DNA of 56,506 nucleotides from a virus, in the IMG/VR virus record IMGVR_UViG_3300029951_000034, one strand, 5' to 3'. Below the pieces are notes generated by a model. That model ran no database searches. It was not told the DNA's origin and worked only from the letters and a program-made list of their open reading frames with translations. Both the position numbers and the translations under genes were made by a program. Positions 1 through 56,506 of the stretch are shown here, piece by piece; positions within the stretch are counted from its first letter, which is position 1; each line of letters begins with the position of its first letter.

Positions 1-126
1 CGGATGACGGCAATCCATTCGGCAAGGGCGAGCCGGACGCTCCGGATGACGGCAATCCATTCGGCAAGGGCGAGCCGGACGCTCCGGATGACGGCAATCC
101 ATTCGGCAAGGGCGAGCCGGACGCTC
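1..126 (+). repeat. Three perfect copies of a 42-bp in-frame tandem repeat encoding PDDGNPFGKGEPDA
   Basis: The unit cggatgacggcaatccattcggcaagggcgagccggacgctc occurs three times. Nt 1-114 are identical to 56393-56506. Confidence 0.95.
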
Positions 127-605
127 CCACCGAAGAAACCGATACCTCCCCCGCCACGCCAGAGGGCGGAGACCTGACGCCAGCCGCCTACACGCCAGAC
201 GCCCAGGTGGGCGACTATCTCAGCTACCACCTGGGCGGCCCGGTCGTGATCACCGGCGGCCCTCGAACAGAAGATCGCAACGACGAAGTGGGCGGGGCCA
301 AGAACTCCGCCCACCTGAAGGGCGAGGCATGGGATTTCAAGGTTCCCGGCCAGGACAATGAGGAGACGGGCCAGAAGCTCGCCCGGTCGGGTATCCAGTT
401 CGACCAGATCGAAATCACCCCCACCCACGTCCACGTTTCGTTTGATCCCCGGATGCGCGGCGAAATCATCCACGTCGGCCGCTATGGCGAGCGACGCAAC
501 GTCACGCCGGGCTCGCCTCGCGACGATCTTCCGGATATCAGCCATATGAGCGATGACGAACTGATGGCTCTGGGGGACGCTGGCGAGCCGACCGATGGAC
601 AATGA
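1..605 (+). CDS. 3' part of a wrap-around internal virion/ejection protein. It has 14-aa tandem repeats followed by an M15/VanY-like (LAS) zinc peptidoglycan peptidase domain. The 5' part is 54397..56506.
   Basis: Frame 3 is open from nt 3 to TGA 603-605. It encodes the same PDDGNPFGKGEPDA peptide as the open-ended ORF at the window end. NSAHLKGEAWD (SxHxxGxAxD) and THVHV (HxH) are metal-ligand motifs. Confidence 0.75.
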   Translation, partial: DDGNPFGKGEPDAPDDGNPFGKGEPDAPDDGNPFGKGEPDAPTEETDTSPATPEGGDLTPAAYTPDAQVGDYLSYHLGGPVVITGGPRTEDRNDEVGGAKNSAHLKGEAWDFKVPGQDNEETGQKLARSGIQFDQIEITPTHVHVSFDPRMRGEIIHVGRYGERRNVTPGSPRDDLPDISHMSDDELMALGDAGEPTDGQ

Positions 606-837
606 CGCCCCCGACATCTTCGCCGCCCTGGACAAGGCCGCTGTCGCTTTGCTGGCCATCGCGGCCAAGGAGGAGGCCCCGGAGGGTGACGACCCCGGCG
701 CGACCATAGGCGAGCGGGTCAAGGCGTTCGACGCGGTTTGGAAGTACGCCCAGACGCGTTCGAAGACCTTGCCATCGGCCACCATCACGCCATTTCAGAA
801 ATTGCAGGCCAAGGCCCAAGGGAGAGGAACAAAATGA
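595..837 (+). CDS. hypothetical protein (80 aa, Ala- and acidic-rich)
   Basis: ORF whose ATG lies 11 nt inside the end of the preceding gene. Codon third positions are GC-rich. Confidence 0.5.
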   Translation: MDNDAPDIFAALDKAAVALLAIAAKEEAPEGDDPGATIGERVKAFDAVWKYAQTRSKTLPSATITPFQKLQAKAQGRGTK

Positions 838-1157
838 GCGAGACGACACGACTGCGCGTAGAGGCGGTGGAAGAACGGCCACGGCCCAAGGCGGTTGAGC
901 CATTGCCGCCGGCTCCGCCGCCAACTCCCGAGCCCCCGGCCTACGAAGTCGAATATTCCGCCATGCTGGCCGCGTTCCGTGCCTTGGGTTATGCGGTGTC
1001 TGGCCGGATGATCCTGCTTCTGGCCCTGATCGGCGCGTTCGTCCTGGCCTGCATGGCGATGTTCGATCCGTCCACAATGCGCCTCTACGTCCTGATCGCC
1101 TTCGCCGCCCTGGTCATGGCGCCGTGCGTGTTGCTGGAGGTTCGCAAGCGCATGTAA
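834..1157 (+). CDS. small membrane protein (107 aa)
   Basis: ATGA start/stop overlap with 595..837. Pro-rich N-terminus followed by two hydrophobic helices (MILLLALIGAFVLACMAMF, LYVLIAFAALVMAPCVLL). Confidence 0.6.
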   Translation: MSETTRLRVEAVEERPRPKAVEPLPPAPPPTPEPPAYEVEYSAMLAAFRALGYAVSGRMILLLALIGAFVLACMAMFDPSTMRLYVLIAFAALVMAPCVLLEVRKRM

Positions 1158-1924
1158 TGGCCTACAATCCCTTCTCCGCCTATCTAACCCGACCGACCCA
1201 GGACACGACCGTCAACCTCAAGGGAGATGCGGCCGGGACGATCAATGTTGTTCAGGGGACGGTGACCACCGCTGATGTCTCCGTCAATTTTCCACCAGTG
1301 ACGGCGGCTGAAGTCGAAATCGCGCTAGGGTTCACGCCGAGTCCAGGCGGCCCAATTACCATTACCGGACAAGGAGGAATTGGCCCTCCAGGATTCGATG
1401 GGAATGACGGCGACGATGGCTGGCCTATCCCCGGCCCTCAAGGCTTGATTGGCCCGGCTGGCGCTATCGGCCTTCAAGGCCCAATCGGCGTTCCCGGTCT
1501 GGATGGAGACGAAGGCCCGGAAGGAATGCCGATTCCCGGACCCATTGGCCCCCAGGGATCAACCGGAAGCACCGGAGCCGCCGGACCACAAGGCTTGATG
1601 GGCGTTCCTGGGTTTGACGGGGACGAAGGCCCGGAAGGCTTCGCCATTCCAGGTCCCGTGGGTCCGACCGGAGCGACGGGCGCACAGGGGCCCATCGGAT
1701 TTGGACCGCCTGGGATAGACGGCGATCAAGGCGACGACGGCTTTCCGATACCGGGACCGCAGGGAGCGACGGGTTCGACGGGCGCCACTGGCCGGATGGG
1801 ACCTCCAGGCATGGACGGTGACGCGGGCGACGATGCTTGGCCGTTCTTCGTTCCGTCGCCAGGGAGCACATCCAGCGGCGCGAGCGCCGGTTATGCCAGC
1901 GCCAGAAGTCTGGCGGCCGTCTGA
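1157..1924 (+). CDS. collagen-like tail fibre protein (255 aa)
   Basis: TAATG overlap with the upstream stop. Long G-X-Y runs (GPQGLIGPAGAIGLQGPIGVPGLDGDEGPEG...) are interrupted periodically by MPIPGP/FAIPGP/FPIPGP. Confidence 0.75.
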   Translation: MAYNPFSAYLTRPTQDTTVNLKGDAAGTINVVQGTVTTADVSVNFPPVTAAEVEIALGFTPSPGGPITITGQGGIGPPGFDGNDGDDGWPIPGPQGLIGPAGAIGLQGPIGVPGLDGDEGPEGMPIPGPIGPQGSTGSTGAAGPQGLMGVPGFDGDEGPEGFAIPGPVGPTGATGAQGPIGFGPPGIDGDQGDDGFPIPGPQGATGSTGATGRMGPPGMDGDAGDDAWPFFVPSPGSTSSGASAGYASARSLAAV

Positions 1925-4653
1925 TGATTCTCGACAGCGCCAGCAAGTCCATCCAATTCAACATCGAGGCGGCGGCCACGACGACGGCGCCCTACGCCAC
2001 GGCGAGTTACGGCGACATCAACCAGACCTCGCAGGCGACCTCGACGCTCTACGAGAACGATGCGCCGGCCAGCGGAACAACGCCGGTCACTCTGGTCTCG
2101 GCCCCGGCTTCAGGAACCGCCCGTTCCGTCGTGAAGATGAGCTTCTACAACGCCGATACGGTGAGCCACACCTTCACCGTTCAGCTTCTCGATGGAGCAA
2201 GCGCGCGCACGCAAATCGTTCAAATCCTGACCGCCGGCCAATCCCTGTTCTACAGATCGGACGGTAGTTGGAGCGTCGGCGCATCGGGGGGGACGGGACC
2301 GACGGGGGCCACGGGTCCGGCGGGATTGATGGGCTTTCCGGGCTTCGACGGCCTGGACGCCGATGATCCGATTCTCATTCCGGGGCCGATGGGACCCATG
2401 GGGCCGCAGGGGATCATCGGCTTTCCGGGCTTCGATGGCGAAGAGGGGCCGGAAGGAATGCCCGTCCCAGGTCCCATAGGCGCGACGGGAGCAGCCGGAT
2501 CGACCGGCTCCCAAGGGTTCACCGGATCGCCGGGGCAGGACGGCCTGGATGGCGATGACGGACAGCCGCCATTCGCGAATCTTACGGCTTCATCCCTGGC
2601 GCCCGGACCAACTGTTGGGCAGGGCTTGCAGGTTGGTCCTGGCGGCCTGATGGCGTGGCTCGCCAACCCGGCCCTCAATGTCAAGGCGTATGGCGCCAAG
2701 GGTAATGGCGTCTATCTGACCGATGGCGCCATCACTTCGGGCCTGAGCGCTCTGACGAGCGCCTCCTACACTTTCGTCGCCACGGATGTTGGCAAGGTCG
2801 CGGTTGTCCAGGGGGCGGCCGCGGCTGGCGCTCAGCTTCACGCGACCATCAGCAGCGTCGCCGCTGGCGCCGCAAACCTCTCCGCCACCGCTGGAACCAC
2901 GGTCACAGCCGCTCAGGTCAATTTCGGGACCGACGATACCACGGCGATCCAGAGCGCGATCAACGCCGGACAGACGAACTGGTATCCCATCGGGGGAACG
3001 AACCAGCAGAGCGGCGCCCGCATCTACTTTCCCGCCGGCCGATATCTGGTGTCGTCGCAGCTGACCGTCACCGGCGACAACATCATGCTGTTCGGCGACG
3101 GTCCGGGCTTCAGCGAGGATTTCGGGAATGTCTTCGCCACAAACTACGCCGTCGATAGCGCCTCGACCCTCGTATGGATCGGCACGGCCTCGACCACCGG
3201 GATTCTGCAAGCCATCCCGCGCCAGACCCTCGGCACGAGCGGGACGCCGCTAAACGGCTTCTGCCTGGAGCGGCTGGCGTTCGACTGCCGCAACGGCGAC
3301 CAGAACAATGGCGCCTTCGGGGTGCAGTTGATCTCCTGCCACGGCTTCCGTCTGTCCGACATCTTCGCCATGGACCCGCTCACGACGGGGTTCGACTTCA
3401 ACGTACTGCCTGCCACGACGACGAATGCGTCCTTCGCGCTACCCCTGTCGGCGGGGTCCATCACGAGCGTCGCCAACGGGGCCAGCGGCACGGGGCCAGC
3501 GTTCCCGGCCAACTCCGGCGGCTCAGGAACAATCATCGTCACCGCAGGCACGGGCAGCACGACCCCCGGCCAGCAGGTCGTAGTCACGTACACCGGCGGC
3601 ACGGCCACCACGTTCACGGGATGCACCGCGTCAGGCTCGGGGACGTTCGCCGTGGGCTCGACCATCCAGATTCTCCCCGGCGCCCAGGACTGCACGCGAG
3701 GCTATCTTGGTCGCTTCGGTGCGCGTGTGCTGGAGACTTCCGGGTGGGGCCTGCGCTTCGACGGCAACCTCGCAGGTCTCGCCAATGCCTGCATCAACCT
3801 CGTGCAGGCCGGGTCGATAGCGTATGGGAACGGAGGGGGCGTAGACTGCATCAACTCGGACACGAACACGTTCGATACGGTGATCTGCAACCGCTCGGGG
3901 ACTGGCGTAGGCTTTCAGATGGGCGCCGCGACGACCGCAGCGGGCGCGAGCAGGAATAACGTCCTCATCAATTGCAGCGCCGGCGCGGGCGGCCTGACGT
4001 GCGCGACCAACACCTTTCCGTCGGGACCGACGTACATCTACAACTACCAGCTCGCCAATGGCGAGCCCGTTCCGACCGTTGGCGCCGGCGCAATCCTGAT
4101 CGGCAACTATAATGGCGGCGCCGGAGGCCCGCTTACCGGCTCGAGCCCCGGTGTCTCTCCGATATCCATGGCGGCGTCCACAACCACGATCATCCAGAGC
4201 CTGAAACTTCCTCCGCAGGGTATCCAGAACGGCCTCTTCGCGCGCCTCCTGTTCAATATGGCGAAGACCAACGCAGGCACGGCCACATGGATCATGGGCG
4301 TCAAGATCGGAGCCACCGGCACGGCGTCCGACGCGACGGTGAACAGCTTCACCTTCACGCCGACGGCGGTCGTCGATACCGGCGAGTTCACGCTCAACTT
4401 CGCGATCAACGCCACCCCGAGCGCCTCGACGTCCTCGGTGATGAACATCTTCCTGAAGCATCAGGTCACTGCGGTTGGCTTCTCCACCGTGCTTGGAACC
4501 ACCAATGTCAATCTTGGGACGCCAGTGAACTTCAATGCCCTGACAAGTGGATTTCTGTTTTTGACCGTCTTCGTGACGACCGGGGCGGCCGATGTCTTCA
4601 ACGTCGTTGCACCCGTCCCGCCGATTGAGATACTCTCAAGCGGAAACTCCTAG
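1924..4653 (+). CDS. tailspike with an N-terminal domain, a collagen-like stalk and a pectate-lyase-type right-handed beta-helix (putative polysaccharide depolymerase)
   Basis: TGATG overlap with 1157..1924. G-X-Y runs at about aa 140-220. NVKAYGAKGNG...TDDTTAIQSAINAG...IYFPAGRYLV is the signature of pectate_lyase_3-like phage tailspikes. The upstream extension in the ORF track (1837) overlaps the previous gene and was not used. Confidence 0.75.
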   Translation: MILDSASKSIQFNIEAAATTTAPYATASYGDINQTSQATSTLYENDAPASGTTPVTLVSAPASGTARSVVKMSFYNADTVSHTFTVQLLDGASARTQIVQILTAGQSLFYRSDGSWSVGASGGTGPTGATGPAGLMGFPGFDGLDADDPILIPGPMGPMGPQGIIGFPGFDGEEGPEGMPVPGPIGATGAAGSTGSQGFTGSPGQDGLDGDDGQPPFANLTASSLAPGPTVGQGLQVGPGGLMAWLANPALNVKAYGAKGNGVYLTDGAITSGLSALTSASYTFVATDVGKVAVVQGAAAAGAQLHATISSVAAGAANLSATAGTTVTAAQVNFGTDDTTAIQSAINAGQTNWYPIGGTNQQSGARIYFPAGRYLVSSQLTVTGDNIMLFGDGPGFSEDFGNVFATNYAVDSASTLVWIGTASTTGILQAIPRQTLGTSGTPLNGFCLERLAFDCRNGDQNNGAFGVQLISCHGFRLSDIFAMDPLTTGFDFNVLPATTTNASFALPLSAGSITSVANGASGTGPAFPANSGGSGTIIVTAGTGSTTPGQQVVVTYTGGTATTFTGCTASGSGTFAVGSTIQILPGAQDCTRGYLGRFGARVLETSGWGLRFDGNLAGLANACINLVQAGSIAYGNGGGVDCINSDTNTFDTVICNRSGTGVGFQMGAATTAAGASRNNVLINCSAGAGGLTCATNTFPSGPTYIYNYQLANGEPVPTVGAGAILIGNYNGGAGGPLTGSSPGVSPISMAASTTTIIQSLKLPPQGIQNGLFARLLFNMAKTNAGTATWIMGVKIGATGTASDATVNSFTFTPTAVVDTGEFTLNFAINATPSASTSSVMNIFLKHQVTAVGFSTVLGTTNVNLGTPVNFNALTSGFLFLTVFVTTGAADVFNVVAPVPPIEILSSGNS

Positions 4654-4662
4654 GAGACTACC

Positions 4663-5067
4663 ATGGCCGCCAACAAGATCATCCGCTTCGGGCCGGTGGC
4701 CCTCTCGACCACCACGACCACAAATATCATCAACCCTCCGACCTTGACCGGCGGCACGGGCCTCGCCGGAACCAACACCAATACCTATGTGGTCCTTCGT
4801 CACGTCAGGATCGCGAACAAGACCACTGCGGCGGCGTCATGCGCCCTCTGGCTCGGCGCGACCGGCGCCAATGCGGCGGGCACCGAAGTGATCGTCGGCG
4901 GCATCGCATCGGCCGGCGCGCTCACCAACGGTGTCAGCATCGCCGCCGGTTCTTATCTGGACTGGTATGGACAACTTCGCCTCGATGTGGCCGACTTCCT
5001 CGTGGGCGGCGCGGGCACGGCGACGGCGCTGACCATCGAGGCCGAGGGTGAAATCGGGATTGTCTAA
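4663..5067 (+). CDS. hypothetical tail-fibre-associated protein (134 aa)
   Basis: ORF starting 9 nt after the tailspike stop, Gly/Ala/Thr-rich. It shares an 'xLRxxxIxNxT...L' type strand pattern with the N-terminus of 5156..5791 and the C-terminus of 9175..9669. Confidence 0.55.
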   Translation: MAANKIIRFGPVALSTTTTTNIINPPTLTGGTGLAGTNTNTYVVLRHVRIANKTTAAASCALWLGATGANAAGTEVIVGGIASAGALTNGVSIAAGSYLDWYGQLRLDVADFLVGGAGTATALTIEAEGEIGIV

Positions 5068-5155
5068 TTATTGAATGGCAATAGAGTAGCATCGTTCAAC
5101 TATATGGCGTCCTGACGATTTATTCGCTACTCTCCGGTCGAGCACGGAGACGAGC

Positions 5156-5791
5156 ATGAAGTTGATGAATGCGGCCGGCCAGAACCGGCATGACACGCTT
5201 TATATCGCCGACGCGACCATCGTCACCGGCGGGACCGCTCAACTCGTTCTCGGCCGCTCGCAGTCGCGTTCGTTCCTGAAGCTTCAGAACCTCTCGGCCG
5301 GCCCGTTGTTTTTCGAGTTCGGCTCGGCCAGGGCGACTGCCGCAGTGTCGGGCGGGGTGGTCACTGGATGCACCGTCACCAACGCCGGCCGAGGCTTCAC
5401 CTACGCGCCGGTCATCGAGTTCCTGGGCGGGGGCGGTAACGACTTCCCCAATCCCAATCCGTCCTATGTCGGCTTGGGCCAGGACGGTGCGCCATCGCCT
5501 TCACACTTTGCCAGAGCCCACTGCGTCATGACCGGCACAGCGCCAAATCTAACCGTGGCGTCAATCGTCATCGACGATCCGGGGGCAAACTATCTCTGCC
5601 CGCCCTATGTGTTCATCCGAAATTCGGACCTCGACCCCAACGGCTCGGCCCTACCATCCGCGACCTCTGGGATGCTGCTTTCCGGTCAGAGCCCGCCCTA
5701 TATTCTAAATGGCACGGCCTGTAATACGGACCCCATTGCGGTCCTGGGCGCATCGACGGGACAAGCGTTCCTGGCGCGGTGGATGTCGTGA
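5156..5791 (+). CDS. hypothetical structural protein carrying one GxG(Y/F) module (211 aa)
   Basis: ORF preceded by GGAGAC. VVTGCTVTNAGRGFTYAPVIEFLGGGG matches the repeat module seen in 6399..9164, 45976..46767 and 47638..50430. Confidence 0.55.
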   Translation: MKLMNAAGQNRHDTLYIADATIVTGGTAQLVLGRSQSRSFLKLQNLSAGPLFFEFGSARATAAVSGGVVTGCTVTNAGRGFTYAPVIEFLGGGGNDFPNPNPSYVGLGQDGAPSPSHFARAHCVMTGTAPNLTVASIVIDDPGANYLCPPYVFIRNSDLDPNGSALPSATSGMLLSGQSPPYILNGTACNTDPIAVLGASTGQAFLARWMS

Positions 5792-6402
5792 ATCCCTTCC
5801 TTACCGTCTTTAAAAACGGCCTGGGGGCAGTCAATGCCGACAACCTGAATACGTTCGGCCAGGTCTGTGTCAATTATGCCCAACTCAAGGGCTTCATCGG
5901 CCTGACCTCCATGCAGGTCTATATGCAGGGGTTCACGTCGGCCGGAGATGGCGGACAGGGGAATTTTGTCTGGGTCGGAACCGGAACTGGGACCGATGAC
6001 GGTGGATTGACCACCATCGTCCCGATTGGCGTCACCCAGGGATACTGGAGTCGACTTTCCCTTGAGAGCGTTCAGCTCTACGTGACCGTATCGCCCCCAG
6101 TCACGTTTTCGATCACGATTGGGCCAGCCTATAATCAGAACTATATCCCCTTCAGCTATAGCGCGCCCACCCAGAACACCCTTTCGGCGTCGGCGGCCCT
6201 GGGGACATCCTTCGGCGGCTTTCAATTTGGTTCGGGACAAGTCCAGTTCGTGGCCGGGACCGGCGGGCAGATCATCAACGAGAACGGATACTCCGCGTCA
6301 TCGCAGCAGTATTCCCCATTCTGGGGAATCGTGGTTCAGCAGAACAACGTAAATTCGGCGGCAACTTGGCTGATGGGCGGTTCGTTGGCCGCGAATATAT
6401 GA
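5779..6402 (+). CDS. hypothetical tail-associated protein (207 aa)
   Basis: ORF overlapping the upstream gene by 13 nt. An alternative GTG start at 5788 would give a GTGA overlap. Confidence 0.5.
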   Translation: MDVVNPFLTVFKNGLGAVNADNLNTFGQVCVNYAQLKGFIGLTSMQVYMQGFTSAGDGGQGNFVWVGTGTGTDDGGLTTIVPIGVTQGYWSRLSLESVQLYVTVSPPVTFSITIGPAYNQNYIPFSYSAPTQNTLSASAALGTSFGGFQFGSGQVQFVAGTGGQIINENGYSASSQQYSPFWGIVVQQNNVNSAATWLMGGSLAANI

Positions 6403-9164
6403 CGAACTCTAGATTTCCTCTCTATCTGACCCGCACCAATGCGCCGCTCAATTCAATCGTGTCGAACTGGGTAGACGCCCTTCCTGGCGCTAGGATTCCT
6501 ATTCCCAGGCTGGAGGTGCTTAACAACGCCGTCATTGCCATGCTCAATGCCGGAATTATCCAGAACTTAGGTCTGCTATATTGGGGGTGGACTCCAGGAT
6601 TGACAAACACCGCCGTCGATTTCATCAACCCCGATATCGTCTACACGATCAACAATCCAGGCGGCAACGCCCTGATCAACAATCCCTATTCTGGAACAAA
6701 GGGAAACGGGACGTCAGGATATTATAATTGCAACATAATTCCTTCGGCCATTCCCGGAGTTGGTCTCGATACGAATAGTTTGTGGATGTACAGTCAGAGC
6801 GATCTTGGGCCGGTCTCGCCGTCTCTCAAGACCCGGGAATGTGGGGCGTCGGTGGACGGTTTTGAGTGGGGATGGAGCGAGCACACCGGAAGTCATGCTC
6901 AATTCTATGCGTTCGCGACGGGTGGCGGTCTGGTCTCCTCCGCTTACGGCGGGGGGTTCAAGGGCTTTAGTCGGACCAGTTCGGGTGGTGGGATCACCTG
7001 TCTGGATGGGGCGGTCATGCCGTGGAACGGGACGGTTGGCGGCTTTCCAACTGGCGATTTCTGTCTCTTTCGGGGGGGCACCAGCAGCACCGAATATAGC
7101 CAGAACAGCCTCTTTGCCGTCGGCGCGGGCGGAGAACTCACCAGCGCGCAATGGGTCGTGCTAAATCAGATCGTCCTCAATATGGTTCTGGCGTTAGGAA
7201 GCTATGTGACCCCGCCCGTCCCGCCAATCATTACCCCGCCCAATGCCTTCACCAACATCAGCTATTCCTCTGTAACTCCCTCGAATTGGATATCTTCGAG
7301 TGGCGTCATCGTGGTCGAAGGCAATCCACCGGCGGACAATTCAACGCCATTGCAGATTGCGTCGTTCATCGTATCCGCTGGAGGTTCCGGCTATTCCACC
7401 ACGCCCTCCGTTATCATCACGCCCTCCGGGGCCGGCTTGGGCGCGGCGGCTACGGCGACAGTCTCAGCGGGAGTGGTGACGGCGATTACGGTTACCAATG
7501 CCGGGACGGATTATTTTCCCCCACCCACCGTGAGCTTCACGGGCGGGGGGGGTAGCGGAGCGACGGCGGTCGCCGTGCTTACAGCCAATACCTACTACGC
7601 GCAATTCCCGCTCACCGTCGCACTCGGTCAAAATCGGGGAACAGCGCTCACATCGACCCAGACCATCGTACGGCCAGCCGAATTGATGTGGAGCGACCGA
7701 TGCACATCCAGCGGGTTTGCCCAGAACGTGAACGAAATTTTCCCGGCGATAATTCAACCGTCCACTGGACTCATCTGCGCCCCCCAGTTTTCGTCCCCGA
7801 CCCAGGCCATGTACGCCACCGCCTGCAAACTGGCCTGGTCCCTGGGGTGGATTCCGTTCAACGAGCCGCGCGATCCCAACGGCAACGGCTGGGGCGACTA
7901 TGCGGCGTTGGCCGGGTTCGACACCACCGGATTGAGTGTTATTGCCGCCTATCCCGCTACTGGTGTCGGCGCGGTCACGGTCACCGCTGGCGGAACCGGA
8001 TATGCGACAGCGCCAAGTGTGGTGTTCGGTGGGGACGGCTCGGGCGCGGCGGCTACGGCGACAGTCTCAGCGGGAGTGGTGACGGCGATTACGGTTACCA
8101 ATGCCGGGACGGGCTACACGCCAGGCCCGGTGATCACCATCACCGACAGCACCGGACCTGGGACCGGAGCCACCGCGACCGTGACAATCTCCGGCGGATC
8201 GGTGACAGGCTTCAACATTACCAATGCGGGAGCCGAATATGTCACGCCCGTAGTAACTATCACGGGCGGGGGGGGTAGCGGAGCGACGGCCACGGCGACG
8301 CAGACATCCGGCGCCATAACCGCCATGGCTGTCAGTGCCGGCGGCAGCGGTTACCCAGTTCCGCTCACCGTGAGCTTCACGGGCGGGGGGGGTAGCGGAG
8401 CGACGGCCACGGCCTATACCGCCAGCCAAGTCCTCACCACCGATGTGAACGCTTTCATCTGTCCCGGCATCCTTCACCGCGCCTATGCGGTAGCCAACGC
8501 GAACACCGTTTTCAATACCCCTCCATATGGGACAGCAAACGGCATCGTCTGCCTGAATACGACCATCCTTGGACTCGGACGAATCTGCGACACAACCAAT
8601 CCGTGGGGAATCGCGTTCGATTTCGAAATGGATGATAGTAGAGGCTCAACCCTAATCCTGATGACTAGAAATCTTTACGCTTCCATGGTTGCTGCCTGTG
8701 TTGTTGGTGGAGTCCAGATGAAGTGTCTGTTCTCCATGGACCCCATCGTTGGCGGGTCCGGAGAGTATATGGATATCACCCCCTCTAACGGTTACCTATT
8801 CTGCCTTTCTTCCACTGAGACGCAATCTGGTCCGACCTCACCCGGATACACGAATATCGTTGCTGGCGGCAATCCGTCTGGCGGCATGTTGGCCTATCTT
8901 AATGCCCAATATAATATCTATGCTGGACCAGGCGGCACAACCCCGATCAATGGCGCCAATTTCCTGATGCAGATGATTGTCGGAGTTCCGGCTATAACGC
9001 CAGACAATGCCCTGATTGCCAGGGACTTCGCTATCGCCAATGGGTTTTCCGGCGTTATCATCATTGGTAGTTTCGCTTCGCCCGGCGGGACTGGCATAGG
9101 GGTAAACGCGAGCGGCTATAATCTCGCCGTCGAGGCGCTCCTGGACATCTCGGCGACCTATTGA
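6399..9164 (+). CDS. large tail fibre/receptor-binding protein with about six GxGY-(GGGGSGATATA) modules (921 aa)
   Basis: ATGA overlap with 5779..6402. Repeated ...SAGVVTAITVTNAGTGY...FTGGGGSGATA... modules. The N- and C-terminal domains have lower GC than the repeat core. Confidence 0.7.
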   Translation: MTNSRFPLYLTRTNAPLNSIVSNWVDALPGARIPIPRLEVLNNAVIAMLNAGIIQNLGLLYWGWTPGLTNTAVDFINPDIVYTINNPGGNALINNPYSGTKGNGTSGYYNCNIIPSAIPGVGLDTNSLWMYSQSDLGPVSPSLKTRECGASVDGFEWGWSEHTGSHAQFYAFATGGGLVSSAYGGGFKGFSRTSSGGGITCLDGAVMPWNGTVGGFPTGDFCLFRGGTSSTEYSQNSLFAVGAGGELTSAQWVVLNQIVLNMVLALGSYVTPPVPPIITPPNAFTNISYSSVTPSNWISSSGVIVVEGNPPADNSTPLQIASFIVSAGGSGYSTTPSVIITPSGAGLGAAATATVSAGVVTAITVTNAGTDYFPPPTVSFTGGGGSGATAVAVLTANTYYAQFPLTVALGQNRGTALTSTQTIVRPAELMWSDRCTSSGFAQNVNEIFPAIIQPSTGLICAPQFSSPTQAMYATACKLAWSLGWIPFNEPRDPNGNGWGDYAALAGFDTTGLSVIAAYPATGVGAVTVTAGGTGYATAPSVVFGGDGSGAAATATVSAGVVTAITVTNAGTGYTPGPVITITDSTGPGTGATATVTISGGSVTGFNITNAGAEYVTPVVTITGGGGSGATATATQTSGAITAMAVSAGGSGYPVPLTVSFTGGGGSGATATAYTASQVLTTDVNAFICPGILHRAYAVANANTVFNTPPYGTANGIVCLNTTILGLGRICDTTNPWGIAFDFEMDDSRGSTLILMTRNLYASMVAACVVGGVQMKCLFSMDPIVGGSGEYMDITPSNGYLFCLSSTETQSGPTSPGYTNIVAGGNPSGGMLAYLNAQYNIYAGPGGTTPINGANFLMQMIVGVPAITPDNALIARDFAIANGFSGVIIIGSFASPGGTGIGVNASGYNLAVEALLDISATY
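7439..7509 (+). repeat. 71-bp perfect direct repeat, copy 1 (intragenic)
   Basis: gggcgcggcggctacggcgacagtctcagcgggagtggtgacggcgattacggttaccaatgccgggacgg is identical to 8042..8112. The offset of 603 bp keeps the reading frame. Confidence 0.9.
8042..8112 (+). repeat. 71-bp perfect direct repeat, copy 2 (intragenic)
   Basis: Identical to 7439..7509. Confidence 0.9.
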
Positions 9165-9174
9165 GGAGATCGAC

Positions 9175-9669
9175 GTGAAACGACTGACCCCCATAGCGAT
9201 CTTCGGATTGATAGTCAGTTTTCTTTTCTTTGGTCCGGTCGTCCGCGCCCAGACATCCAGCGCCATCGTGGTTTCGGCCTGCGGTACGCCGCCAGTGACC
9301 TATGTTGTTGGCCAGGCCTACCCGCAAACACAGACAGCGGGTGGGGTGGCCTGCGGCGGCTCTGGAGGCGGAGGAAGTTCGTCCATCACCTCGACCGTCC
9401 TCCCCACCGGCGCCACCAACAACCCCACCACCCAAGTCACCGTCACCACCTCCTCCACGACGCTGGTCGCCGCCAGAGCCGGCCGCGCGCTGCTGACCGT
9501 GCAGAACAACGGCACGAACCCCGAGTGGGTTGGCCCGTGTCCAGCCGTCGCATCGACTGGCTTGGAGATTTACCCCAACGGCGGCTCAATCACCTATCCC
9601 TCGGCCGCCCAGTGGTGCGGCATCGCGACGGGCGGCTCAAATTCGAACAGCACGTTGGAAATTTACTGA
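9175..9669 (+). CDS. small protein with an N-terminal Sec-type signal peptide (164 aa)
   Basis: GTG start 6 nt after GAGGAG. MKRLTPIAIFGLIVSFLFFGPVVRA/QT has a charged n-region, a hydrophobic core and a VRA-Q site. The rest is Thr/Ser/Gly-rich. Confidence 0.6.
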   Translation: MKRLTPIAIFGLIVSFLFFGPVVRAQTSSAIVVSACGTPPVTYVVGQAYPQTQTAGGVACGGSGGGGSSSITSTVLPTGATNNPTTQVTVTTSSTTLVAARAGRALLTVQNNGTNPEWVGPCPAVASTGLEIYPNGGSITYPSAAQWCGIATGGSNSNSTLEIY

Positions 9670-12029
9670 TGCGTCACCTCATCCTCGCTTCAGCATTTCT
9701 CACACTGGCGGCTTTCGGTGCTCATGCCCAGAATGTTGGCGTGGGTGGTATCTCGAATCCCCCCGGCCTCAACCCCAACGGCGGCGACGCCTCGGCGACG
9801 ACGGTGAGAGCAACTGGCGTGAGCGCGCCTTATGCGGCCTCTCTGGCGAACCTCGCGGCGCAATCCGGCGTCCTGCTGGACACGTTCGCACAATCCGGGG
9901 ACGCGGACGACACGGCCTCCATGACGCGCGCCGTGGCCGCTGGCGTTCCGATCCTGCTTGGGCCGCGCACCTACACGATCAACAATTTTTCCACCGGCGC
10001 CGTTGCCCAATTCATCCTTCGCGGCATTCCCGGCGCGAGCGTCATTCAGCGCACAGCGGCCAGTGGAAGCCATTTTTTCAGCATCGCCGCGACGTCAGTC
10101 TATATCGACGGCGTGACGTTCGATAGCAACAAGGCATCCGTCACGGCAAATCAGTGGGGCGTTCTGATGAACGCGGGGGGGCAAACTGTATTCGTTCAAA
10201 ACTCCAAGTTTGAGAATAATAGCGGCACAATCGGAAGCTGTTTTGCAATGCTTGGGACTGGCCCTGCTGCGGGCGGCGGTGTCACATTCAAAAACAATGA
10301 AGTTACTGGATGTACGTTTGACTCAGTCTATTTCGGGTCTGTGACAAACGGCGTTGTGGACGGAAACTACGTCCACGACAACACAGGCTTAGGGATATTT
10401 GCCGGCTCCTATCTATCAGCCAGTAGCACAAATTATCTATCAAACTTTATAATTTCCCATAACCGTTCCGTCAGGAACACGACGAATATCGCAATAGGTG
10501 GCTTCGGGCCTCCATACACCTATGGCACACCTTCAGCGGTTAATGTCCTGTCCGAAGCAAACTGGATGCAAGACGCGTCGGCATCGAGCTACAATTTGTC
10601 GATGCAAGGGGACCATTTGCAGTCGGTAGCCGATGTCATAACAGCCGCCACGACGACCGCCCTCGGCGGCATCGACTGCAACTCACGGTATGTATCAATT
10701 TCTCTGGCAAGCATCAATCTTCCTGGGTCTGGTTATGGGATAGACTGCGGGGGCGCGGTTCAGGCAAGCATACAGACCAATACTGTCACAATGACATCTG
10801 GAACCGCTCTGGATGTGGGGGGGACACAATACAGCATAGTCCAGGCGAACACGTTAAATCTATCTGGAACCGCGATAGGTGCTGTCATATACGAAGTGGA
10901 GGGTGATGGGAGCGGAAATGCCTTCCCAACAATTCAGTCCGGCCTAACCTTGCAGGACAACATATTTAACATTTCTGGATCATCGGCGACCGGAATTGAT
11001 TTGTTCGATAATGCTGGCGGTAGGACTGGATCATTTCCAACGCTCATACTAAACAACAAATTTAACGTATCAGGAAGTGGATCTGGGCCATTCCAGGATA
11101 TAACTTATTTCGGGGGAAATAGCTCAATTGTCATTCAGGGAAATTATCATAACGGAACAACAACGACATTCTCAGACCCTCAGCCGGACGGTGACGTGCA
11201 GTATGACAACGTATGGGACGGAGTCCAGGGTGTGTCGTCAACGGCGTCTATTCGCTCATTTGTCCCGATTTATATCGCTACGTATGGCGCGGGCGGCAGC
11301 ATCCTCTACGTAGAAACAGCGACGGGCGGGAGCGGTTATGTTGCTACTACTACCACGATGGCGTGCAGTGGAACCGGCGGTGGTAGTGGCTGGGTGGGCA
11401 CGGCCTCGATAAACGCCGGCGTAATCTTGGGAGTTAAGACGACGGCGCACGGCTCAGGGTATTCCGGAACTCTGAGTTGCAGCGCCACCGATACAAGTGG
11501 GGGGACGGGAGCTACCTTTACGGTATCTAATATTCCTCAACTTCCTGGCTTGAAAGACTTTTATTGGAACGATGTTGCTGGGAATTTGATAGAGATCGCT
11601 GGGGGGTATATCTCAATTTCAGGGCTTGGCGGTGCGTTTCCCATGGGGCCCAATCAGCGCCTCAGTCTAAGAAGTGCGGGGGGGTTTAACTGGCAAGTGG
11701 TGGCCTCCCTTCCAGTCTCTACCGCGCCCACAATCTCAAGCGGCTTCGGCACGGGCGCGTCGCGAACCGTCAGCAATGGCCCTCTTTCATTCAACATCAA
11801 TGTTGGAACGGGGGGCGCGGCATCAACGGGCGTAATTGGTCTTCCTACAGCTAGCACGGGGTGGACTTGCAGTGTAACCGATATCACCAGCAAGAGCGCG
11901 GCGGTATCAAGCACGCAGATGACCGCTAGCACCACCAACACGGCAACAATCGGAAATTTCACTGACATTTCGACCAGCGGGCCGTGGAATGCGGGCGACA
12001 ACTTACGTATTTCGTGTACGCCCCAATGA
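9669..12029 (+). CDS. 786-aa beta-helix (tailspike/pectin-lyase-fold-like) protein with an N-terminal Sec-type signal peptide
   Basis: TGATG overlap with 9175..9669. MRHLILASAFLTLAAFGAHA/QN signal-like N-terminus. GDADDTASMTRAVAAGVPILLGPRTYTINNF is followed by many short N/G-rich beta-helix-type turns. The central part is markedly low in GC. The ORF-track extension to 9525 was not used. Confidence 0.65.
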   Translation: MRHLILASAFLTLAAFGAHAQNVGVGGISNPPGLNPNGGDASATTVRATGVSAPYAASLANLAAQSGVLLDTFAQSGDADDTASMTRAVAAGVPILLGPRTYTINNFSTGAVAQFILRGIPGASVIQRTAASGSHFFSIAATSVYIDGVTFDSNKASVTANQWGVLMNAGGQTVFVQNSKFENNSGTIGSCFAMLGTGPAAGGGVTFKNNEVTGCTFDSVYFGSVTNGVVDGNYVHDNTGLGIFAGSYLSASSTNYLSNFIISHNRSVRNTTNIAIGGFGPPYTYGTPSAVNVLSEANWMQDASASSYNLSMQGDHLQSVADVITAATTTALGGIDCNSRYVSISLASINLPGSGYGIDCGGAVQASIQTNTVTMTSGTALDVGGTQYSIVQANTLNLSGTAIGAVIYEVEGDGSGNAFPTIQSGLTLQDNIFNISGSSATGIDLFDNAGGRTGSFPTLILNNKFNVSGSGSGPFQDITYFGGNSSIVIQGNYHNGTTTTFSDPQPDGDVQYDNVWDGVQGVSSTASIRSFVPIYIATYGAGGSILYVETATGGSGYVATTTTMACSGTGGGSGWVGTASINAGVILGVKTTAHGSGYSGTLSCSATDTSGGTGATFTVSNIPQLPGLKDFYWNDVAGNLIEIAGGYISISGLGGAFPMGPNQRLSLRSAGGFNWQVVASLPVSTAPTISSGFGTGASRTVSNGPLSFNINVGTGGAASTGVIGLPTASTGWTCSVTDITSKSAAVSSTQMTASTTNTATIGNFTDISTSGPWNAGDNLRISCTPQ

Positions 12030-12115
12030 CCCCCGCATCCGCCCTCACGGCGCAGGGCTAACTGATATGAGGCGCACCATGGCTATCATCCGCAACCTGA
12101 TCGGGGGATCAAAGA

Positions 12116-12472
12116 GTGTCGCTACCATCGTCACCGCCCCCATTGTCTGGGCTTGGTTTGGTTATCGGGGGTGTCCTGTCAGCCTGCGGGGTCATCGGGG
12201 CCGGGCTGTTCGGATGGTTAGGATCGCGGCATTCAACGCGTGCACCGCTTCAGCAGGCCGTGAACGATGCCTTGCGTTTGTTGATGGAAGAATTGCAAAC
12301 CGAACATGCGCGGCTTTCTGTCCGCATCTTAGATTTGGAAGCGACCAAGCGAACGCTGATCTCGGAAAACTTGCAACTCAAGGGTGATGTGCGCCAGGCC
12401 AAGCAGATCGCCGAATCCACGGTCGCGCTCGCTCACAAGGCCGGTCTGGATGTCGATGAGAAAAAGGAGTAA
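12116..12472 (+). CDS. membrane-anchored coiled-coil protein, possibly a spanin or lysis regulator (118 aa)
   Basis: GTG start. One TM helix (LGLVIGGVLSACGVIGAGLFGWL) followed by a heptad-like helical region. It is the first gene of the lysis cluster. Confidence 0.5.
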   Translation: MSLPSSPPPLSGLGLVIGGVLSACGVIGAGLFGWLGSRHSTRAPLQQAVNDALRLLMEELQTEHARLSVRILDLEATKRTLISENLQLKGDVRQAKQIAESTVALAHKAGLDVDEKKE

Positions 12473-12480
12473 GCGGAATC

Positions 12481-12855
12481 ATGACCTGGACCTATTCGCA
12501 AGGCAGCGGTTTCCTCGATGATCCAGACGGGACGTTCTGCGGCCAGTGCTACAGCGGTCATGGCGACGGGCTGAATAACCACGCCATGGAAGCCGTCGTT
12601 GGGGTCGGACCCATCCCATGCGGGACCTACAAGATCGGCCCCGCGCGCGTCCCGATTGATCACCTTGGGCCTGTCGCCATGCCGTTGACCGTGGTGGCCT
12701 TCGACGATCCGACGATCACGCGCTCGGGCTTCTTCATGCACGGAGACAACAGCGCCATGAACCACACCGGCTCGGACGGGTGCATTGTGGCCGGCCGCGC
12801 CATCCGCGATGTCGTCGATGAAAGCGACGATGATGATTTGCTCGTCACGCCCTGA
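12481..12855 (+). CDS. putative endolysin with a YkuD/Tlde1-like (DUF2778-type) L,D-peptidase fold (124 aa)
   Basis: YSGHGDGLNN...GPIPCGTYKIG...FFMHGDNSAMNHTGSDGCIV matches the His...(S/T)xGC catalytic signature of L,D-transpeptidase-fold enzymes. It sits between membrane-protein genes. Confidence 0.6.
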   Translation: MTWTYSQGSGFLDDPDGTFCGQCYSGHGDGLNNHAMEAVVGVGPIPCGTYKIGPARVPIDHLGPVAMPLTVVAFDDPTITRSGFFMHGDNSAMNHTGSDGCIVAGRAIRDVVDESDDDDLLVTP

Positions 12856-12861
12856 GGGCTC

Positions 12862-12966
12862 ATGACCAACCGCCCCCTCTTCACGCCGATGGGCCGGATC
12901 GTGCTTATCCTGGCGTGCGTGGCGTTGGGGATCGTGATCGGAATGACGATAGGAGCCTTTCGATGA
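12862..12966 (+). CDS. 34-aa single-TM peptide
   Basis: Below the ORF-track size cutoff. MTNRPLFTPMGRIVLILACVALGIVIGMTIGAFR. Its stop overlaps the next ATG (ATGA). Confidence 0.35.
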   Translation: MTNRPLFTPMGRIVLILACVALGIVIGMTIGAFR

Positions 12967-13376
12967 CCGATGACCCGACCGGCGGGAAGCCCGCAATCAC
13001 AACGTCCAGCCAACAATTCATCATCGTTCTCGTCGTGCTGTTCATCACCATGGCGACCCTAACCATGCTGGCCGTCATCGATCCGCCGAAGGAGAACCAG
13101 ACCGTTCTCAATGTGGTCGTCGGGAACATCATGGGATGGGTGAGCGCGTCGATCGCGTTCTACTTCCCGTCCAGCGTCGGCGCCCGCGCGAAGGATGAAA
13201 CGATCGCCACCATGAGCGCCGCATTGGCCGCACCAGCTGCCGGCACAACGACCACGACCGTTCACACGGAACAATCGCCAGTGGCGCCGCTTTCTGTTAA
13301 ACTGGATGCAACCGCTGAAACGCCGGTTCCTGTGAAAGAGGTCCCGGACCCTACGTCGCCAAAGGAACCCACCTGA
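12963..13376 (+). CDS. holin-like protein with two TM helices (137 aa)
   Basis: Internal ATG with an ATGA overlap. FIIVLVVLFITMATLTMLAVI and IMGWVSASIAFYF helices, then a hydrophilic tail. Confidence 0.5.
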   Translation: MTDDPTGGKPAITTSSQQFIIVLVVLFITMATLTMLAVIDPPKENQTVLNVVVGNIMGWVSASIAFYFPSSVGARAKDETIATMSAALAAPAAGTTTTTVHTEQSPVAPLSVKLDATAETPVPVKEVPDPTSPKEPT

Positions 13377-13711
13377 TGCCCACCCTGAAGGAAGACTTCG
13401 ACGCCGCCATGACCGCCCTGCGCGGTTGGCTGTCGAGCAATGCGCCCGAACTCGCCACCCAGGCCGAGGGCGTCGTGACCGATGTCGAGACGGCCGGTAA
13501 GGCCGCCGCCGACGCCGCCGTCACATCCGCCGTTCCCGTCATCGCCCCCGAAGTCGTGCCGGTCCTCAACGGGCTTCTGGACGACGCCGACAAGGCGATT
13601 GACGACAAGCTCGCGTCCGACATCGCGGCGCTCACGGCGACGGCGGAGGAAGCCAAGGCGAAGAATGCGGCGACGCGGGCGGCAATTTCGGCGCCGACGG
13701 TGGCGGCATGA
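13376..13711 (+). CDS. hypothetical Ala-rich helical protein (111 aa)
   Basis: TGATG overlap with the upstream gene. GC-rich third positions. Confidence 0.5.
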   Translation: MPTLKEDFDAAMTALRGWLSSNAPELATQAEGVVTDVETAGKAAADAAVTSAVPVIAPEVVPVLNGLLDDADKAIDDKLASDIAALTATAEEAKAKNAATRAAISAPTVAA

Positions 13712-14046
13712 GCATCCTGACCACCATCGAAACCGACGTAAAGGATGGCATTGAAGCCGCCGAAACCGTCGTCAAGATCGCCTGGGGCGTTGTCTCTGGA
13801 ACCATCGAGGCCGACGCCAAAATGCTGATCGGTGACGCGTCCAGCCTGTTCGCCGGACTGCTTCCGGCCGAGTACGCGATCCTGAAGGGTCTGATCTCCA
13901 CCGCCGTAACCGACGTGACGACGGGCGACCTGGCCGATGTCGAGACGGCGGTTCTCAATGCGGCGAGCGCGGCAGAACAGCTTTTCGTCTCGACGATGGG
14001 ATCGGGACTGCTCAAGGCGTTTATCGCCATGGTGGCCGCGCTCTAG
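13708..14046 (+). CDS. hypothetical protein (112 aa)
   Basis: ATGA overlap with the upstream gene. Hydrophobic C-terminus (LLKAFIAMVAAL). Confidence 0.5.
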   Translation: MSILTTIETDVKDGIEAAETVVKIAWGVVSGTIEADAKMLIGDASSLFAGLLPAEYAILKGLISTAVTDVTTGDLADVETAVLNAASAAEQLFVSTMGSGLLKAFIAMVAAL

Positions 14047-14094
14047 GAACCCCACGGCCAACCCCGGCGTTCTCTGTCAAGGAGATACGCCCAA

Positions 14095-14259
14095 ATGCAC
14101 ACCGCTTTCGTGATTCTCGTCGTCGTCGGCTTCCTGTTCCACTTCATGGCCGCCGTTCCGATGACGCCCGCTCCATGGGCCGGCTGGCCCAAGCCGCTCG
14201 CGTGGCTGTGCTGGTTCATCGCCTCGATCATCTGGGCGGTTGGCGTCGGAGCGCATTGA
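14095..14259 (+). CDS. 54-aa two-TM membrane peptide
   Basis: Below the ORF-track cutoff. AAGGAGA lies 8 nt upstream. MHTAFVILVVVGFLFHF...LAWLCWFIASIIWAVGV. Confidence 0.45.
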   Translation: MHTAFVILVVVGFLFHFMAAVPMTPAPWAGWPKPLAWLCWFIASIIWAVGVGAH

Positions 14260-14365
14260 CGTGTGGCCCGGTGGCGTAATCGGCCTGATCTTGTTGATCG
14301 TGGTCGTCGTGCTCGTTCTGCGCGTGCTCTGACGTGTCAACGATCCGCCGCTTTTCTAACGGGTC

Positions 14366-14402
14366 GGGGTGGATGGGTTAAATCCGCACCACATCCACAC
14401 CC
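14366..14402. terminator. hairpin between convergent transcription units (candidate bidirectional terminator)
   Basis: GGGGTGGATG / CATCCACACCC form about 10 bp with one bulge and a 16-nt loop. A second, mutually exclusive hairpin ACCCGC/GCGGGT follows. There is no clear U-tract. Confidence 0.3.
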
Positions 14403-14510
14403 GCTTTCCGAGCGCGGGTCACCATGTCTTCCGTGCCGCGTCGGAATGACCACCAAGGAAATCGAGACCCTCGTCTTTGCGAAGGATACTTCGATCAATC
14501 CCAAGTCGAT

Positions 14511-14714
14511 TTACAATGAACTTTGGCGCCGAACGGACCTCCATCGCCAAGATGGGCGATGGTAGGCGAGTCGCTTCTCAAGGCCGGTGATCTCGCCGAT
14601 GCGGTCGGGACTTTCCTTGCGGAGCTTCGCCAGGGCGGCCTTGACGTGCTTGTAGGCCATTTCGGCGATCGGTTCGGGGCCATGCGAGCCCTCGTAGATT
14701 TCAGCTTCGGTCAT
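14511..14714 (-). CDS. hypothetical early protein (67 aa); 3' end uncertain
   Basis: Internal ATG (MTEAEIYEGSHGPEPIAEMAYKHVKAALAKLRKE...). GC3 falls in the last 20 codons or so, which also overlap a weak plus-strand ORF. Confidence 0.45.
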   Translation of the reverse strand: MTEAEIYEGSHGPEPIAEMAYKHVKAALAKLRKESPDRIGEITGLEKRLAYHRPSWRWRSVRRQSSL

Positions 14715-14944
14715 GTTCGGTGTCCCAATTCCCAAAAATCGCTTCGATGGCGGTGATGTAGAGGCGATGGAGGCTCGCCGGCCGGGACGTGGCTGGCCTT
14801 GAGCAGGTGGTTGAGATCCTGGCGTCCGGCGGCGGCAGTCATCAGATCACCAGCCGCAGGGGGATGTCGCGGACTTCGGGGCGCGCCTTGGCGGTCTCTT
14901 TGAGAGATTCCTCGAATTCCCGGAAGGCTTCGGCGGGCAGCTGC

Positions 14945-15259
14945 TCACTGGCGGCGATCCGGCGCGCCGGCCAGCAAGACGGCCTTCCTGGCATTGGCGC
15001 GCTTGCGGGCGGCGCTCATGCGGGCGCGGACCTCGGGATCGGCCCAGGCCGCCTTGCGGGCGGCGCTCATGCGGGCGCGGACCTCGGGATCGGCCAAGGC
15101 CGCCTTGCGGGCGGCGCTCATGCGGGCGCGGACCTCGGGATCGGCCCAGGCCGCCTTGCGGGCGGCGCTCATGCGGGGTGCTGTCATGTGGCAGCGACGG
15201 CAATGGCCCGGCCCCCTGGCGGCGCAAGACGCCAAGTCGAGGCAATTTGGCCGCGTCAT
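14945..15259 (-). CDS. Cys-cluster protein with four 17-aa ARMSAARKAAWADPEVR repeats, NUMOD3-like DNA-binding repeats (104 aa)
   Basis: ATGA overlap with 15256..15510. CLDLASCAARGPGHCRRCH is followed by the repeats. A second small ORF, 14842..14994, overlaps its 3' end in another frame. Confidence 0.55.
   Translation of the reverse strand: MTRPNCLDLASCAARGPGHCRRCHMTAPRMSAARKAAWADPEVRARMSAARKAALADPEVRARMSAARKAAWADPEVRARMSAARKRANARKAVLLAGAPDRRQ
15002..15176 (-). repeat. 51-bp coding tandem repeat, about 3.4 copies
   Basis: The unit cttgcgggcggcgctcatgcgggcgcggacctcgggatcggcccaggccgc. Copies differ at one dinucleotide (cc/aa). Confidence 0.9.
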
Positions 15260-15510
15260 AGTGGATTCTCCGCGCCTTCCGGCGCGCACGCCGAGCACGC
15301 CGAGCACAGATCCTTGGCCACCCACCAGCAGGGCGGATCGCAGGCGGTGAGGTCGGTGCAGCCGCAGACGCGGCAGTGGCGCTGGTGAGCCTTCGCGGCT
15401 TCGTCCATCGCCTCGCGCGCTTTGCCGTGGGCCACGGTCGCGACACCCAGGGCGCGGCGGGCGAGGATTTCGGCGTGCATGGCGGTGCGGAGGGGGGTTG
15501 GGTCGGTCAT
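15256..15510 (-). CDS. hypothetical Cys-rich protein (84 aa)
   Basis: HCRVCGCTDLTACDPPCWWVAKDLCSACSAC cluster. ATGA overlaps at both ends. Confidence 0.6.
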   Translation of the reverse strand: MTDPTPLRTAMHAEILARRALGVATVAHGKAREAMDEAAKAHQRHCRVCGCTDLTACDPPCWWVAKDLCSACSACAPEGAENPL

Positions 15511-15722
15511 TGGCCGATGAACCGTTCAATGTCCCAAATCCAGAAACGCCGAAGCATTTCTTCGTAGGAGACAAGTTTATCGTAGCGGCCCATGTCTGCA
15601 TGCAGCAGTCGGGTTCGGACTCGATACACCCACGCGTTTCTGATCAGCATGAACTGACACCAGATCAGCCCGAGAACGCAGATGCCTACTAGTCCGAACA
15701 GGAAACATAGAATTATGTTCAT
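15507..15722 (-). CDS. small membrane protein (71 aa)
   Basis: Internal ATG. MNIILCFLFGLVGICVLGLIWCQFML TM helix. The locally low GC fits a hydrophobic coding region. Confidence 0.55.
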   Translation of the reverse strand: MNIILCFLFGLVGICVLGLIWCQFMLIRNAWVYRVRTRLLHADMGRYDKLVSYEEMLRRFWIWDIERFIGQ

Positions 15723-15916
15723 CCCTCCACCTCCATCTTGCTCATCCACAACGCCGCCTCGCAGTACGTCGCCCCCGCCTTGATCGAGCCGAGGAGCTGC
15801 ATCGACTGGCGCACGTTGGCGTCGGTGACGTAGCCCATGAGGAGCGCGGATTTCAGACGAATCGCGTCGGCGCAGACACTTTCGGCGCGGGCGATGGCTT
15901 CGGGGTTGACGGTCAT
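15719..15916 (-). CDS. hypothetical protein (65 aa)
   Basis: ATGA overlaps at both ends. Confidence 0.5.
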   Translation of the reverse strand: MTVNPEAIARAESVCADAIRLKSALLMGYVTDANVRQSMQLLGSIKAGATYCEAALWMSKMEVEG

Positions 15917-16395
15917 GGCCGCACCTCGTCGAGTTGCCATTTCCAGAACGCGCCACCATCCCCCGCGCGCTCCAGAACACGAACCGCTTCCGTGCCGTCC
16001 TTTTTGACGGCGACGATATAGGCTTGGCCGATCCTGGGGAGGCCGTAGTTCTGGTTTGCCGCGCCAGGGCGTTCGCCATTTCGGCGCACGCGGACAATGC
16101 CGAAGATGCGCTTCGTGGCTGGACGCCAGGATTTGCCGGTGTTCTCATCCTTGAACACGCGCTTGCCCTCCCAAGGGTGCGAGGCCGCATTGGAAACCGC
16201 CTGATCGTAAGCAGCCTTCTTCAACATCGCGTCCTTGGAAAGCGCGTCCAGCTCGTCACGGTGCGCGTTCTGGACTTCGGAACGGGCGGCGATCGCTGCT
16301 TTCGTTGCGGCGGAATCCACATCGTTCTTGCGGCGTGTGTAGGCCACAAACGCTTGAGAGTACGCCGCGTGAAGGGTTTCGATATCGGCGCTCAC
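15913..16395 (-). CDS. hypothetical protein (160 aa)
   Basis: ORF with high GC3. Helical N-terminal half and a beta-rich C-terminal half. Confidence 0.6.
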   Translation of the reverse strand: MSADIETLHAAYSQAFVAYTRRKNDVDSAATKAAIAARSEVQNAHRDELDALSKDAMLKKAAYDQAVSNAASHPWEGKRVFKDENTGKSWRPATKRIFGIVRVRRNGERPGAANQNYGLPRIGQAYIVAVKKDGTEAVRVLERAGDGGAFWKWQLDEVRP

Positions 16396-16619
16396 CCCAC
16401 CCTCCTTGCGGCCCGATAAGCCGCCCTATCGTCCACCGTCCAGGCGTCGGTCAGGGCGCGGATGATCGTCTCGGAATGGTTGCGCAACAGGAAGGCCGTG
16501 AATTCACCGCTTCCGTATTTGCCAAAGCGCAGGAGACGATAATTCGGATGGCCGGCGAGCGTGTCCACGCCGATTTCATCGTCGGCGGTGTGGATGCTGA
16601 TAGAGACGGTGGTTCTCAT
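16392..16619 (-). CDS. hypothetical protein (75 aa)
   Basis: ORF with an ATGA overlap to the upstream mini-gene. Confidence 0.55.
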   Translation of the reverse strand: MRTTVSISIHTADDEIGVDTLAGHPNYRLLRFGKYGSGEFTAFLLRNHSETIIRALTDAWTVDDRAAYRAARRVG

Positions 16620-16744
16620 GATTTTCCCTCGGCTTTTTCAATGGCTTCCCGCGATCCCGCGCTCTCGACCCAAAGCCGAGCCTCGATTTCAGGCGCCGTG
16701 CAAGCTCCAGCGAGTTTGAGCCGGCGCAGAGCGATTTTAGCCAT
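16616..16744 (-). CDS. 42-aa chimeric mini-gene (N-terminus of 16814..17212 fused to the C-terminus of 17250..17582)
   Basis: Below the ORF-track cutoff. MAKIALRRLKLAGAC-TAPEIEARLWVESAGSREAIEKAEGKS. The DNA is built from near-identical copies of 17169..17225 and 17266..17316. Confidence 0.4.
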   Translation of the reverse strand: MAKIALRRLKLAGACTAPEIEARLWVESAGSREAIEKAEGKS

Positions 16745-16813
16745 TTTGGTTGTCCTCTGTGTGAGCAATAGCGCTCAATCCTGGCCCTGGCTCACCAGGG
16801 ACAAGACAGAAAG

Positions 16814-17212
16814 CTATTTGTGGTCGGCTTCCCAGCCCGCATAGAACGCCGAAGCGCAGATCTTATCGTACTCAGCCCCGGCCGCAGCGCAGATCTTATC
16901 GTACTCAGCCCCGGCCGCAGCGCAGATCTTATCGTACTCAGCCCAGGCCGCATCGCGGGCCTTGTTGTACTCAGCCCAGGCCGAAGCGCGGACCTTCTCA
17001 GCCCAGGCCGCATCGCAGACCTTCTCGTACTCAGCCCAGGCCGCAGGCGACAAGATATGTCGCGCCGCCCAGGTCCAGTCGAATTTCTGGGCGTGCTCAA
17101 GGCAGGTGGCGAGCGTGACTTCGACCGAGTTTCCGAAGGTAGCTCGGAACAACTCGACCTGGGAATTGCAAGCCCCAGCGAGCTTGAGCTGGCGCAGAGT
17201 GATTTTAGCCAT
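16814..17212 (-). CDS. hypothetical protein with 11-aa A(W/G)AEY(D/E/N)K(I/V)(C/R)xA repeats (132 aa)
   Basis: ORF whose C-terminal two-thirds is ...AWAEYEKVCDAAWAEKVRASAWAEYNKARDAAWAEYDKICAAAGAEYDKICAAAGAEYDKICASA... Confidence 0.6.
   Translation of the reverse strand: MAKITLRQLKLAGACNSQVELFRATFGNSVEVTLATCLEHAQKFDWTWAARHILSPAAWAEYEKVCDAAWAEKVRASAWAEYNKARDAAWAEYDKICAAAGAEYDKICAAAGAEYDKICASAFYAGWEADHK
16854..17046 (-). repeat. 33-bp coding tandem repeat, about 6 units; the three 3'-proximal units are almost identical
   Basis: gcgcagatcttatcgtactcagccccggccgca occurs three times, followed by degenerate units. Confidence 0.85.
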
Positions 17213-17249
17213 TTTGGTTGTCCTCCAGGACGTTCAGGTTTCGGGAGAC

Positions 17250-17582
17250 TCAAGCTCCCACCGCCCGCGATCCCGCACTCTCGACCCAAAGCCGAGCCTC
17301 GATTTCAGGCGCCGTGATCTTCGGGTCCGCCGTGTGTGGATCGGTGTGACCAGCGGCCAAGCGCCATTGACGAGCCGCCTCGATCACCATCCGCAATCCC
17401 GCTTCCCGCTTCGACAGCGAGGCCATCGCGGCGGTAGGCGGCGAACCTTTCGGCAGGGCGTTGCGCGCGACGGCGAAATCGAAGCGCATTTCATACATCA
17501 GGTCTTCGGCCTGGGCGTAGGTGATGGGGGTCAGGCCGATGTAAATCGAGCCGCCCATGTGATGGATGGGGGGGCTGGTCAT
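17250..17582 (-). CDS. hypothetical protein (110 aa)
   Basis: Internal ATG with an ATGA overlap to 17579..17803. Confidence 0.55.
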   Translation of the reverse strand: MTSPPIHHMGGSIYIGLTPITYAQAEDLMYEMRFDFAVARNALPKGSPPTAAMASLSKREAGLRMVIEAARQWRLAAGHTDPHTADPKITAPEIEARLWVESAGSRAVGA

Positions 17583-17803
17583 GGGGCTTTTCCTTCGGCT
17601 AGGGGGCGGCCGGTGAGATAGCAAGCGATCGAGCCGAACGCCGCGTTGAAAGCGCTCTCGGCCGCGGCCAGTTCAGCCCGGTCGGCGCGGTAGATCGCCA
17701 TGGTCGCGTCGCTGATGTAGTGGGCGCAGAACGTCGGCGCGTCATCATGGACGAGGAAGTCATGGCCGTCGCTGGCGTAGGAGAGTTCGAGGAGGGTTTG
17801 CAT
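17579..17803 (-). CDS. hypothetical protein (74 aa)
   Basis: Internal ATG 2 nt after the upstream stop. Confidence 0.5.
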   Translation of the reverse strand: MQTLLELSYASDGHDFLVHDDAPTFCAHYISDATMAIYRADRAELAAAESAFNAAFGSIACYLTGRPLAEGKAP

Positions 17804-17805
17804 GA

Positions 17806-17991
17806 TCAGGCCACCTTCGCCAGCCAAGCCGCTTCGTACTGCTTGCGTGCGTGTTCGACGCCAGCGCGGGCCTTGGCGCGGATGACCTCGATGCCGGGCA
17901 GGCTGTCGTTGTCGGTCGCCATGAGGCGCTGAAGGCATTTTTCGCCGCTGTCGAGAATGTCGCGGCGGAGGGTGATCAGGTCGGTGGTCAT
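17806..17991 (-). CDS. hypothetical protein (61 aa), first gene of the leftward early operon
   Basis: Internal ATG preceded by GAGG. It lies about 21 nt downstream of the predicted leftward start site. Confidence 0.5.
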   Translation of the reverse strand: MTTDLITLRRDILDSGEKCLQRLMATDNDSLPGIEVIRAKARAGVEHARKQYEAAWLAKVA

Positions 17992-18018
17992 GTCGGTGGC
18001 CTCGTTTCGTTGACCTGA

Positions 18019-18091
18019 ATGTGCGCCGATACGATTATCAATGTCAAACAAAAAAATACAGGTTGACACGATTTATCACTTTGGCGCACAT
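18019..18091. promoter_or_regulatory. back-to-back divergent promoter pair within a 73-bp imperfect palindrome
   Basis: Rightward: TTGACA (18063-18068), 17 nt, GCACAT (18086-18091). Leftward, on the minus strand: TTGACA (18042-18047), 17 nt, GCACAT (18019-18024). The flanks TGTGCGCC / GGCGCACA are inverted repeats. An A-rich 15-bp spacer separates the two -35 boxes. Confidence 0.5.
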
Positions 18092-18097
18092 AGACCC

Positions 18098-18307
18098 ATG
18101 AGCACAATTATCGATACCGAACCGCCCCCGCCGCCCACATTGCGGGAGACAATCGAGGGGTTGGAAATCGGCCAATCGCTCCTGTCTCAGGCGCACGCAC
18201 TGCATACCATCCGCACCACGGCGGCCAGGGTCTGCGCCACTCACCCAAACCGTAAATTTCGCAGCAAGGCGACGGACGACGGCGCCCGCATATGGAGGAT
18301 TGCATGA
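18098..18307 (+). CDS. hypothetical protein (69 aa), first gene of the rightward operon, possibly leaderless
   Basis: The ATG lies 7 nt after the putative -10 box. MSTIIDTEPPPPPTLRETIEGL...DDGARIWRIA. Confidence 0.5.
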   Translation: MSTIIDTEPPPPPTLRETIEGLEIGQSLLSQAHALHTIRTTAARVCATHPNRKFRSKATDDGARIWRIA

Positions 18308-18621
18308 TCACCTTCGCCGACGCCCAAGAGCGCGAGCATTGCCGCCTCGATCTGCACAAGGTCCAGGAGGGGCTGTTTCCGCTGGCCGCGTGGTTCGAAC
18401 GGTATTCCGAGCGGCTGGCCGCGCTGTTGCTGGAGCCGCTGGCCGATGAGGAAGACAACAGCGAATTGCATGATGATTTGGAGCGAGCGGAGGCCGACGC
18501 AACCAAGGCCGAAGAACTTGCAGAGGCGCGCTCCAAAGCCATCAACGATGCGTGTGCCCTTCTCGAAAACGATCCGCCGCTCGTGGCCGACGCCTTGACC
18601 GTTCTGGAAAACCCCGAATGA
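18304..18621 (+). CDS. highly acidic hypothetical protein (105 aa)
   Basis: ATGA overlap with the upstream gene. Hand count gives 27 D/E against 9 K/R. Confidence 0.55.
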   Translation: MITFADAQEREHCRLDLHKVQEGLFPLAAWFERYSERLAALLLEPLADEEDNSELHDDLERAEADATKAEELAEARSKAINDACALLENDPPLVADALTVLENPE

Positions 18622-19703
18622 AGTTCTCAATTGAACGCAACGTCCTCATCGGCGCCCTGGCCCATGTCACCGGCGTCGTCGCCCGCAAGAACACCATCCC
18701 GATTCTAAGTTGCGTCCTGATCGACGCGGCTCCGGGCCAACTCACCATCCGCGCAACCAATCTGGACATGGAAGCCACCGTGCGCGTTGACGCCACGGTG
18801 AGTGAGGTCGGTTCATGCTGCGTCGCCGGCTCCATGCTGGCCGATATCGCCAAGAATGCAGCGGAGGGTGCGGATATCGCACTCGACCTCGGCAAGCGCC
18901 TGGCGATCAAGACGGGGCGGTCGCGGTTCAATCTGGCTGTCCAACCGACATCGGATTTCCCATCGTTCCCGGCTGTCGAGGGCGGCGCATCGTTCACATG
19001 GCGAGCGCGGGAGATCGGTGCGGTCATCAATCGGGTGGCCTTCGCGCAAGGGGCCGATGTCGGCAAAGCCTATCTGTGCGGCGTGCGGCTGTTCGGGACG
19101 GCCGGACTGCTGGGCGTCGCGGCCACGAACGGCAAACATATCGCCATCTTCGATACGCTTGTTGCGGCGCCCGATTTCGCCATCACCGTACCAACCGCCA
19201 TGGTCAACGAGCTGAAGCGCATGCTGGATACCGATGGCGACGCGACAGTGAGCGTTTCGCCAACCAAGCTGGGCGTCATGGTCGATGGCGTCGAGATCAT
19301 CGGCAAGTTGGTCGATGGCAATTTTGCCGATTTCCGTGGTGTCGTGGCGCGCACGAAGCACGACGCGACTGCCACGTTGGCGCGCGAGGAACTGGCCGGC
19401 GCGTTGCGGCGCGTCATGCTGGCGGCGACCGACCAGGAAACCACGGCGCGACTGGCGCTCGAGACCGGCGCGATTGTCGTTACCGCCAAGGGCCAGGATG
19501 CGGACGCCGAGGATAGCGTGGCGTGCGATTACGATGGCGAGCCGATCATGTTCGGGGTCAATGCGGCGCAAGTGCTACAGGCGCTCGCAGCGATTGAGGG
19601 CGATGACGTGGAAATCCGCACCGGGCCGCATCCCAATCCGTTCCGGCTTTCGGCGCCTGGGGATGATCGGTTCATGGTGCTCAATGCGGTGTTCAGGGCG
19701 TGA
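18618..19703 (+). CDS. dnaN: DNA polymerase III beta sliding clamp
   Basis: ATGA overlap with the upstream gene. MKFSIERNVLIGALAHVTGVVARKNTIPILSCVLIDA...LTIRATNLDME... is the typical DnaN N-terminus. At 361 aa it has the length of a three-domain clamp. Confidence 0.85.
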   Translation: MKFSIERNVLIGALAHVTGVVARKNTIPILSCVLIDAAPGQLTIRATNLDMEATVRVDATVSEVGSCCVAGSMLADIAKNAAEGADIALDLGKRLAIKTGRSRFNLAVQPTSDFPSFPAVEGGASFTWRAREIGAVINRVAFAQGADVGKAYLCGVRLFGTAGLLGVAATNGKHIAIFDTLVAAPDFAITVPTAMVNELKRMLDTDGDATVSVSPTKLGVMVDGVEIIGKLVDGNFADFRGVVARTKHDATATLAREELAGALRRVMLAATDQETTARLALETGAIVVTAKGQDADAEDSVACDYDGEPIMFGVNAAQVLQALAAIEGDDVEIRTGPHPNPFRLSAPGDDRFMVLNAVFRA

Positions 19704-21058
19704 GCGAGTATGCGGAGTTCGTCGTCGCGAAATCACAGATGGCCGGTTGCGCCGGGTTCGAGCCGACGTTTCGGCATCCTCAGGCGTTCGACTTCCAATC
19801 CCATATGGTCGATTGGGCGGTTCGTCAGGGACGTGCGGCCCTGTTCGAGGATTGTGGGCTCGGCAAGACGCTTCAGCAATTCACCTGGGCGCACAACGTC
19901 AGCCGAGAGACCAACAAGCCGGTTCTCATTCTGGCGCCGCTCATGGTCGTCACCCAAAGCGTCGAGGAAGCGGCTAAGTTCGACTTCGAGGCCGAAGGGT
20001 CATTGGATGGCAAGTTCAAGACGCAGACGGGTGTGGTTGTCGCCAACTACGAACGTCTGCACTATTTCGATCCGGCCGACTTCGGCGGCGTCGTCTGCGA
20101 CGAAAGCGGCTGTCTGAAGAATTTCGAGGGCGCCAGAAAATCGGAGATCACGGAGTTCATGAAGAAGGTTCGCTACCGCCTTCTGTGCAGCGCCACGCCT
20201 TCGCCGAACGACTACATCGAATTGGGCACGTCCTCGGAGGCGCTCGGCCAACTCGGCTATATGGACATGCTGGGCATGTTCTTCAAAAATGATGAAGACA
20301 CCCTCCATCCCCTTTCGATGGGTACGCAGTGGCGGTTCAAGAGCCATGCACAGCGGGCGTTCTGGCGGTGGGTGTGCTCATGGGCCAGGGCCATCCGCCA
20401 ACCGTCGGACGTGGGCTTCGATGATGGGCCGTTCGTTCTGCCCCCGCTGATCGAGCGTGACCACATGGTCAAGAGCCCCGTTCTGGAGGGACAGCTTTTC
20501 GCTATGCCGGCGCAAGGGTTGGCGGAAGAACGAGCGGAACGGCGTGGGTCATTGACCGATCGGTGCGAGAAGGCGGCCGAACTTCATGCTCAGGGCGGCG
20601 CGGGGATCGCCTGGTGTCAATTGAATGATGAGGCTGACTTGCTTTGCAAGCTGATACCCGGCGCCATGCAGATCGCGGGGTCCGACAGGGACGAACGCAA
20701 GATCGAGTTGTTCAACGCCTTCCGTCACGGCCAACTCGACAAACTGGTCACCAAGCCGAAGATCATGGCTTGGGGCGCGAACTTCCAGCACGCCAACTAT
20801 ATGACCATGTTCGCCGATCACTCGTTCGAGCAGTATTATCAGATGGTCCGCCGCATGTGGCGGTTCGGCCAGAAACGCCCGGTGACGGCCGACACGATTA
20901 CGACCGAGGGGTTAGCCGGCGTCACCAAGAACCTCAAGCGCAAAGCCGCCGCAGCCGATGAAATGTTCCGCCTCATGGTTGAGCAGATGAACGATGCGCT
21001 GGGCGTGAAGCGGTTTCACGAACATACCAACAATCAGGATTTGCCGACATGGCTGTAA
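19700..21058 (+). CDS. SNF2/DEAD-like superfamily-2 helicase
   Basis: GTGA overlap with dnaN. Motif I DCGLGKT, motif II VVCDESG, motif III CSATPSPND. Confidence 0.75.
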   Translation: MSEYAEFVVAKSQMAGCAGFEPTFRHPQAFDFQSHMVDWAVRQGRAALFEDCGLGKTLQQFTWAHNVSRETNKPVLILAPLMVVTQSVEEAAKFDFEAEGSLDGKFKTQTGVVVANYERLHYFDPADFGGVVCDESGCLKNFEGARKSEITEFMKKVRYRLLCSATPSPNDYIELGTSSEALGQLGYMDMLGMFFKNDEDTLHPLSMGTQWRFKSHAQRAFWRWVCSWARAIRQPSDVGFDDGPFVLPPLIERDHMVKSPVLEGQLFAMPAQGLAEERAERRGSLTDRCEKAAELHAQGGAGIAWCQLNDEADLLCKLIPGAMQIAGSDRDERKIELFNAFRHGQLDKLVTKPKIMAWGANFQHANYMTMFADHSFEQYYQMVRRMWRFGQKRPVTADTITTEGLAGVTKNLKRKAAAADEMFRLMVEQMNDALGVKRFHEHTNNQDLPTWL

Positions 21059-22026
21059 TCGATCAGAAAATCACCGACGGCTATGCGGTCTATAATGGTG
21101 ATTGCGTTGAGGTGGTTGGCGGATTGCCGTCAAAATCTATTGATATTTCGGTATATTCTCCCCCTTTCGCGGGCCTATACACGTATTCTTCCGACGATCG
21201 CGACATGTCCAACAGCGCCAGTTACGACGCTTTCTATGACCACTACGAGTTCATCGTGCGCGAAATTGCCCGCGTCACCAAGCCGGGCCGCATGAGCGTC
21301 GTTCACTGCATGGACATCCCCAATCCTGGCCAGAAATCCGGCTATCATGATCTCCCCGGTCGGATCATCGCGCTTCACGAGCGCCACGGATTCTATTTCT
21401 TCGGCCGCACGGTCATATGGAAAGAGCCGCTCGCGGTGGCGATCCGCACGCGCCTTAAGCACCTGACCCACAAGCAACTCGTCAAGGATAGCTGCGAAAG
21501 CACCGTGGCAGCCGGCGACTTCATTCTGGTGTTCAAGCGGGTCGGCGAAAACGTGGTTCCGGTTTCTCATGCTACCGGTTTCGATACCTATGCCGGCGCC
21601 ATGGAAGTCCCCGCGCATCTGATGCGCTTCAAGGGGACAACGAAGCAGGATGAAAACAAGCTGTCTCATTGGATTTGGAGGCGTTATGCCTCTTGCGTCT
21701 GGGATGACATCCGCATGAACCGCGTTTTGGAATACAAGCAGGCGCGCGAACCTGAAGACGAAAAGCACTGTCATCCGCTACAGCTCGACGTCATCGCACG
21801 ATGCGTTCAACTCTGGACCAATCCGGGCGAGACGCTCTTGACGCCATTCATGGGCGTAGGGTCGGAGGTCTATGGCGCGGTCCATGCTGGCCGACGCGGG
21901 ATCGGTGTCGAGTTGAAAACTTCCTACTACAAGCAGGCGCTCAAACATGTTGGACGAGCGAAGGCTGATGCGGTCAAGGGCGAAGAACCTGGATTGCAAT
22001 TCGAAGTCACGCAGGCCGCCGAATGA
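21049..22026 (+). CDS. beta-class amino DNA methyltransferase (N6-adenine or N4-cytosine)
   Basis: Catalytic SPPF (ISVYSPPFAG) lies N-terminal and the SAM-binding loop FMGVGSE lies C-terminal. This is the circular order seen in CcrM/HinfI-type enzymes. Confidence 0.8.
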   Translation: MAVIDQKITDGYAVYNGDCVEVVGGLPSKSIDISVYSPPFAGLYTYSSDDRDMSNSASYDAFYDHYEFIVREIARVTKPGRMSVVHCMDIPNPGQKSGYHDLPGRIIALHERHGFYFFGRTVIWKEPLAVAIRTRLKHLTHKQLVKDSCESTVAAGDFILVFKRVGENVVPVSHATGFDTYAGAMEVPAHLMRFKGTTKQDENKLSHWIWRRYASCVWDDIRMNRVLEYKQAREPEDEKHCHPLQLDVIARCVQLWTNPGETLLTPFMGVGSEVYGAVHAGRRGIGVELKTSYYKQALKHVGRAKADAVKGEEPGLQFEVTQAAE

Positions 22027-22193
22027 TCCGCTTCAACGGCACTATCATCAGCACCGACGAAGGCTTGCCCGATCCGACGTGGCCGACCGATGTTGAATTG
22101 AGATATTTATGGCTCTACGGCGATGTCGAGGAGCGCCGCAAAATCAATGCGGCCGACGAAGCCAAATGGCGCAATCTGGGGAGGCCGAAATGA
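22023..22193 (+). CDS. hypothetical protein (56 aa)
   Basis: Below the ORF-track cutoff. ATGA overlaps at both ends. Confidence 0.4.
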   Translation: MIRFNGTIISTDEGLPDPTWPTDVELRYLWLYGDVEERRKINAADEAKWRNLGRPK

Positions 22194-22840
22194 GCGCTGC
22201 CGACAATGCCCGATTCTGGACGCCCGAGCGCCAGACCCGCTTAGCCGAACTTGCCGCGATAGGATGGTCTGCCGCTCAGATCGGGGCTGACATCCAGGCC
22301 AGTCGGTCAGCCGTCATCGGGCGTGCATCGCGGACCGGTGTGCGCCTAGTCGGCAATTGCGGACATCGGCCACATACGACCCCGAAATTCTGGACACCGC
22401 GCGTCACCGCCGAAGCGCGCGAACTGTGGCTGTCCGGCATGACCACGCATCGGATCGCCAAGCTGATCGGCGCCACAAGTCACCACGCCGTCGCCAACAA
22501 GGCCAGGAGCGCCAAGTGGGGCAAGCATCCATCCGTCGTGGCGCGAGAGGCCGCAGCTGCCGCCAGGCGCGACGGGAAGCGGCCGGAACCGATGGTGTTC
22601 ACCCCGACCGAATGCGCGCCGACTGATGGCGTGGCATTTGACGACCTGGCGCGGGATGGGTGTCGGTATGCGCTCAATCAGCCGGCGGCGCATGACATCG
22701 GGAGCATGAGATTTTGCGGAGAACATGGCTATCCATATTGTCCGGACCACGCAGCGCTTTGCTATGACATGCCAATGCGCCGCGCCGGGATCAAAGAGCG
22801 CGCACGATTGGCGCTTCAGGTCGTGGAGATGTTCCCATGA
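22190..22840 (+). CDS. gcrA: GcrA-like cell-cycle transcription regulator
   Basis: GGGGAGG RBS. WTPERQTRLAELAAIGWSAAQIGADIQASRSAVIGRASRTGV, a second similar HTH-like unit, and the C-terminal C...FCG...PYCPDH motif typical of GcrA. Confidence 0.75.
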   Translation: MSAADNARFWTPERQTRLAELAAIGWSAAQIGADIQASRSAVIGRASRTGVRLVGNCGHRPHTTPKFWTPRVTAEARELWLSGMTTHRIAKLIGATSHHAVANKARSAKWGKHPSVVAREAAAAARRDGKRPEPMVFTPTECAPTDGVAFDDLARDGCRYALNQPAAHDIGSMRFCGEHGYPYCPDHAALCYDMPMRRAGIKERARLALQVVEMFP

Positions 22841-23286
22841 CCGCGCCATTCGCCTTCAAGCGCGGTCCTGCGATGTATTCCAAGCCCCGCGCCAAACGTC
22901 AGGAACCCGAACTGATCCTGCAAGCCGGGATCGTCCAGTTCCTGACTTACGCCCTGCCGCCCGAATACGTCTGGACGGCCGATGCATCTGGCGCGCGGAC
23001 CAGTGCGGCCACGGCGGCGAAACTCAAGGCGAGCGGTGTCAAGCGTGGCAACCCTGACCTTCGCATCCTCTGCCCGGACGGCCTGACTCGCTACATGGAA
23101 ACCAAGCCCGAGGGTCGGAAACTGACGCCCGAGCAACTCGCGTTCAAACTGGCGTGCATCGCAACCGGCCGCGACATCTGGGGCCTGGCGCGCTCGATCG
23201 AGGATGCTGAACGCCACTGTCTGCGGTGGGGGATTCCGCTGCGGTGCGCGATTTCGGACGCGACGCGGTATGGGGTGAGGGGGTGA
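22837..23286 (+). CDS. VRR-NUC domain nuclease
   Basis: ATGA overlap with the upstream gene. GVKRGNPDLRILCPDG...YMETKPEGRKLTPEQ (PD...ExK core). Confidence 0.7.
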   Translation: MTAPFAFKRGPAMYSKPRAKRQEPELILQAGIVQFLTYALPPEYVWTADASGARTSAATAAKLKASGVKRGNPDLRILCPDGLTRYMETKPEGRKLTPEQLAFKLACIATGRDIWGLARSIEDAERHCLRWGIPLRCAISDATRYGVRG

Positions 23287-23480
23287 GGCCGCTTGCCTTG
23301 GATATTTGTTCGGGCCTAGGCGGTTGGGCTGAGGGTCTGGAATCGGCCGGCTGGGATGTAATCCGCCTGGATATCGCCGATATGTTCAAAGAAACCGGAA
23401 CGCCAAAGCCGGAAACCTGGGCGTCAACGACGCCATGCGCTTCGATCGCGCCATTCCGGGGATTGTCGGCAAGCGCCTGA
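23283..23480 (+). pseudogene. orphan N-terminal fragment of a C5-cytosine DNA methyltransferase (motifs I-II only)
   Basis: GTGA overlap with the upstream gene. RPLALDICSGLGGWAEGLESAGWDVIRLDI corresponds to the FxGxGG SAM loop plus the acidic motif II. The ORF stops after 65 aa with no PCQ, ENV or later motifs. Confidence 0.55.
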
Positions 23481-23528
23481 CCTATCGGCGGACTAACGGA
23501 CAGCAAGCCGAAGCGTAAGGGGAAACGC

Positions 23529-24137
23529 TCATGACCTCGGAATGGGACAAGAACAGTGCGGGCAATATCGCACTTCAGGCGCTGGTGAATTATGAGGCGC
23601 TTGACTTCTATGGAATCGCTGTAGGTCTTCGACTCGAAATATCGCCCGGACCCGATCCGGATGGGCCTCGTATATTCGTACAACTTTCAATGGATGTAGA
23701 TCGCGCTCAAGACCTCGCGAATTTGCTTCAGATGGTAGTGGACCATATCCAAGCCCAGAAACCCCAAGCTCCGACGAACTAGACATGGCGGCGCGCACCT
23801 CGCGTAGATTGGTGGTGGCATGACGAGGAGAACGATCTACTTGATAAGCGGCGAGCAGAACGGCCCGCACGGCTTCATCTTCTCCTCCCACAGGAAAAGC
23901 CACATCCATCGGGCAAAGCTCCGAAAGCGCCAAAACGGCCGCCTCAACCATAGCGGAAGTAATCTCAATCACCGTCCTGTCACGCAGCTTAACCATAGCC
24001 CTAGTCCTTACTATGTCAAAGGGATAATTCCCCAATGTTGCTGTCGGGTGTCGCCTTTCCCAGGCAGACGCTTTAGCCGCCAAGGGCTCACTTGCCTCCA
24101 GCAGGCGCGTGATGATGGCGGTGGCGGAATCGGTCAT
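23529..24137 (-). CDS. hypothetical protein; the first ~100 codons look credible, while the 3' half may be read-through into antisense of 23531..23782
   Basis: The ORF is 202 aa. The N-terminal part (MTDSATAIITRLLEASEPLAAKASAWERRH...) looks native and the C-terminal part looks unnatural (..HNSPAPEVRYCPHCSCPIPRS). Confidence 0.4.
   Translation of the reverse strand: MTDSATAIITRLLEASEPLAAKASAWERRHPTATLGNYPFDIVRTRAMVKLRDRTVIEITSAMVEAAVLALSELCPMDVAFPVGGEDEAVRAVLLAAYQVDRSPRHATTNLREVRAAMSSSSELGVSGLGYGPLPSEANSRGLERDLHPLKVVRIYEAHPDRVRAIFRVEDLQRFHRSQAPHNSPAPEVRYCPHCSCPIPRS
23531..23782 (+). CDS. hypothetical protein (83 aa) in a lower-GC patch
   Basis: AAGGGGA RBS 7 nt upstream. Protein-like amphipathic sequence. 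It is fully overlapped on the opposite strand by the 3' half of ORF 23529..24137. Confidence 0.5.
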   Translation: MTSEWDKNSAGNIALQALVNYEALDFYGIAVGLRLEISPGPDPDGPRIFVQLSMDVDRAQDLANLLQMVVDHIQAQKPQAPTN

Positions 24138-24235
24138 GTCAGGTTCCTCTACGTCCTCAGCCCCGCAACGGCAGCGCCGCGCGGGGCTTCGGGTCCACCG
24201 GCGGGGATTGGGGGCGCCGGCTGGGGGACGGACGG

Positions 24236-24547
24236 TTATTCGTTGGCCTTCACGCGCGGCGCCCAGACCGTGAACCGGCCGCTCGCCAGCGTCTCCAAGA
24301 GAACGACTTCATTCGATCCCTGCATCATCACCTTGGCGATCGTGCCGCCCTGCTTGAGCTTTTGCGTCCAGACACGCATGGCGTCGGGGTCTTCCAGGCG
24401 CAGGGTCTCGATGCCGGTGAGCGGCGTGCCGGCGACTGGCTCGGTGGTCGATGGCGCTTCAATCGCGGCCTTGATCGCGGCCAGGGGGTCGGGCTTGTCG
24501 TCTTCCTTGATGGCTTCCTTAATCTGGTCGGCGAATTTGGCGGTCAT
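24236..24547 (-). CDS. hypothetical protein (103 aa)
   Basis: ORF with high GC3, downstream of 24567..25919 in the same operon. Confidence 0.55.
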   Translation of the reverse strand: MTAKFADQIKEAIKEDDKPDPLAAIKAAIEAPSTTEPVAGTPLTGIETLRLEDPDAMRVWTQKLKQGGTIAKVMMQGSNEVVLLETLASGRFTVWAPRVKANE

Positions 24548-24566
24548 GTGGGTTCCTTCGGTTAAA

Positions 24567-25919
24567 TTAGGTTTCTAGGGCTTCGGCGAGATCGCGTCCG
24601 AACGTCCATGCGCGGGCCTTGGCGGCGTCGGTGATCGTCGGAGGTACGCGCAGCGGCACGACCTTGGCCGAACTTGTGCACACGACCGTGAGGATTGCCA
24701 ATGGCTCGTCATCGACCAGTTCGGCGCGATAGAGATCACAGGTCACGGGCCGATTGCCATACATGCCGCGCCAGATAGCCATGGCGCTCGACTGCATTTT
24801 GTGCGTGATATCCTCCCGCGAAATTGGCTTCAGGTTTCCGGCCTGAATCCATGAACTGAGCGCCAGGGTGTGGTTGTCGGGGTCATAGAGCCCGTTAAAA
24901 CGTTCCAGCATATGGCGACGGATTTCAGCGTTGGGCTCGTCGCGTACCTGCTCGAACGTAAGTGTTTCCGGCGTCTCGATGACTTGGCGCGGAACCGGAA
25001 GGCCATGGATATGCCAGAGCGAATAGCCGTCACGGTAACTGATGGATGGTTTGTCCGGCGAATGCAGGCGGTTCTGCTCGTCGAAATGCATATGGGCCGG
25101 ACGGTCCGTCAGAATGCAAAAGTCATTGAACGGATACCACCAGCCGATGTTTCGGCAGATCGTGATATGGTCGTCCAGCGCGTCATTTAGCGTAGAGGGA
25201 TAAACAGCTCCGACGCGACGCCCCCCATCCAGCCACATCCAATAGTAATCCCAGGCGCCCCAAAACCACGTCCCCATATAGGACAGTTTTTGGCCCCTGA
25301 GCTGGCCCCAGAGCTGGACCCTGAGCTGGTCCCCGAGCTGGCCCCCGAGCTGGACCCCGAGCTGGCCCCAGAGTTGGCCCCCGAGCTGGCCCCCGAGCTG
25401 GACCCCGAGCTGGTCCCAGAGTTGGTCCCAGAGCTGGCCCCAGAGCTGGCCCCTGAGCTGGCCCCAGAGTTGGCCCCCGAGCTGGCCCCCGAGCTGGCCC
25501 CCGAGCTGGTCCCCGAGCTGGCCCCCGAGCTGGACCCCGAGCTGGTCCCAGAGTTGGTCCCAGAGCTGGTCCCCGAGCTGGCCCCTGAGCTGGCCCCCGA
25601 GTTGGCCCCCGAGCTGGTCCCAGAGTTGGCCCCTGAGCTGGCCCCAGAGCTGGTCCCCGAGCTGGCCCCTGAGCTGGCCCCTCTTAGTGGAATCGGGCCA
25701 AGTCTTGGTCAGCAGGTTAATATAGAGTTCGGCGGCGAAGGGCGACGACAGGTGGACGAAATGGGGCCGCTTTTTTCCGATACTCTCATAGAGGCGCGTT
25801 ACAGCCGCTTCCGCGCTCTCAAAATCGGCCGGCGCGCAAGAGGTTCCGGTCTCAAGCCATTCCTTGAGGGAGGCGTCGATGATCTGACGACGTGCAGGTG
25901 TCAAGGATAACTTGGTCAT
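24567..25919 (-). CDS. 450-aa accessory protein with about 32 tandem [G/D/V]-Q-L-[G/W/R] tetrapeptides between an N-terminal domain and a Trp-rich C-terminal domain
   Basis: Continuous ORF. The C-terminal signature is ...RLHSPDKPSISYRDGYSLWHIHGLPVP...NAEIRRHMLERF... I associate this with an uncharacterised bacterial family, possibly DUF6745, but could not verify it. Confidence 0.7.
   Translation of the reverse strand: MTKLSLTPARRQIIDASLKEWLETGTSCAPADFESAEAAVTRLYESIGKKRPHFVHLSSPFAAELYINLLTKTWPDSTKRGQLRGQLGDQLWGQLRGQLWDQLGGQLGGQLRGQLGDQLWDQLWDQLGVQLGGQLGDQLGGQLGGQLGGQLWGQLRGQLWGQLWDQLWDQLGVQLGGQLGGQLWGQLGVQLGGQLGDQLRVQLWGQLRGQKLSYMGTWFWGAWDYYWMWLDGGRRVGAVYPSTLNDALDDHITICRNIGWWYPFNDFCILTDRPAHMHFDEQNRLHSPDKPSISYRDGYSLWHIHGLPVPRQVIETPETLTFEQVRDEPNAEIRRHMLERFNGLYDPDNHTLALSSWIQAGNLKPISREDITHKMQSSAMAIWRGMYGNRPVTCDLYRAELVDDEPLAILTVVCTSSAKVVPLRVPPTITDAAKARAWTFGRDLAEALET
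25291..25682 (-). repeat. 12-bp coding microsatellite, about 32.7 units
   Basis: The plus strand reads (GAGCTGGNCCCN)n. Variation is essentially restricted to two positions per unit. Confidence 0.95.
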
Positions 25920-25921
25920 GA

Positions 25922-26278
25922 CTAATCGACCACGCGGCGGACAATGCCGGGCGCGGAATATTCGCGCTGACGGGTGATTTTATAAACACCCGGCGCGAGA
26001 TCGACGGGGTGGTGATCAGCCATGGCCCCGGACGAATATTCGTGGGTCAGGACCACGCCAGCGCCTCCGACTTCGATGTAGTCCACGTCTTCCGAGCCGG
26101 CCAGGCTGAAGCCGCAGACGTTCTTGGCGCGGAGAGCGTGGCTGTGATCGTGCGATTCGCCGCGCGCGAGCACGATCCGGCCGATGTCGTCGCGCTTGGC
26201 TTCGGTGAGACCGGCGGGCAGCGCATCGATACGCTCGATGAGGATATCGCCTTGGCGGGCGAGTTTGATGGAAGTCAT
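25922..26278 (-). CDS. hypothetical protein (118 aa)
   Basis: ARQGDILIERI...LARGESHDHSHAL pattern seen in small conserved phage proteins of unknown function. ATGA overlap with the upstream gene. Confidence 0.55.
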   Translation of the reverse strand: MTSIKLARQGDILIERIDALPAGLTEAKRDDIGRIVLARGESHDHSHALRAKNVCGFSLAGSEDVDYIEVGGAGVVLTHEYSSGAMADHHPVDLAPGVYKITRQREYSAPGIVRRVVD

Positions 26279-26451
26279 GATTGTTGTTCCTTCGGTTGAG
26301 ATTCCCCGCGCACATGCACGGTGTGGTGGTTAACGAGCGCTTTCCGCATCCATGTGTTGCGCGGGACATCGCCGCGAGCGCGATCGATGGCTGCGAGTTC
26401 GGGTGCGGTGAGGCGGAAGGTGACGCGGATGGTGGGGACCGGATGGATCAT
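26275..26451 (-). CDS. ribbon-helix-helix (CopG/Arc-like) protein (58 aa)
   Basis: Internal ATG with an ATGA overlap. TIRVTFRLTAPELAAIDRARGDVPRNTWMRKAL. Confidence 0.5.
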   Translation of the reverse strand: MIHPVPTIRVTFRLTAPELAAIDRARGDVPRNTWMRKALVNHHTVHVRGESQPKEQQS

Positions 26452-26666
26452 GCGGTTGCGTCTTCCGTGACGGTCGCCGTCCAGAAATCCCAACGCGAAC
26501 CTCGGATCTGGGTTTGACGGGCGCGTTCGTCATTGGCCTCGGCAGCGCTTGCGTGAACACTGCAAACCATCGTGGCGCTTCCGCCGATCGGTTGGGCGAT
26601 CACGGCGTATTGCGGATCGGTTTCGCAGAGATGGGCAATCCGGTATCCGTTCATGTCGGTCTCCAT
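26448..26666 (-). CDS. hypothetical protein (72 aa)
   Basis: ORF in the same operon. Confidence 0.45.
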   Translation of the reverse strand: METDMNGYRIAHLCETDPQYAVIAQPIGGSATMVCSVHASAAEANDERARQTQIRGSRWDFWTATVTEDATA

Positions 26667-26711
26667 TCGTTACGCGAACCATACACCTGCGTCATATGGC
26701 GTCAATAGGCG

Positions 26712-27032
26712 TCAAGAAATCTTTTTGCGGTCCAAGAGATCAGCCGCGCACCACATAGCGGCCATCTTCCGCGCGACCAGCAAATCCGGGCGTCGTCCGG
26801 AGGCTTTGTCCTGGGCATTATACATATCTGCGAGCGCGCAAAGTTGTTGGAAGGCGTACCGAGCCTCCGTCGTGGTCGGCTTGCGATGGGCGCGCCACGT
26901 CTGGATGAGGGGGAGCATGACCTTCCCGCGAATGGCGCTCAGGTCGGCGAACGCCTGCTGGCATGAGCCGGCGCAGAAGACGCAGGAATGGTGCGTGGGT
27001 TCGAAGTCGGTTCCGCAGCCGGGGCAGATCAT
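26712..27032 (-). CDS. zinc-ribbon protein (106 aa)
   Basis: MICPGCGTDFEPTHHSCVFCAGSC. ATGA overlap with 27029..27643. Confidence 0.55.
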   Translation of the reverse strand: MICPGCGTDFEPTHHSCVFCAGSCQQAFADLSAIRGKVMLPLIQTWRAHRKPTTTEARYAFQQLCALADMYNAQDKASGRRPDLLVARKMAAMWCAADLLDRKKIS

Positions 27033-27643
27033 CGCACACTCCTCGCCATTGAGATCAGCACGTCGCGGAAGGGGATCGGGGTCGCTTCACGTATCTGCGT
27101 CTTGTGCTTGCCGCCGACCATCGCGGCCCATCCTTTGCGGCGCGCCGTCGCGTAGTTGTAAAGCTCTAGGGCGCGGGGATGCAGCCTTTGGGCGCCGAGG
27201 CTCCAGTTGAGATCGGGAAGGTCCACGCCGACCGCATAGAGCCACGTCGGTTTGTTGGCGGGATGGCCGTAATGGCCCTGCTCAACGTAGCACGTCCAAC
27301 CGCGGGCACTCGCCGTCATCCAGTCAGCCGCGATCCATCCGGAGCCACGCGTCGGCTTCGTGAGCCCGAAATAATCCCAATCGGCCGGATGCTCCAGAAC
27401 GCCACCGAAGCCCCGGACGCTGGCGAGAGCGGCGGCAAAGCATCCACCGTCGTCGCCCAACTTGAATTGGTGCGGCTTGCGCGGAGAACCGTGCCAGAAC
27501 CGACCCCACCGCTGGCATGGCGGATGTGCGACCACAGGGTAAGGGCCATCGTACCGGCGAGCGTCCCGGCCTTCATCCCAGACATCGACATCGGGTAGCT
27601 CGGCGTAGCAGCCATCAGTCTGCACGTAGAGCGCGGCGATCAT
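27029..27643 (-). CDS. C5-methyltransferase-like protein lacking a recognisable SAM-binding motif I (204 aa)
   Basis: VVAHPPCQRWG (PCQ-like), GGVLEHPA (ENV-like), and C-terminal ATPIPFRDVLISMA (motif-X-like). No FxGxGG was seen. Confidence 0.5.
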   Translation of the reverse strand: MIAALYVQTDGCYAELPDVDVWDEGRDARRYDGPYPVVAHPPCQRWGRFWHGSPRKPHQFKLGDDGGCFAAALASVRGFGGVLEHPADWDYFGLTKPTRGSGWIAADWMTASARGWTCYVEQGHYGHPANKPTWLYAVGVDLPDLNWSLGAQRLHPRALELYNYATARRKGWAAMVGGKHKTQIREATPIPFRDVLISMARSVR

Positions 27644-27888
27644 GCCGCATACAGGCTGGTTTCATGGATTGCCAGTTCGCCACCATCGGCGAAGCGGACG
27701 ATGTGCCAGACACCATCGAGATATTCCCCCGGCGCTTGATAGCGGCCGATCTGGAAACCGTCGCCGACCTTGCGGTCATTTACGCCGAAGTTGAAACCAG
27801 CCCGAGCACGGCGGATGGTGACGGGTTCGTCACTCGCGCCGGGGCTAGTGACTTTTGCGAAGGCTTGTTGTCCGTGCTTGAAGGTCAT
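27640..27888 (-). CDS. hypothetical protein (82 aa)
   Basis: AAGGAG RBS. ATGA overlap with the next gene. Confidence 0.55.
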   Translation of the reverse strand: MTFKHGQQAFAKVTSPGASDEPVTIRRARAGFNFGVNDRKVGDGFQIGRYQAPGEYLDGVWHIVRFADGGELAIHETSLYAA

Positions 27889-28016
27889 TTAGTGGCTCCT
27901 TGTTCGTTGATAAGGACCATGACACCGATAATCCGGACAGTCAAGGACCATAACAAACTTTGGAGCGGGTTTCTGGCGAAGCAGGGGCCAAAATCAACCG
28001 GGGGATGGCGTCGATA

Positions 28017-28036
28017 TAGCCACGGGCGCGTGGCTA
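28017..28036. other. perfect 8-bp stem / 4-nt loop hairpin in a 246-bp intergenic gap (possible terminator or protein-binding palindrome)
   Basis: TAGCCACG-GGCG-CGTGGCTA. No U-tract on either strand. Confidence 0.35.
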
Positions 28037-28134
28037 GCCCTCAGTCCGAATCGTCATCGCTGTACGTCGGCACCCGATCCGGCTCGATGTCCGGCAGTTG
28101 TCGCGCCACGCTGGATGTGGGGTAGCCGAGGCGG

Positions 28135-28911
28135 TCAGTAACCGAACACCTCAACGGCCTTCGCTTTGGTCGCGGGATCATTGAAGTAGAACGATTCCGA
28201 CGAATGCGGCACTATGGCCGCCAGTTCATGAGCATCGTCGGACAATGCCAAAAACCGGCCAAGACGTTGCGCCGAATACGTCAATTCGCGCATGGCGATG
28301 TCGTATTGTTCTTTGGTAAGGGTGTGTTTTTCCGACCGCTTGTCGCTGACGTAAAAAAACCGGACACGCTTGTCCATGTGCGCGGTCTTGTAAACCGACG
28401 CCTGACGAATATGGGTTTCCGACATCGACGAAGGAACGCGCAACGTACTCTTGAGGTCCAGAATCTCTTCCGGATACATCCAGTCGAGATAACCGATGAC
28501 CGGCACATCGACGCCTTCAAGACGTATCTCGACCTTGTGTTGCGGCGCGGTTCCAAAGCGGCCCGGTTCGTTCGGCGTTATCGGCACGCCGTGCTCGCGC
28601 AGCGCCAGTCCCTGCTTGACCATGCCGGGGATAACCAGCCGCTCGGCGTCGCGCTTGGGATCGCCGCTCAACGCAGTCAATTTGTCATAGACCGGGAGCG
28701 CCGCCGAAACGCAGGCGTCAAGTGTGGCGGCGTGGTCGAAGAGGCCGAGGCTGACTCCGACTTCAGTCGCCGTGCCACGGTGCGCCGAGGCGCCCATCTG
28801 GCCGCGAAAGCCGAGGAGTTTTTCGAGCACCCAGAGGGAGGGCGCGTTGATCCAACTGTTGATGCTGGACGGCGAAAGATGCTCGATACCGTGCTGTTCA
28901 AAGGGATTCAT
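28135..28911 (-). CDS. PD-(D/E)XK (RecB/Cas4-family-like) nuclease
   Basis: ...IGYLDWMYPEEILDLKSTLR... (D...D/ExK) and HIRQASVYK (QxxxY). Confidence 0.7.
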   Translation of the reverse strand: MNPFEQHGIEHLSPSSINSWINAPSLWVLEKLLGFRGQMGASAHRGTATEVGVSLGLFDHAATLDACVSAALPVYDKLTALSGDPKRDAERLVIPGMVKQGLALREHGVPITPNEPGRFGTAPQHKVEIRLEGVDVPVIGYLDWMYPEEILDLKSTLRVPSSMSETHIRQASVYKTAHMDKRVRFFYVSDKRSEKHTLTKEQYDIAMRELTYSAQRLGRFLALSDDAHELAAIVPHSSESFYFNDPATKAKAVEVFGY

Positions 28912-29144
28912 TTGAATCGATCCATGGCTACACTTGAAAGTTGATGCTGTTTGAAAATTTCCATTGCGTGCGCGGCCTGATCGCGTGCGTCGTCAAGCGC
29001 GTTATGGTGCGTACCTAGACGCCTCATATCAGCGGCGATCGGATGCGCCTCGGCCGCATCGTCTATGCGAGCCCAGTCCATCGGATCGCGCGCCCTATCC
29101 ATCGCCTCGGCGTCGGCGTCGCTCAGATAGTCAGGGCCGCTCAT
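28908..29144 (-). CDS. 78-aa protein resembling only the ExoIII motif end of DEDDh 3'-5' exonucleases
   Basis: LGTHHNALDDARDQAAHAMEIF corresponds to HxAxxDA. No ExoI or ExoII motifs are present. Confidence 0.4.
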   Translation of the reverse strand: MSGPDYLSDADAEAMDRARDPMDWARIDDAAEAHPIAADMRRLGTHHNALDDARDQAAHAMEIFKQHQLSSVAMDRFK

Positions 29145-29440
29145 TCGCCTTCCCTCCCGGTATTGGAGACGGGACGGGCGGAAAATAGATGAATAATGCT
29201 GGGATCGTTAGGTGGCGCGCCCCATTCGATCTGTTCGCATTCACCATCCGTATTGACGTAGGCCCATGCGACGGGTTCCGCCCTTCCCGGCGGCGTCCAG
29301 CCTGCGGCGGTCAGGGCGTCGAGGGCGGTGATGGCTTGCTGACGGGCAACCGCCGTGTCTTGGGTTATGGCGACAATTTCTGTCGTCTCGGGTTCCGCCG
29401 TCTCGACGCCGAAATCATCCTGCACCTTAGCTCGCGCCAT
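29141..29440 (-). CDS. hypothetical protein (99 aa)
   Basis: ORF with ATGA overlap to the downstream gene. Confidence 0.5.
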   Translation of the reverse strand: MARAKVQDDFGVETAEPETTEIVAITQDTAVARQQAITALDALTAAGWTPPGRAEPVAWAYVNTDGECEQIEWGAPPNDPSIIHLFSARPVSNTGREGE

Positions 29441-29597
29441 TTTTCCGCTCCTTCATCTTCGCTTCCAGCTTCTCGCGATCGACAATCCAGTCACGTCCTA
29501 TCTTCTCGCCGATATCAAACCGCCAGCACCAAAGCCAAACGGCCTGGCGCGACACCTTGGCGTAGGCCGCCGCTTCCGGAATGGTCATGCGTTCCAT
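29427..29597 (-). CDS. excisionase/MerR-type helix-turn-helix protein (56 aa)
   Basis: Internal ATG. MTIPEAAAYAKVSRQAVWLWCWRFDIGEKIGRDWIVDREKL. It is the first gene of the leftward accessory operon. Confidence 0.55.
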   Translation of the reverse strand: MERMTIPEAAAYAKVSRQAVWLWCWRFDIGEKIGRDWIVDREKLEAKMKERKNGAS

Positions 29598-29607
29598 GCC
29601 GAGAATG

Positions 29608-29635
29608 TTGACACGGTAATTTATCGTCGTAAAGT
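29608..29635 (+). promoter_or_regulatory. candidate sigma70-type promoter for the replication operon
   Basis: TTGACA, 16 nt, TAAAGT. It shares GTTGACACG with the boxes at 18062 and 43425. Confidence 0.4.
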
Positions 29636-29682
29636 CCCTATCGTGATCGCGTGATGCGACACAGGAAAATGGAGAGACTGAT

Positions 29683-30324
29683 ATGGCCCTTGGCCTCAAT
29701 ACCGAAGCCGCGAGCGGCGAATTCAATGCCATCGTGAAATACGATTCCCGCGCCGGGCGCATGTTCCGGGTCGATCGCGAGCAATCCTCGTCCGGCTCAT
29801 GGGAAACCGAGAACGTCGAGATCACGGACAGCTTTCAGGCGATCTTCAACCTGCCCGAGATCGAGGTGGGCTGGGCGCTGTTCGCGGCCGGCGTCGCGCC
29901 GTCGTTCGTGATGGTCAAGCTGGGCGAGGCGTTGCCGCCGAAGCCGGGCGACACCTTCAAGCAGACCTTCCGGCTCAACATCAAGCTCGGCAAGTCGTGC
30001 GGCGGCGACGTGCGCGAGTTCGCCAGTCAGGCCAAGGTCTGCATCCATGCCCTGGATGCGCTCCATACGGCCTATGAGGCGGCGCGCGACGCCAACCCCG
30101 GCAAACTCCCTGTTGTCGCCCTCAAAGGCTCTACGCCCGTCGTCAGTTCCGGCAAGCAGGGGTCCAGCACCAACTATATGCCAACTTTCGAGATCGTGGC
30201 CTGGGCGCCGACACCGCCTGAGTTTGGCGGCTCGGTCGGTTCGGTGAAGGGCGAAACGCTTCCCAAGACGACGCCGGCCACGGCGCCCAAGAAGGCTCCG
30301 GCGCCTGTCGAATCGGAATTCTAG
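29683..30324 (+). CDS. hypothetical protein (213 aa), possibly a DNA-binding replication accessory protein
   Basis: GGAGAG RBS. It sits directly upstream of the primase/helicase gene. No motif was recognised. Confidence 0.5.
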   Translation: MALGLNTEAASGEFNAIVKYDSRAGRMFRVDREQSSSGSWETENVEITDSFQAIFNLPEIEVGWALFAAGVAPSFVMVKLGEALPPKPGDTFKQTFRLNIKLGKSCGGDVREFASQAKVCIHALDALHTAYEAARDANPGKLPVVALKGSTPVVSSGKQGSSTNYMPTFEIVAWAPTPPEFGGSVGSVKGETLPKTTPATAPKKAPAPVESEF

Positions 30325-30423
30325 ATTGACCGTCCCTTAGGAAAGGACAAAACATTGAGCCCGGCCAGCCATCACACTGCGCCGGGCTCAACATTTAGTG
30401 GGGGCTGACGTGCTGGCGTCAAC

Positions 30424-32553
30424 ATGTCGAATTTAGAAGACAACGACCCATCGGTCAATAATGTCGCACCAATCCTGTCGCCCGATACCGAAGCGATGGG
30501 CGCGCATCTTCAATTGCTGTTTGGACGCGCCACCGAAGGCAAGATCGAGGTCACCGGACTTGGCCCGGATCGAAAGGTCAGGACACGATTTTTTTCGGTG
30601 GATCAGACTGACGCCGCCGTCGAGTTCGGCGCGCTGATCAATCGTGATCCAGGCTGCAATGTCTATGTCGGCGCGGCGCTACGCAGGGACGATGTTTTTC
30701 CTGGCCGCGCGGCCGACGATGGCGATTTCCTGAAAACCTATGTCGTCTGGGCCGATGCGGACGACGACGATCAGGTCACCAGCGCCAGAGAAACCTATCA
30801 CACCCTGCAGGTTGTGCCGCCGGTCGTCGTGGTTACCGGGCGCACCCCGTCACGACGCGCTCAGATGTGGTGGCCGCTTGAAAATCCCATCTCGGACATA
30901 GATGCTCTTCGGGGCCTTCTGCGCGGCGTAGCGGCCACCCTCTCCACCGATCCAAAGGTCTGCACCGGAAAGCAACTCATGCGTCTGGGCGGCTCTCTGG
31001 CGTGGCCCAAGAAGGATGGTCGAGTTCTGGAGCGCACCGAGTTTCTCCAAGTCGAAAATACCCAGCGCGAATTCCTGACCGAACAACTCACCCGCGCCTT
31101 CCCCCCGATCGAGCGGGGCGCCTCCGGTGAAATACCAGATATCACCATCACGCCCACCGGCGCGTTGGGTCTCGCCGAACAGATCATGGACGGACGTGAG
31201 GGATACGCCTTTCGCCTTGTTCGTGCCCATCTCAAGGAATTGATCGGCACGACCGGGTGCGAGCCCACCGCCGATGAACTCTATCGATCGGCCGCCCCGA
31301 TTTTTTTCGCTAGGACCGATCAGGTACGGCCAGGTCGCGGGCCTGATTTCCTGAAGGCCAAATGTCAGGAAGCGATCAGATCATTCCATGAGGGCGTCAT
31401 ACCGGGCGCCGCCACGCTCGACGAAGCGGTGATGACGTGGGCGCAAAAGCGCGAGCCGAAAGAGTCCGAACAACACCAAGAGACAGAGGAAGACGAACCG
31501 CCCCTTGAAGACCCTCCCTTCCGCGCCTCAACGCTTCATGGCGAAGCGCCGGCACGTCAATGGGTCGTGCCGGATTGGATCGTCCAGGGGAGCGTCAATA
31601 GCCTCTATGGCGACGGTGGCCTGGGTAAGACCCTTCTGGCCCAGCAATTGGCCTGTAGCGTCTCCCTGGGCGTCCCATGGTTGGGCTTGCCCACGGCCAA
31701 GGGTTCGGTTCTCGCTGTGCTTTGTGAAGACGACAAGGGCGAACTGCATCGGCGACACAACGATATCAAATTGGCTATGGGTCATGGTGTCGGCAATCCG
31801 TTTCATGATGTGTGGCTTTGGCCGCGTGTCGGCTCTGAAAACATACTGCTCAACTGGGATACAGAGGCCAAAGCCGGAAAATTTGCAGCCAGTCTTGAAC
31901 GCACCATCAACGAAATCCAACCCTCGCTTTTGATTCTCGACACCCTCGCCGACTTCTACGGCGCCAATGAGATCGATCGCGTGCAGGTCAATTATTTCGT
32001 CAAGACCATGCTTGGCGGTCTGATCAAGCGATCGTCGTGGCCTCTCACCGTCCTGCTTCTCGGACACCCGAGCGTGCGCGGGAAAGAGAGCGAAGACGGC
32101 TTCAGCGGGTCCACGGCATGGAACAACGCCGTGCGCTCCCGCATCTATCTAACAAAGCCGAAAGATGGCGATTCCAATGACAGATTGCTAACACGAGGCA
32201 AGGCCAACTATGCCTCCAGCGGCGAAGACACCGGGCTTAAGCTGACTTACGAGGAAGGGGTTCTGCGAGCCCAGGAACATTTCGACCCAACCGACGAAAT
32301 CCTCTGGGCCTGTGTTCGCTGCGTGGTCGACGAGGTGCGAAACGCATGGGATTTCGACCGGCCATTGATGGCCGCCAAGGCCCATGACCGAAACATCTTT
32401 CGGGTCCTTTTCGGCAAGATCGTGGAACCTCCATACACCAAGGATATGGTCAAGAGAGCCATCGAAATCGCCATTGAGGACGGCCAGGTCAGTCTGCTCA
32501 ACAAACACGGAAAACGCGGTTACGGCACCGCCATGAAAGGGTCAAGTCTATGA
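30424..32553 (+). CDS. replicative primase/helicase with an N-terminal primase-polymerase-like domain and a RepA/AAA_25-type RecA-fold ATPase
   Basis: WADADDDD and VVVVTGRTPSRRAQMWWPL are prim-pol-like motifs. The Walker A is YGDGGLGKTLLAQQLA. LAVLCEDD and LLILDTLADFYG are Walker B-like. Confidence 0.7.
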   Translation: MSNLEDNDPSVNNVAPILSPDTEAMGAHLQLLFGRATEGKIEVTGLGPDRKVRTRFFSVDQTDAAVEFGALINRDPGCNVYVGAALRRDDVFPGRAADDGDFLKTYVVWADADDDDQVTSARETYHTLQVVPPVVVVTGRTPSRRAQMWWPLENPISDIDALRGLLRGVAATLSTDPKVCTGKQLMRLGGSLAWPKKDGRVLERTEFLQVENTQREFLTEQLTRAFPPIERGASGEIPDITITPTGALGLAEQIMDGREGYAFRLVRAHLKELIGTTGCEPTADELYRSAAPIFFARTDQVRPGRGPDFLKAKCQEAIRSFHEGVIPGAATLDEAVMTWAQKREPKESEQHQETEEDEPPLEDPPFRASTLHGEAPARQWVVPDWIVQGSVNSLYGDGGLGKTLLAQQLACSVSLGVPWLGLPTAKGSVLAVLCEDDKGELHRRHNDIKLAMGHGVGNPFHDVWLWPRVGSENILLNWDTEAKAGKFAASLERTINEIQPSLLILDTLADFYGANEIDRVQVNYFVKTMLGGLIKRSSWPLTVLLLGHPSVRGKESEDGFSGSTAWNNAVRSRIYLTKPKDGDSNDRLLTRGKANYASSGEDTGLKLTYEEGVLRAQEHFDPTDEILWACVRCVVDEVRNAWDFDRPLMAAKAHDRNIFRVLFGKIVEPPYTKDMVKRAIEIAIEDGQVSLLNKHGKRGYGTAMKGSSL

Positions 32554-32900
32554 AATCATTGGTCGGGTGCGGTTCGGGCGCACCTCTAGTCCGCATACTG
32601 ATGGAAATATGGTGCTTTTTACATGACCGCACCCTGTTTTTTGTTGATTTCATTGAACAAAATCCGGGTGCGCGCACCCACCGCACCCACGGGTGCGCCA
32701 ACACCGCACCCGACCAGTTAAATCAACAACTTAGCGCCTTCGCCTCGCGCGTACGCGCGCGCGCCGATTTGTACACAAATCCAAACGGCGCACCCGAGGG
32801 TGATGCGCCGACAGATCGGGGCGCACCCGGCCCAGAGCGGCCAGAGCGGCTTCGCTTGTGGCTTCGCCGCGCCGGCCGCGCCGGGCCGGAAGCGATCAAT
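32554..32900. other. candidate origin of replication with iterons and an AT-rich element
   Basis: The octamer (G/C)CGCACCC occurs at 32627, 32672, 32681, 32704, 32788 and 32821, with a 7/8 match at 32578 and inverted copies at 32666 and 32691. There is a 14-bp palindrome GGGTGCGCGCACCC at 32666-32679, an AT-rich stretch at 32598-32665 and a hairpin GATTTGT-AC-ACAAATC. Confidence 0.5.
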
Positions 32901-32920
32901 CGGCGATCGGAGATGAAATC

Positions 32921-33541
32921 ATGAACCCCACAGATGCCGCGACGCTGGCCGCGATTATCCAGAGCGTGGACCTCGTGGCTCGTGATCATGAACGTGTCTG
33001 GGGACTTGATCGCCTCCCCACGCTGGTTGATACCGATATGCGCTCCAGGTTTTATCGTCAGCAAACCAAATGGTCGTCGGCTATTTCTAATGCTTACGAA
33101 ATGCAATGTAACCTTACGGTCACCGATTTAAGCGCCATTCAAGCGTTGTCCGAAGGACTGCGGCGCGGATGGGTCGCAATGGCCACGCAGGCCGCGCAGA
33201 ACGGCGCGAAGCCTATTGACGCGGAAGTGTGGGAGATGAGGCTTCACGATGGTTCCAAGGGCGCCATGGTGCGATCGGCTGCGGAGGCACGTCATCTGGT
33301 CGAGACGGGCCGCGACGAGGGGACCTATGTCGCGGTCTGGACGCTGGATGAGATCGTCAACGTGATCGCGATCAATCTGGGCGCTGCCGTCGTTGAGGCC
33401 AAGATCGCCAAGCAGGCGCCCAAAGAGAAATTGGACACATCGTGGATCAAACATGGCGATGCGATTCCTTTCGGGGATAATCCTACCGGATCGGTGGGCG
33501 GTCACGCAGTGTCGGTGGATGTCTTGGCCGATTTTGATTGA
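32921..33541 (+). CDS. hypothetical protein (206 aa)
   Basis: Internal ATG after GGAGA. The ORF-track extension to 32858 lies in the iteron region. Confidence 0.55.
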   Translation: MNPTDAATLAAIIQSVDLVARDHERVWGLDRLPTLVDTDMRSRFYRQQTKWSSAISNAYEMQCNLTVTDLSAIQALSEGLRRGWVAMATQAAQNGAKPIDAEVWEMRLHDGSKGAMVRSAAEARHLVETGRDEGTYVAVWTLDEIVNVIAINLGAAVVEAKIAKQAPKEKLDTSWIKHGDAIPFGDNPTGSVGGHAVSVDVLADFD

Positions 33542-33555
33542 GGGACTTATATAGT

Positions 33556-33663
33556 TCACTCCCTCGCTCCATCTTTCTTCGCCTTCCTGTCCGCCTTCGC
33601 GATCTGCTTACGGACCTTGGTTGCGGCCTCGCCTTTGCCCTTGGGGCGGTAGGCGAGAACCAT
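33556..33663 (-). CDS. 35-aa very basic peptide
   Basis: Below the ORF-track cutoff. MVLAYRPKGKGEAATKVRKQIAKADRKAKKDGARE. About 29 of 35 codons end in G or C. Confidence 0.35.
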   Translation of the reverse strand: MVLAYRPKGKGEAATKVRKQIAKADRKAKKDGARE

Positions 33664-33692
33664 GGTGGTGCGGGATGGGGTTGACGGGGGGT

Positions 33693-33720
33693 TTGACGTG
33701 GCGAACGAGAGCGCTATTTT
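33693..33720 (+). promoter_or_regulatory. candidate promoter for 33728..34183 (near-leaderless)
   Basis: TTGACG, 16 nt, TATTTT. A second TTGACG lies 12 nt upstream. The ATG is 8 nt after the -10 box. Confidence 0.4.
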
Positions 33721-33727
33721 CAGCGCC

Positions 33728-34183
33728 ATGACCAAACGTCGCAGCCTCTATCCGATGCCTGTCGATGAACTCTTCCGACATCCCAAGTACGTTGCTCTGC
33801 CCGTAGCCGGGCGGGGGATGCTCCTAAGCGCGCTAGAACATTTCTGGCGGTCTGATTGTGCTCCCTTGCCGACCAATGATGATGGATTGTTCGCCATCGT
33901 GCGCGCTCATCGATCGACTTGGCGTCATCATAAGGACGCTATCATGTTGATTTTCAACGATGTTAAGCCGGGACTGGAGGCGTATCACCGAAAGCGCGAG
34001 GGTAATCAGGAAGGGTTCAGGATCGCCGGATATCGAACCGCCTCAACGCGTCGGCTGAACGCTTCGAAACAATCTCTTCCCGATCCGATTACCGTGCCGA
34101 CGCTACCGACCTCGGCCCATTACGCACCCAAAGAGCGGCATACGGAGACCACCGGACAGAGGACGTTTCGGGATGTTGCGTAG
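33728..34183 (+). CDS. DUF1376 (YdaU-like) protein
   Basis: LYPMPVDELFRHPKYVALPVAGRGMLLSALEHFWRSDCAPLPTNDDGLFAIV matches the pattern of that family as I recall it. Confidence 0.5.
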   Translation: MTKRRSLYPMPVDELFRHPKYVALPVAGRGMLLSALEHFWRSDCAPLPTNDDGLFAIVRAHRSTWRHHKDAIMLIFNDVKPGLEAYHRKREGNQEGFRIAGYRTASTRRLNASKQSLPDPITVPTLPTSAHYAPKERHTETTGQRTFRDVA

Positions 34184-34205
34184 CGGGTGTAGGCGAGAAT
34201 TGATC

Positions 34206-34889
34206 TTACGCTCCCACCGCCCCGGACCTCATCAGCAGGTTACGAACCGTCGAATCGTGCCATTCGCCCCCTCTGGCCGTTCGAACGCCTCGCTCGTTCA
34301 GGGCGGTCGCAACTGCCCGCAACGTGGTTGCTCCCTCGCTCTGGACGGCGCGTACGATCGGCAACACCTTGCCAGCGAAGTCGTCAGCCTCGGCTCTCTG
34401 CGCCGCAGCCCCCTTGGCCGAAGCATCGGCCAGGTTGGTGCGATTTCCGAGTTTGACGCCATGGGCCTTCTTGGCCGCTAGGGCGACGCGCGTCCGATCC
34501 GAGATCAGGCGTCGCTCTTTCTCGGCGAGGGCTGCGTACAGGTGCAGCATGAACGGATCGGCGTCGGCGCCCAGCTCGGCGACGATGAACGGGACGCGGC
34601 GGGCCATGAGGTCGGAAATGAACGCCACGTCACGGGAGAGCCGGTCGAGCTTGGCGACCAGAACCGCCACCTTGGCCTTGCGCGCCATCGCCAAGGCGGC
34701 GGCGAGTTGCGGGCGGCGGTCGAGCGCGTCGGCGCCCTTGCCTGTCTCGATCTCGACAAACTCGGCGAGGATTTCGCAGCCTTCCGCCTCGGCGAAGCGG
34801 GCCAGCGCCGCGCGCTGCGCTTCAATGCCCAACCCCGACCGGCCTTGCTTTTGGGTTGAAACCCGAATGTATGTAACCACTTGCCGCAT
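34206..34889 (-). CDS. small serine recombinase (resolvase/invertase family, 227 aa)
   Basis: [11 protein letters not shown] (catalytic Ser), [10 protein letters not shown], and a C-terminal HTH-like [33 protein letters not shown]. Confidence 0.85.
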
Positions 34890-34919
34890 TTGCAAACCCT
34901 TCTGTGCGTTGAAGCAAAC

Positions 34920-34947
34920 ACTATACGACCGTATGATGTTTGTTCAA
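34920..34947 (-). promoter_or_regulatory. candidate promoter of the recombinase gene
   Basis: Minus strand reads TTGAAC (34942-34947), 16 nt, TATAGT (34920-34925). An AGAAGGG RBS precedes the ATG at 34889. Confidence 0.5.
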
Positions 34948-35119
34948 GCGATTTTGGGTGTTGACAGGTGCGCCTGATGGTGATCGGATGCGTATCGACG
35001 CGGGGCCGCCTGGTTGAGCGTGGTCAATCGCGAGGCGCGTTGGGTCGGAGCAAAAATCGTTGGAAAGGGTCCCATCCACTCCCACCCCCAAAAAATCCTC
35101 GATCTCATAGAGGAAATCG

Positions 35120-35434
35120 ATGATCTTCCCCTGTAACCTTATGCAGGCCCTGCAATCGGCGGACATGATGGAACGAATGAGCCGGCCGAAACCAGTCGAA
35201 GGGGCGCCTCTCGTTCGAGTTTCGAGTCCGTACATCGACGAAGACAAGCGCCAAGCCGAGATCGACGCGGCGGTTCGGGAGGGGTTGAGGCGAACCTCGA
35301 TCGCTCACGGTCGGCACGTCAGGACTATTGCCGCGTCCATACTGGCGCTGGATAATCCGACTTCTTATGACAATTTCGAATGTCAATCTGGACTGGCAAA
35401 CATCCTGACCGCTTGGCGCGAGGCCCACCCGTGA
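35120..35434 (+). CDS. hypothetical protein (104 aa)
   Basis: ORF. The start could instead be one of the internal Met codons. Confidence 0.45.
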   Translation: MIFPCNLMQALQSADMMERMSRPKPVEGAPLVRVSSPYIDEDKRQAEIDAAVREGLRRTSIAHGRHVRTIAASILALDNPTSYDNFECQSGLANILTAWREAHP

Positions 35435-35670
35435 CTGGCTGGCGCACGATCGATAGCTTACCGGAAGGCGAGAACGTCTTGCTTTACTGGCCGAAGGGCG
35501 AGCGCGGGTGTGGCGGTATGGATTGTGCGATGGTTTACTTGGACGACGCTTATGGCCCGACCGGCATGGCGTTCTGGACCCACGGAGGGCCGAATTCTGG
35601 AAGCGATTGGGAACCCAGAAACCACGAGAAGCCGACACACTGGATGCCGCTTCCGGAGCCACCGAAGTGA
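35431..35670 (+). CDS. DUF551-like protein (79 aa)
   Basis: GTGA overlap with the upstream gene. WRTIDSLPEGENVLLYWP...KPTHWMPLPEPP. Confidence 0.55.
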   Translation: MTGWRTIDSLPEGENVLLYWPKGERGCGGMDCAMVYLDDAYGPTGMAFWTHGGPNSGSDWEPRNHEKPTHWMPLPEPPK

Positions 35671-35789
35671 CCACGATCATTGAAGCCTTCGTCCTGGTGA
35701 TCGCGACTGCGAGTCTGTGCGTGTCGATAGGTTGGGGTTTTGCCCGCCTGGTCGGTTGGATTTCGGAGATGATCGATGACACCGACTGA
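35667..35789 (+). CDS. 40-aa TM peptide
   Basis: GTGA overlap with the upstream gene. IIEAFVLVIATASLCVSIGWGFARLVGWI. Confidence 0.4.
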   Translation: MTTIIEAFVLVIATASLCVSIGWGFARLVGWISEMIDDTD

Positions 35790-36192
35790 CGCTTCTCCGT
35801 CCGCCTATGTGGTCGTCCAAACCGGCTCCACCATCTGGCCCGGCGGCTCGCATCCAGGCCTGGCCGGTCGATTCCTGGCCGACATCGACGGCGGCCCGAA
35901 GGTCGCGATCACACCCGGCGGCATGACCCACACCGTCGCCGAAGGCCACCATGTCGTCACTCGCTGGCAATGGACGATCTGGGGTCCGAAGTACCCGGTT
36001 TCGACGCAGATCGACGTGAGCGCCGGGCAGACCGTGCGGCTTGCGCTCGATCGCTATCGCGGCGTCAGTCCCGGCGTCTCGCTTGCCGGCGGCGTGTTCG
36101 GTCTGGCGGGCGGTGTCGTGATGGGCGCGCTTCAGTCTGGCGGCCAAGCCGGAGACCGACCTGATGGCGACTATCTGGATGTGGTCCCGTGA
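35776..36192 (+). CDS. hypothetical protein with a C-terminal Gly-rich TM segment (138 aa)
   Basis: ORF with high GC3. Confidence 0.5.
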   Translation: MTPTDASPSAYVVVQTGSTIWPGGSHPGLAGRFLADIDGGPKVAITPGGMTHTVAEGHHVVTRWQWTIWGPKYPVSTQIDVSAGQTVRLALDRYRGVSPGVSLAGGVFGLAGGVVMGALQSGGQAGDRPDGDYLDVVP

Positions 36193-36252
36193 CTCGCCTC
36201 GCCCGTCTCCGCGCCTGGCTGATCATCAGGGGTTGCTGGCGATACCTTCGAC

Positions 36253-36405
36253 GTGATCCTGTTTCCGCGTGGTTACATCGCCAGGCAACAGGTGGAACAA
36301 GCGGCGGCGACGCAGAGAGCCATGCAGCACTTCATGGAGGCGGTTTTCGAGGAGAGCGCCGATGGGGTCCAGGAACGCATGGTTGAGCGGCCGACGATCC
36401 AATGA
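36253..36405 (+). CDS. hypothetical protein (50 aa, GTG start); its relation to ORF 36189..36386 is unclear
   Basis: The GC3 signal moves from frame 0 to frame 1 around 36230-36250. Confidence 0.35.
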   Translation: MILFPRGYIARQQVEQAAATQRAMQHFMEAVFEESADGVQERMVERPTIQ

Positions 36406-36420
36406 CGAGGAAGCCCAGGA

Positions 36421-36711
36421 ATGCGAAACCGGCTGATGCGGGTGAGGCGGAGGGAAACGCTGAAGACGCTCCGGAAGTTGAGGTTGCGCGAGAAGATGTT
36501 GCGGGCTTACCCGCCGATGGTGGCGACAGGGTGGGGGCCAGAGGGGCCGATTCCGACCCTGCCGGGCAAGTTGTACGATCAGCCCCCGACGATCAGTTGG
36601 GAGACGTCGATCTTCAAGTTGACAAGGGCCGCGAGACGGAAGTTCTTCTCGACGGCCCCACCCTCGCCCGAAACTGGCGCCGTCCCGGCCCGCACCCCGG
36701 ACGAGGACTAG
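36421..36711 (+). CDS. hypothetical protein with a very basic N-terminus (96 aa)
   Basis: Much higher GC3 than the overlapping frame 36402..36716. Confidence 0.55.
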   Translation: MRNRLMRVRRRETLKTLRKLRLREKMLRAYPPMVATGWGPEGPIPTLPGKLYDQPPTISWETSIFKLTRAARRKFFSTAPPSPETGAVPARTPDED

Positions 36712-36715
36712 GCTG

Positions 36716-36985
36716 ATGCCCGACTATCTGGCGCCGCCGGACCTATCCGGTGAGTCCGCGAAGAAACCGGACGAGATCGAGGATTATGCCTTCGATAGTT
36801 CCAACATTGCCTCTGCGCGGTACGACGGCGCGAAGGGCGAGGCGATCATCACCATGGCGCGGGATGGGAGCCAATACCTCGCCACGGGAGTGAGCAAGGA
36901 GCTGTGGTCCGATTTCAAACTCTCCGGCTCGCCGGGGAAGTTCTTTCACGCCAATCTCAAGGATTTGGTGGCGGGGAAGGTTTGA
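36716..36985 (+). CDS. KTSC-domain protein (89 aa)
   Basis: FDSSNIASARYDGAKGEAIITMARDGSQYLATGVSKELWSDFKLSGSPGKFFHANL. Confidence 0.6.
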   Translation: MPDYLAPPDLSGESAKKPDEIEDYAFDSSNIASARYDGAKGEAIITMARDGSQYLATGVSKELWSDFKLSGSPGKFFHANLKDLVAGKV

Positions 36986-37015
36986 TGGTATGCGATTGCC
37001 ACTGAGAGGGATTTC

Positions 37016-37177
37016 ATGAGCGCTCACCCGCACCCGGACGGCCCACGATTTCCGCTGCGGCTGGCGATCCCGATGAACGCGGAGATCGTCGCCGCGCTGG
37101 TTGAGCGGGCGGCCACCGAGAGCATTCCCAAGACGACGCTGGCGCGGAAGTTGATCCTGGAGGGGTTACGGAAATGA
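37016..37177 (+). CDS. ribbon-helix-helix protein (53 aa)
   Basis: Below the ORF-track cutoff. RFPLRLAIPMNAEIVAALVERAATESIPKTTLARKLILEGL. Its stop overlaps the next ATG (ATGA). Confidence 0.5.
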   Translation: MSAHPHPDGPRFPLRLAIPMNAEIVAALVERAATESIPKTTLARKLILEGLRK

Positions 37178-37683
37178 CGATCATCGCGTGGCGGGATGGG
37201 GTGATCGCGGCCGACACCGGCCACTGGCAAGGCCCGATCGATGTCGGCCCGGTCCAGAAGTTGAAGCGCCTGGCTGACGGGACGATCTATGGTTGCGCCG
37301 GAGACTGCTCCGACATTCGCGAGTTCGAGGAATGGGCGGACATGGGATTTCCGACCGTGGAAAAACCGCCGAAATTCGAGGACTTCGCGGCGGTTCTGAT
37401 GAAGCCGGACGGCACGGTCTGGCAAACGGACGGCCTGCGGCCTCCCTACGCCATGCCGGGCGAGTTCGGCGCCGTGGGCATCGCCGAGCGGTTTGCCCTG
37501 GGGTGTCTGGCCATGGGCGCGAGCCCAGAACAGGCGGTGGCCAAGGCGATCCAATACTGCGCCTATTGCAGCGGCGAAGTGGTGGTGGTGTCGTTGGACG
37601 ATGATGGCGTCGCCGAACCCGACGAACCCGCCGTCAGCGTCGTCGACGGCCGAGACTGGCTCCGAAAGCGCGGACTGGCCTGA
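37174..37683 (+). CDS. proteasome/HslV-like Ntn-hydrolase (Thr peptidase) homologue (169 aa)
   Basis: Thr is at position 2. TIIAWRDGVIAADTG, VQKLKRL, YGCAGDCSD and GAVGIAERFALGCLAMGA...CSGEVVVV are collinear by eye with the HslV motifs. Confidence 0.55.
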   Translation: MTIIAWRDGVIAADTGHWQGPIDVGPVQKLKRLADGTIYGCAGDCSDIREFEEWADMGFPTVEKPPKFEDFAAVLMKPDGTVWQTDGLRPPYAMPGEFGAVGIAERFALGCLAMGASPEQAVAKAIQYCAYCSGEVVVVSLDDDGVAEPDEPAVSVVDGRDWLRKRGLA

Positions 37684-38324
37684 TGGACCCATATGCGGAA
37701 TTGGGCGTCAATCGTGACGCGCCGATCGAGGTGGTGCGCCGCGCCTACCGCAAGGCGGCCAAGAGGGCGCACCCGGATCACGGGGGCTCCACCGATGCGT
37801 TCACCAAGCTGAACCGGGCGCTGAAGGTCCTGACCGATCCGGAGCGGAGGGCGCACTACGACCGCACCGGAGAGGATGCGGAACCAAAGCCGGACGGCAC
37901 AGAAACGCGGGCCATGCAGACCGCGTTTCAGGCCTTGGGCAACGTCATCGCCAATCTCCAGGCCCAATCGTTCAACCCCGAGACCATGGATGTGTTGGGC
38001 ATGGCGGTCAAAGACCTCGGGATCGTGTTGGGCAAGATGGAATCGATAGCCAAACAGGCGCGGGCCAACGCCGACAAGGCCACGAAGTTGGGCAAGCGTT
38101 TCAAGGCCAGGAGGGGAAAGCCCGATATCATCGGCCCCATGTGGGCCGCCCATGTCGCCGGCCTTGAACAGCAGGTGGTGACCGCCCTGGCCGACAAGCC
38201 CGTGGTCGAGCGCGCCATCGCTATCCTGAAGGATCACGAGTTCGAGGTTCTGGCGCGGGAAGCGGCGCCCTATGGCCGCCCGCTATCGCCCTTTGCCACG
38301 ATGCTTCAGTCGCCTATGGTCTAG
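37683..38324 (+). CDS. J-domain (DnaJ-like) protein with a helical C-terminal region (213 aa)
   Basis: DPYAELGV...AYRKAAKRAHPDHGG...LTDPERRAHYDRTG with the HPD tripeptide. TGATG overlap with the upstream gene. Confidence 0.8.
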   Translation: MDPYAELGVNRDAPIEVVRRAYRKAAKRAHPDHGGSTDAFTKLNRALKVLTDPERRAHYDRTGEDAEPKPDGTETRAMQTAFQALGNVIANLQAQSFNPETMDVLGMAVKDLGIVLGKMESIAKQARANADKATKLGKRFKARRGKPDIIGPMWAAHVAGLEQQVVTALADKPVVERAIAILKDHEFEVLAREAAPYGRPLSPFATMLQSPMV

Positions 38325-38327
38325 GTC

Positions 38328-40226
38328 ATGGCCCAGACCGCTCCCAAGGCGTCCAGCTATCTGAAGCTGCTGCCAGCCTTCTCCGCCGACCTTCGCATTT
38401 CCTCCAAGGAGGTCATGCAGTCGGACGAGCGGGGGACCAAGCTTGTTCTCTGGGAATCGCAGAAGCGCGCCTTGAACTTCGTCGGTAAGGGGCTCGATGA
38501 CGGTATCCACACCTTTTACATCGCCAAGTCCCGCCAGCTCGGAATCACGACCGCGACGCTGGTGGTCGATGTGTTCTGGGCGGCGATGTTCCCCGGCCTC
38601 AATGGCTGCATCGTCACCGACACCGAGAAGAACCGGGACCGCAACCGTCAGATCATCGTCGGCTATGTCAATTCGTTTCCGGAAGGATACTTCGGGGATT
38701 ACTTCACGATCACGACCAATAATCGCCAAGTCATCCGTTTCTCCAACGGGTCACAGTTTGAGTTGCTGGTCGCTGGTGTACAGAAGAAGAAAAGTACATC
38801 TTGGGGCGAGGGTTCGGGCTACAATTATTGCCACCTGACCGAGGTCGCCGCCTACGGCGACGTGGCTGGCCTGGAATCCTTGGAGGAGGGCTTTGCCCAG
38901 GAAAATCCAAACCGGGTGTTCATCTACGAAAGCACCAGCAAGGGCCACAACCACTGGCGGGACCGCTATCTTGAAGGCCAGTCTGATCCATTCAGCAAGC
39001 GCTCGGTCTTCATCGGCTGGTGGGCGGGCGACACCAACCGGATCGAGCGCAACGACGCGCGCTTCGCGATGTTCGGCGAGGCCAAGCCCAGCGGGGCGGA
39101 ACTGGAGAAGCTGAACGCCGTCAAGCTCCTCTACGACTGGATCGTGACGCCGGAACAACTTGCCTGGCACAGGTGGCGCTCGGCCAACCCCTCCGCCGAC
39201 CTGGACCTCTTGCAGCAGAATCAGCCGTGGACGGCCGACGAGAGCTTCGTGATGACCGGCTACTCGTTCTTCCAGACGAGGCAGGTCAGCAAGGACATCC
39301 AGGAAATCGCGTCTGGCGACTACGAGTACATCGCCTATCGCTACAACCTGACCAACAGCTTCTTCGAAATGACCCTGGTCCCGATCACCGATGAGGATGA
39401 CCGCGACCTGATCGAACTTCGCGTATGGGAGCCGCCGGTTCCGGAAGGCAAGTATGTGATCGGCTTCGATCCGGCCTGGGGCCGCACGGACCATGGCGAC
39501 CGAAGCGTCATCGCCATCTGGCGCTGCTTCGCCGACAAGATGGTGCAGGTCGCCGAGTTCGCCACGGCCAGCGTCGAATTGATCCAATGCACCTGGGTTC
39601 TGGCGCATCTGGCCGGGGCCTACAAGGACTGCGTGGTCAACATCGAACTCAACGGGCCGGGCCGGGTGGTCATGGTGCAGTGGAACCAGCTTCTGGCCCA
39701 GATGCGCGACAAGGTGACCAACGCCCAGGACGGTCCCTCGACATGGGAGGACGCCCTGCCGACCGCCCGCTGGTATCTCTACCACAAGCCCGACACCATG
39801 GGCGCGGGCTACGCCTACAACACCGACTCGTCGTCGCGGGTGAAGCAGGAGTTGCTGCACAATTTCCGGGGCCACTACTTCACCCGCGACCTGATGATCC
39901 GGTCCATCCCCCTGCTCCAGGAAATGCTGATCGTCGTCCAGAACGGCAATGTCATCGGCGCCCCGGAAAGTTCCAACGGCGACTGTAAGGACGACCGGGT
40001 GTTCGCCTCCGCCTACGCCGTGGCGGCGTGGCTTGATTGGCGCCGGGTTCCGATGATATCCAATGGAGAGACCTACGAGCGGGCCATGAAGCTCAAGGAA
40101 GAGGGCGAGTTGAGCATGAACGAGCGCATCAACAAGATCGCCTACGGCTTCATGCATAAGGCCATAGAGGCCCAGGCCACCGCCGACAACCGGCCCAAGT
40201 GGCTCGCTGACCGTGGCTTAATTTGA
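38328..40226 (+). CDS. terL: terminase large subunit
   Basis: 632 aa. IAKSRQLGITT (Walker A-like), HLTEVAAYG, IYESTSKG, and a C-terminal RNase-H-like VIGFDPAWGRTDHGDRSVIAIW. Confidence 0.85.
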   Translation: MAQTAPKASSYLKLLPAFSADLRISSKEVMQSDERGTKLVLWESQKRALNFVGKGLDDGIHTFYIAKSRQLGITTATLVVDVFWAAMFPGLNGCIVTDTEKNRDRNRQIIVGYVNSFPEGYFGDYFTITTNNRQVIRFSNGSQFELLVAGVQKKKSTSWGEGSGYNYCHLTEVAAYGDVAGLESLEEGFAQENPNRVFIYESTSKGHNHWRDRYLEGQSDPFSKRSVFIGWWAGDTNRIERNDARFAMFGEAKPSGAELEKLNAVKLLYDWIVTPEQLAWHRWRSANPSADLDLLQQNQPWTADESFVMTGYSFFQTRQVSKDIQEIASGDYEYIAYRYNLTNSFFEMTLVPITDEDDRDLIELRVWEPPVPEGKYVIGFDPAWGRTDHGDRSVIAIWRCFADKMVQVAEFATASVELIQCTWVLAHLAGAYKDCVVNIELNGPGRVVMVQWNQLLAQMRDKVTNAQDGPSTWEDALPTARWYLYHKPDTMGAGYAYNTDSSSRVKQELLHNFRGHYFTRDLMIRSIPLLQEMLIVVQNGNVIGAPESSNGDCKDDRVFASAYAVAAWLDWRRVPMISNGETYERAMKLKEEGELSMNERINKIAYGFMHKAIEAQATADNRPKWLADRGLI

Positions 40227-40393
40227 TGGCCTACACCTTACAGGTCTTTGTCGGTTCCCGTCACGGGACCTGGGCCGTGAGCCCGCAGAGATTCGATGAA
40301 CCGGCCGGCGCTGAAGCCGCCATCGCCACGCTCAAGGCGGCCGAAAAGAAAGCTTGCGCGACAGCGCTTCAGAGGCGGATTGTGAGAGTATGA
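40226..40393 (+). CDS. hypothetical protein (55 aa)
   Basis: Below the ORF-track cutoff. TGATG overlap with terL. Confidence 0.4.
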   Translation: MAYTLQVFVGSRHGTWAVSPQRFDEPAGAEAAIATLKAAEKKACATALQRRIVRV

Positions 40394-40481
40394 CCGACGA
40401 TATCAGCCTGTCTCCAGCTTTCATGACCAGAGTAGATTTCGACTACTGGTGCGATGAGTTTGAGCGATGGGAGCCCATGCG

Positions 40482-40781
40482 ATGACCGAAGCCTATCCCG
40501 AACCCAAACGCGGCCCCGGTCGTCCGCCGAAGCCCCCCGCCGCGCCTCTCGAAGCCGAGTCCGAAACCGTCAAAATCCTGCCGATGTCGTCCGCCCCTCA
40601 TGACGGCAAGCCACTCTGGCTGACCGCCAACGGGGCGACGTGGGTCAGGGCGGCCTGGAGGTCGACGCGGGTCATGGACTACGAGAAGCGCCGGTTCGTG
40701 CCGGCCGGTTTCTGGGTGTTCCAGAACACGGTCAGGAAGATCGACTTCGAGCCGACCGGCTGGAGCGAACTCCATGAGTGA
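40482..40781 (+). CDS. AT-hook-containing small protein (99 aa)
   Basis: PKRGPGRPPKPP, then SAPHDGKPLWLTANG...GWSELHE, which is DUF551-like. Confidence 0.5.
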   Translation: MTEAYPEPKRGPGRPPKPPAAPLEAESETVKILPMSSAPHDGKPLWLTANGATWVRAAWRSTRVMDYEKRRFVPAGFWVFQNTVRKIDFEPTGWSELHE

Positions 40782-41385
40782 AACCTATCTGGGCTCCGAG
40801 ACGGTGGCGGCCGAGGGCTACCTACAGCCCAAGAGCTACCGCATCTTCTGTCTCTGCAACCGCTGCGGCAACGAATATTCGTGGGTGGCGAAGTCCCCCG
40901 GCGGAAAGGACCGCCCATGCCCGCGCAGGGCGTGCAAGGCCGAGGCCATGGAAGAGGACATCATGGAGCGGGCCGAGCGGCTGGCAACCATGCTGGCCGA
41001 GCAGCGAGCCCCGGCCGTGGTCGGGGCCAATAACCAGGTCCGCGCCATCGACACGACCGCCGAGATTGTCATGCAGGACTACAACATGACCGATCTGAAG
41101 ACCAACGTGCGCGAGGGCGAGGGGGTGGCGCCGAAGCTGCCGGCGGCGCAACAGCGTCTGGCGGACGGGTTCTTTGGCGGCAAGGCGATCCGGGAAACGC
41201 AAGGCAAGAGGGTGGGCGACCAGATGCAGCGCATCGCCGCGCGGGCGATCAAGGGGGCTTACGGCGCCTCGCCCATCAACCCCGGCGCCATTGCCGGCGG
41301 CAAGCCCGGAGTAAAGATACTGCGGCGGGTCAGTGGACCGATCGCGCCGACGCAGGCGCCAGTCAGGCAGTTGGGCCGGGGCTAG
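40774..41385 (+). CDS. hypothetical protein with an N-terminal four-Cys zinc ribbon (203 aa)
   Basis: CLCNRCGN...CPRRAC. Its stop TAG shares the palindrome CTAG with the convergent gene's stop. Confidence 0.5.
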   Translation: MSETYLGSETVAAEGYLQPKSYRIFCLCNRCGNEYSWVAKSPGGKDRPCPRRACKAEAMEEDIMERAERLATMLAEQRAPAVVGANNQVRAIDTTAEIVMQDYNMTDLKTNVREGEGVAPKLPAAQQRLADGFFGGKAIRETQGKRVGDQMQRIAARAIKGAYGASPINPGAIAGGKPGVKILRRVSGPIAPTQAPVRQLGRG

Positions 41386-41591
41386 GAGCCCTGCGTCGCC
41401 ACCAGCTGCATGATGGCGTCCTGATTGTTGAAGCTGGCCCCGAACGCCTGGACTCCCTCGACAACCTGCGTCTCGCCATTGGCGTAGGTCACCAGGACTT
41501 CCTTGGCGATGGCGTCATAGGTGGCGAATCTGACGATGGAGCCCAGGATTTGATAGGTCCATGTAGCGTTCGGATTTGGAAGCTCGGTCAC
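41382..41591 (-). CDS. hypothetical protein (69 aa), co-oriented with the portal gene
   Basis: ORF starting 2 nt after the portal stop. Confidence 0.5.
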   Translation of the reverse strand: MTELPNPNATWTYQILGSIVRFATYDAIAKEVLVTYANGETQVVEGVQAFGASFNNQDAIMQLVATQGS

Positions 41592-41593
41592 GC

Positions 41594-43378
41594 CTACTTC
41601 TTCCTCGCCCCGCCCTGAAGCAACTTGAGCGCGCCCTGCGGGTCGTTCTTCTCCAGCTCCTGAAGTTGGGCCGCCTTGGCCGCCTCCCGCCGCTCCAGGC
41701 CGGCCACGAGGTTCTCCACGCCGCCGATGTCGGAGCGCTCAAGCACGTCTTCCGCCGAAATCGCGCCGATCTTGAGCAGGTCATACAGCAATGCCTTGGC
41801 CTCCGCCGCGAAGGCGGGCGAAGAGGAATGCGAATCGACCATCAGGGTCACGCCGTCATCAAGGTCAGCGAAGTGGAAATAGATCGGCACGAGGCCTGGC
41901 GCCGGCGGTGTGATCAGCGGATTGGCGGATGCCTTCTCGCCGCCGGCCGCCGCCTCCGGAACCCACGCCACCAGCTTGGTCGCCTCGTGCGCCTTGGCTT
42001 GGTCCAGCATCAGGCCGCCGAGCGACTCCACCGACCGCTCGATCAATAGGGCCGGGTCCTTGAAGCGCGGCGAGGATTGCTGGACCAGGGTCTCGGCATG
42101 GCCCTGCGAGCGCACCCCCGCCTCGCCGCGCCCCTTGGTGATCGGCGGCTTGCCGCCAACCTCGTCCATCATCCGCTCGTATTCGTGCAGGGTCTCATAG
42201 AGCCCGGCAGGGACTTCCGGGGCGACGTTCTTGACATCCGCTGTCGGCACGGTGTCCGCCCACCAGCCGCCCGGCTTGTTCAGCTTGGCGACCACGTTCT
42301 GATTGACGCCCGACCCGCCCTTGAAAAACTTCGGTGGGTCTTCCTGCTGGCGAAGCAGTCTGGCGATGCCATTGACCCGCGCGTTGATGGCTTCTTGCAG
42401 TAGCAGGACGTTGGCGATTTCCGGCCATGCCCAGAAGTAGCCATCCAGCGGCGAGGGGCAAACCTCGATAAACGGATGCTTTGCTTTCAGGTATGGGCTG
42501 TCGGCCTGGCTGTCTGTGTTCCAGCTCATGAAATTGGTGGTCTGGTACTTGCCGCGAATGAGCATGTCGTCGCCGACCAGCCAGAAGGTCGCCCAGTTCT
42601 CCCGCTCATCATCCCAGACCCAAAGTTCGTCCATCTGGAGCATGGACGCCTTCATGTCCGCGCTCATGGTCGGGCCGATGCTGGACATCCAGTCGACGGT
42701 ATTGCGGCCCTGAGCCGGCGGGTCATTGGCCCCGCGATAGGGTTGGAACGAGCCGACCACGATCTGCATCCCGGCGTTCATCACCGGGCTGTCGGCGATC
42801 TTACTGACGTAGGAGCGCGCCTTGCGCTTCAGTTTGGCCTCGTCCGGGTGGCCGGCGATCATCCGGTCAAACTCATATTGCGAAATGTACATGCGGTGGT
42901 TGAACGCATCCATGTCGGTGTCGAGCGAGCCCCGGCTCTCCTGAAGCACGCCCATGGACTCCGGCTGGATCAGTTCAGGCTTGAACCCCGACCCCTTCCA
43001 GTTCTGCTTGATGAAGGTCTTTCCCTTGACCATGGACCACTTCACGCTGTCCGATATCAGGGTGTCGGTGTCCGACTGCCGGGCCATCTTCCGGAGCGAC
43101 GCCGACGCCGCGTCCCCCTTGGCCTTTTCCTTGACGTTGGGAAGGTCTGGATCGGTGATCAGCCATTTGAGACTGACCGGAGAATAAAGCAGGCTGCTGA
43201 GATCGTCGATATAGGCTCCGGTCTTGTTATAGACCGCCGCGTCGGCCGCCGATGACGCGCCGTACAGGAAGTAGTTCTTGAAGGTTGCCCCGCGCTGGAT
43301 GCGCTCCGCCTGCGATGTCATGCATTGATTGGCGACCTCCTGAACGAAGCCTTCCAACCTCTTGGGGGGAATACGCAT
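41594..43378 (-). CDS. putative portal protein (594 aa), encoded opposite to the flanking structural genes
   Basis: Assigned from its size, its position between terL and the scaffold/capsid genes, and a helical acidic/basic C-terminal tail. The plus-strand ORFs here look like antisense artefacts. Confidence 0.6.
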   Translation of the reverse strand: MRIPPKRLEGFVQEVANQCMTSQAERIQRGATFKNYFLYGASSAADAAVYNKTGAYIDDLSSLLYSPVSLKWLITDPDLPNVKEKAKGDAASASLRKMARQSDTDTLISDSVKWSMVKGKTFIKQNWKGSGFKPELIQPESMGVLQESRGSLDTDMDAFNHRMYISQYEFDRMIAGHPDEAKLKRKARSYVSKIADSPVMNAGMQIVVGSFQPYRGANDPPAQGRNTVDWMSSIGPTMSADMKASMLQMDELWVWDDERENWATFWLVGDDMLIRGKYQTTNFMSWNTDSQADSPYLKAKHPFIEVCPSPLDGYFWAWPEIANVLLLQEAINARVNGIARLLRQQEDPPKFFKGGSGVNQNVVAKLNKPGGWWADTVPTADVKNVAPEVPAGLYETLHEYERMMDEVGGKPPITKGRGEAGVRSQGHAETLVQQSSPRFKDPALLIERSVESLGGLMLDQAKAHEATKLVAWVPEAAAGGEKASANPLITPPAPGLVPIYFHFADLDDGVTLMVDSHSSSPAFAAEAKALLYDLLKIGAISAEDVLERSDIGGVENLVAGLERREAAKAAQLQELEKNDPQGALKLLQGGARKK

Positions 43379-43425
43379 TCAGTAGTATCCGGTTGTCATT
43401 CTAAGTAAACCCGCAAAAGATTACG

Positions 43426-43455
43426 TTGACACGACTGATTTCGCCACCTTATTCT
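43426..43455 (+). promoter_or_regulatory. candidate promoter of the rightward head/late operon
   Basis: TTGACA, 17-18 nt, TTATTCT. Preceded by G, giving GTTGACACG. Confidence 0.45.
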
Positions 43456-43514
43456 TCGCGTCGTCACCCCGGTAGGCTCTCTCGCCGGGTACTTCAAACC
43501 CAAGGAGACTTTCG

Positions 43515-43562
43515 ATGATCACGCGTTCCAAGCGTCACAAGGGCCGCAAGGGCCGGAAGTAA
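43515..43562 (+). CDS. 15-aa highly basic mini-ORF (MITRSKRHKGRKGRK)
   Basis: AAGGAGA RBS 7 nt upstream. Followed by a weak hairpin plus T5. Confidence 0.3.
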   Translation: MITRSKRHKGRKGRK

Positions 43563-43641
43563 TTCCGACCTCCCCGGCGGTCCGACTTCCTCCCCTGGCC
43601 GGCCGCCTGGGAGCCTCTTTTTAGGAGCCTAAGTCGCTTCA

Positions 43642-44079
43642 ATGCCGATGCCGATACCAGGGATGGGCGGAGGCGCGCCGCCTCCAGGGATGCCCCCGCC
43701 GGGTATGGGTGGCGGTGGAGCGCCCCCCGGATCGCCGCCGATCGGCACGGGACCGGCCACGGCCCCAGGACCCCAGGCAGGCTCCGCCGCCCAGGGCATG
43801 TCGCAAGTCAAGCTCGCCGTCGAGATGCTTCAGAAGTCGCTCGTCGGCATTCCCATGGGCTCACCACTCCACAACGACGTGATGAAGGCGATCTCCTCGC
43901 TGTCCAAGAACATCGCGCAGGGCGCCGACGATCAGTCCGCCATGATGCAGCAATTGACCCAACTCGCCCGCAGCGCGCAGCAGGACCCCGCGCGCCAGGC
44001 GCAGATGCGGGCCATGTCCCCCGGCGGCGCCCCTCCAGGCGGCGCTCCACCCCCCTCACCCGCCCCGATGGCGGCATAG
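43642..44079 (+). CDS. protein with Pro/Gly-rich disordered termini around a helical core (145 aa)
   Basis: MPMPIPGMGGGAPPPGMPPPGMGGGGAPPGSPP... and ...PGGAPPGGAPPPSPAPMAA. Confidence 0.55.
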   Translation: MPMPIPGMGGGAPPPGMPPPGMGGGGAPPGSPPIGTGPATAPGPQAGSAAQGMSQVKLAVEMLQKSLVGIPMGSPLHNDVMKAISSLSKNIAQGADDQSAMMQQLTQLARSAQQDPARQAQMRAMSPGGAPPGGAPPPSPAPMAA

Positions 44080-44089
44080 GAGAACGATC

Positions 44090-44275
44090 ATGTCCACCGG
44101 CAAGTTTCCCCGCGCCTACGTCCGCGACGTGCCCGCCGAAGGGTCCGATCCGATGATGATTTACGTCCCCTTCGACAACACGCCCTACGGCTCGCCCAAG
44201 TCGGCCATGCCCAAGGACTTGAAGCGCCCGGGTTCGCTTGAGCACGTCGGCGGCACGGCGGGGAAGAAAGGCTGA
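44090..44275 (+). CDS. hypothetical protein (61 aa)
   Basis: ORF with a GGAGAA RBS. Confidence 0.45.
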   Translation: MSTGKFPRAYVRDVPAEGSDPMMIYVPFDNTPYGSPKSAMPKDLKRPGSLEHVGGTAGKKG

Positions 44276-44278
44276 TCC

Positions 44279-44860
44279 ATGGCCGAAGCCACCCCCTCCC
44301 AACTGCGCGCCGAAAAACTGGTGGCCGACCTGCTGGCCGACGCCAATGTGAGCGCCACCGTCCGCGCCAAGGCGAAGGCGCTTTTCCCGGACGCCGGCTT
44401 CTCGTTCCCGGAAGACCGAATCGATCCGCTGCTTTCGCCCCTGGTCGCCGAGAACGCGGCCCTCAAGGCGCGGCTGGACAAGTGGGAGGAAGATCGCGCC
44501 GCCGAGAAGGCCACCGCCGAGGAAAACGCCGCCAGGACCACCTTCGAGCAGCGCGTGGCCGAGGCCAAGCAAAAATATTCCCTCAACGCCGAGGGGGTCG
44601 AGGCGGTGCTGGAGCGCATGAAGGCGACCGGCAACTATACCGACGTGGACGCCACCGCCGCGTGGTTCGTCCAGGCCAATCCGCCGGCCAAGGCCCCGCG
44701 CTCCACCTACGGCGCCAGCCGGATCAACATCTTCGAGGGCGGGGGCGAGGATGAATATAAGGAACTGATGCGCGATCCCGACGCGTTCCTCGACGCCCAA
44801 CTCAACAAGTTCGCCGCCGATCCGGCCGCCTACGAGGCGGAGACGTTCGGAATCCAATGA
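44279..44860 (+). CDS. putative scaffolding protein (193 aa)
   Basis: Helical, charged and coiled-coil-like. It lies immediately upstream of the major capsid gene. Confidence 0.6.
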   Translation: MAEATPSQLRAEKLVADLLADANVSATVRAKAKALFPDAGFSFPEDRIDPLLSPLVAENAALKARLDKWEEDRAAEKATAEENAARTTFEQRVAEAKQKYSLNAEGVEAVLERMKATGNYTDVDATAAWFVQANPPAKAPRSTYGASRINIFEGGGEDEYKELMRDPDAFLDAQLNKFAADPAAYEAETFGIQ

Positions 44861-44891
44861 TGGCGTCAGTTTTTAGCGAAGGATTTGCCTG

Positions 44892-45962
44892 ATGGCGTTC
44901 CCCAATACTCCGGTCCCCGGCCTCACCGGAAGCGGGATCGTCCCCGGTGGAGTTCTTGGTTCTCAATTGGCCGCGCTGACTCGGCGCGCGGTAATTCCGT
45001 CGGTCTACACGCAGATTTACCAAAGCCATGTCGCGTTGAGCATGTTCATGGCCAACGCCAAGCCGGCTCGCGGCGGTATCAGCAGCATCACCATTCCGAT
45101 CCAGGGCGCCAGCTTCGTCTCGTTCGGCTGGGGCTCGTTTTCCGGCGACTTCGCCCTGCCGGAAGACCAGGCCGCCATCCAGGACGCCCGCTACGACCTG
45201 AAGCTGGGCATGGTCCCGATCGGCTTCTTCGGCATGGAAGCGATCGTCCAGTCGTCCGAAGTGATCATCCCCAAACTCCGCGCCCAGATGAGCGATGCCG
45301 CGGTGGTCATGAAGCAAGCCTACGCCCAGGCCCTCTACTCCAACAACTACGGCCAGAACCTGGTCTGGGACAGCCTGTCGATGGCCTACGACGACGGGAC
45401 CAATGTCCCGTCCTACGGCGGTATCGCGCGGGCCGGAAACCAGTACTGGGCCGGCCAGTTGATCACCAACATGCCCGTAGCCGCGACCTCGCGGGTGGGC
45501 ATGATGCAGCTCCTGGCGCGGGTGCAGGCCGGCGCCGGCGGCGAGGCTCCGGACTTCGCGGTCATGAACCCGGCCAACTGGGCGGTTCTGGCCGGCGACT
45601 ACATGAACCTGGAGATGTTCACGACCAAGCCGAAGTCGATCTACGAGAAGGATGATGTGGTCAACGCCGGGTTCCGTGGCATCTCCATCATGGACACGCC
45701 GATCTTCCCCGACCCCTTCTGCCCGCTCGGCTCCATGTTCATCGTCAACTCACGCTACACCGGACTCTATATGTCGGAGTACGCGCCAATGACCTTCAGC
45801 GGGTTCGAAAGCCAGATTCCCCTGGGCCAGATTTCGGAAATCGGCGTCCTGATTTCGTGCTCCGATCTGGTCTGCGCCAAGCCCTCCAGCGGCGCGCAGG
45901 TTCAGGGCATCACGGGTGTCGCCTGGCCCAACACCCCCACCAGTCAACCGGCCGTCATCTAG
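44892..45962 (+). CDS. major capsid protein (356 aa)
   Basis: Assigned from its position after the scaffold gene, its size, and the strong terminator after the next gene. No motif-level proof. Confidence 0.7.
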   Translation: MAFPNTPVPGLTGSGIVPGGVLGSQLAALTRRAVIPSVYTQIYQSHVALSMFMANAKPARGGISSITIPIQGASFVSFGWGSFSGDFALPEDQAAIQDARYDLKLGMVPIGFFGMEAIVQSSEVIIPKLRAQMSDAAVVMKQAYAQALYSNNYGQNLVWDSLSMAYDDGTNVPSYGGIARAGNQYWAGQLITNMPVAATSRVGMMQLLARVQAGAGGEAPDFAVMNPANWAVLAGDYMNLEMFTTKPKSIYEKDDVVNAGFRGISIMDTPIFPDPFCPLGSMFIVNSRYTGLYMSEYAPMTFSGFESQIPLGQISEIGVLISCSDLVCAKPSSGAQVQGITGVAWPNTPTSQPAVI

Positions 45963-45975
45963 GAGAAACTGACCA

Positions 45976-46767
45976 ATGCCTATCCAGTATGGCGGTCCCG
46001 GCGTCACTCCATCGCTCGGCGCCCTCGTCACCACGGCGATCGAACTTCAAGGCGCGCAAGCGTACGCCATCCCCGCCGGGCGGTGGAATGTCAATCTTGG
46101 GACCAAGACGGTCTTCCAGGAGTTCAACCCCATCACCCTGGGCTACCAGAATATCGAGGTTGGCTCCACCAGCACGCTCGGCGGAACGGTGTTCTCCGAT
46201 GGAGTCAATTATCGGCTGTTCAACCCGACCGGCACCGGAACCGGATCGACCATCTCCGCCGCTGGGTCCGGCTATCTGACGCCGCCCGTGGTAACCGCCT
46301 CGTCCGGCGGATCGGTGTGGCGGGCCATCGTCGGCGGCGCGGTCAGTTCGACCATCTCCATCACCAATGGCGGGACCAACTACACCTATCCGCCGCTGGT
46401 GCTGATCTCCCCGCCTCCCGGCGGCGGCATTCCGGCCACCGCCTACGCCACCCTGACGGCCGGCGTAGTCTCCGCCGTGACCCTGGTCGCGGCCGGAGCC
46501 GGCTACGCTTTCCCGCCGACTATCTCGTTCGTCAACGATCCGCGCGAGGGGCTCAACGGTGTGGCCCAGGGCTACAACGCGGCGGCGACCTGCACCTTGA
46601 CCGGCTCTGGAACCGTCACCGGCCTGACGCTGATCGATCCGGGCGCGGCTGTTGCCTCCGCCGCTCCGACCCTGGCCTTCACCTCCGCCTCCGGTTCGGG
46701 TGCGGCGGCGACCGTGACGGGTTGGGTCGCGGCGGCCCTGGATGCGATCACCATACTTCCGACCTGA
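45976..46767 (+). CDS. putative capsid decoration protein carrying GxGY modules (263 aa)
   Basis: AAGSGYLTPPVVTASSGG..., NGGTNYTYPPLVLISPPPGG..., AAGAGYAFPPTISF... Confidence 0.5.
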   Translation: MPIQYGGPGVTPSLGALVTTAIELQGAQAYAIPAGRWNVNLGTKTVFQEFNPITLGYQNIEVGSTSTLGGTVFSDGVNYRLFNPTGTGTGSTISAAGSGYLTPPVVTASSGGSVWRAIVGGAVSSTISITNGGTNYTYPPLVLISPPPGGGIPATAYATLTAGVVSAVTLVAAGAGYAFPPTISFVNDPREGLNGVAQGYNAAATCTLTGSGTVTGLTLIDPGAAVASAAPTLAFTSASGSGAAATVTGWVAAALDAITILPT

Positions 46768-46794
46768 TCGCCGGAGCCATATGATGATACAGTC

Positions 46795-46829
46795 GGGCGG
46801 CGGTCTCATTGGCCGCCGCCCTTTTCGTT
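46795..46829 (+). terminator. rho-independent terminator after the capsid genes
   Basis: GGGCGGCGG - 9-nt loop - CCGCCGCCC, followed by TTTTCGTT. Confidence 0.8.
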
Positions 46830-46837
46830 GGTGACCC

Positions 46838-47638
46838 ATGGCCCTGAGCGACTATCTGAACACGACATCGGCGCTTCTAAGGGACCAGAACTTCGCCTTC
46901 ATCAGCAAGACGCAGCTCACCGGATGGATCAACACGAGCCGTGTCACCGTCGCCAAGCGCACCGGCTGCATTCGCCGCTTCGTGACCGGACAGTCGGCCT
47001 GGGGGGCCACGGCGCAACCTGGCTCGATGATCCCCGGCGCCATCCAACCCGGCGCCCTGCCGGCCGCGCAGCCCAGCATCACCGGATCGGCGGTGGGCGG
47101 TCTTCAGACCATCCCCGGCGTCGAGCGCTACCCCTATGAGGGCTTCTTCAACCCGTATATGCAACAGCAGTACGACGGCATTCGCGGGATCGTCGATGTC
47201 ATCACCCTGTCGGTCAACTGGGGTGGCGGCGGGGCTTTCAAGCCGGCTCTGGACTGGTTGCCATGGGAGGACATGCAGGCCTACTGCCGTTCGGTCTCGA
47301 CTCAGATGTTCAACGACCCTGCCGTCTGGAGCGTCTATAACGACGGCGAGGATGGCGAGGTGTGGATGTGGCCGCCCCCCTCGCAAATCGGCGTCATCGA
47401 GGCGGACACAACCTGTCTGCCTGCGCCGCTGAACACCGACGACGACTTCGACGCCATTCCCAAGAGTTTTCGCGACGCCATCAAGTTCGGGGCCGCCTCC
47501 CTGGCCTTCCTGGGCTCGCAGCGCTACGCCCAGGCGGAGGTCATGGATAGCCTGTTCATGAAGGCTCTTGGCGTCGATCGAGTAGCCGTGGATCGGGGAA
47601 AGACGCAGCGGTACTACCCGCAAACCAGGTTTGGCTGA
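46838..47638 (+). CDS. putative head-to-tail adaptor / tail tubular protein A-like protein (266 aa)
   Basis: Assigned by gene order only (capsid, this gene, then the large nozzle-like protein). Confidence 0.4.
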   Translation: MALSDYLNTTSALLRDQNFAFISKTQLTGWINTSRVTVAKRTGCIRRFVTGQSAWGATAQPGSMIPGAIQPGALPAAQPSITGSAVGGLQTIPGVERYPYEGFFNPYMQQQYDGIRGIVDVITLSVNWGGGGAFKPALDWLPWEDMQAYCRSVSTQMFNDPAVWSVYNDGEDGEVWMWPPPSQIGVIEADTTCLPAPLNTDDDFDAIPKSFRDAIKFGAASLAFLGSQRYAQAEVMDSLFMKALGVDRVAVDRGKTQRYYPQTRFG

Positions 47639-50430
47639 TGGCCAACGTCGTTGACCAAGCCTCGCGCGGGATGGGCCTGCCGAACCATTGGAAGTTCTTC
47701 TCGCCCTACCCCTTCAGCGGGATCAACCTTCAGTCCTCGCCGGTCGCGGTCAACGATCAGGAGTTTCTGTGGGTCGAGAACTTCCTGAAGTTGGGCGATG
47801 GCTATCTGAGGACCGCTTGGGGACCAGGCGCGGCCTTTTACACCGCCCCAACCGGCAAGACGATCATCAGCTTCAATTGGTACGTCATCGGCGAGAGCGA
47901 CTATGTGGCGGTGTTCCTGAGCGACGGATCGGCCGTCCAAGTGGCGTGGCCCGGCGGCGCCCAGACCGTCATCGGGCCGGCCGCGACGTTCTATAACGCC
48001 ACCTCCGGTTTCATCCCAGCGGTCAGCCAATATGGCGCGCTATACATCCTGATTTCCAACCGCAATTCGGTCAACGACTACTGGGCCTGGGATGGCGCGC
48101 TACTTTATGGCGCGGGCACGGCGGCGCCCAACGGCGTGGTTCTGCTGTCGAGTGGCCTGAAATATGACACTCTGCCCACGGTAACCGCCTTCGGCGGCCT
48201 GGGGTCGGGCATGGTGGTCGTTCCGTCGATCAATGCCGGTGGCGTGGTCTATCTCAACATCACTAACCCCGGCCACGGCTACGGCGTCGGCGATGTTGTG
48301 CAACTGGCCTTCAGTGGCGGCGGGAGCGACACCTCGGCTATCCTGACGGCGAACCTGAACACCGGCGGCGTGGCCGGTGTCAATATCACCGGCGGCGGAA
48401 CTGGATATACCTCGGCCACGGCGGCCTTCAGCGGCGGCGGCGGCACGGGCGCGGCCGGAACCGTCATTATCGGTTCCGGCGTCGCCACGCTCAACCTGAC
48501 GGCTGGCGGGTCAGGTTACGGCAGTGGCGCCGGGGTCAGTTTTACCGGCGGCGGTGGGTCAGGGGCCACGGCGACCGCCACGGTCACCGGCGGGGTCGTC
48601 ACGGCGCTTACGATCACCAGCCCAGGGTCTGGCTACACCTCGGCGCCCACGGTGGCCATTATCGGGGCGGGGACCGGAGCCACAGCCACGGCGACGGTCC
48701 AGAACGACATCATCATCGGCGTGACCATGACCAACCCCGGCACGGGTTACACGACCGCGCCCACGGTGACCTTCAGCGGTACGGGAACCGGCGCGACCGG
48801 CGTGGCGGTGCTCGACCCCACCAGCGTGGAGGGCGTGACCGTGGTCAATCCGGGGTCCGGGTTCGTCTACGCGCCGGCCATCGCTTTCGTCGGTGGAGGC
48901 GGGACCGGGGCGACCGGGACCGTGGAACTGGTCGGGACCTCTATCGCCAAGGTCAATGTGATCTCTGGGGGACAGAACTATCAGAAGGTCCCCACGGTGA
49001 TCTTCACCGGCGGCGGAGCGGGGACCGGCGCGGCGGCTACGGCGATCCTGGGCGGCGGGGAGGTGATCGCCATCAACCTGACCGATGGAGGGTCCGGCTA
49101 TACGACCAACGTCGAAGTCATCATCCAGCCGGCGAATTTCAACACCACCAGCCAGGATACCGGGACCGGGGCCGGGGCCATCGCCATCTTTCAACCCACC
49201 TCTATCGCCGGGGTGCAGATGATGAGCTATGGGCTCAACTACACGACCGCCCCAGCCATCGAGGTCCAGTCGGGGGCCAACAGCTCGGCCTACGCCACCG
49301 TCCAACTCATGCCGTTCGGTGTGTCGGGATCGTCCATCGAGACGTTTCAGTCTCGGGTGTGGATCTGCGATCCGGCCCCCGGCCAGTTTTCGCCACTGCC
49401 CACCGGCGGCAACTTCGCGGTTAGCGCGCCCGGCTCGATCACCGACTTCGCGACTTCCGACGGCGGCCTGCTGTTCACCAACTCCGACTCGTTCCTCAAG
49501 AAGCGCTATGTCGCCATCCACCAGTCTAACGGCTACCTCTACTTCTTCGGGGACCATTCCTGTTCGGTGGTCTCCAACGTCCAGACTAGCGGCAACCCGG
49601 CGACCACGACATTCGCCTATCAGAACGTCGATCCCCAGGTTGGCCTGTCCTGGCGAGACAGCTTGATCGACTTCGGCCGGTCAACCCTATTCGCCAACGA
49701 GACGGGGCTCTATGGTCTCTACGGCGGTGCGGTGTCGCGCATCTCCTCCAAGCTGGCGACGCTGTTCGACGATGCGGTGTTCCCGCCCACCGGCGGCGCC
49801 CTGGTCCCCACCTCGGCCATCGCCACGCTGTTCGACATCAAGCATGTGATGATGCTGATGACGGTGACTGACCCTGATACCGAAGCGGCGCGGAACGTCA
49901 TGGTCACATGGAACGAGCGGGAGTGGGTGGTCACCTCGCAGGGGCTCGCTCTGACCTTCATCGGATCGCGCACTTTCAACTCGACCTATTACGCCTACGG
50001 GACCGATGGGGCCTCTCTCTACCCGCTGTTCGCCCAGTCGTCCAACACCCTGACCAAGCGGCTGGATACCAAGCTATACGGCAACGACAAGCCGTTCATG
50101 ACCAAGGAGATGGATGCGCTCTATCTGGTGGCGTCGGACCTGTCGGCCGGGGCGGTCGGCATCGCCATGGACGTGACCGCCGTCTCGTCCGGCCAGGCGC
50201 TTCAGAACCCGTTCGATACGACCACCCAGAACGCGACCTACGCCGACCCCTTCCTTCAGCCGATCGATTTCGCCTCCCCCTCGCCCTACTGGGCCACCTG
50301 GGGAAGCGGGACTGGCGGCGGGTCCGTTCCGTTCACCAGCATGGGGCTCCGGTTCACGACCACCAGTCCGGATTTTGCTTTGGGCCATCTCATGATAGCT
50401 TACCATGATAGTTCCGCCATCGCGGGCTAA
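47638..50430 (+). CDS. putative nozzle / tail tubular protein B-like protein with about nine inserted GxG(Y/F) modules (930 aa)
   Basis: TGATG overlap with the upstream gene. The N- and C-terminal beta-rich regions flank GGTGYTSATAAFSGGGGTGAAG-type repeats. Confidence 0.5.
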   Translation: MANVVDQASRGMGLPNHWKFFSPYPFSGINLQSSPVAVNDQEFLWVENFLKLGDGYLRTAWGPGAAFYTAPTGKTIISFNWYVIGESDYVAVFLSDGSAVQVAWPGGAQTVIGPAATFYNATSGFIPAVSQYGALYILISNRNSVNDYWAWDGALLYGAGTAAPNGVVLLSSGLKYDTLPTVTAFGGLGSGMVVVPSINAGGVVYLNITNPGHGYGVGDVVQLAFSGGGSDTSAILTANLNTGGVAGVNITGGGTGYTSATAAFSGGGGTGAAGTVIIGSGVATLNLTAGGSGYGSGAGVSFTGGGGSGATATATVTGGVVTALTITSPGSGYTSAPTVAIIGAGTGATATATVQNDIIIGVTMTNPGTGYTTAPTVTFSGTGTGATGVAVLDPTSVEGVTVVNPGSGFVYAPAIAFVGGGGTGATGTVELVGTSIAKVNVISGGQNYQKVPTVIFTGGGAGTGAAATAILGGGEVIAINLTDGGSGYTTNVEVIIQPANFNTTSQDTGTGAGAIAIFQPTSIAGVQMMSYGLNYTTAPAIEVQSGANSSAYATVQLMPFGVSGSSIETFQSRVWICDPAPGQFSPLPTGGNFAVSAPGSITDFATSDGGLLFTNSDSFLKKRYVAIHQSNGYLYFFGDHSCSVVSNVQTSGNPATTTFAYQNVDPQVGLSWRDSLIDFGRSTLFANETGLYGLYGGAVSRISSKLATLFDDAVFPPTGGALVPTSAIATLFDIKHVMMLMTVTDPDTEAARNVMVTWNEREWVVTSQGLALTFIGSRTFNSTYYAYGTDGASLYPLFAQSSNTLTKRLDTKLYGNDKPFMTKEMDALYLVASDLSAGAVGIAMDVTAVSSGQALQNPFDTTTQNATYADPFLQPIDFASPSPYWATWGSGTGGGSVPFTSMGLRFTTTSPDFALGHLMIAYHDSSAIAG

Positions 50431-50440
50431 GGAGAGAGAC

Positions 50441-50650
50441 ATGGCCATCAAGTTTTCGCGCCTCGTCAAGGGCGAGGTTCGGGCAGAGACGCCGAACGGA
50501 ACCGAGCATACGCCATTTGGCGGCTGGAACGGACTCCAGAACGGCGCCAACCGATCGGACAACAAGGCCGAATTGGACGGTTTCGGGTGCGGCGCCGACG
50601 GCGGGCGCGGCGTCGATCGCAAGATGAGGCGCGGCGGCTGGGGTTGGTAA
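50441..50650 (+). CDS. hypothetical protein (69 aa)
   Basis: Strong AAGGAGAGAGAC RBS before an internal ATG. Confidence 0.5.
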   Translation: MAIKFSRLVKGEVRAETPNGTEHTPFGGWNGLQNGANRSDNKAELDGFGCGADGGRGVDRKMRRGGWGW

Positions 50651-50986
50651 GTGCTGATCGACCTGCTTTCCCCGCCCCAAAACGCCCAGGACTGGGAGCG
50701 CTACGACCTCGCTCACCGCAAGAGCCATGAGGCGATCATTGCCGCCGCCCAGGCCAAGGGTGTGGCGCTGATCGAATATGTCCTCAGTCCGATCACCGAT
50801 GCGGACCTGACCGGGTTTTTGCAGCGTAACCAGCAAATGCATCTTCAGGCCGACGCCCTGGCCGGGGTCCAGTCGATCGACCTTCAGGATGTGAATTTTT
50901 CCGATCAATCCCAGGTGGTCGAATGGGCCTACCTGCACTGGCAAGATCACTTCAACCTCGAACAGTTTTTCGGTATAGCCTCATGA
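50651..50986 (+). CDS. hypothetical protein (111 aa)
   Basis: GTG start directly after the upstream stop. Confidence 0.5.
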   Translation: MLIDLLSPPQNAQDWERYDLAHRKSHEAIIAAAQAKGVALIEYVLSPITDADLTGFLQRNQQMHLQADALAGVQSIDLQDVNFSDQSQVVEWAYLHWQDHFNLEQFFGIAS

Positions 50987-51429
50987 CCATGGAGTTCTCT
51001 ATCGAGACCTATGACGAGGTGATCGCCGATATCCGGCCGCTTCTGATCGATCATTGGCTCGAGTTGGCCGCCTATTCCGACATTCCGCTCGATCCGAACT
51101 ATGACCACTATCAGGCCCTGGACCGCGCCGGTCTCATCCGCATCTACACGGCCCGCCTGGACGGCGCGTTGATTGGCTATGTGATCATGACGGTGATCAA
51201 GTCGCATCCGCACTACCGGGGTCAAGCGTGGGCGGTGAGCGATATCGTGCTGGTGCTCAAGGAACATCGCAATTTCGGCGTCGGAAACGGCCTGTTTGAT
51301 CTGCTTGAAGACGACCTCAAGGGTTCCGTGGTTCAAATCCACACCAAGAACGCTCACCCGGAACTTCAAATCCTGCTAAAGTCGCGTGGGTACGACCCCA
51401 TAGAGACCACGTTCAGCAAGAGGCTGTGA
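50983..51429 (+). CDS. GNAT-family N-acetyltransferase (148 aa)
   Basis: ATGA overlap with the upstream gene. ...ALIGYVIMTV...VLKEHRNFGVGNGLFDLLEDDL...LLKSRGYDPIETTFSK (R/QxxGxG/A-type acetyl-CoA loop). Confidence 0.65.
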   Translation: MTMEFSIETYDEVIADIRPLLIDHWLELAAYSDIPLDPNYDHYQALDRAGLIRIYTARLDGALIGYVIMTVIKSHPHYRGQAWAVSDIVLVLKEHRNFGVGNGLFDLLEDDLKGSVVQIHTKNAHPELQILLKSRGYDPIETTFSKRL

Positions 51430-51430
51430 G

Positions 51431-52897
51431 ATGCCAGGGTCCGCCATTATTACCGCCATCGGGACGTTTCTGAGCACGACCGCGCCCGAGGCGATTGCTG
51501 GCGCGGCAAGTAGCCTCGGAGTCGGCGCTGGGGTGGCCGGGGCCATCGGAACCGGCCTGACTGACGCGGCCGTAGGCGCCGGACTGGGGGCGACCGAGGG
51601 GGCGATCACGGGCGGTGACATCGGCAAGGGCGCGCTGTTCGGCGGGATCACTGGCGGGATCACTGGCGGCTTTGGTCCTGAAATCAGCGCGGCGACCGGA
51701 ATTGGCACGGTTGGGGCCGATGCGATTGCTGGCCTGGCCGGCGGCGCCCTGGGTGGCGTGGCGACCGGACAAAGCCCGCTTACCGGCGCTCTTGAGGGCG
51801 GCGTCGGCGGAGCCATCACCGGCGCGTTGTCGGGCGGCGGAGCGCCAAGTTCGTCGGCAGGCGCGACCGGCGGCGGAGCGACTTCCGCAGCGGCTGGCGT
51901 GGCCCCGGTCGGAGTCAGCGCCAGCGACACCGCCGGTTTCAACGCCTTCGCCCCCGACAGTTCGGCCGTGCCGACAGGCGTGTCAACTTCCGCTCTTCCC
52001 GGCGACGTGGGAGCGGGAGCGGCGGGCGGCGGGGCCACTCCGGCCAGCGCCGGCATACCCAGCGCCACGGGAACCGCTCTGACATCCACGCCGGCCGGTC
52101 TTGGGGCTCCATCCGCTCCGCTCGCTGGCGGCGTGGGAACGGCCCTGACTTCCACCCCGGTCCTGGGGTCTGGAGATAGTCTTGGTGGTTCGTTGGGAAG
52201 CGCGGCCGGAACGGTCGGCGCGACGACCGGCGGGGTGAGCCCAGGTGAAGCAGCCTTCCAGGGCAACTTCCTTGGGGGTGACAATGCTCTCACCAGCAAT
52301 CTTGCGCCGGGCACAACGGGGGCGAGCACGGTTGGCGCTCCCCTGGCCGGTAGCGGCGGATCGGCCGGCCCTACCGCAGCGGGAGGCGGCTTGGGGAGTA
52401 TGTTCAAGAATCCCATGTTGGACCTCGTGGGGCTCGGCTTCGGTCTGGATATTTTGAAGGGTAGCCAGAAGCCCGAGTTCGAGGGCCAACTTTCCGGTTC
52501 GGCCGCGTCCCTGGCCGCCCAGGCGTCGCAACTCGGAAGCTATGAACTGTCCGGCACGCTCCCCCCTGGCATTCAGGCCACACTCAACACCGCCGGGGCT
52601 TCAGCCGCCGCCTCGATCCGCTCGCAATACGCCTCGCGCGGCATGACCGGATCATCGGCCGAAGCGCAGGACCTTCAGAACCTCGCCCTTCAAATCCAGG
52701 GTCAGGGCCAGACCATTGCCGCCCAACTGTTCAGCCAGGGCTTGCAGGAGACAGGCATGGCCGACCAGCTCTATCAGGGCCTCATGCAGACGCAGATTGC
52801 CCAGGACCAGGAACTGTCTCAGGGCGTGACGGGCCTCGCCGCAGCGCTGGCGAACTTCAGCCGGCCCGTTCAATATGTCCAGGCGACGGGAGGATAG
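51431..52897 (+). CDS. internal virion protein with a Gly/Ala/Ser/Thr-rich low-complexity N-terminal 330 aa (488 aa)
   Basis: Assigned from its position in the ejection-protein block and its helical Q-rich C-terminus. Confidence 0.55.
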   Translation: MPGSAIITAIGTFLSTTAPEAIAGAASSLGVGAGVAGAIGTGLTDAAVGAGLGATEGAITGGDIGKGALFGGITGGITGGFGPEISAATGIGTVGADAIAGLAGGALGGVATGQSPLTGALEGGVGGAITGALSGGGAPSSSAGATGGGATSAAAGVAPVGVSASDTAGFNAFAPDSSAVPTGVSTSALPGDVGAGAAGGGATPASAGIPSATGTALTSTPAGLGAPSAPLAGGVGTALTSTPVLGSGDSLGGSLGSAAGTVGATTGGVSPGEAAFQGNFLGGDNALTSNLAPGTTGASTVGAPLAGSGGSAGPTAAGGGLGSMFKNPMLDLVGLGFGLDILKGSQKPEFEGQLSGSAASLAAQASQLGSYELSGTLPPGIQATLNTAGASAAASIRSQYASRGMTGSSAEAQDLQNLALQIQGQGQTIAAQLFSQGLQETGMADQLYQGLMQTQIAQDQELSQGVTGLAAALANFSRPVQYVQATGG

Positions 52898-52900
52898 ACC

Positions 52901-54394
52901 ATGGCTGACGGCGCTCTCGCCCCCTCCCCGGCCCTGCCTACGGATCAACCTGGCCCTCTCGCTGGAAAGTCGGACCTCAAGAAGACCAACCCCCTCGCCG
53001 AGGCGGAATCGGCGATCGATAAGGGAACGGCCGATCTTCAGGGGATCGAAACCCGAAAGACGCAGGAGATGGCGTCGCATGAGCGGTTGCGCGATTCGGC
53101 CACGCCCCCGACGCTGAAGCAGGTTCCGCAACCCACCGAACAGCTCACCGACCCTCAACACGCCTGGTCATCCTCGGCCATGGTGCTCGCCGCCCTGGGA
53201 TCGCTGTTCACGCGCCACCCCCTGACCACGGCCATAAACTCGGCCGCCGCGACGATCAACGCCTTCCACAAGGGCGACACCGAGGCGTTCTCGACCGCGT
53301 TCAAGTCCTGGCAAGTGGCTAGCCAGAACGCCATGGAGTTGTACGACTACCAGCAGAAGGCTTACGAGCGCATCCTGGCCCAAGCCGACCGCCTTGACCG
53401 TCTGTCGGTTCAGGATGCGGCCAACCAGGAACATATCATCCAGGCGGAAATTCAGGCCGCCTCGGCCAAATTCCGCGACAACATCATGGCCGATCAAGCG
53501 AAGATCAACGGCGCCCGTGGGGCTGTCGAGGTATACGAAGGCCGCCAGCGCGGATTTGAAGCCTATGTGAAGTCGCGCAAGGACCTCGAGTCGTTCGGGC
53601 TTCAGAACGAAGCCATGAACGCCTGGCGGAAGGAAAACCCCGCACCCGACCCCAAGACCTCGACGCCGGCGCAACAAAGGGCCTGGGCGGAGGCCGGCGT
53701 TCAGGAATGGGGCAAACTTCAGGCCCAGACCGGACACGCCTGGACGCAGCAGCAGGCCGGTAAACAGGTCACGTCCATGCAGAGCGGGCTCGATAAATCG
53801 GCGATCGGGAAGGCGTGGAACGGGGTGGCCGAGTCCTATCCCGATGTCGCCAAGATCGTGAACGAGGCATATGACCATCCGGAAGCGATTGTTGACGGCG
53901 TGCGGCGCGGCGTTATCTCCGCCTCGGTCGTCACCGATCTGTTCACCCGCGCTTTCAATGGCGGCAACGCCATGCGCGGATTTCAGGTCAAGATGACCAA
54001 GGACGACATGAGCGTGATGGAGCAGGCCGACAAGCAATACCATCAATGGTTCGGCCGTGGCGGCGCGGTTCCCGCCGACGTGATCCGGGACATGGCCGCC
54101 GCCATCAAGCTCTCGACGCGGGAGATCGACAAGCACTACGCCGACGCCGTCAAGGCCCAGAAGTCCGCCCTGGTCGATATGGGAATCGATCCGCACTTGG
54201 CGGAGGATGTCGCCCCCCCAAACTTCAAGAAGGCCCACCCCGAGATTCAGAGGCTATTGGGCGGTGGAGGGGGCGGAAAGGCCCCCCCACCATATGACGT
54301 CGACATCCTGAAGAAATCGCCGACCCCGCGGTACCGGAAGCATTTCGATGAGACCTACGGACCCGGCGCGGCGGCGCGCGTTCTGGGGCAATAG
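52901..54394 (+). CDS. internal virion protein (497 aa)
   Basis: Helical and charged. It lies between the other two internal-protein genes. Confidence 0.5.
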   Translation: MADGALAPSPALPTDQPGPLAGKSDLKKTNPLAEAESAIDKGTADLQGIETRKTQEMASHERLRDSATPPTLKQVPQPTEQLTDPQHAWSSSAMVLAALGSLFTRHPLTTAINSAAATINAFHKGDTEAFSTAFKSWQVASQNAMELYDYQQKAYERILAQADRLDRLSVQDAANQEHIIQAEIQAASAKFRDNIMADQAKINGARGAVEVYEGRQRGFEAYVKSRKDLESFGLQNEAMNAWRKENPAPDPKTSTPAQQRAWAEAGVQEWGKLQAQTGHAWTQQQAGKQVTSMQSGLDKSAIGKAWNGVAESYPDVAKIVNEAYDHPEAIVDGVRRGVISASVVTDLFTRAFNGGNAMRGFQVKMTKDDMSVMEQADKQYHQWFGRGGAVPADVIRDMAAAIKLSTREIDKHYADAVKAQKSALVDMGIDPHLAEDVAPPNFKKAHPEIQRLLGGGGGGKAPPPYDVDILKKSPTPRYRKHFDETYGPGAAARVLGQ

Positions 54395-54396
54395 CC

Positions 54397-56506
54397 ATGC
54401 CTGACGGCAATCCATTCGGCCAACCATCGCCCCCCGCCGCGCCACCGCCACAGGGCGATATCCTGCCTGTCCAGTGGTGGAAGGATTTCGGCGAGCGTCA
54501 GAAAGACGCGGCTGGCCGGATCGAGCAGGATATGCAACCCCGCTCGCCGCTTCAGACCGTCCAGGACGCGGCGGGAGGCCCGTTTAGCCCCCATGCCCTG
54601 AAGACCGGCGGCGACGTGTTCGACTACGCCATGTCGCCCCTCCAGGGGGCGTTTGACACGATGATCGGGCGTCCGGTAGAGCAACTATCCGGCGGTCGGA
54701 TCAAGAAGAAGACGGCCGGCGATGTTGCCTCGTTCGTTGTCCCGTTTGGCGGCGAAGTGGCGGCCGAACGCGCCATGGCGAACGCGGCGCGGAAGATTGG
54801 CGTGACCGTCGAGCAGTTCAAAACCATGCTGAAGGCCCGCGAGGCCGCCTGGGCTGCCAACAAAGGAGAATTGGCTAGACGAACGGCGACCCAGGAGCGC
54901 ATAGGCGCCAAGCCGAGCCTGACCGTGGGAACCACCAGCCCCGCGCTCCGGACCATAGCCTCACACCTCGGTGGCACAGCTCTCGCCGGTTATGGCCCTC
55001 GCGCGGCGGTGAAGCGAACCGGCGAGGCGATTGAAAAGACCGGAGCGGAGACGGCGGCGAAGATCGGCCAAGTCGGAACCGATAAGTCTATTGGCGACAC
55101 CATCCGCGCTGGGATCAAGCGTTTTTCGCAAAGCAACCCGGACGGCGCTCCGGTCAGGGAAAATCTGGACCCTGGCACTACCGCCGCCCTGGAGTCGGCG
55201 GCACGGTCCACGAAATCCAACATCATCGGCTTTGGCAACAAGGCCAATGTGTTGATGGAGCGCGCCGATCGCCTGGTGGGCAATCCGACCTCCTTGATCA
55301 AGGCCGATAACACGGCGGCGGCGCTCAATGACCACATGGCCCTGTTTGACAATCCGTCGTTGAGCCAGATGCACCGTAACCCGATCCTGGAGAGATATCA
55401 GGGCATCCTCGCCAAATCTCAGGGCAAGCTATCCTGGCAGGACGCTCGTCAGCTCCGCACCCGCATCAGGATGATGATGACGACACCGGAACTCCGCATC
55501 GGCATAGACGAAGCGGAGCTGAAGCGCATCTATGGCGCGCTCAGTGAAGACCTTCAGGGTGGGGCCTATGCCTTGGGGAAGAAGGCCGGCGGCGACGCCT
55601 ATAGGGAGGCCAACAAGTTCTATTACGCTGGCCAGAAGCGGATCGAGAACACGCTGAACGACGTTTTCAACACTCAGAGCAGCGAAAAAATCTTCGCCGA
55701 CCTGTACGCTAACGCCAGTTCAGGCGTGGCCGGGAAGGGAAATCTGGAGAAGTTGACGCAGGTCAAGCGCTCCCTGACGCCCAGCGAATGGCGCGACTTT
55801 TCAGCCTCGGTCCTCAGCCAGATGGGGGTAACGACACCTGGAAAGCGCGGCGAGCAGGTCTTTTCGCCGGAAACCTTCTTTACCAATTTTGAGAATATGA
55901 GTCAGCGTGTCGGGGGGCGCGAAGATAGCGCGGTCGATAGCGGTCTGAAGCTTCTGTTCGAGGGCGAAGGCAAGGAGGGCACGTTCTCTGCCATCCAGGA
56001 CATGGCGGAAAATTCCGGTTTCCTGCGAGAACTTCGCAAGCTCTACAACCACTCTCAATCCGGCTATACGGCGGCCGACATGGGCATGTTGGGGGGCATG
56101 ATGGCGGTGGGGGCGGAGGGCGGGGTTGGGCACGACCTTTTCCTGAAGATTCCAGCCATCGCGATGACCTTGGCCGGCAACTTCGCCCTCGAAAACGCTT
56201 CGTTCGTCAAATGGCTCGCGAAGGTGAGTAGCGGCACGGGGCCAAAGACCACCGACGCGATCATGGACAGCCTGGGCCAACTCGCCAAGACCAACGCCGC
56301 CGTGACCCCTATCTACCACGCCGTGGGCGCCGCTATTCATCCTCACGGCCAGGATGTGAGCTTGCCAGCCGATCACAAAGAGCCGGACGCTCCGGATGAC
56401 GGCAATCCATTCGGCAAGGGCGAGCCGGACGCTCCGGATGACGGCAATCCATTCGGCAAGGGCGAGCCGGACGCTCCGGATGACGGCAATCCATTCGGCA
56501 AGGGCG
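54397..56506 (+). CDS. 5' part of the wrap-around internal virion/ejection protein (no stop inside the window; continues at nt 1)
   Basis: The ATG lies 2 nt after the upstream stop and the frame is open to the window end. The N-terminus MPDGNPFG repeats the DGNPFG motif of the C-terminal tandem repeats. Confidence 0.7.
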   Translation, partial: MPDGNPFGQPSPPAAPPPQGDILPVQWWKDFGERQKDAAGRIEQDMQPRSPLQTVQDAAGGPFSPHALKTGGDVFDYAMSPLQGAFDTMIGRPVEQLSGGRIKKKTAGDVASFVVPFGGEVAAERAMANAARKIGVTVEQFKTMLKAREAAWAANKGELARRTATQERIGAKPSLTVGTTSPALRTIASHLGGTALAGYGPRAAVKRTGEAIEKTGAETAAKIGQVGTDKSIGDTIRAGIKRFSQSNPDGAPVRENLDPGTTAALESAARSTKSNIIGFGNKANVLMERADRLVGNPTSLIKADNTAAALNDHMALFDNPSLSQMHRNPILERYQGILAKSQGKLSWQDARQLRTRIRMMMTTPELRIGIDEAELKRIYGALSEDLQGGAYALGKKAGGDAYREANKFYYAGQKRIENTLNDVFNTQSSEKIFADLYANASSGVAGKGNLEKLTQVKRSLTPSEWRDFSASVLSQMGVTTPGKRGEQVFSPETFFTNFENMSQRVGGREDSAVDSGLKLLFEGEGKEGTFSAIQDMAENSGFLRELRKLYNHSQSGYTAADMGMLGGMMAVGAEGGVGHDLFLKIPAIAMTLAGNFALENASFVKWLAKVSSGTGPKTTDAIMDSLGQLAKTNAAVTPIYHAVGAAIHPHGQDVSLPADHKEPDAPDDGNPFGKGEPDAPDDGNPFGKGEPDAPDDGNPFGKG
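56381..56506 (+). repeat. 42-bp tandem repeat array at the window end (12 + 42 + 42 + 30 nt)
   Basis: Same unit as 1..126. 56393-56506 is identical to 1-114. Confidence 0.95.

Follow-up and report, generated by a model that had tools for sequence, protein, structure and literature searches.

A 12-nucleotide coding repeat array in a phage DUF6745 gene that is paired with a conserved partner in replication and recombination neighbourhoods

The window, a 56,506-nucleotide stretch of viral DNA, contains a gene whose two globular parts are separated by 32 tandem 12-nucleotide units, raising the question of what kind of protein carries such an array, how the array changes and what purpose, if any, it serves. 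The first part of the answer is a family assignment. The protein matches PF20530 (DUF6745) at E=5.6e-33 with 114.4 bits, against a curated gathering cut-off of 27 bits, so that the family which the preliminary description had suggested is the right one. The best stretch pairs aa 242–341 with profile positions 23–122 of 206, in a model which spans only the C-terminal core, without the N-terminal subdomain or the array. All 538 homologues of the 450-aa protein belong to PF20530, and the C-terminal domain is matched by 6,963 clusters (50% identity). No named homologue is present among the sets of 538 and 2,094 matches, NCBIfam gives no matches, and a Pfam search for a fused informative domain in ten long DUF6745 proteins (600–960 aa) returned DUF6745 alone. 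The literature searched for DUF6745, PF20530 and the repeat strings describes no function, partner or repeat for the family.

The flanks of the array, 80 aa on the N-terminal side and a Trp-rich 242 aa on the C-terminal side with RLHSPDKPSISYRDGYSLWHIHGLPVP and NAEIRRHMLERF, are as they had first been described (Table 1). Residues conserved across the family in the N-terminal subdomain include Y44, P52, S59 and P60. The C-terminal part carries the DUF6745 core motifs GWWYPF..DRP..RLH..GP..Y.DG..HG..VP and NAE.RR, with P274, D280, H286, D297, G298, G306, N330, E332 and R334 invariant or nearly so, and the protein ends in ...ET; the last residue is Thr or Ser in 224 of 257 family members. In two family alignments the motifs GWWYPF..DRP, RLH..GPA..Y.DG, HG..VP and N.E.RR are all represented in the window protein, as are the (near-)invariant G, Y, P, D, R, P, H, Y, R, D, G, G and N/E/R positions.

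Table 1. Positions in the window of the DUF6745 gene, its parts, its internal repeats and the partner gene
Feature	Position	Strand	Description	Basis
DUF6745-family gene	24567..25919	-	450 aa, ATG start; coordinates include the stop	ORF list, Pfam
N-terminal subdomain	25680..25919	-	aa 1–80; three helices and one strand	AF2, family conservation
Array	25296..25679	-	aa 81–208; 32 units of 12 nt, GNC-CAR-CTC-NGG = [G/D/V]QL[G/W/R]	Parsing, Tandem Repeats Finder
C-terminal globular part	24570..25295	-	aa 209–450; DUF6745 core	Pfam, AF2, alignment
Internal direct repeat, copy 1	25379..25437	.	59 nt, longest exact internal repeat; bounds the 11-unit indel relative to L001
Internal direct repeat, copy 2	25511..25569	.	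59 nt; lag of 132 nt = 11 units
Partner gene	25922..26278	-	118 aa, all-beta; stop 2 nt before the DUF6745 start	phrog_27831

Tandem Repeats Finder delimits the array as 25291..25681 (period 12, 32.6 copies, 87% matches, 0% indels), whilst direct parsing gives 32 complete units in perfect register followed by a partial GQK. The array of xQLx tetrapeptides reported earlier, encoded on the minus strand by GNC-CAG/A-CTC-NGG, is thereby confirmed. Within the unit, nine of 12 positions never vary; Leu is CTC throughout and the fourth codon invariably NGG. Position 2 (G19/A9/T4) yields Gly, Asp or Val and position 10 (G16/T10/A6) yields Gly, Trp or Arg, and position 6 (G26/A6) alternates between the synonymous CAG and CAA. 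The statement that the units vary at only two positions therefore stands for the sites which change amino acids, but not for the synonymous third, which the same description had itself mentioned. A degenerate two-unit pattern occurs 31 times in the window, always within the array, where shuffles predict 0.01 occurrences, and no second copy of the array or related noncoding repeat is present elsewhere in the 56.5 kb. The array has a GC content of 0.74 and is 27% Gly. Judged by its unit of 12 nt, a multiple of three, repeated 32 times without indels, it is an in-frame coding VNTR. A role as a structured RNA was rejected, because the RNA folds worse than 100 of 100 shuffles (z=+3.5).

The array is a trait of the family. 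In homologues the same place in the linker is taken by 2 to 47 units, with a median of 20 (range 1–43) in the 120 closest clusters, 93 of which have at least 10; in array-less relatives a non-repetitive linker of 20–35 aa joins the N-terminal subdomain to the C-terminal core. The claim that (D/G)Q(V/L)(W/R/G) runs occur in the family is borne out among the homologues, which also have variant units (xQVx, xSLx, xNLx, xAVx and xNIx) whose third residue is hydrophobic throughout. The same protein-level pattern is encoded by different DNA units, among them CAGGTC, TCGCTT, CAGTTG and TCGCAGGTG. In most arrays (about 20 loci) entropy is zero at 10 of the 12 nucleotide positions, including every synonymous site, and amounts to 1.4–1.6 bits at the first base of NGG and 0.7–1.0 bits at the middle base of GNC. 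The sites which remain polymorphic are thus those which change amino acids, codon 4 specifying W/R/G and codon 1 D/G/A/V. Over 2,304 units the fourth residue is Gly in 33%, Arg in 30% and Trp in 26%, Trp making up 6–8% of array residues, and at this position identical neighbours are rarer than expected (WW z=-4.8, RR z=-4.4, GG z=-3.0; lag-1 z=-6.0). No signal was obtained for coupling within units between Asp and Arg (i to i+3).

How such a pattern is generated is indicated by the choice of Arg codon, which is single in almost every array (AGG:CGG ratios of 23:0, 20:0, 17:0 and 14:0, or 0:12 and 0:11). Since almost every array draws upon one codon, the alleles are copied and not regenerated: unit types are propagated by copying or duplication, and are not created by recurrent mutation or hypermutation. 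Arrays evolve by multi-unit duplications and deletions bounded by repeats, and all synonymous sites within an array are therefore homogenised. A diversity-generating retroelement (DGR) or other dedicated mutator rewriting the two variable positions could explain why variation is restricted to set codon positions, and the alleles with an A, GAC and AGG, could pass for template adenines. This explanation is hardly credible, however, as the window holds no template copy of the array, the CAG adenine is unvarying in 32 of 32 units, near-identical pairs of arrays differ by one substitution each and the single Arg codon argues against it; the array was accordingly rejected as a DGR target. No reverse transcriptase is found among the 20 window ORFs scanned with Pfam or PHROGs.

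Apparent multi-unit indels separate close relatives. The window and the contig L001 have 32 and 21 units respectively; an indel of 11 units and a single substitution, which falls at unit position 2, set their arrays apart, and 969 nucleotides of coding flank contain no mismatch. A second pair, L058 and L059, has 30 and 16 units, a 14-unit indel, again one substitution at unit position 2, and no mismatch in 990 flanking nucleotides. All four contigs were assembled from short metagenomic reads, and each indel falls between, and coincides with, the longest internal exact repeats, so that assembly collapse may account for these two differences. L001, L058 and L059 derive from ENA ERZ27248687, ERZ27309396 and ERZ27309394 respectively. 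Apart from L001, scans of metagenomes and genomes contain no relative closer than 65%, and megablast against GenBank phages found no relative. Between the prophages of Brevundimonas olei and B. faecalis, the flanks of which are 88% identical, the number of uninterrupted units changes from 30 to 47 and their order is scrambled. It is thus certain that copy number varies among more distant isolates. The comparison of repeat number among relatives which the preliminary description proposed reveals differing copy numbers, and its expectation that slippage steps stay in frame agrees with every length change observed.

Those contigs raise the matter of whether the array, or its length, arose when short reads from a low-complexity region were assembled. 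The window and most of its relatives are metagenomic contigs, and the ends of the window contig themselves sit in an unresolved 42-bp tandem repeat. Furthermore, the short alleles of L001 and L059 equal the long ones minus the loop between the longest internal repeats, which is exactly what graph collapse would yield. As a general account of the array, an artefact is nonetheless exceedingly improbable. The same architecture recurs in hundreds of independent assemblies and in isolate genomes, including a complete chromosome (Saxibacter CP090958.1); the longest exact internal repeat in the window array, at 59 nt, is shorter than typical reads; and the reading frame is intact and the flanks conserved.

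The DUF6745 gene belongs with a second gene in a conserved module. In 43 of 50 distinct loci its direct neighbour, in the same orientation, encodes a partner of about 115 aa; reciprocal look-ups agree, and the window ORF matches the partner profile at E=1.1e-46. The partner is an all-beta protein with a His/Glu motif and an invariant C-terminal Asp, found in 124 of 124 sequences; its motifs run QGD / GE.tGH.H / H.EH / PG.Y / RQREY / ..V.D-COOH, E41, H47 and H89 are likewise invariant, the window partner ends in ...RRVVD, and a Pfam search with 23 partner sequences returned only noise. The downstream ORF at 24236..24547 was considered as partner and rejected, being unrelated by alignment; the homologue is the upstream ORF. 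The preliminary description makes no mention of this conserved gene directly upstream. Because array-less homologues retain the partner gene, the core function appears to be independent of the repeats, which, on the terms of the preliminary description, counts against a repeat-centred function.

The module lies among replication and recombination genes, an association which consists of gene neighbourhoods and one transcriptome, that of an array-less homologue. In the window, clamp, helicase and primase genes surround the minus-strand block (23.5–29.1 kb) of which the DUF6745 gene is the largest ORF, and the prophage regions of homologues carry RusA, ERF, YqaJ, NinB, helicase and primase genes. 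In Ma-LMM01, gp174 (DUF6745) and gp175 (partner) sit between the UDG and DNA polymerase genes and are transcribed with them in subclass B5, placing the pair in the middle (replication) class, whereas the early host-takeover genes are gp054–gp063 (PMC5780444). Hence, of the description of the gene as the largest of an early accessory operon, the size holds within its block whilst the early timing is not supported. A scan for operon promoters and terminators gave counts equal to chance.

An early timing had been part of the case for a host-takeover or anti-defence factor. Extended to the pair, this reading would have the DUF6745 protein and its partner neutralise host immunity or hijack a host protein, the Trp, Arg and Asp surface of the array recording an arms race. 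Several features are compatible with this. The pair occurs in accessory regions rich in small ORFs without assigned function and in the early operons of temperate phages, sometimes close to methyltransferase or Lar-like restriction-alleviation genes; the family is patchy yet very widespread; the array turns over very fast and two radical amino-acid positions are kept polymorphic. Against these stand the absence of PADLOC-DB matches for the DUF6745 protein, the partner and eight operon neighbours, the middle-class transcription of the Ma-LMM01 pair, and the fact that the array, the supposed arms-race surface, is missing from many members which keep the pair. Nor is the rate of point substitution in the array clearly raised (1 in 252 nt). 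With no match to a PADLOC-DB system and a neighbourhood of replication and recombination, the candidacy is not supported and seems unlikely.

The same neighbourhood allows the array to be read as DNA, its 12-bp repeats acting in cis as iterons, a centromere or recombination hotspots within a coding linker, with the peptide as a by-product. The invariance of synonymous sites within arrays would suit such a role, as would the recurrence across phyla of CTC, AGG, GGG and GNC codons contrary to flank codon usage, and the lambda origin inside gene O provides a precedent. Features of this kind of origin-in-gene are lacking at the locus: the cumulative GC skew has no turning point near 25 kb and array-less homologues are common. 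The protein pattern, with its hydrophobic third residue and W/R/G fourth, is moreover kept across different DNA units, the variable sites are amino-acid-changing instead of silent, and the GC-rich array has no related noncoding repeat in the window. A cis-acting element is very unlikely on these grounds.

What the protein looks like can be described with unequal confidence along its length. AF2 gives pLDDT values of 90–98 for aa 1–70 and 86–98 for the C-terminal part, and models the partner with pLDDT 85 and pTM 0.79. The array is predicted, at low confidence (pLDDT 50–69), as two long helices (80–139 and 150–208), so that the solenoid first suggested gives way to a low-confidence two-helix hairpin. 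Neither model matches a fold in the PDB (best E=6 for DUF6745 and E=0.33 for the partner), searches of BFVD with the DUF6745 model return other DUF6745 proteins only (E=1.8e-13), and sequence and profile searches of the PDB reveal no relatives of either protein. One PDB match, 23fj_R, a eukaryotic ARID protein with a GQMP low-complexity tract, was judged compositional and not homologous.

Taken together, the reading which fits best, albeit tentatively, is that the array forms a fast-evolving, probably helical and dispensable arm on a replication-associated accessory complex. Topology and pTM suggest that the segments on either side of the array pack into a single globular body, in which case the array has to project from this body and come back to it; the simplest shape for this would be an alpha-helical hairpin or arm that can be extended. 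A constant seam would be made up of Leu, at every fourth residue, and Gln, whilst Trp, Arg, Gly and Asp at the two variable positions would give the surface a mixed character, a mixture presumably kept by selection since homogenisation would otherwise erase it. The arm may then bind nucleic acid, or a host or phage protein, through many contacts of low specificity, modulating the activity of the DUF6745–partner core during phage DNA replication or recombination without being required for it. Its length and surface pattern would change fast because the DNA is recombinogenic. Several observations sit uneasily with a helical hairpin: the low pLDDT, the Gly content of the window array, a period of four residues against the 3.6 of a helix, and the failure of the two halves of the array to complement each other when set antiparallel (W facing G, R facing D), a pairing for which no signal emerged at five registers.

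An alternative to a selected arm is that the array is a self-propagating coding microsatellite, tolerated in a permissive surface linker of GC-rich phages, whose length and pattern have no function and on which selection acts merely to keep it harmless (soluble and non-aggregating). The array is present in 25 of 28 loci with a GC content of at least 0.58 and in none of eight below 0.5, Ma-LMM01 gp174 and other low-GC members being without it, a distribution which fits a mutational origin. The conserved core and partner of array-less homologues, the huge length range and the missing hairpin complementarity point the same way. Composition also drifts, to 23 R, 6 W and 1 G in Maricaulis and to 12 G, 3 R and no W in Henriciella, so that the mixture is not universal, and the depletion of identical neighbours could reflect preferential loss of perfect 24-nt duplicates instead of selection on the protein. 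Conversely, about 26% of fourth positions are still Trp across phyla, despite the rarity and cost of this residue, a hydrophobic residue recurs every fourth position even where the DNA units differ, identical neighbours are depleted, and the same two sites stay polymorphic whilst everything around them is homogenised, a polymorphism which drift alone should not preserve. Functionless expansion is, on balance, somewhat unlikely.

A bolder version of the arm reading, and a distinctly doubtful one, would see in the pair a two-protein machine, not described before, that belongs to the replication and recombination modules of tailed phages, with the VNTR as an enzyme-free generator of diversity. 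Such a machine would be spread over thousands of sequence clusters in phages of Alphaproteobacteria, Actinobacteria and Cyanobacteria; the DUF6745 body would either employ or modify the flexible tail of the partner, which ends in the invariant Asp, and recombination would shuffle arm length together with a surface code of three letters (W/R/G) by two (D/G). If true, a phage could quickly adjust how it engages a host factor through multivalent contacts, for example in escaping or decoying a defence sensor. Whichever reading holds, the DNA pattern is unusually clean, silent sites being homogenised and two amino-acid-changing sites polymorphic in dozens of arrays from different phyla. The array may thus offer a natural example of concerted evolution combined with selection for heterogeneity within an array, a small alphabet of units being reused everywhere. 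The function of DUF6745 must be a common one, since the family comprises 6,963 clusters and is carried by temperate as well as lytic phages in their replication and recombination modules, and a two-gene module without characterised relatives or PDB folds, despite confident AF2 models, is a target for new phage biochemistry. The array itself provides an experimental handle, as in-frame changes to its length or its W/R/G content leave the conserved domains untouched.

A number of parallels can be drawn with known systems. DGR target proteins likewise limit amino-acid diversity to certain codon positions of an otherwise constant sequence. In the array, by contrast, it is the units within a single gene that differ from each other, and not the alleles of a single site, and unit variants are spread by duplication, with one adenine invariant and no template repeat. 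Pentapeptide-repeat proteins such as Qnr and MfpA form beta-helices from A(D/N)LXX units, which are degenerate at the DNA level, and some act on DNA enzymes. Like the array, they are built of tandem peptide units only a few residues long, in which one Leu is fixed and its neighbours vary; they differ in their period of five instead of four, in fold (the array is predicted to be helical) and in lacking its near-identical DNA units; the Pfam pentapeptide models do not match the protein, DUF6745 being its sole Pfam match.

Proteins of the SMC/Rad50 type combine a globular head with an antiparallel arm. The proposed topology would be similar, N- and C-terminal segments sharing one globular body with a long out-and-back segment between them, and the setting is again DNA metabolism. 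The DUF6745 protein, however, has no ATPase motifs, no homology and no fold match, and its arm varies more than 20-fold in length and is sometimes absent. In lambda, the four origin iterons of about 19 bp lie in the linker-coding part of gene O, a second case of direct DNA repeats encoding an inter-domain linker in a replication-region gene. There the likeness ends, since the array consists of 32 GC-rich units of 12 bp with no clear AT-rich element adjacent and no skew signal, and encodes a protein pattern kept across different DNA units.

Domain II of E. coli tolA provides a cellular example of in-frame intragenic repeats in a long, predicted helical spacer of a protein which is not a surface antigen; according to the abstract of the tolA study, strains differ in their number of copies, and the biological consequences of these differences are examined (PMC3477136). 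The tolA units are longer and less uniform, and that abstract describes no two-site polymorphism, phage context or recurrence in a family across phyla (PMC3477136). Finally, Ma-LMM01 gp174, whilst differing from the window protein in having no array, shares with it a homologous C-terminal core and the same adjoining partner, gp175.

The protein encoded by the repeat-bearing gene belongs to the Pfam family DUF6745 (PF20530; E=5.6e-33), as the preliminary description had correctly suggested. Its match in PHROGs is to a family of unknown function, and searches of NCBIfam and PADLOC returned no match. All of the homologues found by a word-indexed search carry PF20530 (538/538), and an exhaustive phmmer search with the C-terminal 240 aa as query yielded 6,963 clusters (50% identity), 3,046 of them at E<=1e-10. 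A literature search for DUF6745, PF20530 and the repeat strings found no mention of them. The central array of about 32 tetrapeptides proposed for this ORF is borne out by the ORF itself, by Tandem Repeats Finder (25291..25681: period 12, 32.6 copies, 87% matches, 0 indels) and by in-frame parsing; the flanking sequences and motifs quoted with it were also found. Nine of the 12 nucleotide positions are constant across the 32 units. Position 2 (G19/A9/T4) specifies Gly, Asp or Val, position 10 (G16/T10/A6) specifies Gly, Trp or Arg, and position 6 (G26/A6) is a silent alternation of CAG and CAA. A degenerate two-unit pattern matches the window 31 times, always within the array, against 0.01 expected, and the GC content of the array is 0.74 compared with 0.62 for the window. 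The antisense ORF of PEL[A/D/V] repeats is probably no gene, and is expected because the array unit lacks a stop codon in that frame.

Coordinates of the features discussed (window positions unless another locus is named)
Feature	Position	Strand	Remarks
DUF6745 gene	24567..25919	minus	450 aa, ATG start
Array, 32 complete in-frame units GNC-CAR-CTC-NGG, aa 81-208	25296..25679	minus	in-frame parsing
Partner gene, 118 aa	25922..26278	minus	directly upstream of DUF6745 gene; stop 2 nt before its start
QL-type arrays sharing codons	25296..25679		also in related loci L002, L003, L012, L024, L039, L040, L041, L044, L058
Antisense ORF, 206 aa	25290..25910	plus	runs through array
ORFs for 243-aa protein and sliding-clamp homologue (phrog_947, E=5e-71)	22109..22840 and 18552..19703	plus	
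Indel of ~31 nt relative to L001	about 23806..23838		downstream of ORF 24236..24547
42-bp tandem repeat	1..127 and 56380..56506		perfect, 3 copies at each contig end
51-bp tandem repeat	15002..15177		3.5 copies, 98% identical; in ORF 14945..15601 (minus)
33-bp tandem repeat	16848..17046 (nested rows to 17073)		6.2 copies, 82% identical, indels
Degenerate-tract ORF of L022 (IMGVR_UViG_3300014201_000010)	L022 6933..8513		GC 0.32
Partner fragment of L058	L058 2118..2264		upstream of DUF6745 gene

Among the 120 closest clusters the arrays have a median of 20 units (range 1-43), with at least 10 units in 93, and the largest among isolate and viral loci has 47. At least four units are present in 35 of 137 more distant representatives, where variants (xQVx, xSLx, xSVx, xNLx, xAVx, xQIx, xNIx, xATx) always retain a hydrophobic third residue and mostly W, R or G as the fourth. 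Homogeneous arrays were found at 25 of 28 loci with a GC content >=0.58 and at 0 of 8 below 0.5 (Spearman 0.59, p=4e-5, without phylogenetic correction). In L022, a low-GC viral locus, a degenerate period-4 tract of ~50 units (xxHV/xxQV/xxNV) replaces the homogeneous array, and may be what an old array looks like once homogenisation has ended. Array-less members carry a non-repetitive linker of 20-35 aa at the equivalent position. The array is thus an expansion between a conserved N-terminal subdomain and the DUF6745 core, and the function of the core cannot depend on it.

Nucleotide entropy per unit position, calculated for arrays of ~20 loci from alphaproteobacterial phages and actinobacterial prophages, is zero at 10 of 12 positions, including all third codon positions. 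Variation is confined to the first base of NGG (1.4-1.6 bits) and to the middle base of GNC/GNT (0.7-1.0 bits). This two-site variation is common to different unit sequences (CAGCTC, CAGGTC, CAGTTG, TCGCTT, TCGCAGGTG), and is more scattered in the arrays of three related loci (L013, L025, L036). Such focused variability might be attributed to targeted hypermutation, but this is barely credible: Arg within one array is encoded almost exclusively by a single codon, usually AGG (with counts such as 23:0, 20:0, 17:0 and 14:0) but CGG in some arrays (12:0, 11:0), so that unit alleles must be copied and not regenerated, which excludes hypermutation. A DGR was ruled out, there being no template copy of the array in the window and the CAG adenine being invariant.

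The window and its near-identical relative L001 have no mismatches in the CDS flanks (0/969); their differences are an indel of 11 units and a single substitution, which is at unit position 2. A second near-identical pair, L058 and L059, differs by a 14-unit indel and one substitution, again at unit position 2, with 0/990 flank mismatches. In each pair the indel falls precisely between the copies of the longest exact repeat within the longer allele (59 nt with a lag of 132; 71 nt with a lag of 168), as is predicted by repeat-mediated deletion and equally by de Bruijn graph collapse. Since all four are short-read contigs, copy-number variation between near-identical genomes is likely rather than proven. 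At greater distance array variation is certain: comparison of repeat number among relatives, as the preliminary description had proposed, gives 30 and 47 units in unrelated order for the Brevundimonas olei and B. faecalis prophages, the flanks of which are 88% identical. Graph collapse could account for the indels between near-identical contigs; that the array as such is an assembly artefact is extremely improbable. Elsewhere in the otherwise 99%-identical L001, an indel of ~31 nt is also seen.

Residue usage was tabulated over 105 arrays (2,304 units). Position 4 is G in 33%, R in 30% and W in 26%, and position 1 is D in 47%, G in 39% and A in 6%. At position 4, neighbouring units share a residue less often than expected (WW z=-4.8, RR z=-4.4, GG z=-3.0; lag-1 z=-6.0), and the succession W-R is commoner than expected (z=+4.1); simple one-unit slippage would produce the opposite neighbour pattern. 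The arrays evolve concertedly, by multi-unit duplication and deletion. The two heterogeneous sites could be maintained by protein-level selection for a mixture of W/R/G and D/G, or by a bias towards losing adjacent duplicates that are perfect. The mixture has exceptions, one Maricaulis array being R-rich and one Henriciella array G-rich. QL-type arrays of different phyla share the same atypical codons (Leu CTC, Arg AGG, Gly GGG), with CTC used for 270/270 Leu against 45% in the flanks, and AGG for 83% of Arg against 8%. The flanking domains of these loci, in alphaproteobacterial and actinobacterial elements, are just 35-60% identical in protein. Array exchange between phages, DNA-level constraint and slow silent change are possible causes. 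A DNA-level constraint would accord with a cis-acting DNA element, a reading that is nevertheless very unlikely. The array RNA folds worse than 100/100 shuffles (z=+3.5), so that self-complementarity is avoided.

In the AF2 model of the DUF6745 protein (116 sequences; mean pLDDT 81.5, pTM 0.67), pLDDT mostly exceeds 90 across aa 1-70 and 230-440 (86-98 per 10-residue block), and the array is drawn as a pair of long helices (80-139, 150-208) with pLDDT 50-69. Foldseek found no match to the model in the PDB (best E=6) and only DUF6745 proteins in BFVD, headed by that of Microcystis phage Ma-LMM01, and profile searches of PDB sequences were empty. A phmmer match between the array and an ARID protein was judged not to reflect homology, the region matched being a eukaryotic GQMP low-complexity tract. 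The C-terminal residue of DUF6745 proteins is Thr or Ser in 224/257 sequences (...ET, ...RT, ...ES).

A second protein family accompanies DUF6745. The partner gene adjoins the DUF6745 gene on the same strand at 43 of 50 distinct loci (20 upstream, 23 downstream), counting L058, where only a remnant survives; it lies within 2.4 kb at one further locus, and of the six loci that deviate several are found at the edge of a contig. At L058 the partner is seemingly reduced to a fragment beside a truncated methyltransferase ORF, and the module there may have decayed. Reciprocal look-up from partner homologues (Ruegeria and two JGI contigs) again led to adjacent DUF6745 genes, one of which has no Pfam annotation yet carries a long DQLR/W/G array. 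The partner family has >2,000 members, none of them named, and a Pfam search found no model. AF2 predicts an all-beta fold (pLDDT 85, pTM 0.79; last ~8 residues low), for which fold and sequence searches of the PDB gave no match. Invariant residues include Q9, G10, P21, H47, H89, G97 and D118, with E41 near-invariant, and the motifs GE.tGH.H and H.EH are recognisable. Every one of 124 sequences ends in Asp, mostly as ...RRVAD; invariant C-terminal residues on both proteins of a pair are unusual.

The window is a phage genome, encoding a primase/helicase, large terminase subunit, virion proteins, helicase, sliding-clamp homologue and methyltransferase, with no close relative found among GenBank phages. 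Both genes of the pair belong to a block on the minus strand (~29144 to 23529) that holds a Cas4-like nuclease and otherwise mostly unknown ORFs, with the helicase/clamp/methyltransferase genes on one side and the primase gene on the other. In bacterial genomes it is located in prophages, amid RusA, ERF, YqaJ, NinB, helicase, primase and cI/cro-like genes. The 243-aa protein weakly matches a D5-like transcriptional regulator PHROG and by eye resembles alphaproteobacterial GcrA-type regulators; together with the clamp homologue it suggests a host of Caulobacterales type, in agreement with the closest DUF6745 homologues, which are from Phenylobacterium and Brevundimonas. In the lytic cyanophage Ma-LMM01, gp175 is the partner and gp174 an array-less DUF6745 protein, encoded between the uracil-DNA glycosylase and DNA polymerase genes. 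RNA-seq places gp174 and gp175 with these two genes in middle subclass B5, the early host-takeover genes being gp054-gp063 (PMC5780444). An anti-defence or host-takeover factor, as the preliminary description had envisaged from an early operon, is unlikely.

The evidence establishes membership of DUF6745, the placing of the array in a linker and the way it evolves, as well as the partner and the neighbourhood. It is tentatively proposed, with a little under even confidence, that the array is an arm modulating a DUF6745–partner activity in phage DNA replication or recombination by means of a multivalent, low-specificity surface. As the flanks are each confidently folded and a short linker joins them in array-less relatives, the simplest arrangement would be an arm that leaves the globular flanks and returns, in the AF2 model as a helical hairpin of ~60 residues per side. 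Antiparallel complementarity between the array halves was looked for and none was found, so the hairpin derives from AF2 and topology. The seam, made of Leu and Gln, would be constant, with the two polymorphic positions exposed on the surface. Dispensability of the array is compatible with a functionless, tolerated expansion, which is somewhat unlikely, and suggests modulation rather than constitution of the activity; the multivalent surface is suggested by the fact that Trp and Arg persist. The tie of the proposed activity to replication or recombination would come from the neighbourhood and one transcriptome.

Other repeats are present in the window. The contig ends share a 42-bp repeat and overlap by 114 nt, so that the genome is self-closing or terminally redundant via a tandem array of which the assembly does not fix the true copy number. 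In the 51-bp repeat a 17-aa unit, RMSAARKAAWADPEVRA, is encoded three times, which makes it a second in-frame repeat of the genome. The 33-bp repeat is open in frame on either strand, with units LSTIRSALRPG or SADLIVLSPGR, and may be coding.

The array phenomenon is real, clean, widespread and open to experiment, part of the copy-number evidence coming from short-read assemblies. No prior description was found of the family-wide two-site-polymorphic tetrapeptide array, of the conserved partner, or of the absence of fold relatives for both proteins. The gene itself adds a member to a known, uncharacterised family, and in-frame coding repeats and concerted evolution are phenomena of kinds already known.

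Follow-up and report, generated by a model that had tools for sequence, protein, structure and literature searches.

PPH is the only proteasome-family protein that has been described as genuinely viral. A missing helix H2 is the hallmark of PPH/RPC proteins (PMC8665760), and our literature search returned no experimental work on PPH, reporting neither peptidase activity nor ring assembly for any member. Phages also encode J-domain proteins, of which Rki of phage RB43 was the first, and is the single, characterised case; it joins a J domain to an uncharacterised C-terminal domain, binds DnaK and stabilises sigma32 (PMC3486835). In DNA packaging, the C-terminal tails of the large terminase (TerL) bind the portal or the prohead; for T3, there is a hexapeptide analogue of the site that binds the prohead (PMC5389665).

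Here we analysed a locus in which a predicted PPH and a predicted J-domain protein are encoded directly in front of terL. The stretch of DNA under study, referred to as the window, comprises 56,506 nucleotides (IMG/VR virus record IMGVR_UViG_3300029951_000034). The component parts of the locus are known; their arrangement and a C-terminal tail that they share with TerL appear to be undescribed, and literature searches found no reported link between J-domain proteins and terminase. The locus thereby offers a testable handle on PPH and on phage J-domain proteins.

A coupled three-gene cassette in front of terL

Three ORFs on the + strand, 37016..37177 (ORF1, 53 aa), 37174..37683 (ORF2, 169 aa) and 37683..38324 (ORF3, 213 aa), are joined by an ATGA overlap at 37174-37177 and by a TGATG overlap at 37681-37685 (TGA 37681-83, ATG 37683-85). 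ORF3 stops with TAG at 38322-24 and terL starts with ATG at 38328, leaving a 3-nt spacer. An earlier, sequence-only reading of this DNA had described a coupled three-ORF cassette before terL; the overlaps and the peptide motifs that it quoted are present in the window, and the close adjacency of ORF3 and terL also stands. In four independent metagenome contigs, gene callers identified the same three genes, and ORF1 is preceded by an SD-like GAGAGGGA. The coordinates of the locus are collected in Table 1.

The GC3 of ORF1-3 is late-gene-like (0.82-0.85, with 0.84 for terL and 0.65-0.77 for the early genes upstream). Two small genes that precede the cassette have GC3 values of 0.86 and 0.79 and probably share its transcription unit. 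The second product matches the KTSC domain PF13619 (E=3.7e-8), and KTSC genes are also found near the module in two relatives that recur below, L013 and L016. Together, ORF1-3 would open the DNA-packaging operon at its 5' end, in an uncultured tailed phage of about 56 kb. The portal gene is syntenic among relatives, on a strand that varies, and its product is a candidate receptor for the C-terminal tails.

Table 1 Features of the cassette and its surroundings in the window
Feature	Position	Strand	Basis
Two small upstream genes (96-aa basic protein; 89-aa KTSC-domain protein)	36421..36985	+	Late-type codon usage
ORF1, 53-aa ribbon-helix-helix-like, putative DNA-binding protein; first conserved gene of the module	37016..37177	+	Family profile; Pfam, PHROG and PDB matches of the family
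ORF2 core, residues 1-141, predicted PPH-family proteasome-like Ntn domain	37174..37596	+	PHROG, PDB profile, model
ORF2 C-terminal extension: acidic low-confidence linker, then short helix with tail DWLRKRGLA (37654-37680) and stop	37597..37683	+	Model, tail motif
ORF3 J domain, residues 1-66	37683..37880	+	Pfam DnaJ PF00226
HPD tripeptide of ORF3, residues 30-32	37770-37778	+	H30, P31, D32
ORF3 tail domain, residues 73-183, predicted four-helix bundle	37899..38231	+	Model, pLDDT 93
terL, 632 aa	38328..40226	+	phrog_2 E=5e-12; tblastn to annotated large terminases E=5e-91
TerL tail KWLADRGLI	40197-40223	+	Motif conserved through the TerL family
Portal protein, 594 aa	41594..43378	-	Match to annotated portal of MW202825, E=4.5e-63

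The predicted products of the cassette

ORF2 matches the PHROG family phrog_1040, 'peptidase HslV family' (E=3e-31), and a profile of its family matches HslV in the PDB (E=2e-11). Its AF2 model (pLDDT 88.5, pTM 0.79) retrieved HslV (1m4y, E=6e-9), 20S beta subunits and BPH (5ovs) from the PDB by Foldseek, at probability 1.0 and TM 0.58-0.68. The proteasome-beta fold with a threonine after the initiator methionine, which had been proposed by eye from motifs, is thus borne out by family profiles and by the model, and both Thr2 and Lys29 are present in what is predicted to be an Ntn-hydrolase fold. ORF2 begins MTIIAW, with no propeptide and with Thr2 adjoining the initiator Met, and an M-[T/S] start is shared by 70 of 73 aligned homologues. 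Thr2 would therefore be the nucleophile, presumably freed by removal of Met. Asp14, Lys29 and Gly43 are the equivalents of Asp17, Lys33 and Gly47, and the positions of the Thr/Ser nucleophile, Asp, Lys and oxyanion Gly are conserved throughout the 168 family sequences that were typed.

In the model, a single helix (45-56) stands between strands 38-42 (S5) and 72-76 (S6), so that H2 is missing. The equivalents of Ser129 and Asp166 are also missing from ORF2, which has GIA (102-104, with Ile103) in place of GSG, and Cys129 in place of the Asp. Such losses are common: the Asp166 equivalent is missing in 45 of 168 PPH family members (27%) and both residues in 28 of 168 (17%), and these residues are thus not PPH-defining. 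With the triad invariant in the same sequences, we rejected the idea that ORF2 is a dead pseudo-protease. We also rejected the idea that the double loss marks a J-linked subclade, since many PPHs with no associated J share it. On its profile matches and model, ORF2 is best described as a member of the already known phage family PPH and a predicted hydrolase. Searches of ORF2 against NCBIfam HslV and Pfam PF00227 gave nothing at E<=1, and no HslU-like family was found among the window proteins scanned; ORF2 might conceivably use a host HslU. A word-seeded search with ORF2 alone returned only ORF2, and no match was found in phages at the DNA level.

ORF3 matches Pfam DnaJ PF00226 with E=1.5e-15 (57.5 bits against a cutoff of 27.8). 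H30, P31 and D32 are invariant across 23 family members, and the model shows a four-helix J fold whose Foldseek matches are J domains only; full-length viral structural matches carry DnaJ or chaperone annotation. Matches to DnaJ models are confined to the J domain (residues 1-90), with no G/F region, zinc-finger or DnaJ C-terminal domains. Thus, the description of ORF3 as a canonical J domain followed by a helical tail was correct, and profile and model together classify it as a predicted type-III J-domain protein. From the invariant HPD, we infer that it acts on DnaK. A J-domain protein in a phage is not in itself novel, given the precedent of Rki (PMC3486835).

The tail domain of ORF3, a helical bundle in the model, has a conserved R139 and the motif RAIxILxDxxFE, and had no match in PDB, PHROG or Pfam. 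An exhaustive search recovered 81 representatives with this domain, nearly all of 190-225 aa and with the domain at about residues 70-200. Judged from these sequences, the domain is private to the J + tail architecture. At E<=1e-3, tblastn of ORF3 against 50,697 phage records retrieved 9 records, and in the isolated phages R7M and Strzyga the J + tail homologues lie inside replication blocks. Generic J domains dominated the matches of a single metagenome scan.

By itself, ORF1 had no match in Pfam or the PDB and only weak PHROG matches (E=0.017 and 0.049). The signal comes from its family, for which a profile was built with the L016 and L013 homologues; in many loci it recovered a member at a distance of 0.4-0.9 kb upstream of J or terL. 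Two homologues match Pfam RHH_1 over the full model (E=0.002-0.003; 18-18.5 bits, below the 20.5 cutoff), and family members match a PHROG of Arc-like repressors (E=0.014). Against the PDB, the family profile matches CopG (E=0.011) and, up to E=1.5, VapB26, PutA-RHH, NikR, ParD and other ribbon-helix-helix (RHH) proteins. The RHH_1 matches and the PDB profile search support the proposal that ORF1 is RHH-like, and its family is, at the profile level, recurrent and RHH-like.

The module in relatives and a shared C-terminal tail

Across the lineage of this TerL, the gene order RHH, variable 'slot' protein, optional J and terL recurs, and PPH is the slot occupant in the window. A J gene adjoins a window-type terL, with a gap of 0-52 nt, in L016, L017, L018, L019, L021, L023, L024, L027, L030, L039, L140, L149-151, L156-158, L161, L217, L219 and L228; the J proteins inserted before terL are only about 26-46% identical to one another. 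In other relatives without J, the RHH gene is followed by a tail-bearing protein set directly against terL (L139, L141-144, L148 and L172), and the slot genes of these J-less relatives overlap terL. L145-147 show the order RHH-PPH-slot-terL. L216, from an independent collection, replicates the pattern of RHH and tail-bearing protein; its slot gene is separated from terL by 0.9 kb. A genome scan returned MAG bins only. The phage lineage with this TerL is widespread in soil and freshwater.

J is present in only 6 of 24 non-redundant loci of the TerL lineage, and the fusion of PPH to a tail in only three genomes (the window, L013 and L016); the packaging system can thus do without either gene. 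In other phages, PPH genes occupy early, metabolic or other contexts, with nrdAB/phoH, NAD, ligase/RNAP or integrase genes as neighbours, and among 205 phage records and 80 viral loci none has J or this terL. No J domain lies within 5 kb of PPH in the 80 PPH-seeded viral loci, and the two genes are combined in only four genomes. The pairing of protease and co-chaperone suggested by the sequence-only reading is thus not a general rule, and J and PPH are independent accessory additions to the RHH-slot-terL module.

W-x4-G-L-COOH is the C-terminal motif of TerL and of all the slot proteins, and the ORF2 tail DWLRKRGLA matches it. The tail forms the end of a 29-residue extension (residues 141-169, pLDDT 55-79) that contains a helix at 159-165. 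A strict regular expression for the tail gave 12 matches among 5475 ORFs of J loci and none among 10406 ORFs of control loci; shuffled sequences gave a mean of 0.59 and a maximum of 3. The match 'FKKERGL' in L049 was a false positive, in which a second J domain ends. At least five unrelated families carry the tail in addition to the PPH fusions, and in L013, L016 and the window PPH is its sole bearer besides TerL. Synonymous differences separate the PPH and TerL genes at their 3' ends, so that conservation is at the peptide level. TerL and slot tails differ systematically in charge at position +3 (acidic versus basic), so that 'mimicry' may be the wrong word. Covariation of TerL and slot tails within genomes, with p=0.006 and 0.003 in the first seven genomes, was not replicated in four new genomes (p=0.67 and 0.38) and is thus only suggestive.

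The gene directly upstream of terL on the same strand is ORF3 in the window and a slot gene in the J-less relatives. No small-terminase (TerS) family was found by PHROGs or Pfam for ORF1-3, their neighbours or 41 other small or unannotated window proteins, nor for the slot and RHH proteins of relatives, and Foldseek of ORF3 gave no TerS match. At the HMM level, it therefore holds that no recognisable TerS lies upstream of terL. Position upstream of terL alone does not establish TerS membership. ORF3 itself is unlikely to be the small terminase: it has no TerS fold or family, its R7M and Strzyga homologues lie in replication blocks, and J is missing from most loci of the TerL lineage. That some cassette protein acts in packaging had been a guess; slot position and the tail shared with TerL count in its favour and suggest a packaging link, and the mechanism is one that we infer.

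Candidate roles and comparison with known systems

The explanation that we favour, to which we give a probability of roughly 45%, is a packaging operon with a tail-docked PPH, a DnaK-recruiting J protein and an RHH protein that binds DNA. The PPH core has gained a flexible acidic linker and the C-terminal peptide DWLRKRGLA-COOH. By analogy with the TerL tails of lambda, T3 and T4, this tail could be a docking peptide read by TerL itself or by the portal vertex. It would tether the peptidase to the packaging machinery, probably as an oligomer showing several tails, and ORF3 would recruit host DnaK (Hsp70) to this complex, where it would serve in assembly or remodelling. The RHH protein would bind DNA, either in autoregulation of the operon or in recognition of the packaging site. 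In a bolder version, which we regard as unlikely, W-x4-G-L-COOH would be a portable docking signal, one version of it used by TerL and a second borne by interchangeable products of the genes just before terL; a ring-forming PPH, to which the signal is fused in the window, would together with RHH be a TerS equivalent or motor regulator, and J would recruit Hsp70 for assembly or recycling of the complex of terminase and portal. If true, neither a proteasome-family enzyme nor an Hsp70 co-chaperone would have a precedent as a built-in part of a viral DNA-packaging motor.

It is also possible, if somewhat unlikely, that the cassette takes over host proteostasis and has no role in packaging, with J titrating or redirecting DnaK, PPH degrading host or phage proteins or disturbing host HslUV, and the genes sitting by terL at the early-late boundary. 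Rki is a precedent for such a takeover, and the metabolic and integrase neighbourhoods of PPH elsewhere, the replication blocks that hold J + tail genes in R7M and Strzyga, and the accessory status of J and PPH in this lineage would all fit. Three observations, however, would be left unexplained: the slot- and TerL-like tail on PPH with its exact replacement of the slot protein, the repeated insertion of such divergent J genes so close to terL, and the late-type GC3.

A further reading, which we consider quite unlikely, is that the slot protein and RHH together make up an unrecognised TerS, RHH supplying DNA binding and the slot protein an oligomeric core with a TerL-binding tail; a ring-forming PPH core would then have been swapped in, so that ORF1 and ORF2 are the TerS. 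The lack of a detectable TerS family in the window or relatives is consistent with this, as is the RHH gene followed, in J-less relatives, by an 84-158-aa protein with the conserved C-terminal peptide, overlapping terL. The tail persists through swaps of the N-terminal domain, as expected if only a TerL-binding tail is constrained, and PPH is the only other tail bearer in the three fusion genomes. By contrast, the slot proteins are acidic, with no match to any fold or family of TerS, a slot protein is detectable by the regular expression in only about 30% of non-redundant TerL-lineage loci, the gap to terL in L216 is wide, and the intact catalytic set of PPH would be needless in a pure scaffold.

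C-terminal targeting peptides are a common route for loading proteins into capsids. ORF2 could accordingly be imagined as a prohead maturation protease or an encapsidated protease, with its C-terminal peptide directing it to the procapsid or to the portal vertex, although we judge this very unlikely. One PPH gene, in L009, does lie in a head-morphogenesis block between portal/MCP-like and tail genes, and the window contains no strong prohead protease family (a weak scaffold match, PF06810, has E=9e-4). However, PPH is lacking from most relatives that share the MCP, portal and TerL, and it therefore cannot be the maturation protease of the lineage, and the ORF2 gene is upstream of terL rather than between portal and MCP.

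That ORF1 and ORF2 are a toxin-antitoxin-like pair with no packaging link, RHH being the antitoxin or autorepressor and the peptidase the toxin, is extremely improbable: an RHH gene with an ATGA overlap into the next gene is typical type-II architecture, and L016 has the same RHH-PPH overlap as the window, but the RHH family also occurs upstream of unrelated slot proteins without PPH, ORF1 at 53 aa is too short for a toxin-binding extension, PADLOC matched none and no PPH toxin is known.

If, as in the favoured packaging-operon explanation, the tail is a docking signal, it would define how accessory enzymes are recruited to a packaging motor and would point to the missing small terminase of the lineage. 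If it is not, the cassette nonetheless illustrates, in compact form, phage manipulation of host proteostasis.

Among known systems, ORF2 most resembles the PPH family (phrog_1040), with which it has in common the proteasome-beta/HslV fold, a core of about 140 residues, the absence of a propeptide and of H2, the Thr/Ser-Asp-Lys triad with oxyanion Gly, and its encoding by a tailed phage. It differs in lying in a packaging operon rather than an early or metabolic region, and the 29-residue linker with the TerL/slot-motif tail occurs only in the window, L013 and L016. HslV (ClpQ) of HslUV has the same fold and N-terminal Thr and gives the best PDB sequence-profile and structure matches, but identity in structural alignments is about 16-20%, and ORF2 is without H2, the GSG serine, an NCBIfam or Pfam HslV match, and an HslU-like ATPase gene in the window.

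Rki has the same type-III layout as ORF3: an HPD-bearing J domain of about 70 aa at the N-terminus is connected through a short linker to a C-terminal domain of some 140-160 aa, and action through host DnaK is expected of both. No relationship between the tails was detected by tblastn of ORF3, as RB43 and T4-like phages are absent from the 9 records (E<=1e-3). The rki gene is an ORFan and belongs to a T4-like early region, whereas ORF3 is typically encoded directly before terL and has a family of its own, the 81 representatives.

The ORF2 tail resembles the docking tails of TerL (lambda gpA, T3 gp19 and T4 gp17) and head-completion adaptors, short flexible C-terminal peptides that dock the motor or a later adaptor to the portal or prohead. 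Here, by contrast, the products of genes upstream of terL, unrelated small proteins and a peptidase, also finish with a similar peptide skeleton, and the charge differs between TerL and slot. Like TerS genes, the cassette is immediately upstream of terL and translationally coupled, and the C-terminal segment of known TerS binds TerL; unlike in TerS, a J-domain gene abuts terL, the slot is occupied by a peptidase, and the DNA-binding domain would come in trans from RHH.

Genes upstream of terL and their genomic setting

As the sequence-only reading had it, three overlapping ORFs lie just 5' of terL, with ORF1 and ORF2 joined by an ATGA overlap (37174-37177) and ORF2 and ORF3 by a TGATG overlap (37681-37685). 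The spacer between ORF3 and terL is 3 nt. Gene calls on four independent metagenome contigs (56.3-56.5 kb) gave these same genes, with ORF2 identical in all, indicating that the window is an essentially complete genome of an uncultured phage. It carries tail-fibre and Ig-repeat structural genes, a serine recombinase, terL, portal and major head protein genes, and a replication block (sliding clamp, helicase, methyltransferase and primase-helicase). No DNA-level relative was found among 50,697 phage records; the relatives are metagenomic throughout, and genome scans matched MAG bins only (Acidobacteriaceae, Beijerinckiaceae/Methylocapsa and Opitutales).

GC3 was 0.65-0.77 in the early genes and 0.79-0.89 from 36421 on, so in codon usage ORF1-3 group with terL and the structural genes. 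The step at 36192-36421 is sharp, lies upstream of a 96-aa basic protein and a KTSC protein, and suggests an early-to-late boundary and hence the start of the late/packaging transcription unit; neither a sigma-70 promoter nor a terminator could be convincingly identified there. SD-like sequences are present for ORF1 and ORF2 and absent for ORF3 and terL, which would fit translational coupling.

A small KTSC-domain protein (PF13619) is encoded near the module in several relatives. In the window and some relatives, portal is opposite in strand to terL and the head genes; it is on the + strand in loci L024, L027, L030 and L039 and on the - strand in L016, L017, L019 and L032, indicating an inversion of this block during the history of the lineage. 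A 98-nt tRNA-Gln(CTG) called by ARAGORN (47214-47311) falls within the coding region of a high-GC3 structural protein (46838-47638) and is probably a false positive. Two ~930-aa proteins rich in Ig-like repeats (6366-9164 and 47638-50430) matched PHROG virion-structural/baseplate families through the repeats only.

Features of the window and of related loci
Feature	Locus	Coordinates	Details
ORF1	window	37016..37177	53 aa
ORF2	window	37174..37683	169 aa
ORF3	window	37683..38324	213 aa
terL	window	38328..40226	632 aa
Portal gene	window	41594-43378	- strand; small 69-aa partner
KTSC-domain protein	window	36716-36985	PF13619
KTSC-domain protein	L013	6568-6765	PF13619
KTSC-domain protein	L016	2805-3008	PF13619
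PPH homologue	L005	4001-4915	Klebsiella phage KP13-16
Slot protein	L017	46-519	
Slot protein	L018	2962-3273	
Slot protein	L019	5323-5616	
Slot protein	L139	4181-4495	
Slot protein	L142	4241-4492	
Slot protein	L145	1550-1993	
Slot protein	L150	3600-3878	
Slot protein	L172	3250-3585	
Slot protein	L216	3228-3584	

Identities of ORF1, ORF2 and ORF3

Consistent with the proteasome/HslV-like Thr peptidase fold proposed for it, ORF2 matched PHROG phrog_1040 ('peptidase HslV family'; E=3e-31), and a five-sequence family profile matched solved HslV structures (E=2e-11) and proteasome beta5 (~1e-5). Structural matches of its AF2 model (73 homologues; pLDDT 88.5, pTM 0.79) were HslV, BPH and 20S beta subunits, at probability 1.0 and TM 0.58-0.68. 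ORF2 is a member of PPH, a phage family of ~140-residue proteins without helix H2 that is known from computation (PMC8665760). Besides the fold, it has Thr right after Met, that is, no propeptide; Asp14, Lys29 and Gly43 align with Asp17, Lys33 and Gly47; and a single helix lies between S5 and S6 in the model, so that H2 is missing. ORF2 is not a bona fide HslV: no Pfam or NCBIfam model matched, GIA replaces GSG and with it the Ser129 equivalent, and no HslU partner was found among the window proteins scanned.

The Asp166 equivalent is also missing from ORF2, with Cys129 in its place. We rejected inactivation as the meaning of these losses, because the Thr/Ser-Asp-Lys-Gly set is invariant in the typed PPH family (n=168), whereas the Asp166 equivalent is absent in 45 members and both equivalents in 28, across several lineages. 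The second shell therefore seems dispensable in PPH, and the conserved triad predicts a working enzyme.

ORF2 has homologues in 205 phage records, among them those of phiCbK-like, Phapecoctavirus and Rhizobium phages, and identity is <35% in every case; no later experimental work on PPH was found in open-access papers and preprints. Many homologues from Stephanstirmvirinae-like phages (P0002-P0030) are ~290-305 aa long with a C-terminal extension of ~150 aa, and their genes adjoin phoH, nrdAB and a Ser/Thr phosphatase gene. These may be the 'RPC' cluster of Fuchs et al., which is related to PPH and has C-terminal extensions (PMC8665760). In locus L009, the gene for the 146-aa homologue P0087 (5001-5441) belongs to a head-morphogenesis block, where it follows the genes for an SPP1-type portal and a Gp13-like protein and precedes the tail genes; in that phage the peptidase may be an enzyme of the structural module.

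ORF3 is a type-III JDP. The predicted canonical J domain with a helical tail was borne out by a PF00226 match (57.5 bits; residues 1-62), an HPD motif (residues 30-32) invariant in 23 homologues, and an AF2 model (pLDDT 93.3) with a four-helix bundle at residues 73-183. Matches to PDB structures were confined to the J domain and included no TerS fold; HscB, itself a J domain plus helical bundle, was a weak full-length structural match. A viral structure library gave full-length matches of 189-236 aa annotated as DnaJ or chaperone, including one from Alteromonas phage R7M. An exhaustive tail-only search of 1.84 billion proteins yielded 81 representatives. Almost all have 190-225 aa and carry the domain near residues 70-200; J+tail is thus a fixed architecture that is never joined to other domains. 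Locus L049 encodes tandem J-domain proteins (5160-5777 and ~5998-6624), the first of 206 aa with a C-terminal J domain and the next a J+tail family member.

ORF1 alone gave no significant match. It aligned with a small gene in L013 and with the L016 gene that overlaps the start of PPH, and a profile from these sequences detected family members at many loci, where they lie 0.4-0.9 kb upstream of J or terL. Two members matched the full Pfam RHH_1 model (E=0.002-0.003), one of them also PHROG 'Arc-like repressor', and a 17-sequence profile matched CopG (E=0.011), VapB26, PutA-RHH, NikR, ParD and other RHH proteins in the PDB. The ribbon-helix-helix assignment of ORF1 is thus probable, on marginal scores.

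A variable module and a shared C-terminal tail

The peptidase and the co-chaperone do not form the paired cassette that had been supposed: none of 80 PPH-seeded viral loci had a J domain or a window-type terL within 5 kb. PPH genes elsewhere neighbour nrdAB/phoH, NAD genes, ligase/RNAP or an integrase, or lie inside a head module. The J+tail homologues of the isolated phages R7M and Strzyga lie in replication or recombination blocks, and that of RHph_N65 lies upstream of a 702-aa unknown protein. Within the lineage that has the window's type of TerL, by contrast, the layout is regular. The J gene of J-seeded loci sits directly against terL in 10 of 13 cases (gap 0-40 nt). Among 80 TerL-seeded loci, it was adjacent in 9 of the 31 close relatives with enough upstream sequence (6/24 after removing redundancy), and the adjacency recurs in MAG contigs L217 and L219 and metagenome contig L228. 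J-less loci (L139, L141-144, L148 and L172) have the RHH gene followed by an 84-150-aa protein directly abutting terL; J is inserted between this slot protein and terL in L149-151 and L158; and L145-147 have the order RHH, PPH, 150-aa protein, terL. These layouts indicate a core module of RHH, slot protein and terL, to which J and PPH are accessory additions. L013 is the closest J-protein relative (51% identity). Its RHH gene is placed between J and terL instead of upstream of PPH, and its terL consists of two overlapping ORFs (425 and 225 aa; 7882-9803), a split that a frameshift, programmed recoding or an error in assembly could explain.

All members of this TerL family end in [W/Y/F]-x4-G-[L/V/I]-x(0-5)-COOH, as seen in the window (40197-40223; KWLADRGLI) and at the terL 3' ends of L013, L016-L039 and L136-L226 (for example, AWKRERGLA in L016 and RWKTDRGLA in L019). 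Distant members have YLKRIGVYG and close relatives W-x-[ST]-[DE]-x-G-L-A. This is likely a docking tail, seemingly undescribed for this TerL family. The same skeleton ends the slot proteins (L017 DWRERMGLA; L018 GWKEKLGLA; L019 DWKTKRGLR; L142 SWRENSGLL; L145 AWREKMGLA; L216 GWRRQYGLD) and three of the PPHs (window DWLRKRGLA; L016 AWRERMGLV; L013 NWRDGYGLGDAA). The slot proteins, encoded between the RHH gene and terL or J, are small, acidic and unrelated, comprising at least two families plus singletons, and all end W-R-x-[KNR]-x-G-L.

The strict tail regex, designed after the first examples and supported by control loci, shuffles and later independent loci, hit 12 of 5475 ORFs in J loci versus 0 of 10406 in control loci; shuffled ORF ends gave a mean of 0.59 and a maximum of 3. 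Besides the PPH fusions, the tail carriers include several singletons and two families with more than one member; none matched a known family. The 3' ends of PPH and terL show synonymous differences, and it is therefore the peptide that is kept similar. In the ORF2 model, the extension is an acidic low-confidence linker followed by a short helix (159-165). In the window, L013 and L016, no protein encoded upstream of terL other than PPH bears the tail, which means that the PPH core has replaced the usual slot N-domain there. PPH and slot protein are separate genes in L145, a Rosetta-stone type hint that their functions are linked.

With tails hand-anchored on the aromatic and G-L positions, within-genome covariation between slot and TerL tails reached significance in the first seven genomes (p=0.006, 0.003) but not in four later ones (p=0.67, 0.38); 11 non-redundant genomes gave p=0.03 and 0.001. 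Overall we regard the covariation as only suggestive. The tail classes differ systematically (W-x-[ST]-[DE]-x-G-L in TerL, W-R-x-[KNR]-x-G-L in slot proteins), and the two may thus bind related-but-distinct sites, or each other.

Possible role in packaging

According to published work, TerL C-terminal tails bind portal or prohead (lambda gpA, the T3 gp19 hexapeptide analogue and T4 gp17), and adaptors attach to the portal clip by their C-tails (PMC5389665, PMC12407722). By analogy, the tail may be a docking peptide for the packaging machinery. The most economical reading, which we put at about 45%, is that the ORF2 peptidase would be tethered by its tail to TerL or the portal vertex, with ORF3 bringing in host DnaK to that assembly and ORF1 contributing DNA binding.

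The main rival, markedly less probable, is packaging-independent proteostasis or heat-shock takeover of the type of Rki from phage RB43, the sole characterised phage J-domain protein, which binds DnaK and stabilises sigma32 (PMC3486835). This would leave the tail and the slot replacement unexplained. We consider it unlikely that the RHH and slot proteins (here PPH) are the lineage's unrecognised small terminase. Known small terminases bind TerL through a C-terminal segment, and the small acidic slot proteins are candidates for the missing small terminase or a motor regulator; TerS membership cannot be claimed for ORF1, ORF2 or ORF3. More doubtful still is a procapsid-targeted maturation protease, weakened by most relatives lacking any PPH, and a toxin-antitoxin pair of ORF1 and ORF2 is very improbable, since the RHH family also occurs without PPH and PADLOC gave no hits.

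No account of an RHH-slot-(J)-terL module, the shared tail or the tail-peptidase fusion was found in open-access papers and preprints. ORF3 and Rki share a two-domain layout, but no sequence relationship was detected between their tails; ORF3 is analogous, not detectably homologous, to Rki. The component parts of the locus are thus of known kinds, whereas the module, the W-x4-G-L tail common to TerL and interchangeable upstream proteins, and its fusion to a proteasome-family enzyme appear new.
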